Both the position numbers and the translations under genes were made by a program. From Heteronotia binoei (lineage: Eukaryota), in assembly GCF_032191835.1 (NCBI RefSeq), contig NC_083235.1, positions 15,810,001 through 15,874,000 on the forward strand: DNA of 64,000 bases, read 5' to 3'. Every line of letters starts with the position of its first letter. Positions within the stretch are counted from its first letter, which is position 1. This document shows, one piece after another, positions 1-64,000 of the stretch. The notes beneath the pieces were generated by a model that did not search any database, had not been told where the DNA came from, and saw only the letters and a program-made list of their open reading frames with translations.

Positions 1-57
1 ACCCGGTTCTCCCAGATAAGAGTCCACACACTTAACCACTACACCAAACTGGCTCTC
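1..57 (-). mobile_element. 5' end of a Squam3-like tRNA-derived SINE (cut by window edge)
   Basis: Reverse complement reads GAGAGCCAGTTTGGTGTAGTGGTTAAGTGTGTGGACTCTTATCTGGGAGAACCGGGT, the head shared by about 10 copies in the window. Confidence 0.75.
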
Positions 58-321
58 CTCTTAGAGCTGTGGTGGAACCATTCCCATCTACGACACTGGA
101 ACAACAATAGATGTCAAACAAAAAGGTAATTGGGATGGGGTTGTCAACTCTGTGGTGGGGATTTCCTGGAGATTGGGGGTGGAGCCTGGGGAGGGTGGGG
201 TTTGGGAGGAATATGATGCTATAAAGTCCGCCCTCCAAAGCAGCCATTTTCCTCCAGGGAAATTGATCTCCATCCTCTAGAGATCTCCAGGCACTTTCTG
301 AAGGCTGTCAAGCCTACATGG

Positions 322-592
322 GGTCAAGCCAGTTTGGTGTGGTGGTTAAGTGTGCGGACTCTTATCTGGGAGAACCGGGTTTGATTTCCCCACTCCTCCA
401 CTTGCACCTGCTGGAATCAGCCATAGCTCTCGCAGGAGTTGTCCTTGAAAGGGCAGCTGCTGTGAGAGCCCTCTCAGCCCCACTCACCTCACAGGGTGTC
501 AGTTGTGGGGTAAGAAGATAAAGGAGATTGTAAGCTGCTCTGAGACTGATTCAGAGAGAAGGGCGGGGTATAAATCTGCAGTCTTCTTCTTC
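322..592 (+). mobile_element. Squam3-like SINE
   Basis: tRNA-like head (GGTGTGGTGGTTAAG...GGTTTGATTTCCC), body CTCAGCCCCACTCACCTCACAGGG, (CTT)n tail. Confidence 0.75.
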
Positions 593-1494
593 TTTGGCTG
601 CTCAAAGAATTGCCAGGTATCTACCCACACATTTACTACACAATTTATATATCCCATTCTGTTGGCTGTGGATATCTGATATTTCATTGGTCATCAGTCC
701 ATCAACTGGGTCCTGTTTCCAGAGACCAATGTGCCAGGTTGCAAGCTCATACAGGGACGCCATTATTTTTATAGCCTTCCACAGGAGTCGCTTTGTAGGA
801 AAATAGGTGGTGGAGCTCATCATCCAGGGATTGTTATGCAGCTGCACCTACTATTCAATGGACAAGGTAGGTGGGGAGGAGGACGAGGAACTCTCAGAAA
901 GACTCAGGAGCTGTGCTCCTGTGAGCTCCTGCTGAATCCGAGGCCTGGCCTTCCATACTGCTAGTGCACAAACTCAGAGACCGAGGGTGCCTCCCGCTTC
1001 TCTTTGCATCCGTGCAATCCACACCTTAATAGGTAAGTAAGCATTGCGTGTATTTCTGTTTTCCTCAACATTCCCATTTTTCTGGAAATACCCCCTGTTC
1101 CACAGCGGCTTCAAAATTTCCAGAAATTTCACCTCTCTAATCTTTGGTTGAGAAAACTGAATAGCCTCTGAAAAGGAAGTGGTTCTGTGCTGCAGGAATC
1201 ATAGGGGAATGGGCAACAATTCAGAGTTAACAATCTCCCTTTGGAACGCCTAATGGCATGAGCCACTGACGTGGGGGAATAAGCAGTGTGGTAGAAATAG
1301 AAACCATTTTCACAACGAAATAGAGCTATAGTCATGTGGGCATGAGTTCCTACCATGCTGCAACTCACTCAGCAAGCCAGAGGAGAAAGGAACTCTGTAA
1401 TCCGGAGACTGCAAGACCAGGCGAAACCATCATGCGCCATCACACATCAGCTTCCAATCTGAAGTGTTATTCACCAATTGGGCATCCTTTAAGA

Positions 1495-1810
1495 TAGATT
1501 CAGGTGGGTAGCCGTGTTGGTCTGAAGCAGCAGAACAAAATTTGAGTCCAGTGGCACCTTAAAGAATAACAAAGTTTTATTCAAGGTGTAAGCTTTTGTG
1601 TGATAAAAAAAGTATATCTGAAGAAGTGTGCTTGTTCACAAAAGCTTATACCTCGCAGAAGACTTTGCTGGTCTTTAAGGTGACCCTGGACTTGAACTTT
1701 GTTCTGGACCTTCTTTATACGCCTCATATCTGAAGAAGTGTGCAGTGACACATAAAAGCTAATACCTTGTGACAAATTTTGTTAGTCTTTAAAGTGCTAC
1801 TATACCCTTG
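1495..1810. mobile_element. Degraded palindromic Penelope-derived repeat with decayed hammerhead-like cores
   Basis: GTCCAGTGGCACCTTAAAG...inverted partner CTTTAAGGTGACCCTGGAC; two CTGAAGAAGTGTGC...CAC(A)AAAGCT(T/A)ATACC motifs at about 1618 and 1730. Confidence 0.55.
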
Positions 1811-2069
1811 CTCTTTTCTAATGCCTTAATACCTGTGCTCAGTGGTCATTTTGTAGAAAAATAGGTGGTGGAGCTCTTTCAGGGATTGTTATGCAGCTGC
1901 ACATACTATTCAATGGACAAGGAGGTGGAACTCTCAGAAGAAGGAGGTGGAACTCTCCGAAAGGTTCAGGAGCTGTGCTCCTGTGAGCTCCCACTGAATC
2001 CGAGGTCTGCCTGTACAGGAGAAACTGGATCATCTGGAGTGGAATATCTAGTGTCTTTGGATTAACTTC

Positions 2070-2348
2070 TGAAGCAGATATTGGATTTGTATCTTGCCCG
2101 CCGTTCTGAATCTCAGAATCTCAGAGCAGCTCACAATCTTCTTTACTTTCCTCCCCAACAACAGACACCCTGTGAAGTAGGTGGGGCTGAGGGGGCTCTC
2201 CCAGAAGCTGCCCTTTCAAGGACAACTCCTACAAGAGCTATGGCTGACCCAAGGCCATTCCAGCAGCTGCAAGTGGAGGAGTGGGGAATCAAACCCGGTT
2301 CTCCCAGATAAGAGTCCGTGCACTTAACCACTACATCAAACTGGCTCT
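2070..2348 (-). mobile_element. Squam3-like SINE
   Basis: Reverse complement of the 322-592 family. Confidence 0.75.
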
Positions 2349-2529
2349 CTTTTGAGCTGTTCTAGTTGAAGAGGCCAAGGGCTCTCTTGCATTCTGGACA
2401 GGTGAAGGAGCTCATCGATTTGGTCTTATATTTTAACTATTTTCAGTTCGATCTGCCTGCACTTCTATCCTTGTATCTGCTTTACCAGAGGGGAGAAAAA
2501 GCATAATTCATCCATTAATGCTTAATAGG

Positions 2530-2695
2530 GAAGGGGCTGTGGCTTAGTAGCAGAGCATCCTTCATCTCCAGTTGAAAAGATCAGGTAGCAGTTGATGTGA
2601 AAGACCTCAGCCTGAGACCCTGTCGAGCTGCTGAGTAGACAACACTGACTTTGATGGACCAAGGGTCTGGTTCAGTATAAGGCACCTTCATGTGT
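2530..2695 (+). mobile_element. tRNA-derived SINE (Squam2/Anolis-SINE2-like), internally deleted
   Basis: GGGGCTGTGGCTTAGTAGCAGAGCATC head, GATGGACCAAGGGTCTGGTTCAGTATAAGGC 3' part; same family as 30612-30826 and 55095-55305. Confidence 0.6.
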
Positions 2696-3780
2696 GTGTT
2701 CATTTGGATACCAGCTTTTAACATCCTACTTAAGATGGTCTTCAGGGGGAAAAGAGAGAGTTGAGAACTACCACAAAGCAAACCTGCATGGATCAGGTGA
2801 TACAAACCCATGTTCTTCCTTAAAAGCCCTGATTCTGCCATTATTAAACTGTGATCAGATTAAAAGTGTCCAACTCTGGGTCCAGAAATACTTGGAGATT
2901 TGAAGGTGGAACCTGGGAGATTGGGGGTTAGGTAGGGAGGGATCTTGGTAGGATACAATACCATGTAGTCCAGGAGAAGTGGGCATCCAATGAAGCTGAT
3001 GGGCGGTAGATTAATGATTGACAAAAGGAAGTACGTACTTCTTTACATGAGTGATCAAAAAGTGGAATTCACTGCCAGAGATGTAGTGATAGACCTAGGA
3101 ATAGGCAGCTCAAAAAGGGGATTAGATAGATTCATAAAGGATAGGTCTATCAGTGGCTGCTAGCCATGGTGACTAAAGGAAACCTCCACTTTCAGAGGCA
3201 GTCATCATCTGAATCCCAGTACCAGGAGATAACATCAGAGGAAGCCATTGGTCTCTATGGCCTATTATTAGATCTCCAGAGGAACTGGCTGGCCCCTGTG
3301 TGAGACAGGATGCTGGACTAGATGGACCACTGGTCAGATCCAGCAGGGCTCTTCTGATGTTCTTGTGTTTCTTGTGTTCCATCCCTTCTCTCTTCTCTGT
3401 CCTCACACACATCTGTATCTTTGATTTCACACACATCTGCATCTTGTCCAAGTTTCACAGGGCTTGCAAGGCAGAGCTCTTCCACCAGGTTTTTAACTGA
3501 TCTGGTGAATGTCCTTTGAACGCCAGCACTTCTCCCCACCATTTTACACTCATGGTTCTTGTATAGAGTTGACAGTCGTTGGCCATAAGTGCTGTTGCAC
3601 ATTTGACGCTTATGTCTGAAATCGTGTTTGTTTCTTCTGAATATGCTGTTCCGATTTTATTTAAATTGTTTTATGGTGTTTTAATTTGATGTTTGTTTTT
3701 ATTGTGGTAAGCCGTCCTGAGCCTGCTTGCAGGATAGGGCGGGGTATAAATTAAAAAATCAAATCAAATTAATCAAATCT

Positions 3781-3792
3781 CACTCTTTGCAG
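3781..3792 (+). promoter_or_regulatory. Putative splice acceptor 7 nt upstream of the OR start codon
   Basis: CACTCTTTGCAG|GTGCGCT-ATG; same geometry at all five OR genes. Confidence 0.6.
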
Positions 3793-3799
3793 GTGCGCT

Positions 3800-4741
3800 A
3801 TGAATCAAGAAAACCAAACAGAGCTTTCTGGGTTCCTCCTTCTGGATCTCTCTACGCAGCTGGAGCAGCAGCGTCTCCTTGCCTTGCTCTTCCTTGCCAT
3901 GTACCTGCTCATTCTTTTGGGCAACCTGTTGATCATCCTGCTGATCCGCTTAGATGCTCACCTCTGCCAGACGCCTATGTATTTTTTCCTCAGCCACCTC
4001 TCCTTGGCTGATGTGGGATTTGCCTCTGTGACCATCCCAAAGATGCTGCAAAACCTTCTGTTCCAGGTCAAGACCATCTCTTACGGCGGGTGCTTGGTGC
4101 AAATGTACTCCTACATGGCTTTTGGCAACACAGACAGTTTCCTCCTGGCCTCAATGGCCTATGATCGCTACTTGGCAATCTGCCACCCTCTATACTATAC
4201 CACCCTGATGAGCCACCAGCGATGCCTTTTACTGGTGGCCGCTTGTTGGGTCCTGGCCTCTCTCCATTCTTTGCTGTACACGCTGATGATGTCTCGCCTT
4301 CACTTCTGCTCCTCTCGGGAGATCCCCCAGTTCTTCTGTGAGATCTACCCTCTGCTGGGACTTTCATGCTCCGACACAAGTCTCATAGAGACCACGGCTT
4401 TGGTGGAAGGCTTTTTGGATGTGCTGGGCCCGTTCTTCCTCATCGTGATCTCCTACGTGCGCATCTTCTACACCATTCTGAATGTCCCATCCAAACATGG
4501 GAAGCGCAAGGCCTTCTCCACTTGTGGTTCTCACCTGAGCGTAGTAGTCCTGTTCTATGGAAACCTCTGCTGGGTCTACTTGCAGCCTCCTTCCAGGAAC
4601 TCGGACAAGAGCGTGGTTCCTTCCCTGATGTACACAGTGGTGACTCCAATGCTGAATCCATTCATTTACACCCTCAGGAACAATGAGATGAAGGCCGCCT
4701 TGAAGCGGTTAGCTGGCAGGATTAGATCTTTTCAAGGATGA
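3800..4741 (+). CDS. OR1L-like: Olfactory receptor, class II family 1, OR1L-like (313 aa, intact)
   Basis: 7TM ORF with [40 protein letters not shown]; GCLVQMYSYMAFGNTDSFLLASMA matches the recalled OR1L4/OR1L6 signature GCLVQMYFFMAFGNTDSYLLASMA. Confidence 0.93.
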   Translation: MNQENQTELSGFLLLDLSTQLEQQRLLALLFLAMYLLILLGNLLIILLIRLDAHLCQTPMYFFLSHLSLADVGFASVTIPKMLQNLLFQVKTISYGGCLVQMYSYMAFGNTDSFLLASMAYDRYLAICHPLYYTTLMSHQRCLLLVAACWVLASLHSLLYTLMMSRLHFCSSREIPQFFCEIYPLLGLSCSDTSLIETTALVEGFLDVLGPFFLIVISYVRIFYTILNVPSKHGKRKAFSTCGSHLSVVVLFYGNLCWVYLQPPSRNSDKSVVPSLMYTVVTPMLNPFIYTLRNNEMKAALKRLAGRIRSFQG

Positions 4742-5960
4742 TGCAAGAGAAAAGGAAGGTCATTCCTTCACACTCCAGGAAATCTGGGAACTGGAGTTCT
4801 GTGAGGTGGGGATCTCTAGTCTGACAGAATTCTCTGCACCCTCACCTCACTGCAGTTGCCAGGATTCCTTGGGGCAACCTGGGACAGTTAGTCATCAAAT
4901 TCACCTCAGTTCATCGTGTAGATATGCTCCTAAGCATTAAAGGAGAATTTTTGAGATTCTGCTGATTTGTCTGGATGAGGAGTTGTTCAGACAGGACAAA
5001 TGGAGCTGTTCAGACAGGGCAAATAGGTACATTTTACTGGAGCCTATGAGTCTTGTATTCTTATGGGTCTTGATTGATTCATGGAGAAGAGGACTATCAG
5101 TGGTGACACCACCAGCGGTGGTGCCACATGCAGAGGCACCATATCTCTGAATCACAGTGCCAGGACTGGAGGCAACATCAGAGGAAGGCCTCTCTGCCCT
5201 GTTGTTGGCCCTTTAGAGGAATTAGTTGTCTGCTGTGTGAGACAGGATGTTGGACTGGATGGGCCACTGCTCTGATCCAGCAGGGCTCTTCTTATATTCT
5301 CATCTGGTCCAGGCTACGAGTCCATCTTATGATTCATGTTATGTCATTTCAGAAATAAAAGAGATGTTTTACCCATGACTCCTGAAATTCTATTGTATGT
5401 ATTACTGTAGGCAACTTCAGCTTGGAAAACTCCTGAAAATTTGGGGGCAGTGACTGAGAGGGTAGAGTTTGAAGTAGGGATGTGATGCTATAGAGTCCAG
5501 TCTCTGAAGTTGTGTTTCTCCAGGGGAACTATCTCTGTCATCTGGAGGTCAGTTGTAATTCTGGGGCAACTCCATGCACACACACACACGCGCGCACACA
5601 TACACATCCTGCCCCCAGAGGCTGCCAACCAGGACTGGCCTAAGGCATGCTGCACCCTAGACAGGCCCGCCTCCCTCGCCTTCCTCCTCTGCTGCACTGC
5701 TTCCCTCTGTGCCATCGCCCCACAGTGCCTCACCCCACCGCTTGCACAGCAAGGGAGGAGATATGGAGATGGGGAGGGTGGCAGGAGACCGAGAAAGCTG
5801 GCAGGTGAGCAAGAAAGCCAGCAGGCAAATGAGAAAGGTGGCAGGTGAGCAAGAAAGCCAGCAGGAGAGCGGGGAAGGCCTCTTTGAGTCACATGGAAGA
5901 CGCCCAATTCGGTGCCCTTCCAGGGCCGGTGTCCTAAGCAAATGCCTAACTTGTCTAATG

Positions 5961-6090
5961 CAGGGGTGGCCTATGGTAGCTCTCCAGATGTCTTTTTGCC
6001 TACAACTCCCATGAGCCCCAGCCAGCATGGCTGAGGCTCATGGGAGTTGTAGGCAAAAAACATCTGGAGAGCTACCGTTGGCCACCCCTG
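5961..6090. mobile_element. hAT-type MITE (CAGGGGTGGCC terminal inverted repeats)
   Basis: CAGGGGTGGCCTATGGTAGCTCTCCAGATG ... CATCTGGAGAGCTACCGTTGGCCACCCCTG; family member at 60184 has an 8-bp TSD. Confidence 0.7.
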
Positions 6091-7249
6091 GCTTGGTGGA
6101 AAGGTCGGCCCTTCTGCCAACCCTCAATGGGATTTTGTGTGTTGTTGGTAGGGAAGGTATTTTACAAGTTTGTAACTGGCCCGGAAAAATAATATTTGGG
6201 CTCCAGGAATCTCCCTTCCACTCTTGCAGTTTTGTAACGTGATTATTGTTGGATATTGTTACTCTGCATGCAAGAGGATCTGGGAAGGAAAGGGTTAAGG
6301 GAATTCTCTCTCTCTCTCTCTCTCTCAGTTGGCCCCATCCTCTCGTTGGTCAGGTGTTGAGCCTCTCTGGCCCTTGCTTGCCTTCTGTGTTTAATTTCAT
6401 ATAGGACCTCTCTTCTTCCCACTCTTACCTGGGCCTGGAATGGTCGCACGTTAACCTTGTTGTTCGCTATTGGTTTTACCACTGAATCTATGAAGGAATT
6501 GGGGCTTGCTCAATCAGCACTTACAATTAAAAAAAAACAGATTAGTCAAATTGATTACAAATGTCCTGTTCTTCATACTCAACAAGTTTGTTCTTCACAA
6601 TTTTGCTCCCCCTGATTCTCTTCCCTTCTTGCTTATCATCTAACCTCACCTGGTCTACTCAGGGCTTTTACATTAGCTAGAATGAATGCCCATTCAACGG
6701 TGGTTATGAAAGACCATTTTTTTGCATCTTTCCTACTCTGATGGAATTTGCTTTTGCTCCCTTGGTAAAATAGGTACAGTCTCTCCTACTTTATTGGAAT
6801 GCTCTCTGTATTGAATTTCATTCTACCGTGGCTGGTGAATATCAATAATTTTAATCCAATCACGGTGGCTTCTTTCCTACTTTCAGATCAAAATCTCAGT
6901 ATAACCTTGGATTTGCAAAAATATTTTATTCCTTTTGCCTTTTGGGAAATTAATAAAGGTTATACAAAATTTCCAATTGTTATACTGCTCCAGGTATTGA
7001 GTCATAGAGCTTTGATTGGACAAAAGAAATAAAATGAATATTATATGTATCATTTGGTTGACTTAAGACTCCTTCCCATAGCTAAGGAAATGAGAACATG
7101 TTTTGGAAGATATTGCTAACCATAGTTTAATCACACCAGAGTTTTTCACCGTGTCTGAATTTAGACATTGTCTGTGATTCATCCAATGGTTGACATTGTA
7201 GAATCTGGGGTGTAAAATTGTGCAGTAAATATGCTTTGATATTCATTTC

Positions 7250-7575
7250 ACAGACTCACAGAGTTGGGCGGGATCCTCAGGTTCATCTAGTCCAACCCCC
7301 TGCACAATGCAGGAAACTCTCAAATACCTCTCCCACACACACCACAAGTATACCCTGCTGCATGGCCAGAAGATGGCAAAACCCCTCCAGGATTCCTTGC
7401 CAAACTGGCATGGAGAAAATTGTTTCCTGACCCCAAAGTGGTGATCAACATTTCCCTGGGTCACAAGAGCTAATCACTGATGCAACCCTTCCTGCCCTCC
7501 TTCTCATGATCTGCCTAAGTTCACAGAATCAACATTGCTGTCATTTGGCCATCTAGTCTCGATTCTATGATTCTA
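7250..7575 (-). mobile_element. CR1 LINE 3' UTR fragment
   Basis: CATCTAGTCCAACCCCCTGCACAATGCAGG motif shared with the CR1 copies at 14395 and 53665. Confidence 0.65.
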
Positions 7576-8544
7576 TTAAAAGGATATTATAGTATATTTG
7601 GTGCACAATTTCAAACCCCAGATTCTACTACAGTCACAAAATGTCAACTGAGACCTCAGCTTGAGACTTGGGAGAACTGTTGCCAGTCTGAGTTGACAAG
7701 ATGGAGCTTGATGGACTGATGGTTTGATTCAGTACAAGGCAGTTTCATGTGTGTTCATTTGTGCTGCTCTCCCCCTTATATAGGAGGGAGTCCTGTCCAC
7801 AGGGGCAGCGCTGGGGTTGTTGTCACCCCAGGCCACCCACACAGCTGGCCCCCCTCATGGGTGTTCTGACCGAGGCTGCGCAGTTCCTTTCCTCCGCCCC
7901 GCTGCCAGGTGGGGGAAAGGGGCTGCGGGACTCCCCTGCCTCACTCTGAAGCTGTTTCCCCTTGCAGTGGAGGCATCTTTAAGGCGACATCGCTCTCCTC
8001 TGAGCTTGGCTAGGAAGCCAGGCTTGGAAGAGAGGAGGCAAACTGGCATGCAGTTCTGCCGCTCTCAGTTTCTGGGGAAGCTGAGAGCAGCGGAGCATTG
8101 GGAGAGGCCGCCTGAAGACAACCTCACTGACTCCCACACGCCGGCTCTGCCTGCCTGGGAGGTTCCCAACCTTCCCGTCCACATTGGGCCGGTGGGGGAA
8201 ACCTCCCCCGACGTCGCCAGCATAATGATGACACCCACGAGTGTTCTCATTGCGCCGACAATGTCTGCACTGGCCACTCTAGGCATTTCCAGGAAAACTC
8301 TATGGTTTCCCCAGACGCTCTAGCCATTTGGGAGGGGAAACTCTATGGTACAATAGAGTGGCCAGCATGCAATGTTGCCAGCGCAATGACATCACTCACT
8401 TTGCACGTGCAAAACAAGTCCACCGCCAGAGGCTGGGGCGGGCGGGGGGAGACTTGGCTACCAGTGACAGGAAGAAGAAGGCCTGGACCTTGACAGGATG
8501 AAGCTGCTAATTTCTTTACAGGCCCAAGCCAAAGAACAAATCAG

Positions 8545-8655
8545 CCAGTATCATAATGCCCCCCTGTATAAATTGATGGTGCAGCCTCATTTGGAGTACT
8601 GTGCTCAATTCTGGTCACCACACTTCAAAAAAGGTATTCCAGCATTGGAAAAAGT
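8545..8655 (+). mobile_element. CR1 ORF2 fragment
   Basis: Translates LYKLMVQPHLEYCAQFWSPHFKKGIPALEKV (CR1 RT C-terminal motif PHLEYCVQFW). Confidence 0.75.
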
Positions 8656-8879
8656 TAAAAAAAAAAAAGTCAACATCAAAAGGAATCCCTGCATGCCATC
8701 AAGGGAAAGAAGAGGACCTTCATGTCATCAAGTGAATACCTAGGGCCTTTTTTTATTGCTTTCCTGAGCACCACCTAGTAGGAGTTGTCTCTGTTCAGAG
8801 TCCCCTTTCTGAAGGGCACTGAAGACCCTGCATTTGCGAACATAGCACTTGTGTCTCAGCATAATGTGGTGGTTGTATC

Positions 8880-9066
8880 CAGGGCTTTTTTTGAGCAGGA
8901 ACGCAGTTCTAGCTGGCTTGGTGTCAGGGGGCGTGGCCTAAGATGTAAATGAATTCCTGCTGGGCTTTTTCTACGAAAAAGCCCTATGTGAAACAATGCT
9001 GACATCGGGGGTGCGGCCTAAGATGCAAATGAGTTCCTGCTGGGCCTTTTCTACAAAAAAAGCCCT
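8880..9066. mobile_element. AGGGCTTTTTT-ended MITE-like repeat with octamer (ATGCAAAT) and CACCC motifs
   Basis: Terminal AGGGCTTTTT/AAAAAGCCCT; about 10 related copies (e.g. 14900-15055, 27040-27100, 27715-27885, 28845-29025, 41990-42170, 61840-62020, 62080-62270). Confidence 0.6.
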
Positions 9067-9581
9067 GGTTGTATCTCAAATTTGTTGTTAGATAGATTCC
9101 CACAAAGCATCACATCTTGGATATTTTTCTTAAAGAAATGTCATAGTTGCCGGGCATTTCCTTACTTAAACTGCACACGCACACGCACCCTTTGTTTGGA
9201 AGCATTCAGGAGACGGAGTTACATAGCCTGGGTTCTGCTGGGTTACCCTTGCATCAGTACATAAAGTTTTCACAATATTGGTTGCTTCTCTAGAGGGCAG
9301 ATTGTTTCTGTTGGAGTGAGTGACTCAGCATGGGGGGTGGGGTGCTACATCATTTCAATGGTACAGATGTTATCTCCTTGAATGGGGTGCCTCTCTTTGT
9401 CTTAACCTGGAAGCTACCCTCTGACCCCTCCTCTCTCTCACTTTGTCCTCTCCCCTTCTACACATGGCCTTCCACGGAGACATATTTCTCTACAGGTCAC
9501 AATGCCCTTATTCTCCTACACATGTGAAGTTGGACAAGCTGGCCATTTGTGATAGGAAAAGTACTCTTTAGATTAGGCTTC

Positions 9582-10605
9582 TGTGAGGGACCGGTCAGGG
9601 TCGGCTTGGGAGGGTGACCACTATAAATTTTCCCCCAGTCACCTTCCCTCAGTCCCTCAGGTACACATACAGAAACCCTGTCAGAACTCTAAAAATATAG
9701 GCACCAGACGGTTTTAAATTTAAAAACCAAAGAAAGTATTTATTGTATAACAAAAGGCAAGGGAGAGGGATAAAAATAATATTGATTATATCTGATCAGT
9801 GCTAAAAGGCAAATCAGTTGGCAGCAGATGGTTGACAAAATTATCAATTATTAAACACAGAGATTTGTCAGGCTGAGGTAAAATCTTAATATATAACTCT
9901 GGCAGAAGATTTTTAAAATTACCAAACAGGCAGGCTTCAGAATTCTATAGAATTCTATGACAGGCAGGCAGTGCCTACTGGGCACTAGGAATATTTTTCA
10001 GTTCAGTTGATATAGCCCTAGACTTTGTCTACTCAAATGCTAGCTTCCATGCTAGCTTCCAGGACTCACACCTCTGAGAGCTAATACCAGCCCCTCACAC
10101 CTGGTGTGTCTCAGCCCCAGCTAGTTTTCTGGTCTGAATCTTGGGTAGCCCTGCTGACCACCAGAATCCAGTCCTCCCTTCTGAGTGTTTTTGTGTAATC
10201 TCAGTTTGTACAAGGAGACTGCCTAGATGTGCTGGCAAAATCTCCCTCAGAGAGTTTCCTTCACAGAAGGTGCCTGGTTTTGCCCCCTTCTGACTTAAAA
10301 CTCTCTTTCTCAGACAGAAGCTCAGCCCAGTTCTGTCTCTACAAGGAACTCAGCCCCACTGGCTGTTCTCAGCTACTTGTCCAGTTGCTTTCACAACTGA
10401 CCGGCCTAAGCCTCAGTCTTCACACTCCCGACTCTCTCTGAAGATTTCTCTCACTGAAGACTTCAAACAAGAACAAAAAAAACCCTGAGGCATTCTTTGC
10501 CAAGCCTCTTCATTTCGCTACATCTCAGTTACTATGGTAACTTCTCAGCCAATCGCTGCAAGCCTGTTCTCCAGCTTCTCAGGCTAAGTTCCTGAGTCTG
10601 TCACA
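9582..10605 (-). mobile_element. Probable solo LTR
   Basis: Begins TGTGA, ends TCACA (TG...CA); about 1 kb with no coding capacity; AATAAA on minus strand near 9740; absent from the paralogous segment at 62270-62680. Confidence 0.55.
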
Positions 10606-10699
10606 TGTGAAGTTGGACAAGCTGGCCATTTGTGATAGGAAAAGTACTCTGTGGATTAGGCTTCTCTCTCTTTTCGACTGCAACCTGAATGTGAACTGA

Positions 10700-11046
10700 T
10701 AGACCTTCCAATGGACCTCCCACTGATGGACCTCCTGATGGTGCCTGGCTTGTTTGTTTGTTTGCTTGTTGCCACTGTGTGACACAGAGTGTTGGACTGG
10801 ATGGGCCATTGGCCTGATCCAACATGGCTTCTCTTATGTTCCTATGTGACACAGAGTGTTGGACTGGATGGGCCATTGGCCTGATCCAACAGGGCTTCTC
10901 TTATGTTCTTATGTGACACAGAGTGTTGGACTGGAGGGGCCATTGGCCTGATTCAACATGGCTTCTCTTATGTTCTTATGTGACACAGAGTGTTGGACTG
11001 GATGGGCCATTGGCCTGATCCAACATGGATTCTCTTATGTTCTTAT
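10700..11046 (+). repeat. CR1 3' end whose terminal 67-bp module is repeated four times in tandem
   Basis: GTGACACAGAGTGTTGGACTGGATGGGCCATTGGCCTGATCCAACATGGCTTCTCTTATGTTC(C/T)TAT x4 (10779-11046); flanked by TGAACTG at 10692 and 11046. Confidence 0.85.
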
Positions 11047-11604
11047 GAACTGGATCCACCTGAATAAATGTAAGTTTACCTTCCCACCCCCCACCCCCTG
11101 CAATATACTTTTTGGGAGATGTATTTACTGCATTCAGTATCACTTTTCTATGACTGGGCAAAACTCTGTTACATTAACCAAATGTCCCCAAAGTTTCAAT
11201 TTAATTTGCTGTGAACGAGAAGTTGAGTCTTGAAGGCACATCTCTTGAGGCATGTGACACCTTGCAGCCTGGTGCTTCAGATAACAAGATCCCCCTGGAA
11301 GGGCTTCCTCTGCCACTTCCCTAGAGTCTGTGCCCTGGCCCACTGAAACATTCCCTGCTCCTTTACTACCAAATCCTTCCACGCTTCACTCCTGCAGCCC
11401 ACCAAACTACCTATGGCTGAAAAAACGTCACTCTTTAGATATTTCACAGTCAGAAGGCATCACCGTTGCCACCACACCATGGTAGAGTCCCAACCGGCAC
11501 ACGTCCCATCTCTTCTGGTGGTGCTGTGGAACAGGCCTTGAGAAATGCTCCATCTTCCTTGATTGAACCATTGTTTCCATTCAGAATTACAAGATGCAAT
11601 GAAC

Positions 11605-11850
11605 CAGTTCCGTGTAGTGGTTAAGTGCACAGACTCTTATCTTGGAGAACTGGGTTTGATACTCCATTCCTCCACTTGCAGCTGCTGGAATGGCCTTGGG
11701 TCAGCCATAAGCTCTCGCAGGAGTTGTCCTTGAAAGGCCCTCTCAGCTCCACCCACCTCACAGGGTGTTTGTTGTGAGGGAGGAAGATAAAGGAGATTGT
11801 GAGCCACTCTGAGTGGAGGGAGGAATATAAATCCAGTGTCTTCTTCTTCA
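11605..11850 (+). mobile_element. Squam3-like SINE
   Basis: GTAGTGGTTAAGTGCACAGACTCTTATC head, family body, CTT tail. Confidence 0.7.
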
Positions 11851-12924
11851 ACCTTCATATGGAGGAAGTGTCCCCTAGAACAGCTGATTTGTTCCGCTCT
11901 GTGATCCCTTCATTGATCCGAACAATATGGATCTCGTCTCGTAAACCTGTAAGAAGGAGCAAATGGGAGTCTCTCTGAGCCATCTGCTGTGTTCTCAGCG
12001 TCACCCCTTTCTTCCCTGACTGTCAGATTCCAATTTTCACAAGAATCATTTACCAGATTTGTGGTGTACCAGATTTGTGGGACAAGGACCTCCCAATCAG
12101 GTAAGTCTCAAACACTCCACTAACAGCTTGCATTCCACATATTTCAATAGCTCTCCTCCGAAACATCTAACTGCTGGCCAAACAGTTCGCAGATTCTAGA
12201 TCATTGCCTTCCGTGGAGGAAAGCCAACAGAGAATTCAACCGTACTTCAGCCAGAGTCCACCTTTGATCCCAACCTTATTCCTGCAATAGGATTCATTCT
12301 GATCATCCTTGAGCATCTTCTGGATGACCAGATGTAAGGAAGGGTCGTCCTCCTTTACCTCTGATGGACAAACAGAAGGCAAATTTTGATTGATTCAGTT
12401 TGTCACTCAGGGATGAGAAAGGCGTGAAATTCTGAAACCACCTCTGCTTCAAAGACACAAGAACAATTGTCTTCCCATGCATCTGTACTTTCTTCCATTT
12501 CTAGTTAAAACTAAGCAAAGAAAATGGTGATGGTGCCATGGATATGACCCACCGTAGCTCAGGGTATGAACCACTAGTGAGGCTGAAAACCAGTGGTGTG
12601 GGAGGGTATATGACTTGGACAAGATTGCAGGACCAGATCTACATGTTTTTTTGAGGGAGGGGCAAAATTAAAAAATGATGCCCGTTTATGGGCCCATTCT
12701 TTCTTATGGAATAGAATGGACTTCATACCCAAGTTGGCCACCCCCCCCCTCTAGTGGCGCCCTCCCTGCTCCCCCCTAGATCTGGCCCTGCTAGATTGAG
12801 AAGTGCATTTTAGTTCCTGCACAACTATGGAGTTTTCTGGGTGGCTTTGGGTAGGTCAGTGTGCCAAAAGTCATCATAGGCCAATTCAGGGGTTTTCCTC
12901 TGATCACCCCGTGGGGGTGGTAGA

Positions 12925-13098
12925 AAATGCTGTCAAGTCACAGCAGACCTATAGCAACTCTGTAAGGTTTTCAAGGCAAGAGATGTTCAGAGGTGATCTG
13001 CCATTTCCTGCATCTGTGTCACAACCCTGGTATTCCTTGGAGGTTTCCCATCCAAATATTGGCCAAGGCAAACCCTCCTTAGCTTCTGAGATCTGAGA
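12925..13098 (-). mobile_element. 5S rRNA-derived SINE (SINE3, 5S-Sauria-like)
   Basis: Reverse complement has a 5S-like head (AGATCTCAGAAGCTAAG...TTGGATGGGAAACC) joined to a BovB/Sauria-type tail; copies also at 29115, 41700, 49850. Confidence 0.65.
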
Positions 13099-13099
13099 C

Positions 13100-13234
13100 C
13101 AGGGGTGGCCAACGGTAGCTCTCCAGATGTTTTTTGCCTACAACTCCCATCAGCCCCAGCCAGCATGGCCAAGGGCTGGGACTGATGGGAGTTGTAGGCA
13201 AAAAACATCTGGAGAGCTACCGTTGGCCACCCCT
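13100..13234. mobile_element. hAT-type MITE inserted in the 5S SINE
   Basis: CAGGGGTGGCCAACGG TIRs; flanks TCTGAGAC / TCTGAGAA (7 of 8 bp TSD match). Confidence 0.75.
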
Positions 13235-13639
13235 GTCTGAGAAGATTGAACCAACCTGGGCTGTTATCCCCCAGATCCAATCCAAAAATCCTATTAAAAC
13301 TAACCACATGATTTGCTGGGCCCTATAGGCTCCCAGGGTACCAGGGACCCCAGAATTTTATCCCCCTCTTGAGTCTAACCTTTGTAACTACTCCATGCTA
13401 TCCAGAAGAGCAGTTTTGGGGTGGCAAGTTTTGCTACTGATAAGAACCACTATGATTTATTTCCTTTACAGCTAAGCTACTGGAATTTATTTTGCTCTGG
13501 ATATCACACTACCAGGGGTACTATAAGCTTCTGATAGCTGCAGTTGCTTGGATGAGTTCCAGTTATTGATTCCTGGGGAAGATGACCAGGGGTGGGAAGA
13601 CTGCAACCTACAACATGCGTGTGGAACCCTTGTTCCTTG

Positions 13640-13925
13640 GAGAGCCAGTTTGGTGTTGTGGTTAAGTGCACGGACTCTTATCTGGGAGAACCAGGTTTGA
13701 TTCCCCACTCCTCCACTTGCAGCTGCTGGAATGGCCTTGGGTTAGCTATAGCTATCGCAGGAGTTGTCCTTGAAAAGGCAGCTGGTGTGAGAGCCCTCTC
13801 GGCCCCACCTACCTCACAGGGTGTCTGTTGTGGGGGGAGAAGATAAAGGAGGTTGTAAGCCTCTCTGAGTTTCTGATTCAGAGAAAAGGGCGGGGTATAA
13901 ATCTGCAGCCTTCTTTTTCTTCTTG
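13640..13925 (+). mobile_element. Squam3-like SINE
   Basis: GAGAGCCAGTTTGGTGTTGTGGTTAAG head, full body, CTT tail. Confidence 0.75.
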
Positions 13926-14394
13926 TCTGTAAGACCCTTATTCAATCCAGTTGAGCACTGCTGGCCCCAGCCACACCTGCAATTTATGTACCACTGCACT
14001 GCAACACATGCCGTTCAGAAAGAGGATGTGAGACATCAAATACAGTCGTCAAGTTACAGCCAATTTATGGTGATTGCATAGGGTTTTCAAGGCAGGTGAT
14101 TAAGCAGAGATGGTTTGCTGTGGCCTTTTTCTGCAAAGTCTTCCTTGGTGATCTCCCATCCAGCTACCAGCTTAGCTCCAAGATTTGGCAATAATAGACC
14201 ATTTCACATCCCCAGATACAGCTGGTCTCATAAATTACAGAGTAGTGTAGAATTTACAATTTAGGGGAGATAAGATAGCAAGCTTGCAGTACTTAGCTAA
14301 CTGTAATTTACAGATTATCTCATCCATTACATTTTGAGGCTGGTTTGGGGATCTGAAACTGCGTTCATTGCCCCGGATGACACAGTGGGAGAAG

Positions 14395-15115
14395 GACATA
14401 GAATCATAGAGCTGGAAAGCACCTCCAGAGTCATCTAGTCCAACCCCTTGCACAATGCAGGAAACTCACAAATACCTCCCCCTAAATTCACAGGATCCTC
14501 ATTGCTGTCAGATGGCCATCTAGCCTCTGTTTAAAACCTCCAAGGAAGGAGAGCCCACCACCTCCTGAGGAAGCCTGTTCTGCTGAGGAACCACTCTAAC
14601 GGTCAGGAAGTTCTTCTTAATGTTCAGCCGGAAACTCTTTTGATTTAATTTCAATCCATTGGTTTTGGTTCTACCTTCTGGGGCCACAGAAAACAATTCC
14701 ACACCATCCTCTATATGACAGCCCTTCAACTACTTGAAAATGGTGATCATATCACCTCTCAGCTGCCTCCTCTACAGGCTAAACATGTCCAGCTCCTTCA
14801 ACCTTTCTTCATAGGACTTGGTCTCCAGACCCTCACCATCTTTGTTGCCCTCCTCTGGACCTGTTCCAGCTTGTCTATATCCTTCTTAACAGCAGGAACT
14901 CATTTGCATATTAGGCCACATACCCCGACACCATCATTGTTTTTCACAGGGCTTTTTTGCAGAAAATCCCAGCAGGAGCTCATTTGCATATTAGGCCACA
15001 CACCCTGATGACAAGCCAGCCGGAACTGCGTTCCTGCTCAAAAAAAGCCCTGTTTCTTAAAATGTGGTGCCCAGAACTGAACACAATACTCTAGGTGAGG
15101 TCTTACCAGAGCAAA
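14395..15115 (-). mobile_element. CR1 LINE 3' fragment interrupted by a MITE (about 14890-15055)
   Basis: ORF 14520-14729 KGCHIEDGVELFSVAPEGRTKTNGLKLNQKSFRLNIKKNFLTVRVV; TTCTATGATTCT tail. Confidence 0.85.
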
Positions 15116-15177
15116 GTGATACCATCACTTCATGAGAAGTATGATCCCGCAGGATCGCTTAGCTGCCTTCATTCCCA

Positions 15178-15445
15178 TAAGAACATAAGAGAAGCCTTGT
15201 TGGATCAGGCCAATGGCCCATCCTGTCCAAGTCTCAGTCACACAGTGACCAAAAATAACCAGGTGACATCAGGAGGTTCATCAGTGGGGCCAGGACACTA
15301 GAAGCCCTTCCACTCTTGACCTCCAAGCTCCAAGAATACAGAGCATCACTGCCCCAGATAGAGAGTTCTATCAATACAGCTCCATATTTTTTACCCAATC
15401 CCCTCTTGAAGCTGTCTATGCTTATAGCTGCCACCTCTTCCTAAA
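15178..15445 (-). mobile_element. CR1 3' end (TATGTTCT-tail subfamily)
   Basis: ATAAGAACATAAGAGAAGCC...GGATCAGGCCAATGGCCCATCC; IDSFKRGL motif. Confidence 0.75.
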
Positions 15446-16219
15446 GCAGTGAATTCCATTAACTATGTTCTCCTTCTAGACCACCTATGAGTTGGGAGAG
15501 AAGAGGTACTGAATTAAGCTAGTCTCATTTCTTGAGAAGGTGCCAGAAAATGTTGCTGGGAAGCTATAATTCCTTTCCACTCATCCACCAGGCTGTTTTG
15601 TCTCCCATGCTGCTGAATATACAGGAAGCTGACAAGTACAATTCGTCTGGGGTATGGGGAAAATTCACCATGGTGTGCTGGTGTCACTCAACTTTGTTTT
15701 GTTTTCTATCATGTGTGGAGGGTGGCTGAATGAATACTTGAGGTAACTGATGGGCTGGATGAAGGTGAACAAGCTAAAGCTCTGTCCACAAGACAGATAT
15801 TAATGGTGGGCTGTCTGTTCATTCCAAATCCTAGTTCAACACTCTAACTTAGGGGTTCCCAACATGGTACCTGTAGGCACCCAGGTGCCTGCCAAGTGTT
15901 TTTAGAAAGTGGGTGGGGGCAGATGTGGCTTTGCCCAACATGGATTCTGATTGGCCATTGGATCTTTGATTGGCTGTGCAGATTTTTAAAAATGTTGCTT
16001 TGGCAGCAGCTACCACCACAGCAGAAGGATTTTCACTGTGTGACTGAAGGTAAGCTGCAGCAGCCATTTTGTGACTCACTCTGCCTCCTGTGGCAGCCAT
16101 TTTGTGGCTGCACCCACCATGCTGTGTCAGAATTCCAAAGGTTCCAGCAGGTTGTAATCACTGCGCCTTCTCTAAACACTGCACCATCATTTCTCGTCTC
16201 TTCTTTTCACAGGTGTAAA

Positions 16220-17167
16220 ATGGCCAACACAAACCAAACAGGCATATCTGAATTTGTCCTTTTGGGCCTCTCCACCCAGCCTCAACACCAGAATCTCCTC
16301 TTCCTGCTTTTCCTTTCCTTGTACTTGTTGACTCTACTAGGGAACCTTCTGATTGTCCTGCTGATCCGTTTGGACCATCACCTCCTTCATACTCCAATGT
16401 ACTTCTTTCTCAGTCACCTCTCGCTGGCAGACTTAGGCTTTGTTTCCAGCACTGTCCCCAAGATATTGGTCAACCTGATGTCTCCCATCAAGACCATCTC
16501 TTATGGCGGGTGCTTGACCCAGATGTATTTCTTCTTAACCTTTGGCAACACTGATAGCTTCCTCCTGGCTTGCATGGCTTATGACCGCTACGTGGCCATC
16601 TGTCGCCCATTGCACTATACCACCATGATGAGCCACAAGTGCTGCCTTATTCTGGTATGTGGATCATGGATTCTTTCTGCTCTTCACTCTTTGCTCTACA
16701 CTCTTCTGACATCCCGCCTTTCTTTCTGCTCCTCTGGGGAGATCCCCTATTTCTTCTGTGATGTCTATCCTCTCCTGGAACTCTCCTGCTCCAGCACAAG
16801 AATGATAAAGACCCTGGCACAGACAGAGGGCGTGGTGGACATTCTGGGGCCCTTTGTCCTCATCATCATCTCCTACATACACATCTTCTGCACTATCATG
16901 AAGGTACCCTCTGCTGCTGGGAAGCGCAAGGCCTTCTCGACCTGCGGCTCCCATCTGACTGTAGTGGTCTTGTTCTACGGGACCATCAGCTGTCTCTATT
17001 TCCAGCCTCCCTCTGCTTACTCGGCCCAGAAGGGCACCATTACTTCTCTCTTGTACTCAGTGGTCATCCCTATGCTGAATCCATTCATTTACACCTTGAG
17101 GAACCATGACATGAAGGCGGCTATTGTGAGACTTTGGGACAAGAGCAGAAGTTTTTGGAGTAAATGA
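16220..17167 (+). CDS. OR1L-like: Olfactory receptor, class II family 1, OR1L-like (315 aa, intact; true start MANTNQTG at 16220)
   Basis: N-glycosylation site [51 protein letters not shown] (recalled OR1L1/3 signature), PMLNPFIY; acceptor TTTTCACAG at 16204-16212. Confidence 0.94.
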   Translation: MANTNQTGISEFVLLGLSTQPQHQNLLFLLFLSLYLLTLLGNLLIVLLIRLDHHLLHTPMYFFLSHLSLADLGFVSSTVPKILVNLMSPIKTISYGGCLTQMYFFLTFGNTDSFLLACMAYDRYVAICRPLHYTTMMSHKCCLILVCGSWILSALHSLLYTLLTSRLSFCSSGEIPYFFCDVYPLLELSCSSTRMIKTLAQTEGVVDILGPFVLIIISYIHIFCTIMKVPSAAGKRKAFSTCGSHLTVVVLFYGTISCLYFQPPSAYSAQKGTITSLLYSVVIPMLNPFIYTLRNHDMKAAIVRLWDKSRSFWSK

Positions 17168-17227
17168 CGAACTAGAAAAGAGAGAGCGCCATTTCCATGG
17201 ATTGTCTATCTATGAGTCATCTAACTT

Positions 17228-17557
17228 NNNNNNNNNNNNNNNNNNNNNNNNNNNNNNNNNNNNNNNNNNNNNNNNNNNNNNNNNNNNNNNNNNNNNNNNN
17301 NNNNNNNNNNNNNNNNNNNNNNNNNNNNNNNNNNNNNNNNNNNNNNNNNNNNNNNNNNNNNNNNNNNNNNNNNNNNNNNNNNNNNNNNNNNNNNNNNNNN
17401 NNNNNNNNNNNNNNNNNNNNNNNNNNNNNNNNNNNNNNNNNNNNNNNNNNNNNNNNNNNNNNNNNNNNNNNNNNNNNNNNNNNNNNNNNNNNNNNNNNNN
17501 NNNNNNNNNNNNNNNNNNNNNNNNNNNNNNNNNNNNNNNNNNNNNNNNNNNNNNNNN
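17228..17557. other. Assembly gap (N run)
   Basis: Run of N. Confidence 1.
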
Positions 17558-18069
17558 GATCTACCAGCCAGGGAAGCAGTGCACAAATGCCAGAAAAATG
17601 GGTAACATACTTTGGAATGCAGAAACAGGTACTTTTCAGCAAGATATTTAGAATCAGGGCCTTTTTTCTTTTCTTTTTAATTGAAAGTTTGTGGTCCCTT
17701 TGCAGTTGCAGTATCTGGCGGATGGTGGTGGGGTCCATGGGGGGGGGGTGTCCAGCCATTCTCCAAATACTCTTCCTCCCACCTAAGGAGGCTACCTCCA
17801 ACTTAAGTATCTCTTCTTACAACAGTCAAGCCACTAAAGTCAGTGGACGTCTCCTTTGGTTAACAACATAAGAAGAGCCCGGCTGGATGAGGTCGGTGAT
17901 CCATCCAGTCCAGCATCCTGTCTCACAGAGTGGCCAATCAGTTCCTCTGGAGAGCCAACAACAGGGAAGAGAGGCTGAGGCCTTCCCCTGATGTTGCCTC
18001 CTGGCTCTGAGACTCAGAGAAATGAGTGCCTCTGAATGTGGGGGTTCCCCTCAGCCACCATGGCTAGTA

Positions 18070-18470
18070 CATAAGGACATAAGAGAAGCCATGTTGGATC
18101 AGGCCAACGGCCCATCCAGTCCAACACTCTGTGTCACACAGTGGCAAAAATTTTTATATATACACACACACTGTGGCTAATAGCCACTGATGGACCTGTG
18201 CTCCATATTTTTATCTAAACCCTTCTTGAAGGTGGCTATACTTGTGGCCGCCACCACCTCCTGTGGCAGTGAATTCCACATGTTAATCACCCTTTGGGTG
18301 AAGAAGTACTTCCTTTTATCCGTTTTAACCTGTCTGCTCAGCAATTTCATCGAATGCCCACGAGTTCTTGTATTGTGAGAAAGGGAGAAAAGTACTTCTT
18401 TCTCTACTTTCTCCATCCCATGCATTATCTTGTAAACCTCTATCATGTCACCCCGCAGTCGACGTTTCTC
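18070..18470 (-). mobile_element. CR1 LINE 3' fragment
   Basis: ORF 18177-18473 EKRRLRGDMIEVYKIMHG...KRKYFFTQRVINMWNSLPQEVV. Confidence 0.85.
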
Positions 18471-18751
18471 CACTAAAAGACTTTAGTAGCCACTAAAAGA
18501 CTTATCCTCCACGAAACTGTTGCTAAACTATGCAAAGTGTATTGTGCATAGATACAGAAAATGACAAGAACATCATGCAGGGGGCAGCAGAAGGGATAAC
18601 TAATTAGTATTAGAGACTTCCTACTGTGGTTACCAGCCTCCAGGTGAGGCCTGGAGATCTCCCACTTTACAACTGATCTCCAGCTGGCAGAGATCAGCTC
18701 CCCTGGAGAAACTGGACACAAACAAGGTGAGAAGCACACACAGATAAGCAA

Positions 18752-19962
18752 GGCAAAAGAACAAAAACTGTGCTTAATAACGTAACCAAACAACTCTGAA
18801 AATATTCAACACTGTTCTTATTTTGTTTATTCTACAGCACAGTTGCTTTCCTTCTTAAATATTAAAGTTGCAAGCAATTGATACAACTATAATATAAATT
18901 CACAGACTCAGGTGTCAATCTTAAAACAGTAAATACAAAATTGCCATTCACATGAAGCAACAAGAGAAAATATATACACGAGAAAATTTCCACTACACTG
19001 CTAGTGTGGAGAAAAAATTGAGATGGTTGGTCCGAGTGTAAACAGGAAGTTACATGCCTGAAGGTCTGGAGAGAAAATAGCTGTGATCAAGCTCCTGGTG
19101 AAACGTGGCAACAAGAAAGCTAGCGGCCCATCTGTGGAAATTGCTGAAGGGACTGCATTCGGCCTTTCAGTTTATGAAGAGGAGTGTTTGCAACACATGG
19201 AATGTTATGGAAACCTTTGGAGACTTTTGGAAATGAATATTTAGGCTGGAGCAGAATCTTGCATATATTTTCACAAGTCGTTTCATGGGTATGGCAATTT
19301 TGTATTTACTGTTTTGAGATTGAGACTGAGTCTTTGAACTTATACTATAGTTAATTGCCTGTAACTCTAATATTTAAAAAGGAAAGCAAACTGTGTTGTA
19401 GTGTAAACAAAATAAGAACAGTGTCGAACATTTTCAGAATATTTACATTATTAAGTACAGATTTTGTTCTTTTGCCCCCTGGAGAAAATGGCCGCCTTGC
19501 AGGGCAGACTCTGTGGCATTGTAACCTGCTGAGGCTCCTCCCCTCCATAAACCCCGCCCTCTCCTGGATCTATCCCAAAGTCTCTAGATATTTTCCAGCG
19601 GGGATCTGGCAACCCTACTTCTTACTGTTTTCAAATAGTCTCCTTCCTGTCTCCTGATTGGCTCAGTTAGGGTTTTTTTTCCTTGCTGAGGTCTGTTAGT
19701 TAGTGACTTCCTCCTAGCTAATAGGATAGTTAGACTTCTTTTTTTTCCTCTTTCTTACAAAGGTTGTTTTCTTCTAAATAAACTAACTTAATTCTTTAAA
19801 CAGCTTGTGCTCCCTTTTACTGCATTTCTACACTTTTACTGCATCTCTACAGGTTACAATGCCACAGAGTCTGCCCTGAAACGTGGCCATTTTCTCCAGG
19901 GGGCAAAAGAACAAAACCTGTGCTTAATAATGTAAATATTCTGAAAATATTCAACACTGTTC
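18752..19962. repeat. Nested long inverted repeats; probable decayed non-autonomous DNA transposon(s)
   Basis: 18752-18975 is the reverse complement of 19262-19486; 19414-19530 is the reverse complement of 19850-19962. Confidence 0.75.
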
Positions 19963-19989
19963 TGCAGGATAGAATCAAGGAAGTAAAAG

Positions 19990-20273
19990 GAGAAGGAGAA
20001 GAAGAAGATGACATTGGATTTATATCTCACCCTCCACTCCAAATCTCAGAGTCTCAGAGCAGCTCACAATCTCCCTTCCTCACAACAGACACCTTGTGAG
20101 GTAGGTGGGGCTGAAAGAGCTCTCCCAGAAGCTGCCCTTTCAAAGACAACCTCTGCCAGAGCTATGGCTGACCCAAGGCCATCCCAGCAGGTGCAAATGG
20201 AGGAGTGGGGAATCAAACCCATTTCTCCCAGATAAGAGTCTGCACAGTTAACCACTACACCAAACTGGCTCTC
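19990..20273 (-). mobile_element. Squam3-like SINE (S1, hybrid copy at the outer end of the left duplication arm)
   Basis: Family match; 5' half resembles the 46087 copy, 3' half and flank resemble the 38193 copy. Confidence 0.8.
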
Positions 20274-20464
20274 AAGGAGTGGGCAGAGAGGGGTGCATAG
20301 CTCCTGTCATGAGCAAAAACCAAGAAGTGGGGACACACAGTTGTGGCACAACATAGAATTTTATTGCACTGAAATCCATGGCAAGGGGGGATGACTGGCC
20401 ATTTCCACCCTGGGGCTTGAGGATCCCCGGCATGGCATAAGCCTGAGTGGGATAAACGTCAACT

Positions 20465-20941
20465 GTGAGGTGACATGATAAAGATTTACAAGATAATGCA
20501 TGGGATAGCGAAGGTAGAGAAAGAAGTACTTTTCTCCCTTTCTCACAATATGAGAACTCGTGGCTATTCAGTGAAATTGCTGAGCAGTCAGGTTAGAACT
20601 GATATAAGGAAGTCCTTCACCCAAAGGGTGATTAACACGTGGAATTCACAGCCACAGGAGGTGGTGGCGGCTGTAAGCACAGACAGCTTCAAGAGAGGAT
20701 TGCAAAAACATATGGAGCAGAGGACCATCAGGCTATTAACCACAGCATATTGTTGGAACTCTCTATTTGGGGCAGTGATGCTGTGTATTCTGGGGGCTTG
20801 GAGGGGCACAGTGGGAGGGCTTCTAGCCCCACTGGTGGACCTCCTGATGGCACTTGGTTTTTTTCCACCATTGTGTGGCACAGAATGTTGGACTGGATGG
20901 GCTATTGTCCTGATCTAACATGGCTTCTCTTATGTTCTTAG
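20465..20941 (+). mobile_element. CR1 LINE 3' fragment
   Basis: ORF 20475-20918 IKIYKIMHGIAKVEKEVLFSLSHN...NTWNSQPQEVV; TATGTTCTTA tail. Confidence 0.85.
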
Positions 20942-21646
20942 CACTGCAAGTAGACCGAGGAAGGGCTTGCCAGGTGCAATGCTCTGCTTCAAGAGGAGGG
21001 CTGGGATGGTGGACTGAGCAGTGTGGGAGGGCAGGATAAGTCACACCCACAAGTCTCTTTGTTGACTCTCCACCTGCAAGACAGGAAAATGGAGCCATCG
21101 CCACCAGGCATGAGTGCCATGCCAGCCTCAGCCATGGATGTCTTGTCCCGACAGGGTCTTCAATGCAGCCTCATGGGAGAGGCTGACCACCCCCCCACCC
21201 CCCTTGCAGGATGGGACCAGCCAACTTGCACTCATCCATCCCATGGTGAACTGGTCCCGGATTGCTTGCAATTCATCCCCCAGCAGCAGCTGCAGTTGCA
21301 AGGGAATGAGTTAAAGAGACACCCGCCAAACTGAGCAGATGCCAGACCCCCCCACCCCGTCCAACCACAGACATGCCCTGTGCTTTGTCAAGGGTGGGAA
21401 CCAGTGAAACTACAGGATCTTAGCGTACAGCTGTGAAAATAAAAAACTGCTAAGAGACACCATATATTTTAAACAAGACAGTATAATGTAGAGGTCAGTG
21501 GTGTTCTGACCAAGCGTGCACATAGCACTTCAAATCAACAAGAGCGTGTAGCAAAAAGACATTCACAGAAGATACAGTTCAAAAACAGTCTGTCCAATCA
21601 CAAAGGAGTAACAATATTCCAGTATTTAGTTCAAAGAACTAAAGGA

Positions 21647-21713
21647 AGCCCTTCCAAAGACGTCTATTCTAGATATCAAGATGTTTCATCCGTCTTTCTT
21701 CAGTTTGGAGGCT
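21647..21713 (-). ncRNA. Type I hammerhead ribozyme motif (minus-strand copy)
   Basis: AGCCUCCAAA CUGAAGA AAGACGGAU GAAAC AUCUUGAUAUCUAGAAUAGAC GUC UUUGGAAGGGCU: complete core, GUC cleavage triplet, stem I CCAAA/UUUGG. Confidence 0.7.
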
Positions 21714-21868
21714 TATTTATCACTGCAACCCAGTCTTTACAATACAATCATAGAAGACCAACAAGGTCCAGAACATGTCTGTTGGAACCTTGAAATCTAA
21801 TAGACATGTTCTGAACCTTGTTGGTCCTCTATGAATGTATTGCAAAGATTGGGCTCCAGTGATAAATA

Positions 21869-21930
21869 AGCCTCCAAACTGAAGAAAGACGGATGAAACG
21901 ATATCTAGAACAGACGTCTTTGGAAAGGCT
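21869..21930 (+). ncRNA. Type I hammerhead ribozyme motif (plus-strand copy)
   Basis: AGCCUCCAAA CUGAAGA AAGACGGAU GAAACG AUAUCUAGAACAGA CGUC UUUGGAAAGGCU: core CUGANGA/GAAA, stem III ACG/CGU, predicted cleavage after C21918, stem I 5+5 bp with a 2-nt bulge. Confidence 0.75.
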
Positions 21931-22952
21931 TCCTTTAGTTCTTTGAACTAAATACTAGAATATTGTTACTCCTTTGTGATTGGAAGGACTGTTTTTGAAC
22001 TGTCTTTCGTGAATGTCTTTTTGCTACGCGCTCTTGTTTATTTGAAGTTCTGTGTGCAAGCTTGGTCAGAACACCACTGACCATTATACTGTCTTGTTGT
22101 TTAAAATTTATGGTGCCTCTTAGCACTTTTTTAATTTACACAGGGGTGGGAACCAGGCAAATGACAGAGCATCCCCTCACCTCCAGATCTGCAGGGAAAC
22201 TTTTGCCATGGTATATCAGGGGCCAAGGCACTATGTGACCAATGCTTCTTCTGCCCCATACCTATACTCAGTGCTGGGCTTGAGGGTAGGAGCCACTATC
22301 ATGACTCCAGCCTCAAGCAAGAGGAGTGGGGAGCAGGTTTGGGATCCTTTCCCTTGCTTACCTGTCAGCGCACAGTTGCCCCTGTGGGTCAAGCCTCCAC
22401 AGATGAAGTGCCTGTTAGGGCGAGGGTTCTGAAATGGAAAAGATCAGTCATAGAGTACAAACTTTGTGCTCCTCCTTGGGTATCAGTGCAAAGTGTTCGC
22501 CCTGTGGTGCTAAGTGCCCTCTATGTGCTTCTGCCACCACCAAAGTGCCCAAAGTTCCCCACCGCCTGTTTTAAGTCCACATGACAAGGAGCTCTGAGAC
22601 AGAATTCCGTTCTGCACACCCTAACTACTGAGTTGTGAAAAGTCCTGGGGGAAGTTTTTGTGGATGAGGGACTATGAGGGGTGGGCTTGGCTGCCCTAGG
22701 GAGGGAGGGGATTGGCTGAGCCTGTTGTCAGCATCTTGAACTGCTCCAAACCTAGTGCCTTAAAGTGGCAGGGCCTGTAAAATGGAGCTGTTCCGCTAGG
22801 CTTTCAGGTGAGGAGGTAGTAGTCTACCTCAGCTGGCCTCCCTGCCATAATTCCCATTCTGTTGGAGCATCCCTCTGACTCCATCTATGAGGCCTGAAAA
22901 GGTCCCTGTGCAATTGTTGCTGTTTTAATGTTATATTTTAATGATTTTAATT

Positions 22953-23118
22953 NNNNNNNNNNNNNNNNNNNNNNNNNNNNNNNNNNNNNNNNNNNNNNNN
23001 NNNNNNNNNNNNNNNNNNNNNNNNNNNNNNNNNNNNNNNNNNNNNNNNNNNNNNNNNNNNNNNNNNNNNNNNNNNNNNNNNNNNNNNNNNNNNNNNNNNN
23101 NNNNNNNNNNNNNNNNNN
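22953..23118. other. Assembly gap (N run)
   Basis: Run of N. Confidence 1.
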
Positions 23119-23249
23119 AGTTGTTGGACTCTTCTCTTGTTGTAATCCACCCTGAGCCCACTTTTGGGGAGGGTGGAATAAAAATCTAAATAAATAAATA
23201 ATGAATACAGTGGCATATAGAGGTATAGTAGTATAGTCTAGTATAGTGG

Positions 23250-23525
23250 TAGGAGTTTGATCCCGGAGGAAGCTGGGTTCAGGCAGCCGGCTCAAGGTTG
23301 ACTCAGCCTTCCATCCTTCCGAGGTCGGTAAAATGAGGACCCAGCTTCCTGGGGGGAAAGTGTAGATGACTGGGGAAAGTGTAGATGACTGGGGAAAGTG
23401 TAGATGACTGGGGAAAGCAATGGTAAACCACCCCATAAAAAGTCTGCCATGAAAACGTTGTGTTGCAACATCACCCCAGAGTCTGAAACACATGGTGCTT
23501 GCACAGGGGACTACCTTTACCTTTT
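23250..23525 (+). mobile_element. Sauria SINE (5' truncated) with an internal 19-bp triplication
   Basis: GGTTGACTCAGCCTTCCATCC...GCAATGGTAAACCACC...GCACAGGGGACTACCTTTACC tail. Confidence 0.8.
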
Positions 23526-24132
23526 CCTTTATAGTGGTAGTGGCAGGGAACGATTTGATGTAGTTTATACACCATTTAAATGCAACTGAAGCACTTCTAA
23601 TATGGGAAGACGTCAATTTTTATAGAAACAGTTCAACGGAAAGAAACACTAAAGGGTGCCATAATGAAAATTCATAGGTTCATTTATCCCTAGAGAACAG
23701 TCAAGCGGAAAATGAGTGCTAACCAAGCTAAAAGGAGCTGCTTGAACCAGACAGGTTGTGAAATTCAGTCTCATGGTCTTTTCATCTCCTGGCCAAACAA
23801 TTTGTGCCCCACAGATACAACAGTGATCACATATTCTTTTTTTAATTTTAAGTTTCCTTGTACTGACGTGACACTTTTAATTTAAGTAACTCTAGACAAT
23901 TATTGTGTGCTTCTTCACCCAGGTAAAGATTCATATAGTCTGGAAGTGGTATTAATGTTTTAAAAATGAAATCCATGAATGAATGAGTGAGCCAGTGAAT
24001 GAATGAATGAGTGAATTAATGAATGACTGAACGAATGCGGCCCCTTTTGGCCATCCCTTCTTAAGAACACTTCTCAAAGTCACTTATGAAGCATCGGATC
24101 AGGGATGTGCGGGGACCAACATCTCACAGTTG

Positions 24133-25068
24133 TTAGTGAGAAAATGATATCCTACCCAAGAGATTCCTCAGGGCTTTTTGGACCTCTTTATTCCTGAGGC
24201 TGTAGATGTAGGGGTTGGACATTGGGGTGATGATAGTGTACATGAGAGCAAAAATGGTCCCTCGTTGGGAAGAATAGCTGGATGTGGGTAGGAAGTAGAC
24301 CCCAATGATTGCACCATAGAAGAGCACCACCATGGTAAGATGAGAGCTACACGTGGAGAACGCCTTGCGCCTTCCTGAGGCGGAGAACTTCATCACAGCT
24401 GCCACAATGCGGAGGTAGGTGATGATGATGAAGGCAAAGGACCCCAGGATGACAGGCATGCCCTCGAAGAAGATGGCCGCTTCATTGATGCTGGTGTCCG
24501 AGGTGGAGAGCTGGAGCAAGGGCTCGTGGTCACAGAAGTAGAGGGGCAGATGGTTGTCCCCACAATAACTGAGGCGCAGGAGGAGGCCAGCATGCAGCAT
24601 GGAGTGGAGGGTAGAAATGATCCAGCACCCAGCCACCAAGCGTCCGCAGACCTTCCGGTTCATCACGATGGCATAGTGAAGTGGATTGCAAATGGCGACA
24701 TAGCGATCCAGAGCCATAACGCTCACCATGAGAATGTCTGTGATGCCAAACACATAGAAGAAGAAGAACTGAGCCATACAGGAATAGAAAGGGATTGTCT
24801 TGGAAGAGGACATGAAGTGGACCAGCATCTGAGGCACCGTGACTGTGAGGAAGCCCACGTCCACCACGGAAAGGCTCCGCAGCAGGAAGTACATGGGGGT
24901 CTGAAGCCGGGTTTCCACGGTGATGAGAATGAACATCATGATGTTGCCCAGGAGGCCTGCCCCATACATCAGCAGAAAGAAGACGAAGAAGAGAGACTGT
25001 TGTTCAGGTTGTGAGAAGAGACCAAGAAGCACAAACTCCACAACGTCAGTGCCATTCTCACAGTCCAT
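24133..25068 (-). CDS. OR1B1-like: Olfactory receptor OR1B1-like, copy A (311 aa, intact; start MDCENGT)
   Basis: PMYFLLRSLSVVD, AQFFFFYVFG, VMALDRYVAICNPLHYA, IFFEG, SHLTMV match recalled human OR1B1 (PMYYLLRGLSVID, AQFFFFYAFG, VMALDRYVAICDPLHYA, IFFEG, SHLTMV); acceptor CTCTCCACAG 5 nt upstream. Confidence 0.92.
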   Translation of the reverse strand: MDCENGTDVVEFVLLGLFSQPEQQSLFFVFFLLMYGAGLLGNIMMFILITVETRLQTPMYFLLRSLSVVDVGFLTVTVPQMLVHFMSSSKTIPFYSCMAQFFFFYVFGITDILMVSVMALDRYVAICNPLHYAIVMNRKVCGRLVAGCWIISTLHSMLHAGLLLRLSYCGDNHLPLYFCDHEPLLQLSTSDTSINEAAIFFEGMPVILGSFAFIIITYLRIVAAVMKFSASGRRKAFSTCSSHLTMVVLFYGAIIGVYFLPTSSYSSQRGTIFALMYTIITPMSNPYIYSLRNKEVQKALRNLLGRISFSH

Positions 25069-25734
25069 GTGACCTGTGGAGAGAATCACAGTTGGAAGGA
25101 ACCAGGAGGTCTTACAGATCTTGGCAACCCTACAGGAGTTAGGGTTGCCAATCCCCAGGTGGGGACACGGGATTCCCCCAGTTTGGAGGCCCTCCCCCCG
25201 CTTCAGAGTAATCAGAAAGCAGGGTGGGGGATGTCTGCTGGGCACGTCATTATTCCTTATGGAGAACAATTCCCTTAGGGAATAATGGAGAATTGATCCA
25301 CGGGTATCTGGGGTTCTGGGGGGACTGTTTTTTGAGGTAGAGGCACCATATTTTTAGTATAGCATCCAGTGCCTCTCCCCAAAGCACCCTCTAAGTTTCA
25401 AAATGATTGGATCAGGAGGTCCAGTTCTATGAGCCCCAAAAGAAGGTACCCCTATCCTTATTATTTCCAATGGAGGGAAGGCATTTAAATGGTGTGCGGT
25501 CCCTTTAAAAGTGATGGCCAGAACACCCTTTGGAGTTCAATTATGCTTATCATAACCTTGCTTCTGGCTCCACCCCGATGTCTCCTGGCTCCACCCCCCA
25601 AAGTCCCCAGATATTTCTTGAATTGGATTTGGCAACCCTAACAGGAATAGAGTAGAAATTGAGATCTGTGAATCCTTTTTGTCCTACTCTTCAGGGGGGA
25701 GGGTTTTTTTTTTTTTTAAATGCTTATGGAGGAT

Positions 25735-26630
25735 TCAGGGGTGATATGAGAGAGGTTTACAAAATTATGCATGAGATAAAGAAGGCAGAGAAAGAACTAG
25801 TTTTCTCCCTTTCTCGCAGTACAAGAACTCGTGAGCGCTCTATGAAATTAATGAGGAGTACATTTAGAACAGATAAAAGGAAGTTCTTCTTCACCCAGAG
25901 GGCGATTAGCATGTGGAATTCACTGCCACAGGAGGTGGTGGCAGCTGCGAGTATAGATAGCTTCAAGAGGGGATCAGGTAAACATGGAGCAGAGATCCAT
26001 CAGTGCCTGTAGCTACAAGGGGGCCTGTAGGGGCACAGCCCCCCAACTTCTGGGTGGGTTGGCCTGGCTCTGAGCCCCCAACCAGCCCCCGGGGCCTCTG
26101 CCACATCCTCGTGTGTGGGGCGTGTGGCAGATGCAGCCCCCCGTCTCCCATGCAAGTTGAAAGGGCTTACGGCGTTCGGCGATCAGCTGTTCGCCGGGCC
26201 CTTTAATTCACGTGGGAGGCCAGGACTGCTTCTGCTGCTGGCCCCATGTGCTATTTGAGTGGCAGGGAAGGAAGGGCGTTGGCGGTGGTGAGAGTGGCAG
26301 GGAGGGAAGGGAAGGTTGTGCAGGGCAGCGGCTGGTGTGTTGGTAGGTCAGGGTGGCCATGAGAGCAGCTATGGGCTGGGGCTACTGAGTGCCCCCCCTG
26401 ACCTTCCAAATCCTGGCTACTAGCCACAAGGTATACATGGAACACTTTGTCTGGGTCACTGACGATTTGTATTCTTGGTGCTTGGGGTGGAGCAACAGTG
26501 GGAGGTCTTCCGGAGTTCTGGCTCTACTGGTGGACCTCCTGATGGCCCCTGAGTTTTGGGCACTGTGTGACACAGAATGTTGGACTGGATGGGCCACTGG
26601 CCTGATCCAACAGGGCTGCTCTTATGTCCT
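25735..26630 (+). mobile_element. CR1 3' fragment split by another repeat (about 26010-26455)
   Basis: RGDMREVYKIMHEIKK...MWNSLPQEVV at 25740-25990; 3' UTR and TATGT tail at 26460-26630. Confidence 0.75.
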
Positions 26631-27394
26631 TAGGATGCAAAGGTACAACACATATTGTCTTCAGCTTGCATGTAATCAGCTTGATTACAGAACAAAGTTA
26701 GAGTCCAATGGCACCTTTAAGACCAATAAAGTTTTATTCAGGGACACTCCATCAGACAATAGAATGGAATGGCACATGAAAGCGCACACCCTGAATAAAA
26801 CCTTGTTGATCTTAAAAGTGCCATTGGACTCTTAACTTTGTTCTGTTGCTTCAAACCAACACGGCTGCCCACCCGGATATGGTTTGAGTATATATCTTAA
26901 ATGCATGGAAGTCATTTCCTTTCTGCTCTTATCAAACTGATTACAGTATGTGTTGTGCCTCTGCATCCGTTACAGGCATTCTTGAAAATACACCTCCCGC
27001 CTTTGGACCGTTGAAGTGCACGTGGACTCTCAAAAGGTCAGGGCTTTTTTTGTAGCAGGAACTCCTTTGCATATTAGGCCACACACCCATGGTGTAGCCA
27101 TAGGATTGCCAAGTCCAATTCAAGAAATATCTGGGGACTTTGGGGGTGGAGCCAGGAGCAAGGATGTGACAAGCATAATTGAACTCCAAGGGAGTTCTGG
27201 CCATCACATTTAAAGGGACAGCACAACTTTTAAATGCTTTCCTTCCATAGGAAATAATGAAGGGTAGGGGCCAGTCACAGTAGGCCCAGTACGAAGAGCC
27301 CTGTAAGCTCTTGGAAGATTGGCTACATAAGAGGAGTATGGCCTAATATGCAAAGGAGTTTCTGCTACATTAAAAAACCCCTGCAAAAGGTCAT

Positions 27395-27633
27395 TTGTTG
27401 TTCAGTCGCACAGTCGAGTCTGACTCTTTGCGACCCCACGGACAAAGTCACGCCAGGCCCTCCTGTCTTCCACTATCCTCCGAAGTCTGCACAAATTTGT
27501 GTTAGTTACATCAGTAACACTGTCCAACCGTCTCATCTTTTGCCGTCCCCTTCTTCTTTTGCCTTCTGTCTTTACCAGCATCAGGATCTTCTCCAGTGAG
27601 ATCTCCCTTCTCATTGGGTGGCCAAAGTATGGG
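27395..27633 (-). mobile_element. BovB (RTE clade) 3' fragment
   Basis: ORF 27402-27614 SLEKILMLVKTEGKRRRGRQKMRRLDSVT...DRRAWRDFVRGVAKSQTRLCD plus CTGAACAACAA end, the canonical BovB terminus. Confidence 0.9.
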
Positions 27634-29114
27634 AGATCATACAGGACACCAATCTAACTGTTTTCCTGCAGACCACGGTGGCTGGCCCCCTGACACTACT
27701 AAAGTGATTCTCAGCAGGGGTGGAATTCTAGCAGGAGCTCCTTTGCATATTAGGCCACACCCCTCTGATGTAGCCAGTCTTCCAAAAACTTACAAAAAAG
27801 AGCCTTGTAAGCTCATGGAGGATTGGCTACATCAGGGGTGTGTGGCCTAATATGCAAAGGAGCTCCTGCTAGAATTCCACCCCGGGTTCTCAAGAATAAA
27901 GGACTTCAAACATGAAATGCCGTTGCATGGAAATACTTTTCCATGGCTAACACTACAGCAGTTGTCTGCTACTACCTGCTGTTGCGTGTGACCGATCAAA
28001 CACCAGCAAACATTTGAAAATGGTACACTTCAGCTGCGAGTTTAGCCACGTGTGCGCTGCCGAATATTGTAAAAATAATCAAGCAAGAAAATCAAAAGTC
28101 AATACATGTGGTCAGGGGTCATTTTGTAGACAAAGAGGTGCCGGAGCTCATTAGCACACCTCATTTGCACTACTCATTTGCATATGCCACAGACCCCTGA
28201 CATCACCAGAAGGTGTGCTAAATTATATCAGCTCAGCATCTACCTTAAAATGCGTCTTGAATGATAAAAACCTTACTCCCATCAGACTTCTAAAATCACT
28301 TTCTTCTATGTGGCCACAGTGGCATGATGATCTCCATCTGTCTACATGTTTTGGTTATTTTACCATTTTTTGTGGGGGGGGAAATATTAGAAAGTTTATC
28401 AAATCTTAGAGTTCAGCAAGATTCTCACAGGGGGGTTGAACAATGGGGACCAGAAGCAAGGATTTGGGGGGGGGGGGGGCAGGGGGAGAAAGAAAGAGCA
28501 CAATAAAATTTAGAGGTTCCGGAGCTCCACTCCTGTGAGCTGCTGCCCAAAATGAGGCCTGGATGTGGTACATGCTGATATCAAATTCTGCATATCCTGC
28601 CAAAACTAATCCCGCGGAGAATTTTGAAAAAGATCTGGGAGAGGAAGTTCATTTCAGGACTACATAAATTCACTCACAAGTTCCCAGAAATTACCCTGAA
28701 CAATCCTTATTGCCAAATCATCCGCCAATGCCAAATTTCGACTTCTTTCTCATTTTGTATTTGACATGATGTAACTGTGTCAGGTATTTCTACGTTCCTC
28801 AGATCTGGAGGGCAGGGGATGAGAAGTGATCGTTATCATCAGGGCTTGTTTTGTAGCAGGAACTCCTTTGGATATTAGGCTGCACCCCCCCTGATGTAGC
28901 CAATCCTTTTGGAGCTTACAGTAGGCCCTTTACTAAGAGCCCTGTAAGCTCTTGGAGGATCGGCTACATCAGGGGTGTGTGGCCTCATATGCAAAGGAGT
29001 TCCTGCTACAAGAAAAGCCCTGGTTACAATAATAAACTAGTGGTCTTATAGCCCACTTTAGATATGTATATTTCAAATGCTTATCACAGAATGAGCATTC
29101 AACAAGCATGTCTC

Positions 29115-29312
29115 TTTCCATCAAGTTGCACCAGACCTATGGTGACCCCACCAGGTTTTCCAAGGCAAGAGATGAACAGAGGTGGCTTGCTATTGCCTGC
29201 CTCTGCGGAGCAACCCCGGACTTCCTTGGTGGTCTCCCACCCCAGTACTAACCAGGATGGACCCTGCTTAGCTTCTGAGATCTGACGAGATCAGGCTATC
29301 TGGGGCTAGCCA
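29115..29312 (-). mobile_element. 5S rRNA-derived SINE (paralogous copy 41700-41900 +)
   Basis: Reverse complement GCCTGATCTCGTCAGATCTCAGAAGCTAAGCAGGGTCCATCCTGGTTAGTACTGGGGTGGGAGACC is 5S-like. Confidence 0.7.
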
Positions 29313-29619
29313 GGCAAGGCAACATCTCCCCAAGCCAGGGGTGGCCAAACTGCGGCTCAGGAGCCACATGTGGCTCTTTCACACATATTATGTGGCTCTC
29401 AAAGCCCCCACGACCCCCATCTGCTGGCTTTAAATCTCTTTGCCAAGCCAAGCCTTCAGCGGCTTGGAGAATGCATTCAAAGTTAAATTTGCTCTCTTTC
29501 CACCTCTCCCTCCTTCCTCCATCTATTTTCCTTCCTTCCTTCCGTCTTGCAGTTCTCAAACAGCTGACGTTTATTCTACATGACTCTTGCATTAAGCAAG
29601 TTTGGCCATCCTTGCCCTA

Positions 29620-29915
29620 AAAGGTAAAAGTGGTCCCCCTGTGCAAGCACCAGTCGTTTCTGACTCTGGGGTGACGTCGCATCACGATGTTTTCATGGCA
29701 GACTTTTTACAGGGTGGTTTGCCATTGCCTTCCCCAGTCATCTACACTTCCCACCACAGCAAGCTGGGTACTCATGTTACCAACCTCAAAAGGATGGAAG
29801 GCTGAGCCAACCTTGAGCCGGCTACCTGAAGCCAGCTTCTGCCAGGATTGAACTCAGGTCGTGAGCAGAGCTTAGGACTGCAGTACTGCAGCTTTACCAC
29901 TCTGCACCATGGGGC
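29620..29915 (-). mobile_element. Sauria SINE (paralogous copies 35370-35665 - and 41092-41375 +)
   Basis: Full tRNA-like head and ACCTTT tail. Confidence 0.8.
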
Positions 29916-30611
29916 TCTCTCTCCCTGCCCTATACCATGCATATTTGCTCAGAAGAATGTCCAACTGTGGCCAGTTGGGCTCACAGAGAGCTGTGCCTTG
30001 CAAAAGCTCATCTTGAAATAACTATTGATAGTCTTTGAGGCTCTTTTATGTTGTTTTTCTTAGTGACAGGCAGCATTCAAGCCCCCTGTCCCCAGCTGAG
30101 CCTGTGATATGGAACACCAAACTTCTGCCCCAAGATCTGGGCCTGAGGGACTCTCTTTGCCCACCATGTGCCCCCTCCCAGAACTATCCTCTGAACAGTG
30201 TTGTGCCTCTGACTGTTGCACAGATGTTACATACAAACACACTTATGCAGGCTCACTCATTCAGAATCACCTTCCCCTCCTCTCCCCACCACAGGCACCC
30301 TGCAAGGTAGGAAGGGCTGATGGAGCACTGAGAGAACTGTGATTGGCCCAAGGTCACCCAGCAGGCTGCATGTGGATGAGCAGGGGAATGAAACCTGGTT
30401 CTCTGAACAACTACACTGCACTGGCAGATAGCTAGGACATCACAAAAGGAAGAAGACCGGCTCAAAAGACTTCAGCAACACCTTGACCGGTCAAGCCGGT
30501 CAAGCCGGCACAACACTGTTCAGAGGATAGTTCTGGGAGGGGAGCACATGGTGGGCAGAGTGGGTCCCTCAGGTCCAGATTTTGGGGCAGAAGTTTGGTG
30601 TTCCATAGGGG

Positions 30612-30826
30612 AGGGACGGTGGCTCAGTGGTAGAGCATCTGCTTGATAAGCAGAAGGTCCCACGTTCAATCCCTGGCATCTCCAAAAAAGGGTCCAGGCA
30701 AATAGGTGTGAAAAACCTCAGCTTGAGACCCTGGAGAGCCAGTCTGAGAAGACAATACTTACTTTGATGGACCAAGGGTCTGATTCAGTATAAGGCAGCT
30801 TCATATGTTCATATGTTCATGTTCAA
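30612..30826 (+). mobile_element. tRNA-derived SINE (Squam2-like), present only in the left arm
   Basis: GGCTCAGTGGTAGAGCATCTGC A box, GTTCAATCCC B box, (TTCATATG)n tail. Confidence 0.75.
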
Positions 30827-31004
30827 GCCTGATCTCATCAGATCTCGGATGCTAAGCAGGGCCGATCCTGGCAAGTATTTGAATAGGAGACTGTTTTGGA
30901 ATACCAGGACTGGGAGGCAGAGGCAGGATGTATTAAGCCATTTTCTGAATGTCCTCCATGCCCCAGTAGGGGTTGCTAGAATACACCATGACTTCCAGGC
31001 ATGG

Positions 31005-31038
<34 letters not shown>

Positions 31039-31785
31039 TTCAGAGCATGGACACATGATTCTGCCTTATACTGAATCAGACTTCTGGTTCATCTAGATCA
31101 GTATTGTCTACTCAAGCTGGCAGGAGCTCTCCAGAATCTGAGCAGAGGTCTTTCCCATCACCTGCTGCCTGGTCCTTTCCACTGGAGATGCCGGGGATTG
31201 AACTTGGGACCTTCTGCATGCCGAACAGAGGCTCTTCTACTGAACCAGCAGCCCTCCCCTAAAGCAGTCCTTCGTACATGAATACTCTTGAAGTTGCCTT
31301 ATACTGAATCAGACCTTTGGTCCACCAAAGTCAGTATTGTCTGCACAGACTGGCAGCGGCTCTCTAAGGTCTCAGGGGGAGATCTTTCTCATCACCTGGT
31401 CCTTTGGACTGGAGATGCCGGGGACTGAACCTGGGACCTTCTGCATGCCAAGCAGAGGCTCTATCACTGAGCTGTGTCAGGATCTTTCCTATCACCCACT
31501 ACACGGTCCTTTTTAACTGGAGATGCCAGAGATTGAAACTGGGACCTTTTGCATGCCAAAGCAAATGCTCTACTCATCTCCTTTTCTCATGGACACACTC
31601 AAGGACGTGCTGATGTACACAAACACACACATAACCATTTGTACTTCTTTCACCTCAGAAGGACAATTGTACCACTCTTTGCCCGGGGCAAACAATTCAA
31701 ACCCCACCCTCAAGGCGCTACTAGTAGTCAGTGTCTACATGAGAATCTGCAGTAGAATTTTAAAAAATGCGTGGACCAGGTAAAA

Positions 31786-32439
<654 letters not shown>

Positions 32440-32719
32440 AATGTGTGGACCAGATGAAAGGACCAGAGACGGTACGCCATTCCATCCAACCCGTGCCTAC
32501 CTCCGTCCAGACGATCCTGACCTCACCGATCGGCCCTTCTGACATTGAAGAAATGCAGTAAGCAAAAGAGGAATAGCAACAATGCCAGGGAGAATTATTC
32601 TGGGAGTCTTGAAACAGGAAGGCACATTCCCCTTTAAGCCTTCGCACTGTAAATCCCTGAGGATATAAGCACAGAGCCAGAATAGATGCTGTTGGTTTCC
32701 TTCACTGTTCTCTAACTAC

Positions 32720-35368
32720 AAACTCAAAACCCTTGATGCTATAAATGGCTATTTTAAACCCTTTTTTATTAATAGTAGGCCAATTAATTTTAGAGTGTAT
32801 ACTAGCAATGGCTGGTATGATTTGGAATGTAAGGCGACCGAAAAGAGATTACATCGTTAATGAGACTAGCAAGACGTAATAATTATGATTTGCTGATGTC
32901 ACATATTCTGAAAGTTAGGTCTTACTATAAAAATTTAATCAAACAGAAGAAAAGGGAGAATGCCAATTCTTTATGGGATGAGCTTGAATTAGCTGTTTCA
33001 AGGAAAAATGAAACTCGATTTTGGGATATTGTCTCTAATTGTTTTAATAGCTGCCCTCAACAGCTGGATGCACACATCCTCCCAAAGCTTGGGCTCTGCA
33101 TTATAGTCAGGTATTTGGGTTATCTGTAGCTTCTTCCCCTGTAGATATTCCACAATTGCAAAACTTTAATTTTGATATAACAGATCTACCCATGTGGGAA
33201 CTTCAGTCTCGGAGAAAGAGATTGATGGTATAATTAGTTATTTGGCCTCTGGAAAATCTTCTGGGGAAGACTTGATCCCCTCAGACTTCTATAAAGCCTT
33301 TCCCTCATGGTGGTCGCCTGTACTAGCCACAGTTTTTTCACAAATCAATGATACAGGCATAATCCCTTCCGGCTGGAAGCTCAGTATCATCGTCCCTATT
33401 CATAAGAACGAGGTTAAATCAGCTCCTCAGAATTATAGGCCAATCAGCTTGCTTGACATAGCAGCAAAAATATACAGTAAATATTTGCTGTTTAAGCTTG
33501 AGTATTGGGTCATTGAGAGCCATATTATTCACCCACACCAAGCAGGTTTTAGGAAAGGTTTTTGCACTGTTGACCATTGCCATACCCTTCATCATTTGAT
33601 GCATGCCGGCCTAAAAGGTCCCACGAAATCTCTATACGTAACATTTGTGGACCTGGCCGCTGCATTTGATTCTATTGATAGGAACTGTTCATGGCAAAAG
33701 CTATCAGATTTGAATATTGACAAAAGGTTGTTATTTTTGTTACACGAGTTGCATACTAATATTAGTGCTCAAATCAGAGTGGGAACTTCAGGCTCGCTAC
33801 AAAAAGAATCCCAATCTGTAAAGGAGTGAAGCAGGGATGCGTGTTGGCTCCTACTTTGTTTAATCTGCTTATTAATAACGCAGTTGAGAGGTTATCTGGT
33901 CCACAGTTTTTCCCGCCTACTCGTGGAAAGGATAAAATTTCAGTTTTGTTATATGCTGATGATATGGCCCTAATTTCGCTTACCAAATTTGGGATGAGAA
34001 GGTTGTTGCAGCAATTAGGACTATATTGTAAAGAAGAGGCCCTTAACATCAACTATGGCAAGACGAAGGTGATGGTCTTTAGGAAAAGGGCTCAAATATC
34101 ATCCTGGAGTATACTTGGTAACCCAATTAATCAATGTAGCTCCTTCAAATACTTAGGTATTACTTTTAGAGAGAATTTGAACTGGAATGTGCATATTGCT
34201 ACAGTCAAAGCATCTGCTGCGTGGATTGTGGGGGCTTTTCTGAGATTTTATTATACTAAGGGAGGTTTTCTTATTGACCCCGTTCTAAAATTATTCAAAA
34301 GTAAAGTCATACTCCACCTTTGGTACGGTGCCGAGGTCTGGGGATGGAAAGAGGACATCCTCACTGGTGTGGAAACTATCCAAAATCAGTTTTTAAGGCG
34401 CATTCTGGCTTTCCCTAGGGGAACACCGGCTGCCCTGATGAGAGCAGAAACTGGCCTTCCTTCCCTAAGGGCACGGGTACATCTTGCTGTTCTAAAAGCC
34501 TGGAAAACAACAGATCGGTCAGATCTGATTCGTTTAGTCAACTAGCTTTTAACTCAATGTTATCTAATGATCCAGAGCGCCTTAGCTTTTTCAATACTTG
34601 TAAAATATTCTATTCCTGATGACCTTCTTGCTGTCTCAGTAGACAATAGACATCTCAGAGATTGGGTATTCAAGTGCGATGCCACATTAGACAGACAACT
34701 AATTTTAAAATGTCAGTCAGCACTATGGTTTAAATGATTTAAGAATGATCATTCCAGGTCTCCCTACCTGGTTGGTATAGCTAACCATAACCTCAGAGTT
34801 GCCTTCACATCCTTGCGATTTGAAACAATGCCAACGGCAGTGCTCACTGGCTGTTATAGTAAAATACCTAAGGAACAGCGTGTCTGTATTTGTGGCATTT
34901 CTCTTAGTGAAGATTTACCTCATTACATTCTTAACTGTCCATTGTACGCTCAACCCAGGGCAAAAATTCTCTCCGGGATATTAACTAATCTACATGCCTA
35001 TTCAGATTCTGAGAAGATTGTATTTCTGTTAGCTGATTTTGATGCCAATATAGCTCATAGTATGGCATTGTATGCCCTAGCAACGAAGAAATAACGGGCC
35101 AAAGCTGTTTGTACTGGTGCTAATTAACTACTTTTTTGTGGTTATTCTGTGATCGCAATATTTGTTCTTATTTTATGGTGTATTTTGCCCTGGTTTGTTT
35201 CACATGCGGTTTTTTGTATTTGCTTATATTTTTGATGTATTTTTCACAATTTGTCTCATTTATATTTATATATATATATTGTTCCACCTGAACATTTTAT
35301 CTGTGTGATTTTCTTTTTGTTTGCAATGGCCTATGGCTTAACACAAATAAATTACTACTTCTACTTCT
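32720..35368 (+). mobile_element. 5'-truncated, frameshifted non-LTR retrotransposon, RTE-X-like, with RT and C-terminal CCHC zinc knuckle
   Basis: NYRPISLL, QAGFRKG, FVDLAAAFDSI, KQGCVLAPTLF, LLYADD, YLGI, YGAEVWG, RVCICG..EDLPHYILNCPLY; AATAAA plus (TAC/TTC)n tail. Confidence 0.85.
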
Positions 35369-35369
35369 G

Positions 35370-36765
35370 AAGGTAAAAGTGGTCCCCCTGTGCAAGCACC
35401 AGTCGTTTCTGACTCTGGGGTGACGTCGCATCACGATGTTTTCATGGCAGACTTTTTACAGGGTGGTTTGCCATTGCCTTCCCCAGTCATCTACACTTCC
35501 CGCCCCTCAGTAAGCTGGGTACTCATGTTACCAACCTCAAAAGGATGGAAGGCTGAGCCAACCTTGAGCCGGCTACCTGAAGCCAGCTTCTGCCAGGATT
35601 GAACTCAGGTCATGAGCAGAGCTTAGGACTGCATTACTGCAGCTTTACCACTCTGCACCATGGGGCTCTCTATCCCTGCCCTAGACCATGCATAATTGCT
35701 CAGAAGAATGTCCAACTGTGGCCTGTTGGGCTCACAGAGAGCTGTGCCTTGCGAAAGCTCATCTTGAAATAACTATTGTTAGTCTTTGAGACTCATTTAT
35801 GTTGTTTTTCTTAGTGACAGGCAGCATTCAGGCCCCCTGTCCCCAGCTGAGCCTGTGATATGGAACACCAAACTTCTGCCCCAAGATCTGGGCCTGAGGG
35901 ACCCACTTTGCCCACCATGTGCCCCCTCCCAGAACAATCCTCTGAACAGTGTTGTGCCTCTGAGTGTTGCACAGATGTTACATACAAACACACTTATGCA
36001 GGTTCACTCATTCAGAATCACCTTCCCCTCCTCTCCCCACAACAGGCACCCTGCAAGGTAGGAAGGGCTGATGGAGCACTAAGAGAACTGTGATTGGCCC
36101 AGGGTCACCCAGCAGGCTGCATGTGGATGAGCAGGGGAATGAAACCTGGTTCTCTGACTTCCAGGCATGGGCACACACACACACACACAGACTTCAGAGC
36201 ATGGACACATGATTCTGCCTTATACGGAATCAGACCTCTGGTCCATCTAGATCAGTATTGTCGACTCAAGGTGGCAGGAGCTCTCCAGAATCTGAGCAGA
36301 GGTCTCTCCCATCACCTGCTGCGTGGTCCTTTCCACTGGAGATGCCGGGGATTGAACTTGGGACCTTCTACATGCCGAGCAGAGGGTCTTCTACTGAACC
36401 AGCAACCCTCCCCTAAAGCAGTCCTTCATACATGAACACTCTTGAAGTTGCCTTATACTAAATCAGACCTTTGGTCCACCAAAGTCAGTATTTTCTGCTC
36501 AGACTGGCAGCAAGGTCTCAGGGAGAGGTCTTTCACATCACTTGGTCCTTTGGACAGGAGATGCCAGAGATTGAACCTGGGACCTTCTGCATGCCAAGCA
36601 GAGGCTCTACTCATCTCCTTTTCTCATGGACACACTCAAGGACGTGCTGGTGTACACAAACACACATAACCATTTGTACTTCTTTCACCCCAGAAGGACA
36701 ATTGCACCACTCTTTGCCCGGGGCAAACAATTCAAACCCCACCCTCAAGGCGCTTCTAGTAGTCA
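35370..36765 (+). repeat. Third, direct and internally deleted copy of 29620-31735
   Basis: ORFs 30035-30310 and 35786-36061 are near identical; collinear SINE content. Confidence 0.9.
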
Positions 36766-37093
36766 GCTCCCGTGAGCTCCCACTGAATTTGAGACCTGGC
36801 CCTGAAAAGATCAATGGTAAAGCTTCCTTTGGAATCCTGTGTGCAGTCCCTGTGTCTCCAAAAGAACACTGCAGAGCTGGGAAAAGTACAAAGGAGGGCG
36901 ACCAAGATGCTTAGGGGGGTTGGAGCACCTTCCTTGTGAGAAAAGGCTGAAAATACAGCTTATAAACATACAGGCTTTATTCTGTCCTTCAACTGAACAC
37001 CCTTGGGTTGGAAGGGCAGAGACAATGGCCATGGACCCTTTCTCCCCTGCCACACACTCACATGTGGTTATGTCATAGAGGGTAGCAGGGGTA

Positions 37094-37721
37094 GCATCTA
37101 CGGCTCCGAATCGTGGGTTTTATACCGTCATCACCTGCGACTCCTTGAGCGCTGTCATCAGCGCTGCCTTCGCACCATCCTCAACATCCACTGGAGTGAC
37201 TTTGTGACCAACACTGAAGTCCTCAAGAGGGCGGAGGTTACAAGCATCGAGGCATTGCTGTTGAAGACGCAGCTGCGCTGGGCCGGGCATATCTCCAGGA
37301 TGGAAAACCACCGCCTTCCCAAGATTGTCCTGTATGGCGAACTTTCCACCGGCCATCAAAATAGAGGGGCACCAAAGAAGAGGTACAAGGACTCCTTGAA
37401 GAAATCCCTTGGTACCTGTTGCATTAACCATCACCAGTGGTCTGACCTAGCCTCAGATCGCAAAGCATGGAGGCACACCATCCACCAGGCTGTCTCTTCC
37501 TTTGAGAACGCACGCATAGCTGGTCTTGAGGACAAAAGGAGATCGAGGAAGAATCGTACTGCTATAGCACCAACCCCAAATCAGACTTTTCCCTGCAGCC
37601 ACTGTGGCCGGACCTGCCTGTCCCGCATTGGTCTTGTCAGCCACCAGCGAGCCTGCAACAGACGTGGACTACTGCACCTTTCTTAAATCTTCGTTCGCGA
37701 AGTCAAGCCGAGAGAGATAGA
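37094..37721 (+). mobile_element. RTE-clade LINE 3' fragment (non-BovB, with C-terminal C2H2-like finger)
   Basis: YGSESWVLYRHHLRLLER..LRWAGHISRM..RYKDSLK..FPCSHCGRTCLSRIGLVSHQRAC; open to the stop codon; (GA)n tail. Confidence 0.9.
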
Positions 37722-38192
37722 GCAGGGGTAATTTTGTAAAAAAATAGCTGACAGAGCTCATTAGCATAACTCATTAGCAAATGCTGCCGCCACCCCACCA
37801 AAAGCACCCTGATGCAAGAAAGGAGAGCCCTGGGCGAGCAAGGCCTGCTTGGGCTGGCTAGAGATCCAGCCAGACCAAGCAGGCCTCACTCACCTGGGGC
37901 TCTCCTGGGCCGACCCCCCCCCCCCAGTCAAAAGGCCAGCAAGCCACCCACCTCCCAAAATCACATAAGAAGTGGAGAAAGGGTGGCACAGGCTTCTCCA
38001 AGGGTTAATGAGGGCTGATGGGGGCGTGACAAAGCCCCTGGTGGCTGGCTGCATGCTCTCCTAATCCAGGGATTGTTATGCAGCTGCACCTACTATTCAA
38101 TGGACAAGATAGGTGGGGAAGAAGAGGGGGAACTATCAGAAAGGTTCAGGAGCTGCACTCCTATGAGCTCCTGCTGAATCTGAGGCCTGGAT

Positions 38193-38480
38193 GATAGCCA
38201 ATTTGGTGTAGTGGTTAAGTGTGCGGACTCTTATCTGGGAGAACCAGATTTGATTCTCCAGTCCTCCACTTGCAGCTACTAGAATGGCCTTGGGTCAGCC
38301 ATAGATTTAGCAGAGGTTGTCCTTGAAAGGGCAGCTTCTGTGAGAGCTCTCTCAGCCCCACCTACCTCACATAGTGTCTGTTGTGAGGAAGGGGGATTGT
38401 GAGCTGCTCTGAGACTCTGAGATTTGGAGTGGAGGGTGAGATATAAATCCAATGTCATCTTCTGCTTCTTCTCCTTCTCC
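38193..38480 (+). mobile_element. Squam3-like SINE (S2, inner end of the right arm)
   Basis: Family match; 3' half and 3' flank shared with S1. Confidence 0.8.
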
Positions 38481-38949
38481 TTCCACTTCCTTGATTCTAT
38501 CCTGCAAAGTATTGACCTGCTTATCGCATTGTATTCTACCAATCCCTCCTCTCATGCTCATTTCCACTACAGTTTCTCAGTCGAACTCCCATCTCCCTAA
38601 ACTAGAGACTGAAAGTCCAGCACAGGGAGAAGAGATGGAGACACCATTTTTAAAAGTTTGAGTTAGTACTTAGACAACAGTGAAGGAAACCAACAGCATC
38701 TATACTGGCTCTGTGCTTATATCCTCGGGGATTTACAGTGCTAAGGCTTAAAGGGGAACCTGCCTTCCTGTTTCAAAACTCCCAGAATAATTCTCCCTGG
38801 CATTATTACTATTCCTTTTTTGCTTAGTGCATTTCTTCAATGTCAGAAGGGCCGATCGGTGAGGTCAGAATCGTCTGGACGGAGGTAGGCACGGGTTGGA
38901 TGGAATGGCGTACTGTCTCTGGTGCTTTCATCTGGTCCACACATTTTTT

Positions 38950-39555
38950 CCCCAGGATTTAAAACATTTTATTTGCATATTTAAAAAATTGTGCATTCCA
39001 ATAATTAAAATCATTTGAACAAGAAAAAAATGGCACTCGCTTAAGGGCATTTTACAGCTTGCGGGACCATGGCACAGTTTTGTGTGTATTCCTGTGTTAC
39101 TAGATGACTGTAGTCCCACCTGGGATCTTCTTTCAGGAAACATGCAAGCTCTTCTTGCCATCAGGACCAAAGCTGGACAGGCAGAGGGAAAGGGTAGCGC
39201 CTTCGTGCAGCATCAGTAGTTCTCTCTCTCTATGCATTTTTGGATGTGAAAGGGGCAGGTCAGTCCTTTGAACTTTAGCCGACCTCTCTGCATCTTGCCG
39301 AGTTAAAACAGCTAAAAGAAGTAAAATAAGCAGGCGATGCTTGTGGAATGTACAGTGCATAATCTGCAAGGGCTGATTTCATTCTGATTCACCCGCTCGC
39401 TTCTCCTATTCAATTGTTTCCTTTGAAGGCAATGGGCTCTTCTCTTGCATTCCTGTCTTCTTCAACTTAGACTTACAAATTTCTCAATTTCAGCCATATC
39501 TGGTTTATCAGACATATTTACCAATTAATCAGTGATGCTTTGCTCCGGAGGGTAG
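38950..39555 (-). pseudogene. TMSB4X: Second thymosin beta-4 retrocopy, frameshifted (CDS remnant 39379-39515)
   Basis: [13 protein letters not shown], then a 1-nt deletion (TTTGTAAG), plus CAG>TAG at the Q37 codon; TSDs 38926-38949 and 39556-39579. Confidence 0.92.
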
Positions 39556-40299
39556 TTTTACCTGGTCCACGCATTTTTTAAAATTCTACTGCAGATTCTC
39601 CTGTAGACACTGACTACTAGAAGCGCCTTGAGGGTGGGGTTTGAATTGTTTGCGCTGGGCAAAGAGTGGTACAATTGTCCTTCTGGGGAGAAAGAAGGAC
39701 TAATGGTTATGTGTGTTTGTGTACACCAGCACGCCCTTGAGTGTGTCCATGAGAAAAGGAGATGAGTAGAGCATTTGCTTTGGCACGCAGAAGGTCCCAG
39801 TTTCAATCTCTGGCATCTCCAGTTAAAAAGGACCATGTAGTGGGTGATAGGAAGGATCCTGACACAGCTCAGTGGTAGAGCCTCTGCTTGGCATGCAGAA
39901 GGTCCCAGTTTCAGTCCCTGGCATCTCCAGCCAAAGAACCAAGTGGTGTGAAAGACCTCTCCCTGAGAGCTTGGAGAGTTGCTGCCAGTCTGTGCAGACA
40001 ATACTGACTTTGGTGGACCAAAGGTCTGATTCAGTATAAGGCAACTTCAAGAGTGTTCATGTATGAAGGACTGCTTTAGGGGAGGGTTGCTGGTTCAGTA
40101 GAAGAGCCTCTGCTCGGCATGCAGAAGGTCCCAAGTCCAATCCCCGGCATCTCCAGTGGAAAGGACCAGGCAGCAGGTGATGGGAAAGACCTCTGCTCAG
40201 ATTCTGGAGAGCTGCTGCCAGCCTGAGTTGACAATGCTGATCTAGATGGACCAGAGGTCTGATTCAGAATAAGGCAGAATCATGTGTCCATGCTCTGAA

Positions 40300-40335
<36 letters not shown>

Positions 40336-42689
40336 ATGCCTGGAAGTCATGGTGTATTCTAGCAACCCCTACTGGGGCATGGAGGACATTCAGAAAATGG
40401 CTTAATACATCCTGCCTCTGCCTCCCAGTCCTAATATTCCAAAACAGTCTCCTATTCAAATGCTTGCCAGATCAGCCCTGCTTAGCATCCGAGATCTGAT
40501 GAGATCAGGCTTGCCCGGTCAAGGCGTTGCTGAAGTCTTTTGAGCTGGTCTTCCTTTTGTGATGTCCTAGCTATCTGTCATCCTTTGGTCTGCCAGTGCA
40601 GTGTAGTTGTTCAGAGAACCAGGTTTCATTCCCCTGCTCATCCACATGCAGCCTGCTGGGTGACCTTGGGCCAATCACAGTTCTCTCAGTGCTCCATCAG
40701 CCCTTCCTACCTTGCAGGGTGCCTGTTGTGGGGAGAGGAGGGGAAGGTGATTCTGAATGAGTGAGCCTGCATAAGTGTGTTTGCATGTAACATCTGTGCA
40801 ACAGTCAGAGGCACAACACTGTTCAGAGGATTGTTCTGGGAGGGGTGGGCAAAGTGGGTCCCTCAGGCCCAGATCTTGGGGCAGAAGTTGGTGTTCCACA
40901 TCACAGGCTCAGCTGGGGACAGGGGGCCTGAATGCTGCCTGTCACTAAGAAAAACAACATAAATGAGCCTCAAAGACTAACAATAGTTATTTCAATATGA
41001 GCTTTCGCAAGGCACAGCTCTCTGTGAGCCCAACTGGCCACAGTTGGACATTCTTCTGAGCAAATATGCATGGTCTAGGGCAGGGATAGAGAGCCCCATG
41101 GCGCAGAGTGGTAAAGCTGCAGTACTGCAGTCCGAGCTCTCTGTTCACGACCTGAGTTCGATCCCTGAGGAAGCTGGTTCCAGGTTGACTCAGCCTTCCA
41201 TCCTTCCGAGGTTGGTCAAATGAGTCCCCAGCTTGCTGTGGGGGGAGTGTAGATGACTGGGGAAGGCAATGGCAAACCACCCTGTAAAAAGTCTGCCATG
41301 AAAACATCATGATGTGACGTCACCCCAGAGTCAGAAACGACTGGTGCTTGCACAGGGGGACCACTTTTACCTTTTTAGGGCAAGGATGGCCAAACTTGCT
41401 TAATGCAAGAGTCATGTAGAATAAACGTCAGCTGTTTGAGAACTGCAAGACGGAAGGAAGGAAGGAAAATAGATGGAGGAAGGAGGGAGAGGTGGAAAGA
41501 GAGCAAATTTAACTTTGAATGCATTCTCCAAGCCGCTGAAGGCTTGGCTTGGCAAAGAGATTTAAAGAGACACCTTCTCCAAGCCAGCAGATGGGGGCAG
41601 TGGGGGCTTTGAGAGCCACATAATATGTGTGAAAGAGCCACATGTGGTTCCTGAGCCGCAGTTTGGCCACCCCTGGCCTGGGGAGATGTTGCCTTGCCTG
41701 GCTAGCCCCAGATAGCCTGATCCCGTCAGATCTCAGAAGCTAAGCAGGGTCCATCCTGGTTAGTACTGGGGTGGGAGACCACCAAGGAAGTCCGGGGTTG
41801 CTCCGCAGAGGCAGGCAATAGCAAGCCACCTCTGTTCATTTCTTGCCTTGGAAAACCTGGTAGGGTCACCATAGGTCTGGTGCAACTTGATGGAAAGAGA
41901 CTTGCTTGTTGAATGCTCATTCTGTGATAAGCATTTGAAATATACATATCTAAAGTGGGCTATAAGACCACCAGTTTATTATTGTAACCAGGGCGTTTCT
42001 TGTAGCAGGAACTCCTTTGCATATGAGGCCACACACCCCTGATGTAGCCGATCCTCCAAGAGCTTACAGGGCTCTTAGTAAAGGGCCTACTGTAAGCTCC
42101 AAAAGGATTGGCTGCATCAGGGGGTGTGGTCTCATATGCAAAGGAGTTCCTGCTACAAAGAAAGCCCTGATGATAACGATCACTTCTCATCCCCTGCCCT
42201 CCAGATCTGAGGAACGTAGAAATACCTGACACAGTTACATCATGTCAAATACAAAATGAGAAAGAAGTCGAAATTTGGCATTGGAGGATGAATTGGCAAG
42301 AAGGATTGTTCAGGGTGAACTCTGGAAACTTGTGAGTGAGTGAATTCATGTAGTCCTGAAATGAATTTCCTCTCCCAGATCTTTTTCAAAATTCTCTGCG
42401 GGATTAGTTTTGGCAGGATATGCAGATTTTGATATCCGCATGTACCACATCCAGGCCTCATTTTGGGCAGCAGCTCACAGGAGTGGAGCTCCGGAACCTC
42501 TAAATTTTATTGTGCTCTTTCTTTCTCTCCCCCCCCCCCAAAAAAATATCCTTGCTTCTGGTCTCCATTGTTCAACCCCCCTGTGAGAATCTTGCTGAAC
42601 TCTAAGATTTGATAAACTTTCTAATATTTCCCCCCACAAAAAATGGTAAAATAACTAAAACATGTAAAGTAGACGGATGGAAATCTTCA

Positions 42690-43139
42690 TACCATACCAA
42701 ACCTTTAATGGCATAACAGTTGCAAATAAAAATACATAGAATATAAAAATTTAAACATTGGCAATAAAATCAAAATGAAACCGAGCTTACAGATGCATTC
42801 GTACATGGTCAGATTTAGATTTAAGGATGTCAGCCAAAAATTTTCCCACAGCCTTGCTAACCTCCCCCTGAGTATCGTTCAATAAATAACAACAGGGTTT
42901 CAGAATAGAAAGCTTGTGAAATAAATCTTTGCGGAGATAATGATAAAAGGAACAATCAAGCAATATTTGCTGAATTGAGTCGGGAATATTCGCTCCACAG
43001 GAACAGAGTCTGTCGCCTAAAGGGACTCGATGATATCTCCCTTGTAAAACTTTGGAGGGAAACACATTTAGTCTAGCCAACATAAATGCCCTGCGATGAC
43101 TTGCAATGGTTAAGTCTGATAGATAATGGGCATTCTTTG
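42690..43139 (-). mobile_element. RTE-X-like LINE 3' fragment (right arm only)
   Basis: HRRAFMLARLNVFPS..GRYHRVPLGDRLCSCG..DSIQQILLDCSFY is homologous to the 34780-35094 C-terminus. Confidence 0.7.
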
Positions 43140-43872
43140 CCTTCTTTATCTCATCCATAATTTTGTAAACCTCTCTCATACCACCCCTGAATCCTCTATA
43201 AGCATTTCTTTAAAAAACCCTCCCCCCTGAAGAGTAGAATAAAAGGATTCACAGATCTCAATTTCTACTCTACTCCTGTTAGGGTTGCCAAATCCAATTC
43301 AAGAAATATCTGGGGACTTTGGGGGGTGGAGCCAGGAGACTTGGGGGCTGGAGCTAGGAGACATTGGGGTGGACCCAGAAGCAAGGTTATGATAAGCATA
43401 ATTGAACTCCAAAGGGCGTTCTGGCCATAATATTTCAAGGGATTGCACACCGTTTAAAATCCTTCCCCCATTGGAAATAATGAAGGATAGGGGCACCTTT
43501 TTGGGGGCTCATAGAACTGAACCTCCTGATCCAATCATTTTGAAACTTAGAGGGTGCTTTGGGGAGAGGCACTGGATGCTATACTGAAAATATGGTGCCT
43601 CTACCTCAAAAAACAGGCCCCCCCAGAACCCCAGATATCCGTGGAACAATTCTCTATTATTTCCTAAGGGAATTGTTCTTCATAAGGAATAATGAACAGC
43701 CCAGCAGACATCCCTTCCCTGCTTTCTGATTACCCTGAAGTGGGGCGAGGGCCTCCAAACCGGGGGAATCCCCTGTCCCCACCTGAGGATTGGCAACTCT
43801 AACTCCTGTAGGGTTGCCAAGAACTGTAAGACCTCCTGGTTCCTTCCAACTTTGATTCTCTCCACAGGTCGC

Positions 43873-44808
43873 ATGGACTGTGAGAATGGCACTGACATTG
43901 TGGAGTTTGTCCTTCTTGGTCTCTCCTCACAACTTGAACAACAGTCTCTCTTCTTCGTCTTCTTTCTGCTGATGTATGGGGCAGGCCTCCTGGGCAACAT
44001 CATGATGTTCATTCTCATCACCGTGGAAACCCGGCTTCAAACCCCCATGTACTTCCTGTTGCGGAGCCTTTCCGTGGTGGATGTGGGCTTCCTCACAGTC
44101 ACGGTACCTCAGATGCTGGTCCACCTCATGTCCTCTTCCAAGACAATCCCTTTCTATTCCTGTATGGCTCAGTTCTTCTTCTTCTATGTGTTTGGCGTCA
44201 CAGACATTTTCATGGTGAGCGTTATGGCTCTGGATCGCTATGTCGCCATTTGCAACCCGCTTCACTATGCTATGGTGATGAACCGGAAGGTCTGTGGATG
44301 CTTGGTGGCTGGGTGCTGGATCACTTCTACCCTCCACTCCATGCTGCATGCTGACCTCCTCCTGCGCCTCAGTTATTGTGGGGACAACCACCTGCCCCAC
44401 TACTTCTGTGACCATCAGCCCTTACTCCAGCTCTCCTCCTCAGACACCAGCATCAATGAAGGGGTCATCTTCTTCGAGGGCATTCCTGTCATCCTGGGGC
44501 CCTTTGCCTTCATCATCATCACCTACCTCCGCATTGTGGCAGCTGTGATGAAGTTCTCCGCCTCAGGAAGGCGCAAGGCGTTCTCCACGTGTAGCTCTCA
44601 TCTTACCATGGTGGTGCTCTTCTATGGTGCAATCATTGGGGTCTACTTCCTACCCACATCCAGCTATTCTTCCCAACGAGGGACCATTTTTGCCCTCATG
44701 TACACTATCATCACCCCAATGTCCAACCCCTACATCTACAGCCTCAGGAATAAAGAGGTCCAAAAAGCCCTGAGGAATCTCTTGGGTAGGATATCATTTT
44801 CTCACTAA
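43873..44808 (+). CDS. OR1B1-like: Olfactory receptor OR1B1-like, copy B (311 aa, intact)
   Basis: 17 aa differences from copy A by manual count; FGVTD, PHYFCDH and ILGPF match recalled human OR1B1; acceptor CTCTCCACAG at 43858-43867. Confidence 0.92.
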   Translation: MDCENGTDIVEFVLLGLSSQLEQQSLFFVFFLLMYGAGLLGNIMMFILITVETRLQTPMYFLLRSLSVVDVGFLTVTVPQMLVHLMSSSKTIPFYSCMAQFFFFYVFGVTDIFMVSVMALDRYVAICNPLHYAMVMNRKVCGCLVAGCWITSTLHSMLHADLLLRLSYCGDNHLPHYFCDHQPLLQLSSSDTSINEGVIFFEGIPVILGPFAFIIITYLRIVAAVMKFSASGRRKAFSTCSSHLTMVVLFYGAIIGVYFLPTSSYSSQRGTIFALMYTIITPMSNPYIYSLRNKEVQKALRNLLGRISFSH

Positions 44809-45417
44809 TAATTGTGAGATGTTAGTCCCTGCACATCCCTGATCCGATGCTTCATAAGTGACTTTGAGAAGTGTTCTTAAGAAGGGATGGCCAAAGGGGG
44901 CCCCATTCATTCAGTCATTCATTCATTCACTCATTCATTCATTCACTGGCTCACTCATTCATTCATGGATTTCATTTTTAAAACATTAATACCACTTCCA
45001 GACTATATGAATCTTTACCTGGGTGAAGAAGCACACAATAATTGTCTAGAGTTACTTAAATTAAAAGTGTCACGTCAGTACAAGTAAACTTAAAATTAAA
45101 AAAAGAATATGTGATCACTGTTGTATCCGTGGGGCACAAATTGTTTGGCCAGGAGATGAAAAGACCATGAGACTGAATTTCACAACCTGTCTGGTTCAAG
45201 GAGCTCCTTTTAGATTGGTTAGCACTCATTTTCCGCTTGACTGTTCTCCAGCGATAAATGAACTTATGACTTTTCATTATTGCACCCCTTAGTGTTTCTT
45301 CCTGTTGATCTGTTTCTGTAAAAAATTGATGTCTTCCCATATCAGAAGTGCTTCAGTTGCATTTAAATGGTGTATAAACTACATCAGATTGTTGCCTGCC
45401 ACTATCACTATAAAGGA

Positions 45418-45650
45418 AAAGGTAAAGGTAGTCCCCTGTGCAAACACCAGTCATTTCCGACTCTGGAGTGATGTCGCATCACAACGTTTTCATGGCAGAC
45501 TTTTTACGAGGTGGTTTACCATTGCTTTCCCCAGTCATCTACACTTTCCCCCCAGGAAGCTGGGTCATTTTACCGACCTCAGAAGGATGGAAGGCTGAGT
45601 CAACCATGAGCCAGCTGCCTGAACCCAGCTTCCTCTGGGATCAAACTCCT
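45418..45650 (-). mobile_element. Sauria SINE (paralog of 23250-23525)
   Basis: AAAGGTAAAGGTAGTCCCCTGTGC start on the plus strand. Confidence 0.8.
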
Positions 45651-45801
45651 ACCACTTTACTAGACCATACTACTATACCATTATATACCACTATACTCAC
45701 TATTTATTTATTTAGATTTTTATTGCACCCTCCCCAAAAGTGGGCTCAGGGTGGATTACAACAAGAAAAGAGTCCAATAACTCTTTCCAATAAAATTCAG
45801 C

Positions 45802-45832
<31 letters not shown>

Positions 45833-46086
45833 CGTGTATAATCTATCTATCGATATCGATAGATAGATAGATAGATACACACAGACGCACAAAGAGTTTA
45901 TAAGAATTAAAATCATTAAAATATAACATTAAAACAGGTAGCAGCAATTGCACAGAGACTTTTTTAGTCTGCATAGATTGAGTCAGAGGGATGCAATAAA
46001 ACTCTATGTTGTGCCACAACTTTGTGTCTCTGCTTCTCGGTTTTTGCTCATGACAGGAGCCATGCACTCCTCTCTGCCCATTCCTT

Positions 46087-46352
46087 GAGAGCCAGTTTTG
46101 TGTAGTGGTTAAGTGTGCGGACTCTTATCCGGGTTTGATTCCCTGCTCCTCCACTTGCACCTGCTAGGATGACCTTGGGTCAGCCAAAGCTCTGGCAGAG
46201 GTTGTCCTTGAAAGAGCAGCTTCTGGGAGAGCTCTCTCAGCCCCACCTACTTCACAGGGTATCTGTTGTGTGGGAGCAAGATAAAGGGGATTGTGAGTTG
46301 CTCTGAGATTCGGATCAGAGGGCAGGGTATAAATCAAATGGTGTCTTCTTCT
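46087..46352 (+). mobile_element. Squam3-like SINE (S3, outer end of the right arm)
   Basis: Family match; 5' flank shared with S1. Confidence 0.8.
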
Positions 46353-46619
46353 TCCCTGCCCCTTCAGCCACTCTCCCTGCAGGCTTCCTGAGGAAATGTC
46401 CAACAGGAAGGGCTCTCAGGTGCTGTGGAGAGGGGTAGTGCAGGTCCCACTGGTCGATGGCAGGACCAGCAGCACAGACAGGTTCTCTCACTCACCTCAC
46501 AAATTTCTGTGTGAAGGGGAGAGGGGGCAGAGTGAATTCTGGAAGAATAAGATGGCTTCTTGCAACAGCTAAAATGTGAGGCTGGACCAGGGAGACTCAA
46601 ATTTCATTCCCCCATCTTT

Positions 46620-46988
46620 TTTTCCCCATTTTCCCCCCATTTTTATTTTAATAAAATAAATACATTCTCCAAACAAATAAGTACATTATGGGTAAGCACA
46701 AAACAAAATATAGAACTGTGAAATAAGTGACTAAGATAATCAGATTACAATTGCAGCAGATCTATGGGATATACAGGACTTGGAACATTATCCATTAAAA
46801 TCATATAATTTAACAAGGGCAACCAAATCACTGGAAAGTCAGAATTACACTCAGCAATCTCTCTGTATTGGTTATGGTACAAAATCTTTTCCATAACGGA
46901 AAAATCTCCAGATATTATCAAACCATAACGAAATTGATGGTGGTGAGTTACATTTCCACCTAGACGCTAATAGCAGCTCGTGCTGCTG
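46620..46988 (-). mobile_element. L1-clade ORF2 C-terminus and 3' UTR fragment
   Basis: Minus strand, with frameshifts: AARAAI..RWKCNSPPSISLWFDNIW..MEKI, resembling the vertebrate L1 C-terminal AAR..WK..P..W motif. Confidence 0.55.
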
Positions 46989-47171
46989 TTTTTCCTTTTA
47001 GAATTAGTGGACATTAGTCTAAAAAACCCCACCTATTTTCAGTTTGATGGTGAATTTTATTGGAAGATAAAGGGTGTTGCCATGGGGTCCACCTTTGCGC
47101 CAAGTGTGGCCAATCTGTTCATGGCCATCTTGGAAGATAGCTCCATTTACAGTGACACCAGCAATCCCTTC

Positions 47172-47450
47172 TAGAAGAAGAAGAAGAAGAAATTGGATTT
47201 ATATCTTGCCCTATACGCTGAATCTCAGAGTGGTCACAGTCTCCTCTACCCTCCCCCCCACAACAGACACCCTGTAAGGGTGAGCTTTTTAGAGAGCTTT
47301 TTACAGCAGCTGCCCTTTCAAGGACAACTCCTGTGAGAGCTATGGCTGACCCAAGGCCATTCCAGCAGCTGCAAGTGGCGGAGTGGGGAATCAAACCCGG
47401 TTCTCCCAGATAAGAGTCCGCGGACTTAGCCACTACACCAAACCGGCTCT
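47172..47450 (-). mobile_element. Squam3-like SINE inserted in the Penelope RT
   Basis: Removing it restores the frame SNPF-KNILMYVHYIDD. Confidence 0.8.
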
Positions 47451-47788
47451 CATGTGCATACTCATTCAAGAACATACTCATGTATGTTCATTACATTGAT
47501 GACATCTTTACAGTTCTGGGTGATTCAGAGGTGGTTGACCCTTTTATTGATTGGCTTAATAACATCCATCATACCATAAAATATTCAGCACAGGGCAATT
47601 GTGAAAACGCTAACTCTCTTGATGTTACTGTGTATAAGAACTGCAATAACTGGCAACCAAACTATTCAGAAAACCAACAGAAAGAAACTCTTAGCTAGTG
47701 TACAAATCCTTTCACCCCGAATATTCGAGACAAAATTGCCATATGGGCAAATACTCAGAATCAAACACAATGTGACTAAACCTCAGGA

Positions 47789-47852
47789 TTTTGAGAAGGA
47801 GCGCAATAGTTTTTGAGAAGGAGCGCAATAGTTTTTGAGAAGGAGCATAATA
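47789..47852 (+). repeat. 22-bp tandem repeat x2.9 in the Penelope ORF
   Basis: TTTTGAGAAGGAGCGCAATAGT repeated. Confidence 0.85.
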
Positions 47853-49849
47853 CAGGACTTCCACACAACAGAATATCTTACGGAGGTGATACACAATGCC
47901 ATTCGGAGAGCAGAATTTGTGGGTAGAACTTCCCTGTTTAGAACTGACAGTGTTGCCAGCAGACAATTGAACAGATTGACACGTGCTTTTGATTTTACCC
48001 CATTACCAGATGATAGTCAAAGGATCATCAACAAACATTGGCACCTGCTTTTTAATATTCTGGGGTGTGGGATCAGTCCTTTGATTGGATTTAGAAGATT
48101 ATGTGGTACAGGCTAGATTGAGAATGGAGGAGAGCAGATCTACAAGTGGGGTAGGTCACTTTAAATGTTCAGGTTGTTCCATGCGTCCACAAACCTTAGA
48201 ATTTCAGAGCCCCAATGGTGTTACCATCACACTCAAACACTTCAATAATTATCACACACAACAGGTGGTATACTGCTTGGTCTGCCCATGTCCCAGGTGG
48301 TACGTGGGAAGCACGAACCAACAATTGAGGGCCAGGATCTTGGATCAAAGGTTGCAGGTTCGTCTCTCTGTGCTTAATGTTCTGCTGCACTTTGCAGAGA
48401 TGGGTCATGGGGCAGATAAGTTTAAACTTCTTGTTCTATACAAATATGAAGGGATAGTGGGACAGAAGCAAGATGTTAGACAAAAATTACTTAGGGAAGA
48501 AACCTTTGGTCATTTAAATTGGACATTCTGGTCCCCAGTGGGTTGAATGTCAATCTGGATTTTTCATGTTTCTTATAGAAATGTTATATCATTTCTGCAC
48601 TGTTACTTCTGGAACTGTAATGTAAAAGATTGTATCTTTAAATGGTGTATGTGGCATACCGCAGCTGTATTAAATTATGTCTTTTTAGAGTGTGAGACCT
48701 CCGGACATCCTTTCTGGATGTCCTGGGACTGAGGAGCCAGCATCTTTTGACTCATCATATTTGAGAATGGAGTGTAAATGCAAGCTTAGATGCACATGAG
48801 CGGATATAATTGCTTTTTGCAGTAATGTTAAGTATTTAAGAGGTTTGTCTTTTTAACAGATATTGAAGCTCACATAACCCCAATTTAAAATCTGACTAAG
48901 CGATACGTGAAATGGCCAGTTACTGCCTGTAATTAATCAGAATTTTGGGGTACAGCCTTTGTTTCAATCAACAACCTCTGAAGGACACTGGCTTCCGTTA
49001 TGAAATTTGAAATGGTTGTGGTGGAATGACTAGGACTATAAACTACTGCTTTGTTTGTCCCTGCTAACAGCAGGACTTTATTGGGTCAAAGATTTTAAAT
49101 ATGAAGTGTGTGTGTTTGTAACACATGCTTAGAATTACTGAGATATCACATTTATACATTTTGTATATTTGCACAAAAATTTTGAGTTCGCCACTAATTC
49201 ACAGTGGTGAGTTTTTGTCTTTTGTTGTATAATTTTCACACAGCTTCCTCGGGTTTGTTAGACTTCAACTTTTCCTAGTATGACTGTATTTTATGGTGAC
49301 TTCTCAGAATGTGCCTCTCTTTATTCAGGACTTTATGGTGACTGAAGCCTCCAAACTTCAATCCAAACTGAGCCTCCCAATGAAGTAAAAAATTGCTAAT
49401 TGAAAATGTGCTGCCTTATAGCTTTTCATACCCACACACCTACCCAGTCCTATTTTTTTTGTAACCCTACCCCTTCTTCTTTGCGTTTTCCCTTTCGAAG
49501 GTAATCAAACCATATTACAAATAGCCAGAGTTTCCATGTAACTCACCTGACTGGCACTTTTAAACTGGTGTCTCTCTTTTTAGATTTTAATAATTTCTTG
49601 GTTTTAAGAAAAGCCCTGTCAACAAACTTATGTAGCTCAACCCTATATACACATAGAGAGAGACAGGGTTGAGGAACATAAACTTGTGTCCTTATGTTCC
49701 TCAACCCTTTTCATGTATGTTCTTCAATCCTGTTTCTCTGTGTGTATATATACAGATATGTACAAGAATTGTGGAAGTACATCCTTTTGCTTCATGTAAA
49801 TATGTCCAGCTCTGACCTAGAAAACCCAGGGAAGCCCAAACTTGTCGGA

Positions 49850-50010
49850 TTTCAGAAGCTAAGCAGGGCCAGCCTTGGCCAGTATTTGGGTGGAAGAGCT
49901 TCAAGGAATACCAGGGTCACAATACAGAAGTGGGCAGTGGCAAACCACCTCTGAATGTCTCTTGCCTTGCAAACCCAAGGGGTCACGATAAGTCAGATGT
50001 GACTTGAGTG
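49850..50010 (+). mobile_element. 5S rRNA-derived SINE
   Basis: GGATTTCAGAAGCTAAGCAGGGCC...GGCAAACCACCTCTGAATGTCTCTTGCC. Confidence 0.65.
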
Positions 50011-50137
50011 TGTTTCTGTCAATCACAAGCACTGATTGTCCTTTCAAGCTCTAAGATATAATAGTGATTACTTGCGTGATGACTTGCGTGGTCCATCTGT
50101 GGTTTTCTTGAGTAAAGGTTATTTTCAGGAAAGACCC

Positions 50138-51076
50138 TCACTGCGTTTCCACCTTCCTGCAAAGAGCTCTACGCAACGCACCTTTGACATCATTGTTCCT
50201 CAAGCTGTATATAAAAGGATTGAGCATCGGTGTGACAATGGTGTACATGACTGTAGTGACTCTTCCCTTCTCTGCTGAGTACCGAGCTGTGGGCTGGAAG
50301 TAGACTCCGATGACTGTGCCGTAAAAGAGGGTGACCACAGAGAGATGAGCCCCACAGGTCGAGAAAGCCTTGCGCCATCCGGAACCTGAGGGCAGATTCA
50401 GCACGGTGACCAGGATGAGGGCATAGGAGACCACAATGAAGACAAACAGACTGAGCACTACTAAGGCCCCTTCAGTGAAAATCGACATCTGAATAAAACT
50501 GGTATCGGTGCATGACAGGGCTAGCACTGGCTGGTGGTCACAGAAGAAGTGGGGAATCTCCCGGGGTGCACAAAATGAGAGGCGAGACATCAGGATAATG
50601 TGCAGCAGGGAATGGAGGTGAGAGACTATCCAAGAACTGGCCACAAACCCCACACAGAGGCTCCGGCTCATCACGCCGGTGTAGTGCAAGGGATTGCGGA
50701 TGGCTATATAGCGGTCATAAGCCATGGCAGCCAGAAGGAAGCTGTCGGTGACCCCAAAGGCAAAAAAGAAATACATCTGAGTCAGGCAGCCAGCGTAAGA
50801 GATGGTCTTCGCCTCTGAGACCAGGTTGGCCAACATTTTTGACACGGTGACTGAGGTGAAGCAAGCGTCCGCCAGGGAAAGATGGCTCACAAAGAAGTAC
50901 ATGGGATTGTGGAGATGGGTGTCCCAGACGATCAACAGGATGATCAAGAGGTTCCCCAGGATAGCCACGATATACATGACTAGAAAGATAGCAAAGAGGA
51001 GCTTCTGCTGTCTTGGCTCAGAGGACAGGCCCAAGAGAATGAACTCAGGCCGAATTGTGAGGTTTTCACTACCCAT
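50138..51076 (-). CDS. OR1K1-like: Olfactory receptor OR1K1-like (312 aa, intact)
   Basis: [60 protein letters not shown] and GRVTTVMYT match recalled human OR1K1 ([61 protein letters not shown]); acceptor TTCCCTCACAG 13 nt upstream. Confidence 0.93.
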
Positions 51077-52039
51077 GTGAATGAAGAGACTGTGAGGGAA
51101 ACGAGAGCAAAATTCATGATCAACGAATGAGAGTAGTCATATTGGTCTGTGGTAGAAGGGCTAAATTCAAGTCCAGTAGCTCCTTAAGAGACTAACAAGG
51201 TCTTCAGGGTTTGAGATGTCAACAGTCAAATTTTATTATTTTATTATTATTTATTAGATTTATATCCTGCCTTCCCCACCGAAGCAGGCTCAGTTCTGAT
51301 GAAGAGAGCTTTGACTCTTGATAATGTATACTCTGAACGTCTTGGTCTCTAACGTGCTCCTGGACTTGAATCCAGCTCTCCCTGAAAGAAGTAATGCCAT
51401 TTAGAAAGCTTTTAAAGAAGTTTAATCAACAATTTCGAGCCAACATACACAAATCAGGATAAAACTAATGAATCGGGGGGGGGGCTGTTAGTCCCTCCCC
51501 ACACATAAGCCTTTATTGGCATATATCAGATTATAAATAAAGCAATGAACTGATATAGAAATAACAGAATGAGCAGGCCCGGATTAAACCCTGTGGAGGT
51601 CCCTAGGCAGTCAAAAACTTGGGGGCCCCCATGCAAATTATCTTAGAGTTGGAGTGCCCCCACCATCACCCGTGGTCCCCGCTGCAGCCTTAGCCTGCAG
51701 GCACCTTCTCAAAAGCCCCTTTGACAAAGTTGCTGGGGAGAGGCAAACTTGTCGACAATGCCAGCAGCAGCTGCCCCAGGCAAGTCGGGCAAAGTTGCCG
51801 CCTGCGCATGCAGCCTGGGAGGGCTGCAAGCAGGAAGGAAAGAGGGGAGCTGGCCCGGGGCCTCTAAAGGTGTGGGGGCTCATAGGCCAATGCCTACTTG
51901 GCCTAATTGTTAATCCGGCCCTGAGAATGAGCCAGTCATATTTGGCTATACGTTAGGGGTTGTTAGCCTAAATACACATAAATGGCATATGAAGAACAAC
52001 ACTGATGAATAGGGATCAGAAGGAACCAGTCTCCAACCT

Positions 52040-52900
52040 TAAGTTTGTGGTAAATTTTGGCTGGCTTTTGAATTCAACTACAGACAGAAGACTTTTGTTC
52101 CTAATTTGGGCTGCACATGAACAAACCTTTTAAAGAGTCAGATGCAGTAGATACGGACATCTTACCGAGCCTATCACAACCTCTAGAGGCATCAGGCAAG
52201 GATGTCTTTTAGCACCTGTGCTGTTTATTTTTTATATAAATAACTTAGCAAGTCGGCATAACATTTCTGAACTTCATGCTCCCAAGCTTGCAATTCGGCA
52301 TATGACAGTGTTATTATATGCTGATGACACAGTGGAACTCTCTCTGGAACTCATGGACATTCAATGAAATTGCTGAACAGTCGGGTAAGAAGTGATAATA
52401 GGAAGTACTAGCTCTTCACCCAAAGGGTGATTGACACATGGAATTCACTGCAACAGGAGGTGGCGGCAGCTGCCAGCATAGACAGTTTCGAGAGAGGACT
52501 GGATAAACATATGGGGTAGAAGTCCATTATTAGCCGCAGTGTATTGATGGAACTCTCTGTCTGGGGCAGTGATGCTCTGTATTCTTGGTGCTTGGAGGGC
52601 AACAGTGGGAGAGTTTCTAGTGTCCTGACCCCACTGGTGGATCTCCTGATGGCGCCTGGTTTTTTGACCACTGTGTGACACAGAGTTTTGGACTTGATGG
52701 GCCACTGGTCTGATCCAACATGGCTTCTCTTATGTTCTTAACTGCTGTTGGTCTAAGGAGAGCTCTTAGGAAACTCACCATGTTTTGTGATAATGAACTT
52801 CTTACAAATAATTATCAGAAAATTAGAATTGTAGCTTTTGGGAGCAGTCCGAAACCTGGGACTTCTGCAATTAATGGCCATCGGATTGTCTGGTTCGTGG
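52040..52900 (+). mobile_element. RTE-X-like RT fragment split by a CR1 3' end (about 52345-52740)
   Basis: DRRLLFL..GIRQGCLLAPVLF..LLYADD, then after the CR1: GLRRALRKLTMFCDNELLTNNYQKIRIV. Confidence 0.75.
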
Positions 52901-53664
52901 TTCACAAACTGAACTTTGTATCAGGCCTACCATCATGAATTTTCACAATTTTTTAAGCTGTTCATGGGCAGTTTGTTAATGGGGGCATTGGGAGCCATAA
53001 CCCATACCCCCTAAGTCCAATGTGGACGTAACATGGAAGGCATGTAGAGGAGCATCAGGGGGATGTCCTTTGTGAGTATGATGTCTCTAATTTCCACAAG
53101 GCCCATTCTGTACACCTCTGTACCTGTGCTTGTCATTTTCACAGAAAACACTTTCCCAGGGACACCATCTTTCTTTGATCATAACTCAGACCCCACAAAC
53201 CCAATCCTCACCAAACTTGGAGGACAGGAAGAGGAGAGTCAGCTAGATATCCCCTATGACTTTGGGGTCTCTAGCACATGTTTTTCTGGCCATCCCCACT
53301 GACAAGACCATTTTTTCCCAGCCAGCAAATCTTCAACAAAAAGCTGTTCTATAATTGGACAGAAAACATATCTAATTAGAGGGACAAGGGGACTTCCTTT
53401 TGCAGGGCATCCAGAGCATGAAGACTTCCCAGATGCTTCTCACAAGCCTGGTACTTGAGAATTTCTCATGAGCTTGGACTGCACCACTGTTCGACTTGTG
53501 TTAGGGACAGAATGCTGCACTAGGTATCCCTTTTGATCTGATTCAATGAGAAGTATTTTTATTCTCTAGAAATATAACTCTGCCAGTATAATTATTATTC
53601 GAAACTATTTGGCTGGGGTATGTTCAACGAGCAATATCATCAGACAGTTGGTACTATACACGTA

Positions 53665-54556
53665 GAATCGTATAGAATCGTAGAGTTGGAAGGGACTTCT
53701 AGGGTCATCTAGTCCAACCCCCTGCACAATGCAAGAAACTCACAAAATTCACAGGATCTTCATTGCTGTCAGATGGCCATCTAGTCTCTGTTTAAAAACC
53801 TCCAAGGAAGGAGAACCCACCACCTCCCGAGGAAGACTGTTCCACTGAGGAATCGCTCTAACAGTCAGGAAGTTCTTCCTAATGCTGAGCCGGAAACTCT
53901 TTTGATTTAATTTCAACCCGTTGGTTCTGGTCCTACCTTCTGGGGCCACAGAAAACAATTCCACACCACCCTCTAGATGACAGCCCTTCAAGTACTTGAT
54001 GGTGATCATATCACCTCTCAGCTGCTTCCTCTCCAGGCTAAACATGCCCAGCTCCATCAACCTTTCCTCATAGGACTTGGTCTCCATACCCCTCACCATC
54101 TTCGTTGCCCTCTTCTGGACCCGTTCCAGTTTGTTTATATCCTTCTTAAAATGTGGTGCCCAAAACTGAACACAATACTCCAGGTGAGGTCTTAACAGAG
54201 CAGAGTAAAGCGATACCATCACTTCACGTGACCTGGTCACTATACTTCTGTTGATACAGCCCAAAATTGCATTTGCCTTTTTAGCCACCACATCGCACTG
54301 TTGACTCATGTTCAGCGTATGATCCACTAAGACCTCTAGATCCTTTTCGCACATACTACTGCTAAGACCAGTCTCCCCCATCCTATAACCATGCATTGGA
54401 TTTTTCCTATCTAAATGCAGAACTTTACATTTATACCTGTTAAAATTCATTTTATTGATTTTAGCCCAGTTTTCTGGCCTGTCAAGGTCATCCTGTATCC
54501 TGTTTCTGTCTTCTGTGTTTGCAACCCCTCCCAATTTAGTATCATCTGCAAATTTA
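53665..54556 (-). mobile_element. CR1 LINE, about 0.9 kb 3' fragment
   Basis: KFADDTKLGG at the 5' end; ORF 53749-54534 is CR1 ORF2 C-terminus; TTCTACGATTCT tail. Confidence 0.93.
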
Positions 54557-55094
54557 ATAATAGCGCCAGCAAAGTCACAAAATGTAAAAAAATGGGTTAA
54601 TTAAGTATATGAGAGAGAGAGAGATGTGGAATGATATTGACATTTGATGTGGTCCCTCCAATTTTTGTCCCTCTTTGTTTTGTGGTACTGGAGAATTACA
54701 TTGCTTATAAATGTTTCATCTTAGTACTATTTTCTTAACAGTTGTTTTCACCAAATGTATATATTTGGTTCTTTGTGCAAAAGCCTGTGGATAGGGAACA
54801 ATTTTTTCTGATAGTTGTTTGCATCCTTGGATGTTGTGTGACCAATTGCATTTAGTTGTACCCTATTGTCAGGAATTCTGTTCCACTTACCCTTCACTCA
54901 CCTTTTAAGACAAATGTACATCTTTCTTACATACCTTTTTCCTTTATGTGCTAGTCTGTAAAATGCGGTGTGCATCAATAAAAATAATAATCTGTCAATT
55001 AAATTAAACAATAAAAATAATCTGTCATGTCATCAATAAAAATAATAATCTGTCATCCTTTCATATACATGTTTACACATGGGAAACATGGGAC

Positions 55095-55305
55095 ACAGGA
55101 ACAATGGCTCAGTGGTAGAGCATCTGCTTGATAAACAGAAGGTCCTAGGTTCAATCCCTGGCATCTCCAACAAAAAAGGGTCCAGGCAAATAGGTGTGAA
55201 AAACCTCAGCTTGAGATCTGGAGAGCCGCTGCCAGTCTGAGTAGACAAGACTGACTTTGATGGACCAAGGGTCTGATTCAGTATAAGGCAGCTTCATATG
55301 TTCAT
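55095..55305 (+). mobile_element. tRNA-derived SINE (Squam2-like)
   Basis: GGCTCAGTGGTAGAGCATCTGCTTG...GGTTCAATCCCTGGCATCTCC...TTCATATG tail. Confidence 0.75.
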
Positions 55306-55713
55306 ATGTACACACATCCCTACGTCTGTGTCTTTCTTCTTCCTCTCCCCTCAACCTGAATTGCTTTTGCCTGTGAGTGAACAAGAAGTAGCTCCATAGA
55401 GGTAGGAGGCAGTTTATTTCATTCTAGAACACCTCCATTTTATTTCATGCAGGCAAAAGGCGGGGGGGGGGGAATGCAGCCCTGTAGCTGCTATTATTAA
55501 CTCCTTCTAGTAATAACGGGGAGGGGCTGACTCAGTGGAAGAGCCTCTGCTTTACATGCAGAAAATCCCAGGTTCACTCTCCAGCATCTCCAGTTAAAAG
55601 GATCAGGTAGGAGGTGATGTGAAAGACCTCAGCCTAAGGCCTTAGAGCAGGGGTGGCCAAACTTGCTTAACATAAGAGCCATGTAGAATAAATGTCAAAT
55701 GTTTGAGAGCTGC

Positions 55714-55895
55714 NNNNNNNNNNNNNNNNNNNNNNNNNNNNNNNNNNNNNNNNNNNNNNNNNNNNNNNNNNNNNNNNNNNNNNNNNNNNNNNNNNNNNNN
55801 NNNNNNNNNNNNNNNNNNNNNNNNNNNNNNNNNNNNNNNNNNNNNNNNNNNNNNNNNNNNNNNNNNNNNNNNNNNNNNNNNNNNNNNNNNNNNNN
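55714..55895. other. Assembly gap (N run) inside a hAT-type MITE
   Basis: Run of N at the GAAG-rich segment. Confidence 1.
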
Positions 55896-55974
55896 NGAAG
55901 GGAGGGAGAGGTAGAAAGAAGGCAACTTTAACTTTATATGCATTCTCCAAGCTGCCTGCTGGCTTGATTTGGAG

Positions 55975-56250
55975 ACGAAGAAGAAGAAGACTGCAGATTT
56001 ATACCCCACCCTTCTCTCTGAATCACTCAGAGACAATCTGCTATATCTTCTCCCCCCACAACAGACACCCTGTGAGGTGGGTGGGGCTGAGAGGGCTCTC
56101 ACAGCAGCTGCCCTTTCAAGGACAACCTCTGCCAGAGCTATGGCTGACCCAAGGCCATGCTAGCAGGTGCAAGTGGAGGAGTGGGGAATCAAATCCGGTT
56201 CTCCCAGATAAGAGTCCGCACACTTAACCACTACATCAAACTGGCTCTCA
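55975..56250 (-). mobile_element. Squam3-like SINE
   Basis: Family match. Confidence 0.75.
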
Positions 56251-57041
56251 AGAAGTGATTTAAAGAGAGCAATGCCTTCTCCAAGCTGCCAATGAGGTCA
56301 GGTGGGGGTTTCAAGAGCCGCACAATATGTGTGAAAAGGCCACATGTGACTCCGGAGCCACAGTTTGGCCACCCCTGCCTTAGAGGGTCGCTGCCAGTCT
56401 AGGTAAACAATACTGACCTTGATGGACCAAGGATTCAGTATAAGGCAGCTTCATGGGTAATATTCTTCCTGGCCCACGAGACCTTCTCTACAAGAATTTT
56501 TGATCAGTTTAGCAATTCAGCCCCCAGACAATGAAATAAACACCATGCCCTGACTTGACTCACCCGACTGATCTCAGCTGCTCAAAGATGGTTTCATCAA
56601 TGACAGAAAGTTTGTAGCAGTAGAAAATTTGTAACCGAAAACCTGGCCGAATGCACAGTCGCTTAGATCAAGGAGGGGGTTATATTTACAGCTGTCTAGC
56701 CTCAACTAGGGCGTTACCCCCCAGAGATGCTCTTCAATGGAAAACAGACATTAATTGTCTTGAGATGGCTTTAGAAGCCAAACACCTGAGAAGAAGAAAG
56801 GCAAAATCTGTTTATTTTTGGCATCTCTTTATTATTTGGAAGCTCCTCAACGGAAACCAAATCAATCAAACCAGCACTGTGTACTAGACATATGCCAGGT
56901 GAAGTCTGGGGACATGTAGATAATCTCCAGTCACTATACCTCAGTCTCAGGTAAGGCAGGTGGCAAAAGTCCTACCGGTCAGGTCTTCTCACCTGTCCTT
57001 TGGTCCAGACAGGCAGGAGAAAAGGCTGCCAGTGATAGTGG

Positions 57042-57257
57042 NNNNNNNNNNNNNNNNNNNNNNNNNNNNNNNNNNNNNNNNNNNNNNNNNNNNNNNNNNN
57101 NNNNNNNNNNNNNNNNNNNNNNNNNNNNNNNNNNNNNNNNNNNNNNNNNNNNNNNNNNNNNNNNNNNNNNNNNNNNNNNNNNNNNNNNNNNNNNNNNNNN
57201 NNNNNNNNNNNNNNNNNNNNNNNNNNNNNNNNNNNNNNNNNNNNNNNNNNNNNNNNN
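57042..57257. other. Assembly gap (N run)
   Basis: Run of N. Confidence 1.
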
Positions 57258-58594
57258 TTGTCTGTCTGTCTATCTATTAAAATTAGGATACAAAAGGAAA
57301 TAGGGATCGGAGAAGATGAAATTTGTAAAAAAATATAGATATTATACAACAGTCAGCTATATTAATAACATACATTTCTCATCTATGAAGACAGACAATA
57401 GAACAAAGCTACAATATTCAAAACATATAAAGAACAAAACATGAACTGATTTCTGTCACCTGGAGATCAGTCTTAATCCCAGATGGAAATCTGCATCATG
57501 CTCCTGTGGTCACATAGGAGAAAGTAATTTAAAAAGTATGACGGGAGGAAGATTTTATTATGACAATTATAATTCAAGAAGCATTTAATGGTAGATGCTG
57601 AGCTGATATAATTTAGTCCACCTTCCGGTGATGTCAGCGGTGTGGGGCATATGCAAATGAGTTGAGTTCTGCAAATGAGTTGTGCTAATAACCCTGGTTA
57701 TAAGAAGTAACAGAATTCCATCACACAATACATCAGTGTCATGTCCAGATGTCAAGTCCAACGTCACGTCTGCCCCTTGCCCTTCCCCCAAAGCTCCTGA
57801 AGCTTGTGGTCAGCTTGTGGCCAAGCAACACTATTCACAAACAATGTTCCCTCTAAGCTGCAGAGTCTTGTGAGCAAAAATTCTACTTCGTGAGCTGCTG
57901 GCATTAAAGTTGTAAGCTACTGGCTTTAAAGTTGTGAGCTCCTGCATAAATTATTGTGCTTTGGAGTCATCCTTCCTAAGCTAAGACAAAAATGTGTGAG
58001 CTGGAGGCTAAAAATCTGTGAGCTACTCATGCTAACTCTGCTTAGAGAGGACACTGCTCACAAGTATGATTGCCAGTTCCCAAGTGGGCCCTAAAGATAT
58101 CCCAGAATTACACTGGTCTCCAGACAGCAGAGAATAGTTGACCTGGAGAAAATGGCTGCTTTAGAGGGTGGACTCCTTGGCAGTATACCATGCTGTGGTC
58201 CCTCCCCTCTCCACCCCTGCCCTCTCCAGTAGGGTTGTCAGCTCTGGGAAATACCTGGATATTTTGAAGGTGGAGCCTAAAGATGGTGGTGTTTGAGGAG
58301 GGGAGAGACTTCAATAGGGTCTAATGTCATAGCGTCCACTTTCCAAAGTGGCCATTCTCTCCAGTTGAACTGATTTCTGTCACCTGGAGATAAGTCTTAA
58401 TGCCAGGAGATCTCCAGCCACTGCCACCACCAATAGTAATGATCCCCAGGCTCCTCTTTACCCCCACCCCCCAAATCTCCAGGAATCTTCCAGGCCAGAG
58501 ATAGACACCTACTTGCAGAGATTATTGTTGCAATGGAAAGAGGGAAGAAAGAAAAAGAAGGAAGAAGAAGAAGAAGAAATTGGATTTATATCCT

Positions 58595-58860
58595 GCCAGT
58601 TTGGTGGTTAAGTGTGTGGATTCTTATCTGGGAGAACCGGGTTTGACTCCCCACCCCTCCACTAGCAGCTGCTGGAATGGCCTTGGGACAGCCATGGCTC
58701 TGGCAGAGTAGTCCTTAAAGGGCAGCTGCTGTGAGAGCCCTCTCAGCCCCACCCACCTCACAGGGTGTCTATTGGGGGAGGGGGAAGGATAAAGGAGATT
58801 GTGAGCTGTTCTGAGGCTCTGATACAGAGAGAAGGGCGGGATATAATTTTATGGTCTTCT
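58595..58860 (+). mobile_element. Squam3-like SINE
   Basis: GCCAGTTTGGTGGTTAAGTGTGTGGA head, family body. Confidence 0.7.
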
Positions 58861-59089
58861 TTTTCTTTTTGTTAACTTGCAATCTTTATTAATTTTCAAG
58901 AAGTTTGCAGAGAGCTAATAGAACAATAATACAACTTAAACACTATACCAGAAACCAAGGAAGAAGCAAATTACATACCGTTTGAAGTAAGTCAGACAGT
59001 ACAAATATACATACATATTTATACAAAATGATTATACAAAAAAAATCTAAGGTCTTCTTCTTCTTCTCTCTGAATCTCAGAGTGGCTGT

Positions 59090-59970
59090 TGGGTACCGTC
59101 GAAGGGTGGGAGCTTGATCCCAACTCCCTCTGCCCCACAGCTCAGGCCCAGACTTTCTGTCTTTGGTGGATTCAATTTCAGCCAATTCTGATGCAACCAA
59201 CCAGCCACAGCCTGCAGTGCCTCATCCATCTTTTCGGGGGCAGAGCTTGGGTGGCGGTCCATAAGAAGATAGAGCTGGATGTCATAAGAACATAAGAGAA
59301 GCCATGTTGGTTCAGGCCTGTGACCCATCCAGTCCAACATTTTGTGTCACACTGTGGCCAAAAAAAAAACAGGTGGCATCAGGAGGTCCATCAGTGGGGC
59401 CAGGACACTAGAAACCCTCCCCAAGCACCAAGCACCAAGAATACAGAGCATCACTGCCCCAGACAGAGAGTTCCAACAATACACTGTGGCTAATGGCCAC
59501 TGATGGACCTCTGTTCCATCTGTTTATCCAATCCCCTCTTGAAGCTGTCTATGCTTGCAGCTGCCATCAACTCCTGTGGCAGTGAATTCCATGTGCTAAT
59601 CACCCTTTGGGTGAAGAAGTACTTCCTTTTATCTGTTTTATCCGTCGTCAGCATATTGGTGACAACCCAGCCCATATCTCTGGACCATCTGGGTGAGAGG
59701 GGTTATATAGATGTTAAATAGTATTGGAGAGAGGATTGCCCCTTGCAGCACTCACATTCTCATGGGTGTTGCTAGAACAGCTCCCCCCTGAGAGCCACCC
59801 TCTGTCCCCGACCATGGAGAAAGGAGGTCAGCCACTGCAAGGCTAATCCCCGAATCCCCACGTTGGCGAGGCAGTGGGCCAACACATCACGGTCGACTGT
59901 ATTGAATGCTGCTGACAGATCCAAAAGTATCAGCAGCGCTGAAGCGCCTCGATCCAGATGTCTCAGGGGT
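59090..59970 (-). mobile_element. L2 LINE RT fragment split by a CR1 3' end (about 59285-59645)
   Basis: LLILLDLSAAFNTVD..LQWLTSFL..QRV, GVLQGAILSPILFNIY..HQYADD, then IQLY..WLHQNWLKLNPPKTE. Confidence 0.85.
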
Positions 59971-60139
59971 TGAGCCTGAGGAGGGTAGAGTTTGTGGAGG
60001 GAAGAGACTTCAGTAGTGTACAGTGTCATAGAGTCCACCTTCCAAAGTGGCCATTGTCTTCAGGTGACTTGATCTCTGTTTTCTGGAGACCAGTTGTAAT
60101 GACGGGAAATCTCCAGCCAATCACCTAGAGGCTGGCAAC

Positions 60140-60665
60140 CCACACACACTCATCTGAAGTACTTGAAGGGCTGTCATATAGAGCAGGGGTGGCCAACGGT
60201 AGCTCTCCTGATGTTTTTTGCCTACAACTCCCATCAGCCCCAGCCATTGGCCGTGCTGGCTGGGGCTGATGGGAGTTGTAGGCAAAAAACATCTGGAGAG
60301 CTACCGTTGGCCTCCCCTGATATAGAGGATGGTGTGGAATTGTTTTCTGTGGCCCCAGAAGGTAAGACCAGAACCAATGGGTTGAAATTAAATCAAAAGA
60401 ATTTCCGGCTCAACATTAGGAAGAACTTCCTGACAGTTAGAGCGGTTTCTCAGTGGAACAGGCTTCCTCGGGAGGTGGTGGGCTCTCCTTCCTTGGAGGT
60501 TTTTAAACTGAGGCTAGATGGCCATCTGACAGGAATGAAGATCCTGTGAATTTAGAGGGAGGTATTTGTGAGTTTCCTGCATTGTGCAAGGGATTGGACT
60601 AGTTGACCCTGGAGATCCCTTCCAGCACTATGATTCTATGGTTCTATAATTCTATGATTCTATGA
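60140..60665 (+). mobile_element. CR1 3' fragment
   Basis: KYLKGCHIE|DGVELFSVAPEG...; TTCTATGATTCTATG tail. Confidence 0.88.
60184..60319. mobile_element. hAT-type MITE with a perfect 8-bp TSD
   Basis: ATATAGAG at 60176-60183 and 60320-60327; CAGGGG TIRs. Confidence 0.88.
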
Positions 60666-61279
60666 AGGTTGCCAATCGTAGGTGCAAACAGATGGTTATG
60701 AGTTTTAAGAGTTCTAAATGGCCCAACAGACACTTTGCCTTCTAAACTTTTGGGTCCGTGTGCTTTTTTAAAAAAAAAAAAATGTTAGAAACCAGCCAGA
60801 ATGTGTGTTTTTTGATAGGTGGATGGAAGCTGCTAGAAACATGTAGTAGTAATCATTTGTGGTCTGGTTTAATCATAGCAAAAATTATGGCTGAGATGGT
60901 TCCACTAGGAGAATAAGAGAAAATGACACCAGTGGGGAAATTTGGCCCAAGAGGTTCCAAATGAGCCAGATGAAGCCAGCTAATAAACTGCACCCAAGAC
61001 AGCCAGATCGCTTTTTAAAAACTTGCTTTAATTTGTCTCTGTGGAGTTTTCCAGTCCAGACTCCCAAAGGACTCCTGTTATCTCTAAGAGAAGTCTGGTG
61101 AGATTAATCATGGAACTTAATGGAGATCCTTAAAAGTTTCTTCAACATGTAAACTGGTTAGCGTAGCAATTATTTAACTTCCTATGTGGCCTACATGTTG
61201 CTTGAGACTTTTCCCATTTGGGCTGTCTTGTTATTATCCTAATTGTAAATTTAAGCTAAATAAAAATGTGCCTTTTGTT

Positions 61280-61560
61280 ATAAGAACATAAGAGAAGCCA
61301 TGTTGAATCAGGCCAATGGCCCATCCAGACAAACACTCTGTGTCACACAGTGGCCAAAAAAATCAAGTGCCAAAAGGAGTTCCACTAGTGGGGCCAGAAG
61401 CCCTCCCACTGTGCCCCCCCAAGCACCAAGAATACAGAGCATCACTGCCCCAGACAGAGAGTTCCAACAATACGCTGTGGCTAACAGCCACTGATGGACC
61501 TCTGCTCCATATGCTTATCCATTCCCGTCTTGAAGCTGTCTATGCTTGTAGCTGCCGCTC
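61280..61560 (-). mobile_element. CR1 3' end
   Basis: ATAAGAACATAAGAGAAGCCATG...; same subfamily as 18070. Confidence 0.75.
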
Positions 61561-62269
61561 ACCATTCTGCATCTGCTTCCATCATAGCTAGTTAGATTAA
61601 ATCCTAGCCCTATCTAGAATGGAGTTCCTAAACAAAGGATACCTGGCAACCTTGGATTTTCTGCTGTTCTTATGCATAGCTGTAATTTGTAATGAGTTTA
61701 AGTACATTGCTTGGCATTTTAAATAGCTGTAAATAGGTACTGGGTGGGGCAGATGGTTGGGTACATATTTCCGTATAACTTATACAGATAGGAGTGTGGA
61801 ACTCCCCTCTCCCATTGTTGAAGTCTTATAACTATTGGCAGGGCTTTTTTTGTAGCAGAAACTCCTTTGCATTTTAGGCCACATACCCCTGATGTAGCCA
61901 GTCCTCCTGGAGTTTACAGTAGGCCATGTACTAAAAGCCCTGTAAGCTCTTGGAGGATTGGCTAAATCAGAGTGTGTGTGGCCTAATATGCAAAGGAGTT
62001 CCTGCTTCAATAAAAGCTCTGACTATTGGGATATTTGGTTAACATAGTTTTTGCCCAGTCATAGACGTGTGATACTCAGGGCTTTTTTAGTAGAAAAAGC
62101 CCAGCAGAAACTCATTTGCATATTAGGCCACACCCCCTGCCACCATTGTTCCACATAGGGCTTTTTGTAGAAAAAGCCTAGCAGGAATTCATTTACATAT
62201 TAGGCCATACACCCCTGAAACCAAGCCAGCCGGACCTGCATTCCTGTGCGTTCTTGCTCCAAAAAAGCC

Positions 62270-62680
62270 CTGATGATACTGAGTACAGTAAATTAATCTC
62301 CCAAGAAGTATATTGCAAAAAAGGTAAACTTACATTTATTCAAATAGATGCAGTTCACATTGAGGCTGCAGTAAAAAATAAAAAAGAGAGAGAGAAAGAA
62401 ATCTCATCTAAAAAGAACTTTCCCTATCACAAATGGCCAGCTTGTCCGGCATCCTGTGTGTGGGAGCAGGAGGGCATTGTCTCTACAGGAGAGAGACCTG
62501 CAGAGACCTACGTACGTCTTCAAGGAAGGCCATGTGAGGTGAGAGTGAGAGGACAAAGGAAGAGGCGGGGTCAAAGGGCAGCTGAAGAGAGGCATCCCAT
62601 TCAAGGAGATAACACTCAGACACACTTAAAGTGATGTAGCCCCCCTCCCCCAATCCAGGCATGCTGAGTCGCTCCAACCA
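62270..62680 (-). repeat. Inverted paralog of the 9320-11140 unique module
   Basis: Shared blocks TGTTATCTCCTTGAATGGG, CACATGGCCTTCC, GGACAAGCTGGCCATTTGTGATAGG, TGAATAAATGTAAGTTTACC, GCAATATACTT. Confidence 0.8.
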
Positions 62681-64000
62681 TAACAACAGGTTTTGTCTGG
62701 TTAAAAATTCATCTGGGTCATGGATTATACATTACAGCAGTCCACCCAAAGCAAATGCAAGCCTTTTTGTAATGGGAAGCTTTACAGTTTCAAATGCTTA
62801 ATAATTCTTTCTGCTGCCACCCATATAAGCTGGAGATAATCCCCAACTGATCCTGTTTGGATCTCTGTAGACCATTACGTGTCGGCTACCAGCAGCACCC
62901 TTACATTCCATGAGCAGGGCGGAGGTTTAGAGCCAAGGCTGCGTAAAAAAACAGGACTGAGAGCCTAGACTCCCGGCTGGTCTGATGGAGGGCAAAAGGC
63001 ATGACCTTTCATTCAAACAACAAGGCTCTAAACACCTGCCTCTTGGCCAGGCCAACCTTAGACCAGCTGCCACCCTAGGCAAGGCTAATTTCTGGCACCC
63101 CGCCCCCTACACTGATGACATCACCCAGCGGGGTTGCCAAATCCCAGGTGGGGGCAGGGGATCCCCCGGTTTGGAGGCCCTCTCCCCACTTCAGGGTCAT
63201 CAGAAAGCGGGACAGAGGAGGGGAATATCTGCTGGGCACTCCTTTATTCTGCCTCGGCGGGGAGGGCGGGGTATAAATAAAATTTTTATTATTTTATTAT
63301 TATTCCCTATGGAGACCAATTCCCATAGGGCAAAATGGAGAATTAATCTGTGGGTGTCTGGGGTTCTAGGGGGCCTGTTTTTTGAGGTAGAGGCACCAAA
63401 TTCACAGCATGGCATTTTTTATCCAGTACCTCTCCCCAAAACACCCTCCAAGTTTCAAAAAGATTGGACCAGGAGGTCCAATTTTATGAGCCCCCAAAGA
63501 AGGTGCCCCATTCCTTCATTATTTCCAATAGAGGGAAGGCATTTAGGGGAATATTAGGGGACGGCCTCGGCCTCTATGTCCTGTCGTTGGCCCTCCAGAG
63601 GAACTAGTTGGCTACTGTGTGAGACAGGATGTTGGACTAGATGGACCAGTGGTCTGATGCAGCAGGGCTCTTCTGAGGTTCTTATGAAGGCCTCAGCCTC
63701 TCTGCCCTGCTGTCGGCCCTCCAGATGAACTGGCTGGCCACTGTGTGAGACAGGATACTGGACTAGATGGTCCACTGGTCTGATCCAGCAGGGCTCTTCT
63801 GATGTTCACCTTTTGAAAATATTGTTTGATTTTCCACTGAATAACAACCATACATCATCTCTTATTTATTTAAAACACATATTAGCTGCCTTTCTCCCAT
63901 GCCAAAGTCAAGATGTATTACAACATCAATAAAAACATAATAAAAATATAAATTCAACAACAATAACAAGAATCTATAAGAAGCCACAACTTAAAAACTC

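Follow-up and report, generated by a model that had tools for sequence, protein, structure and literature searches.

Insertions of Penelope-type elements (PLEs) reportedly show a characteristic pattern, an inverted 5'-truncated copy and a tail on one side only, which Evgen'ev and Arkhipova are said to have noted in 2005. PLE insertions have been found to be 5'-truncated, often to adjoin an inverted 5'-truncated copy, to carry a tail of 30-40 bp at one end and to be flanked by target-site duplications (TSDs) of variable length (Craig et al. 2021, PMC8557442). The PLE protein from Anolis nicks and extends both strands, and two internal starts of reverse transcription define the tail (Frangieh et al. 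2024, PMC11167929). In the minimal hammerheads (min-HHRs) of metazoan PLEs, stem II has 6-8 bp with G10.1-C11.1, and stem III is almost absent with a short palindromic loop, and a dimer is needed (Cervera & de la Pena 2014, PMC4209133). As related in a review, the small hammerhead variants of PLEs cleave as dimers (Lunse et al. 2017, via PMC6765202). The Poseidon_Ac hammerhead from Anolis carolinensis is reported to be inactive alone, to cleave only with the PLE protein and to be dispensable for insertion in vitro (PMC11167929).

The locus described here lies in the window, i.e., the whole 64,000-nucleotide stretch of Heteronotia binoei DNA that was analysed, and its features are listed in Table 1. 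Alignment of the two arms revealed reverse complements with 89% identity (319 of 360 alignment columns), with 24 mismatches over the 344 aligned positions and five indels that comprise 16 nt in total; the hairpin with inverted arms, 9-nt loop and 13-bp direct repeat that a sequence-only reading had proposed was thus borne out. The 3' ends of both arms face outward, and both arms are truncated at the same point, which gives the whole the form of a near-perfect hairpin. The TSD, GGGTGGGAACCAG, is found at only two places within the window and is placed asymmetrically; the right copy adjoins its arm directly, whereas 26 nt separate the left copy from the other arm. These 26 nt showed no significant match to the arms, including a TCTTAGC...ACAG likeness to the arm 3' end, and were absent among the listed loose ends of other family copies. 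Neither an A-rich nor a microsatellite 3' tail was present at the insertion, and neither a second copy of the element nor a paralogous empty site was found within the window. The claim that the element holds no ORF also stood, as the longest one has 63 aa. No RT/GIY-YIG ORF and no pLTR tandem were found at the locus, and the lack of the ORF is expected of a truncated copy. The element is surrounded by an intergenic stretch within an olfactory-receptor (OR) cluster; an OR gene (24133-25068, minus strand) ends 1,977 bp from it, in line with the distance of about 2 kb given earlier.

Table 1. Positions of the features of the fold-back insertion within the window.
Feature	Position	Strand	Remarks
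Left TSD copy	21392..21404		GGGTGGGAACCAG, exact 13-mer; 16 nt from 21389 with one mismatch
Extra stretch, 26 nt, candidate PLE 'tail'	21405..21430		Between left TSD and left arm; outside the inverted repeat
Left arm	21431..21786	-	5'-truncated copy of the family's 3'-terminal ~350 nt; 3' end = 21431
Left-arm hammerhead-type motif	21653..21709	-	C17 = 21659; RAGATH-1 21.6 bits
Head-to-head junction spacer, 9 nt	21787..21795		From the hairpin alignment
Right arm	21796..22143	+	5'-truncated, same family; 3' end ~22143
Right-arm hammerhead-type motif	21873..21924	+	C17 = 21918; RAGATH-1 15.9 bits
Right TSD copy	22144..22156		Abuts the right arm end

The right arm departs from the family majority at 12 sites, six of which show the same departure in the left arm, which indicates that one event or one template made both. 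The locus consists of two 5'-truncated copies of a high-copy, dispersed family that were inserted head to head, both from one template, and the proposal that the unit entered as a single fold-back was upheld by the TSD of 13-16 bp, the one-sided extra stretch, the symmetric arms and the six shared variants. Upon comparison with published PLE insertions, we found the same 5'-truncated, head-to-head copies with their 3' ends out, extra nucleotides at one end, a sense-strand hammerhead upstream of the 3' end and a high copy number, and the TSD fits the variable lengths known from PLEs. Some differences were present. The extra stretch, a candidate tail, is 26 nt long compared with the published 30-40 nt; truncation of both arms at one point yields a near-perfect hairpin; and none of the PLE loci fetched proved to be an autonomous partner. 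The outward 3' ends, the TSD and the one-sided 26 nt correspond to the published PLE signature, and we consider it quite probable that a PLE family with many copies in this gecko genome gave rise to the locus, as an insertion in fold-back form that is now old and inert.

The family was further examined in assembled contigs. Contigs that matched an arm at 80-99% identity numbered 119-128 per RNA run and 10 in one run that is possibly of DNA, and the organisms from which this picture of the family is drawn may differ from the window's species. The matches were mostly single-orientation pieces of varied length. Their coverage halts at 22140-22143, past which the loose ends are all different, and some contigs continue for 394 and 1,146 nt past the inner ends of the arms. 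The arms thus resemble copies of a longer element that have lost their 5' part. No full-length copy of the family was found, and none was present among the PLE loci fetched; in blastn searches, the arms showed no similarity to these loci or to a degraded PLE in the window. The assignment to PLEs therefore rests on the insertion architecture together with the motif described below. Exact-pattern scans revealed no match in metagenome contigs (two patterns) or in viral contigs.

The degraded PLE that the window also holds was recognized by HMMER hits of its RT and EN pieces. These pieces go unrecognised by Pfam, and a homologous-protein search with the EN remnant returned no match. A 13-nt identity (AAGCCTCCAAACT) between an arm and the 3' UTR of this degraded PLE was at chance level (E = 0.76), and local alignment of the arm with that 3' UTR scored no better than shuffles.

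Both arms contain a hammerhead-type motif that is parsed as UCCAAA / CUGAAGA / AAGACGGAU / GAAA / stem III / GUC / UUUGGA. The core (CUGAAGA, GAAA and GUC; scored as C3 U4 G5 A6 N7 G8 A9, G12 A13 A14, A15.1-U16.1 and H17) is complete, correctly ordered and in register in each arm, and both motifs read outward, as had been stated. Stem I (UCCAAA/UUUGGA) has 6 bp in both arms. Stem II, which is formed from the linker AAGACGGAU, consists of one A-U pair followed by G·A and falls short of the 2 bp or more of a type I hammerhead, which G10.1-C11.1 usually closes. Stem III is damaged; a private 5-nt deletion after 21899 reduces it to 3 bp in the right arm, and in the left arm an A·C mismatch leaves it with 2+3 bp, so the earlier description of two intact ribozymes was overstated. 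Almost all other family copies have 5 extra nt after 21899, most commonly GTCTT, which yield a 6-bp stem III (ACGUCU/AGACGU). The variants listed within the motif block of other copies fall at N7, in loop 2, in loop 3 and at CpG sites.

A relaxed descriptor (core, stem I of at least 5, stem II of at least 1 and stem III of at least 2) matched only two sites in 128 kb (the window on both strands), namely the two arms, against 0.195 matches expected by chance when 126 kb of sequence are shuffled. For a search space of about 700 nt, the probability of the motif is approximately 1e-3, and a stricter descriptor (stem I of at least 4 and stem III of at least 5) would be expected 0.01 times per 126 kb. 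Other readings of the same letters were tried by hand and rejected: a register with stem II as AAGACG/CGUCUU and the downstream GGAAAGG as the GAAA box, a min-HHR formed by GAAACGUC, a topology of type III, and dimers through helix II or through helix III. All of these registers failed on stem I, on A14 or on the adjacency of 11.1 and G12, and no dimer register that extends stem III between two copies was found.

When the region and each motif were searched against Rfam, no match to the Hammerhead_1, Hammerhead_3, Hammerhead_II, HH9 or HH10 models was obtained. The only model that aligned was RAGATH-1 (RF03152), with scores (Table 1) well short of its gathering score of 56.3; at the hairpin centre, Rfam returned only spurious miRNA-like matches. 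The layout of its curated structure is similar, in that stem II has 1 bp and closes a loop of 7 nt, stem I has 5 bp and stem III is long. In contrast, the closing pair is A-U here and G-C in the model, and the upstream hairpin of the model is unmatched; the relation is an analogy of layout, not membership. Folds constrained to the hammerhead reached -7.2 and -6.8 kcal/mol, compared with minimum free energies (MFEs) of -14.7 and -14.1 kcal/mol, and in the MFE folds the linker AGACG pairs with the cleavage-site CGUCU and the hammerhead is not formed.

We compared the motif with two published hammerheads of PLEs. It resembles the min-HHRs in being type I with a complete core, in a stem I of only 5-6 bp, in the nucleotide that stays unpaired between A9 and 10.1, and in its location in a PLE non-coding terminal region. 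As for the long stem II and the minimal, dimerising stem III that mark the min-HHRs, however, the unpaired nucleotide after A9 is all that the two have in common. The difference is in the other two helices; the family has a 6-bp stem III hairpin with a 13-nt loop and a stem II of one A-U pair. The sequence-only reading had taken a reduced helix II as an established Penelope trait, whereas in the literature it is stem III that is reduced and palindromic, and stem II is long (PMC4209133, PMC6765202). Helix II is indeed reduced at this locus, in a departure from the published PLE type. The Poseidon_Ac hammerhead is likewise from a squamate PLE, although it has stems I and II and no stem III and overlaps the ORF start, while the motifs compared here lie downstream of the ORF stop. 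By analogy with Poseidon_Ac, protein-dependent cleavage and dispensability for insertion could be reasons why weak variants persist.

The same layout was found on the sense strand, 215-620 nt downstream of the stop of the RT/GIY-YIG ORF, in five genomic PLE families (Paroedura, Eublepharis, two Anolis families and Zootoca), and about 380 nt downstream of the ORF in one assembled contig (Logan). In the Paroedura PLE, it lies 614 nt downstream of the ORF stop in every unit; the units are 99.5% identical with the motif unchanged in each, and the element was apparently active recently. In the window's family, the motif is followed after about 225 nt by the 3' end of the insertion, and its loop 3 shares the string AUCUAGA with a gecko PLE. 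Eight motif sequences from seven families were compared, and all but one of them retain every core nucleotide; the exception is the Logan contig L008, where A6 is replaced by U. Because a MAFFT alignment of the eight motifs misplaced the GAAA boxes, pairs were counted with a custom script. Pairs 15.2-15.6 of stem III were paired in 94% of cells, compared with 31-51% when the partner was slid, although the position of U16.1 was picked for maximal pairing and the apparent pairing is somewhat inflated. Many stem III pairs are altered on both sides across families, stem I covaries too, and pair 10.1-11.1 is G-C in some families and A-U in others. Stem II has 5 bp in Zootoca and Anolis-2, 3 and 2 bp in Anolis-1, Eublepharis and Paroedura, and 1 bp in the window's family. 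The covariation of stems I and III among squamate PLEs points to a PLE hammerhead lineage rather than to chance, and the motif belongs to this lineage, in which stem III has 6 bp, loop 3 is large, an A bulges out after A9 and the length of stem II varies between 5 and 1 bp. The view of the locus as a Penelope-type, hammerhead-bearing fragment is supported by this layout and covariation.

Published PLE biochemistry suggests how such a locus may have been formed. The RT/GIY-YIG protein would nick both DNA strands in a staggered manner, and the nicks would prime reverse transcription. Reverse transcription would start at internal sites of the element RNA, and a second start site may have produced the tail at one end only. 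If the cDNA then switched templates or snapped back, mirror-image arms could result. Each arm inherited the hammerhead-type motif of the family. In the parent element, the motif presumably acts on the element transcript, possibly only with help from the protein. At the locus itself, the entire hairpin folds at -508 kcal/mol on the plus strand and -526 kcal/mol on the minus strand, and a transcript that spans both arms would lock the motifs in a duplex of about 350 bp. Because of this lock, the damage to both stems III and the single A-U pair of stem II, no ribozyme activity is expected at the locus, and a host function is not expected either. The depth on the unique flank 22155-22200 was zero in all runs examined, with no sign of transcription of the locus, and nothing was found in support of the role next to the OR gene that had been suggested, be it through dsRNA, siRNA or self-cleavage. 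Contig ends near 21916-21917 were considered as a trace of cleavage and rejected, as they were also seen in the run that is possibly of DNA and contigs cannot show RNA ends; these breaks coincide with the palindrome AGACGTCT, at which interruptions of an assembly graph are to be expected.

As to function, there is a little less than an even chance that the motif is a decayed or non-catalytic relic, that the family spread without a working ribozyme, and that the conserved block serves something else, such as protein binding or the folding of RNA for reverse transcription, or has no role at all. Such a reading bears on function alone and leaves the identity of the locus as a PLE fold-back untouched. 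The 1-bp stem II with its A-U closing pair, the Rfam scores of 16-22 bits against a gathering score of 56 and the MFE folds, which pair AGACG with CGUCU, speak for such a relic, as does the published finding that hammerhead mutants leave PLE insertion in vitro unaffected and that some successful PLE clades are without hammerheads (PMC11167929, PMC8557442). On the other hand, the core is complete in all but one of the motif sequences and stems I and III covary across families; the listed variants in other copies are confined to the positions given above, and the apparently recently active Paroedura element keeps its motif unchanged.

It is improbable that the locus is a non-autonomous animal (non-LTR) retrozyme spreading via circular RNA instead of a truncated long PLE; the sequence-only reading had favoured a non-autonomous ribozyme-bearing element. 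There is no ORF at the locus, and in a recent preprint vertebrate retrozymes are traced back to the pLTRs of PLEs (10.64898/2026.07.22.740005), which would suit a retrozyme. Nevertheless, no head-to-tail tandem array was found; the window holds only the two inverted copies, the family contigs extend well past the inner ends of the arms, and the stable monomeric stem III is unlike the dimer-dependent hammerheads of retrozymes (PMC4209133).

It is quite improbable as well that the fold-back comes from a retroposon other than a PLE, as the 3' end of a SINE or LINE, and that its hammerhead-like string arose by chance. The arms match none of the PLE sequences fetched, and LINE remnants are frequent in the window; against this stand the low chance of the motif, the same layout with the loop-3 string in a gecko PLE, and a 3' tail that is neither A-rich nor a microsatellite. 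Twin priming of LINEs gives non-overlapping inverted segments, not the mirror-image arms found here. Finally, a DNA-transposon MITE, or a palindrome from an error of replication or repair, deserves hardly any credence: the structure is a long hairpin and genuine MITE-like hairpins, whose termini are CAGGGGTGG, occur in the window, but the element shows no similarity to these, its TSD is 13-16 bp and not the short, fixed 2-10 bp of MITEs, the 26 extra nt on a single side make its ends asymmetric, and its family occurs mostly as single-orientation contig pieces of varied length.

As a PLE fold-back, the locus is itself of little consequence, as it is another dead insertion of a known kind that is common in this genome, and its only unusual trait is the near-absent second helix of the motif. 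It nonetheless provides a clean worked example of the PLE signature of two-strand nicking and priming with internal starts of reverse transcription. More broadly, we tentatively suggest, as an idea that may well not hold, that squamate PLEs, and geckos most strongly, carry an undescribed hammerhead lineage in which stem III stays stable at 6 bp and loop 3 stays large while stem II erodes from 5 to 1 bp, in families that were still amplified. Amplification with almost no stem II is evident from the near-identical Paroedura units and from the window's family, with more than 100 contigs per run. The PLE hammerhead of lizards and geckos looks unlike the published min-HHR, with a real stem III and a stem II that dwindles to nothing in families that multiplied all the same. 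If RNAs with a near-absent stem II still cleave, the element protein or a tertiary contact must replace stem II; if true, this would be a natural protein-dependent 'minizyme'. The finding bears on whether the hammerheads of PLEs are needed for transposition or are passengers that cleave only with the help of the protein.

The hairpin is an ordinary, old fold-back insertion of a Penelope-like element (PLE); the earlier observation held up, and its interpretation did so in part. Its arms were found to be reverse complements of each other on either side of a 9-nt spacer, and the direct repeat GGGTGGGAACCAG flanked the unit, all as the sequence-only reading had described. Alignment of the two arms revealed 319 identical columns out of 360, with 24 mismatches among the 344 aligned positions (14 of them transitions) and five indels totaling 16 nt. 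The right arm directly adjoined the right copy of the repeat, and a further 26 nt, part of neither arm, lay between the left copy and the left arm. The repeat did not occur in the 64-kb window beyond these two copies. No meaningful ORF overlapped the element in the ORF scan at the locus, which agreed with the earlier statement that the hairpin contains none.

Features of the hairpin and its surroundings (window coordinates)
Feature	Position	Strand	Remark
Left arm	21431-21786	-	
Spacer	21787-21795		
Right arm	21796-22143	+	
Direct repeat copies	21392-21404 and 22144-22156		13 bp; 16 nt long if one mismatch is allowed
Extra 26 nt	21405-21430		
Predicted cleavage-site nucleotide C17, right arm	21918	+	
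Predicted cleavage-site nucleotide C17, left arm	21659	-	
Olfactory-receptor (OR) gene nearest the hairpin	24133-25068	-	end 1,977 bp from the hairpin
Paralogous OR gene	43873-44808	+	
Inverted segmental duplication	23119-32728 and 38657-45782		92-93% identity
N run	22953-23118		~1 kb from the hairpin
Degraded PLE	~46974-48546	+	3' UTR to ~49700
Reverse transcriptase (RT) pieces of the degraded PLE	46974-47171 and 47414-47695		~235-bp interruption of unidentified sequence, 47175-47410
GIY-YIG endonuclease remnant of the degraded PLE	48085-48543		Cys pair between GIY and YIG
LINE remnants	33194-34545 and 37003-37686	+	
Inverted repeats flanking the LINE remnants	36596-36766 and 39610-39780		171 nt
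Short hairpin repeats	13100-13235, 60174-60329 and 27717-27883		loops 9-12 nt

The family behind the arms was surveyed by placing contigs of four public runs, whose source may be a related species, on the right arm at a likeness of at least 80%. Each metatranscriptome run yielded 119-128 matching contigs, and a run apparently filed as DNA yielded 10; as judged from these matches, the arms are members of a high-copy dispersed family. Contig coverage stopped at 22140-22143, and the loose ends past this point differed from one another, so we place the 3' end of the family here, with the direct repeat and flank outside it. Some contigs extended past the inner end of the arm (by 394 and 1,146 nt), which indicates that the arms are 5'-truncated copies of something longer. 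Nearly all family contigs differed from the right arm at 12 sites; the left arm agreed with the family at six of these, which are thus private changes of the right arm, and with the right arm at six. The shared markers, the symmetric truncation and the single flanking duplication argue for one insertion event for both arms, which bears out the proposed insertion as one fold-back unit, and point to a single insertion that has since decayed by ~7% between the arms.

Insertions of PLEs are highly 5'-truncated, often adjoin an inverted 5'-truncated copy, carry a tail of 30-40 bp at one end only and have target-site duplications of variable length (Craig et al. 2021, PMC8557442). An Anolis PLE protein was shown to nick both DNA strands and to prime extension on each (Frangieh et al. 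2024, PMC11167929), and reverse transcription has two adjacent internal starts on the RNA, the sequence between which forms the tail (PMC11167929). The hairpin resembled these published insertions in its outward-facing 3' ends, its 13-16 bp duplication and its one-sided 26 extra nt; by analogy, it fits the published picture, with the 26-nt stretch as a candidate PLE tail. A cDNA snap-back or template switch may account for the truncation of both arms at the same point. The arms showed no sequence similarity to any of the PLEs compared (five named squamate families and the Logan contig L008). In each arm, an ATG stood 34 nt from the 3' end (22110-22143, plus strand; 21431-21464, minus strand), with a frame open to the end; these frames read MVPLSTFLIYT and MVSLSSFLFSQ, and that of the left copy stopped within the 26-nt stretch. 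In the Anolis PLE, reverse transcription begins a short way into the ORF of the following unit, and by comparison, the 3' end of the window's family may include its ORF start.

Each arm carried an outward-facing hammerhead core, as previously noted, in the order UCCAAA-CUGAAGA-AAGACGGAU-GAAA-stem III-GUC-UUUGGA. A relaxed descriptor identified only the two sites in the arms on both strands of the window (128 kb); dinucleotide shuffles gave 0.195 hits per 126 kb. The classical hammerhead models of Rfam did not match the motifs, and the sole aligning model was the hammerhead variant RAGATH-1 (15.9 and 21.6 bits versus a gathering score of 56.3), whose curated structure likewise has a 1-bp stem II. 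Predicted thermodynamics does not favor the hammerhead fold, as the constrained folds reached -7.2 and -6.8 kcal/mol versus minimum free energies of -14.7 and -14.1 kcal/mol. In the minimum-energy structure of the right arm, the cleavage-site CGUCU paired with the linker AGACG, and in that of the left arm, the GAAA box was locked in a GGAUG/CAUCU hairpin. We also observed that the stem II linker AAGACG (21886-21891) of the window's family was complementary to the cleavage-site region CGUCUU (21915-21921) and that the Eublepharis linker AGUCC (L006:7904-7953) was complementary to the stem I 3' strand; these pairings may represent a shared inactive alternative fold or a coincidence.

Comparison with the family corrected the view that both hammerheads are intact. 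Nearly all other copies had five extra nt after 21899 (most commonly GTCTT; ATCTT in the left arm), so stem III in the family comprises 6 bp (ACGUCU/AGACGU) closing a 13-nt loop. A private deletion has removed these nucleotides from the right arm, where 3 bp of stem III remain, and stem III of the left arm contained an A·C mismatch that CpG decay could account for. The listed within-motif variants of the other copies fell at N7, loop 2, loop 3 and CpG sites, and the highest contig depth was found in the block 21855-21930.

The window also contained a degraded PLE, whose pieces were not recognized by Pfam and whose 3' UTR lacked a clean hammerhead core. A HMMER search with its endonuclease remnant returned 266 proteins, the long ones combining RT and GIY-YIG, and from these matches we compared PLE loci of Paroedura picta, Eublepharis, two Anolis families, Zootoca and L008. 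Each locus contained one sense-strand motif downstream of the ORF stop; the distance was 215-620 nt for the five named families and ~380 nt for L008. The core was present, except that L008 read CUGUUGA, and an unpaired A followed A9. Stem I was 2-7 bp long, and stem III was 6 bp in five of the six (5 bp in Anolis-1), with a loop of 11-17 nt. Stem II was 5 bp in Zootoca and Anolis-2, 3 bp in L008, 2 bp in Anolis-1, Eublepharis and Paroedura (two A-U pairs) and 1 bp in the window's family. Across the seven families, positions 15.2-15.6 of stem III were paired in 94% of cells versus 31-51% with the partner slid by 1-3 positions, counts that are somewhat generous because the U16.1 position was picked to maximize pairing. 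The stem III pairs varied on both sides (15.4-16.4, for example, was U-A, G-C or A-U), pair 10.1-11.1 was G-C or A-U by family, and the loop 3 string AUCUAGA was common to the gecko motifs. For a descriptor with stem I of at least 4 bp and stem III of at least 5 bp, chance alone would give 0.01 hits per 126 kb. Even with the generous counts, the sequences leave little room for a chance origin of the shared motif; on this comparison, the hairpin motif belongs to a hammerhead lineage of PLEs, and this membership lends support to a PLE origin for the arms.

The Paroedura picta PLEs (GCA_049243985.1, L002-L004) formed apparently recently active arrays of ~3,368-bp units, 99.5% identical and arranged in tandem and inverted (head-to-head) order, with identical 650-aa ORFs and the same unvaried hammerhead-type motif in every unit. 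In locus L002, an inverted 5'-truncated copy (5686-6520) adjoined a direct copy, and the Paroedura insertion end lay ~155-168 nt past the predicted cleavage site, near the start codon of a small upstream ORF. The Logan contig (run SRR13336339) was a full-length PLE contig whose motif (L008:3021-3081) had all three stems and a U in place of A6, a normally invariant position.

The hairpin is located in an OR cluster, and the closest named relatives of the OR protein were Gekko, Euleptes and Paroedura proteins, all from geckos (84-86% identity). The locus of a paralogue (L001) matched the window at 100% identity where the two overlap, which puts the window at ~15.81-15.87 Mb of CM063337.1 in assembly GCA_032191835.1. 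A large inverted segmental duplication, whose left boundary adjoins the N run, contained paralogous OR genes with 95% identical proteins; the hairpin had no counterpart on the opposite side. The inverted repeats flanking a LINE-type RT remnant (RVT_1, YADD motif) and a LINE C-terminal region belong to this duplication. Three short hairpin repeats with termini CAGGGGTGG... look MITE-like and unrelated to the hairpin; we take the resemblance of their termini to its target-site repeat (CAGGGGTGGGAACC) as coincidence.

A transcript through both arms would bury the motifs in a duplex with a predicted folding energy of about -508 to -526 kcal/mol, and the unique flank (22155-22200) had zero depth in every run, with no sign of transcription of the hairpin locus. 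Given the damaged stem III and single-pair stem II of both motifs, this burying duplex and the zero RNA coverage, the hairpin most likely does nothing at its locus; its suggested role as a dsRNA or siRNA source near the OR gene is speculation.

Metazoan PLE hammerheads have been described as 'min-HHR', with a long stem II, almost no stem III and a short palindromic loop (PMC4209133; PMC6765202), and are thought to work as dimers with low in vitro activity (PMC4209133; reviewed in PMC6765202). The reduced helix II noted earlier holds as a description of the sequence, but these reports do not give it as a typical trait of Penelope pseudo-LTRs. In the Poseidon element of Anolis, the hammerhead consists of stems I and II alone; it cleaves only with the PLE protein, and insertion in vitro does not require it (PMC11167929). 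The lineage described here reverses the min-HHR layout, in that stem III is stable and stem II shrinks, although the set of Lunse et al. 2017 may hold such variants. This stem-II-poor, stem-III-rich layout of squamate PLE hammerheads is the sole point that merits specialist follow-up.
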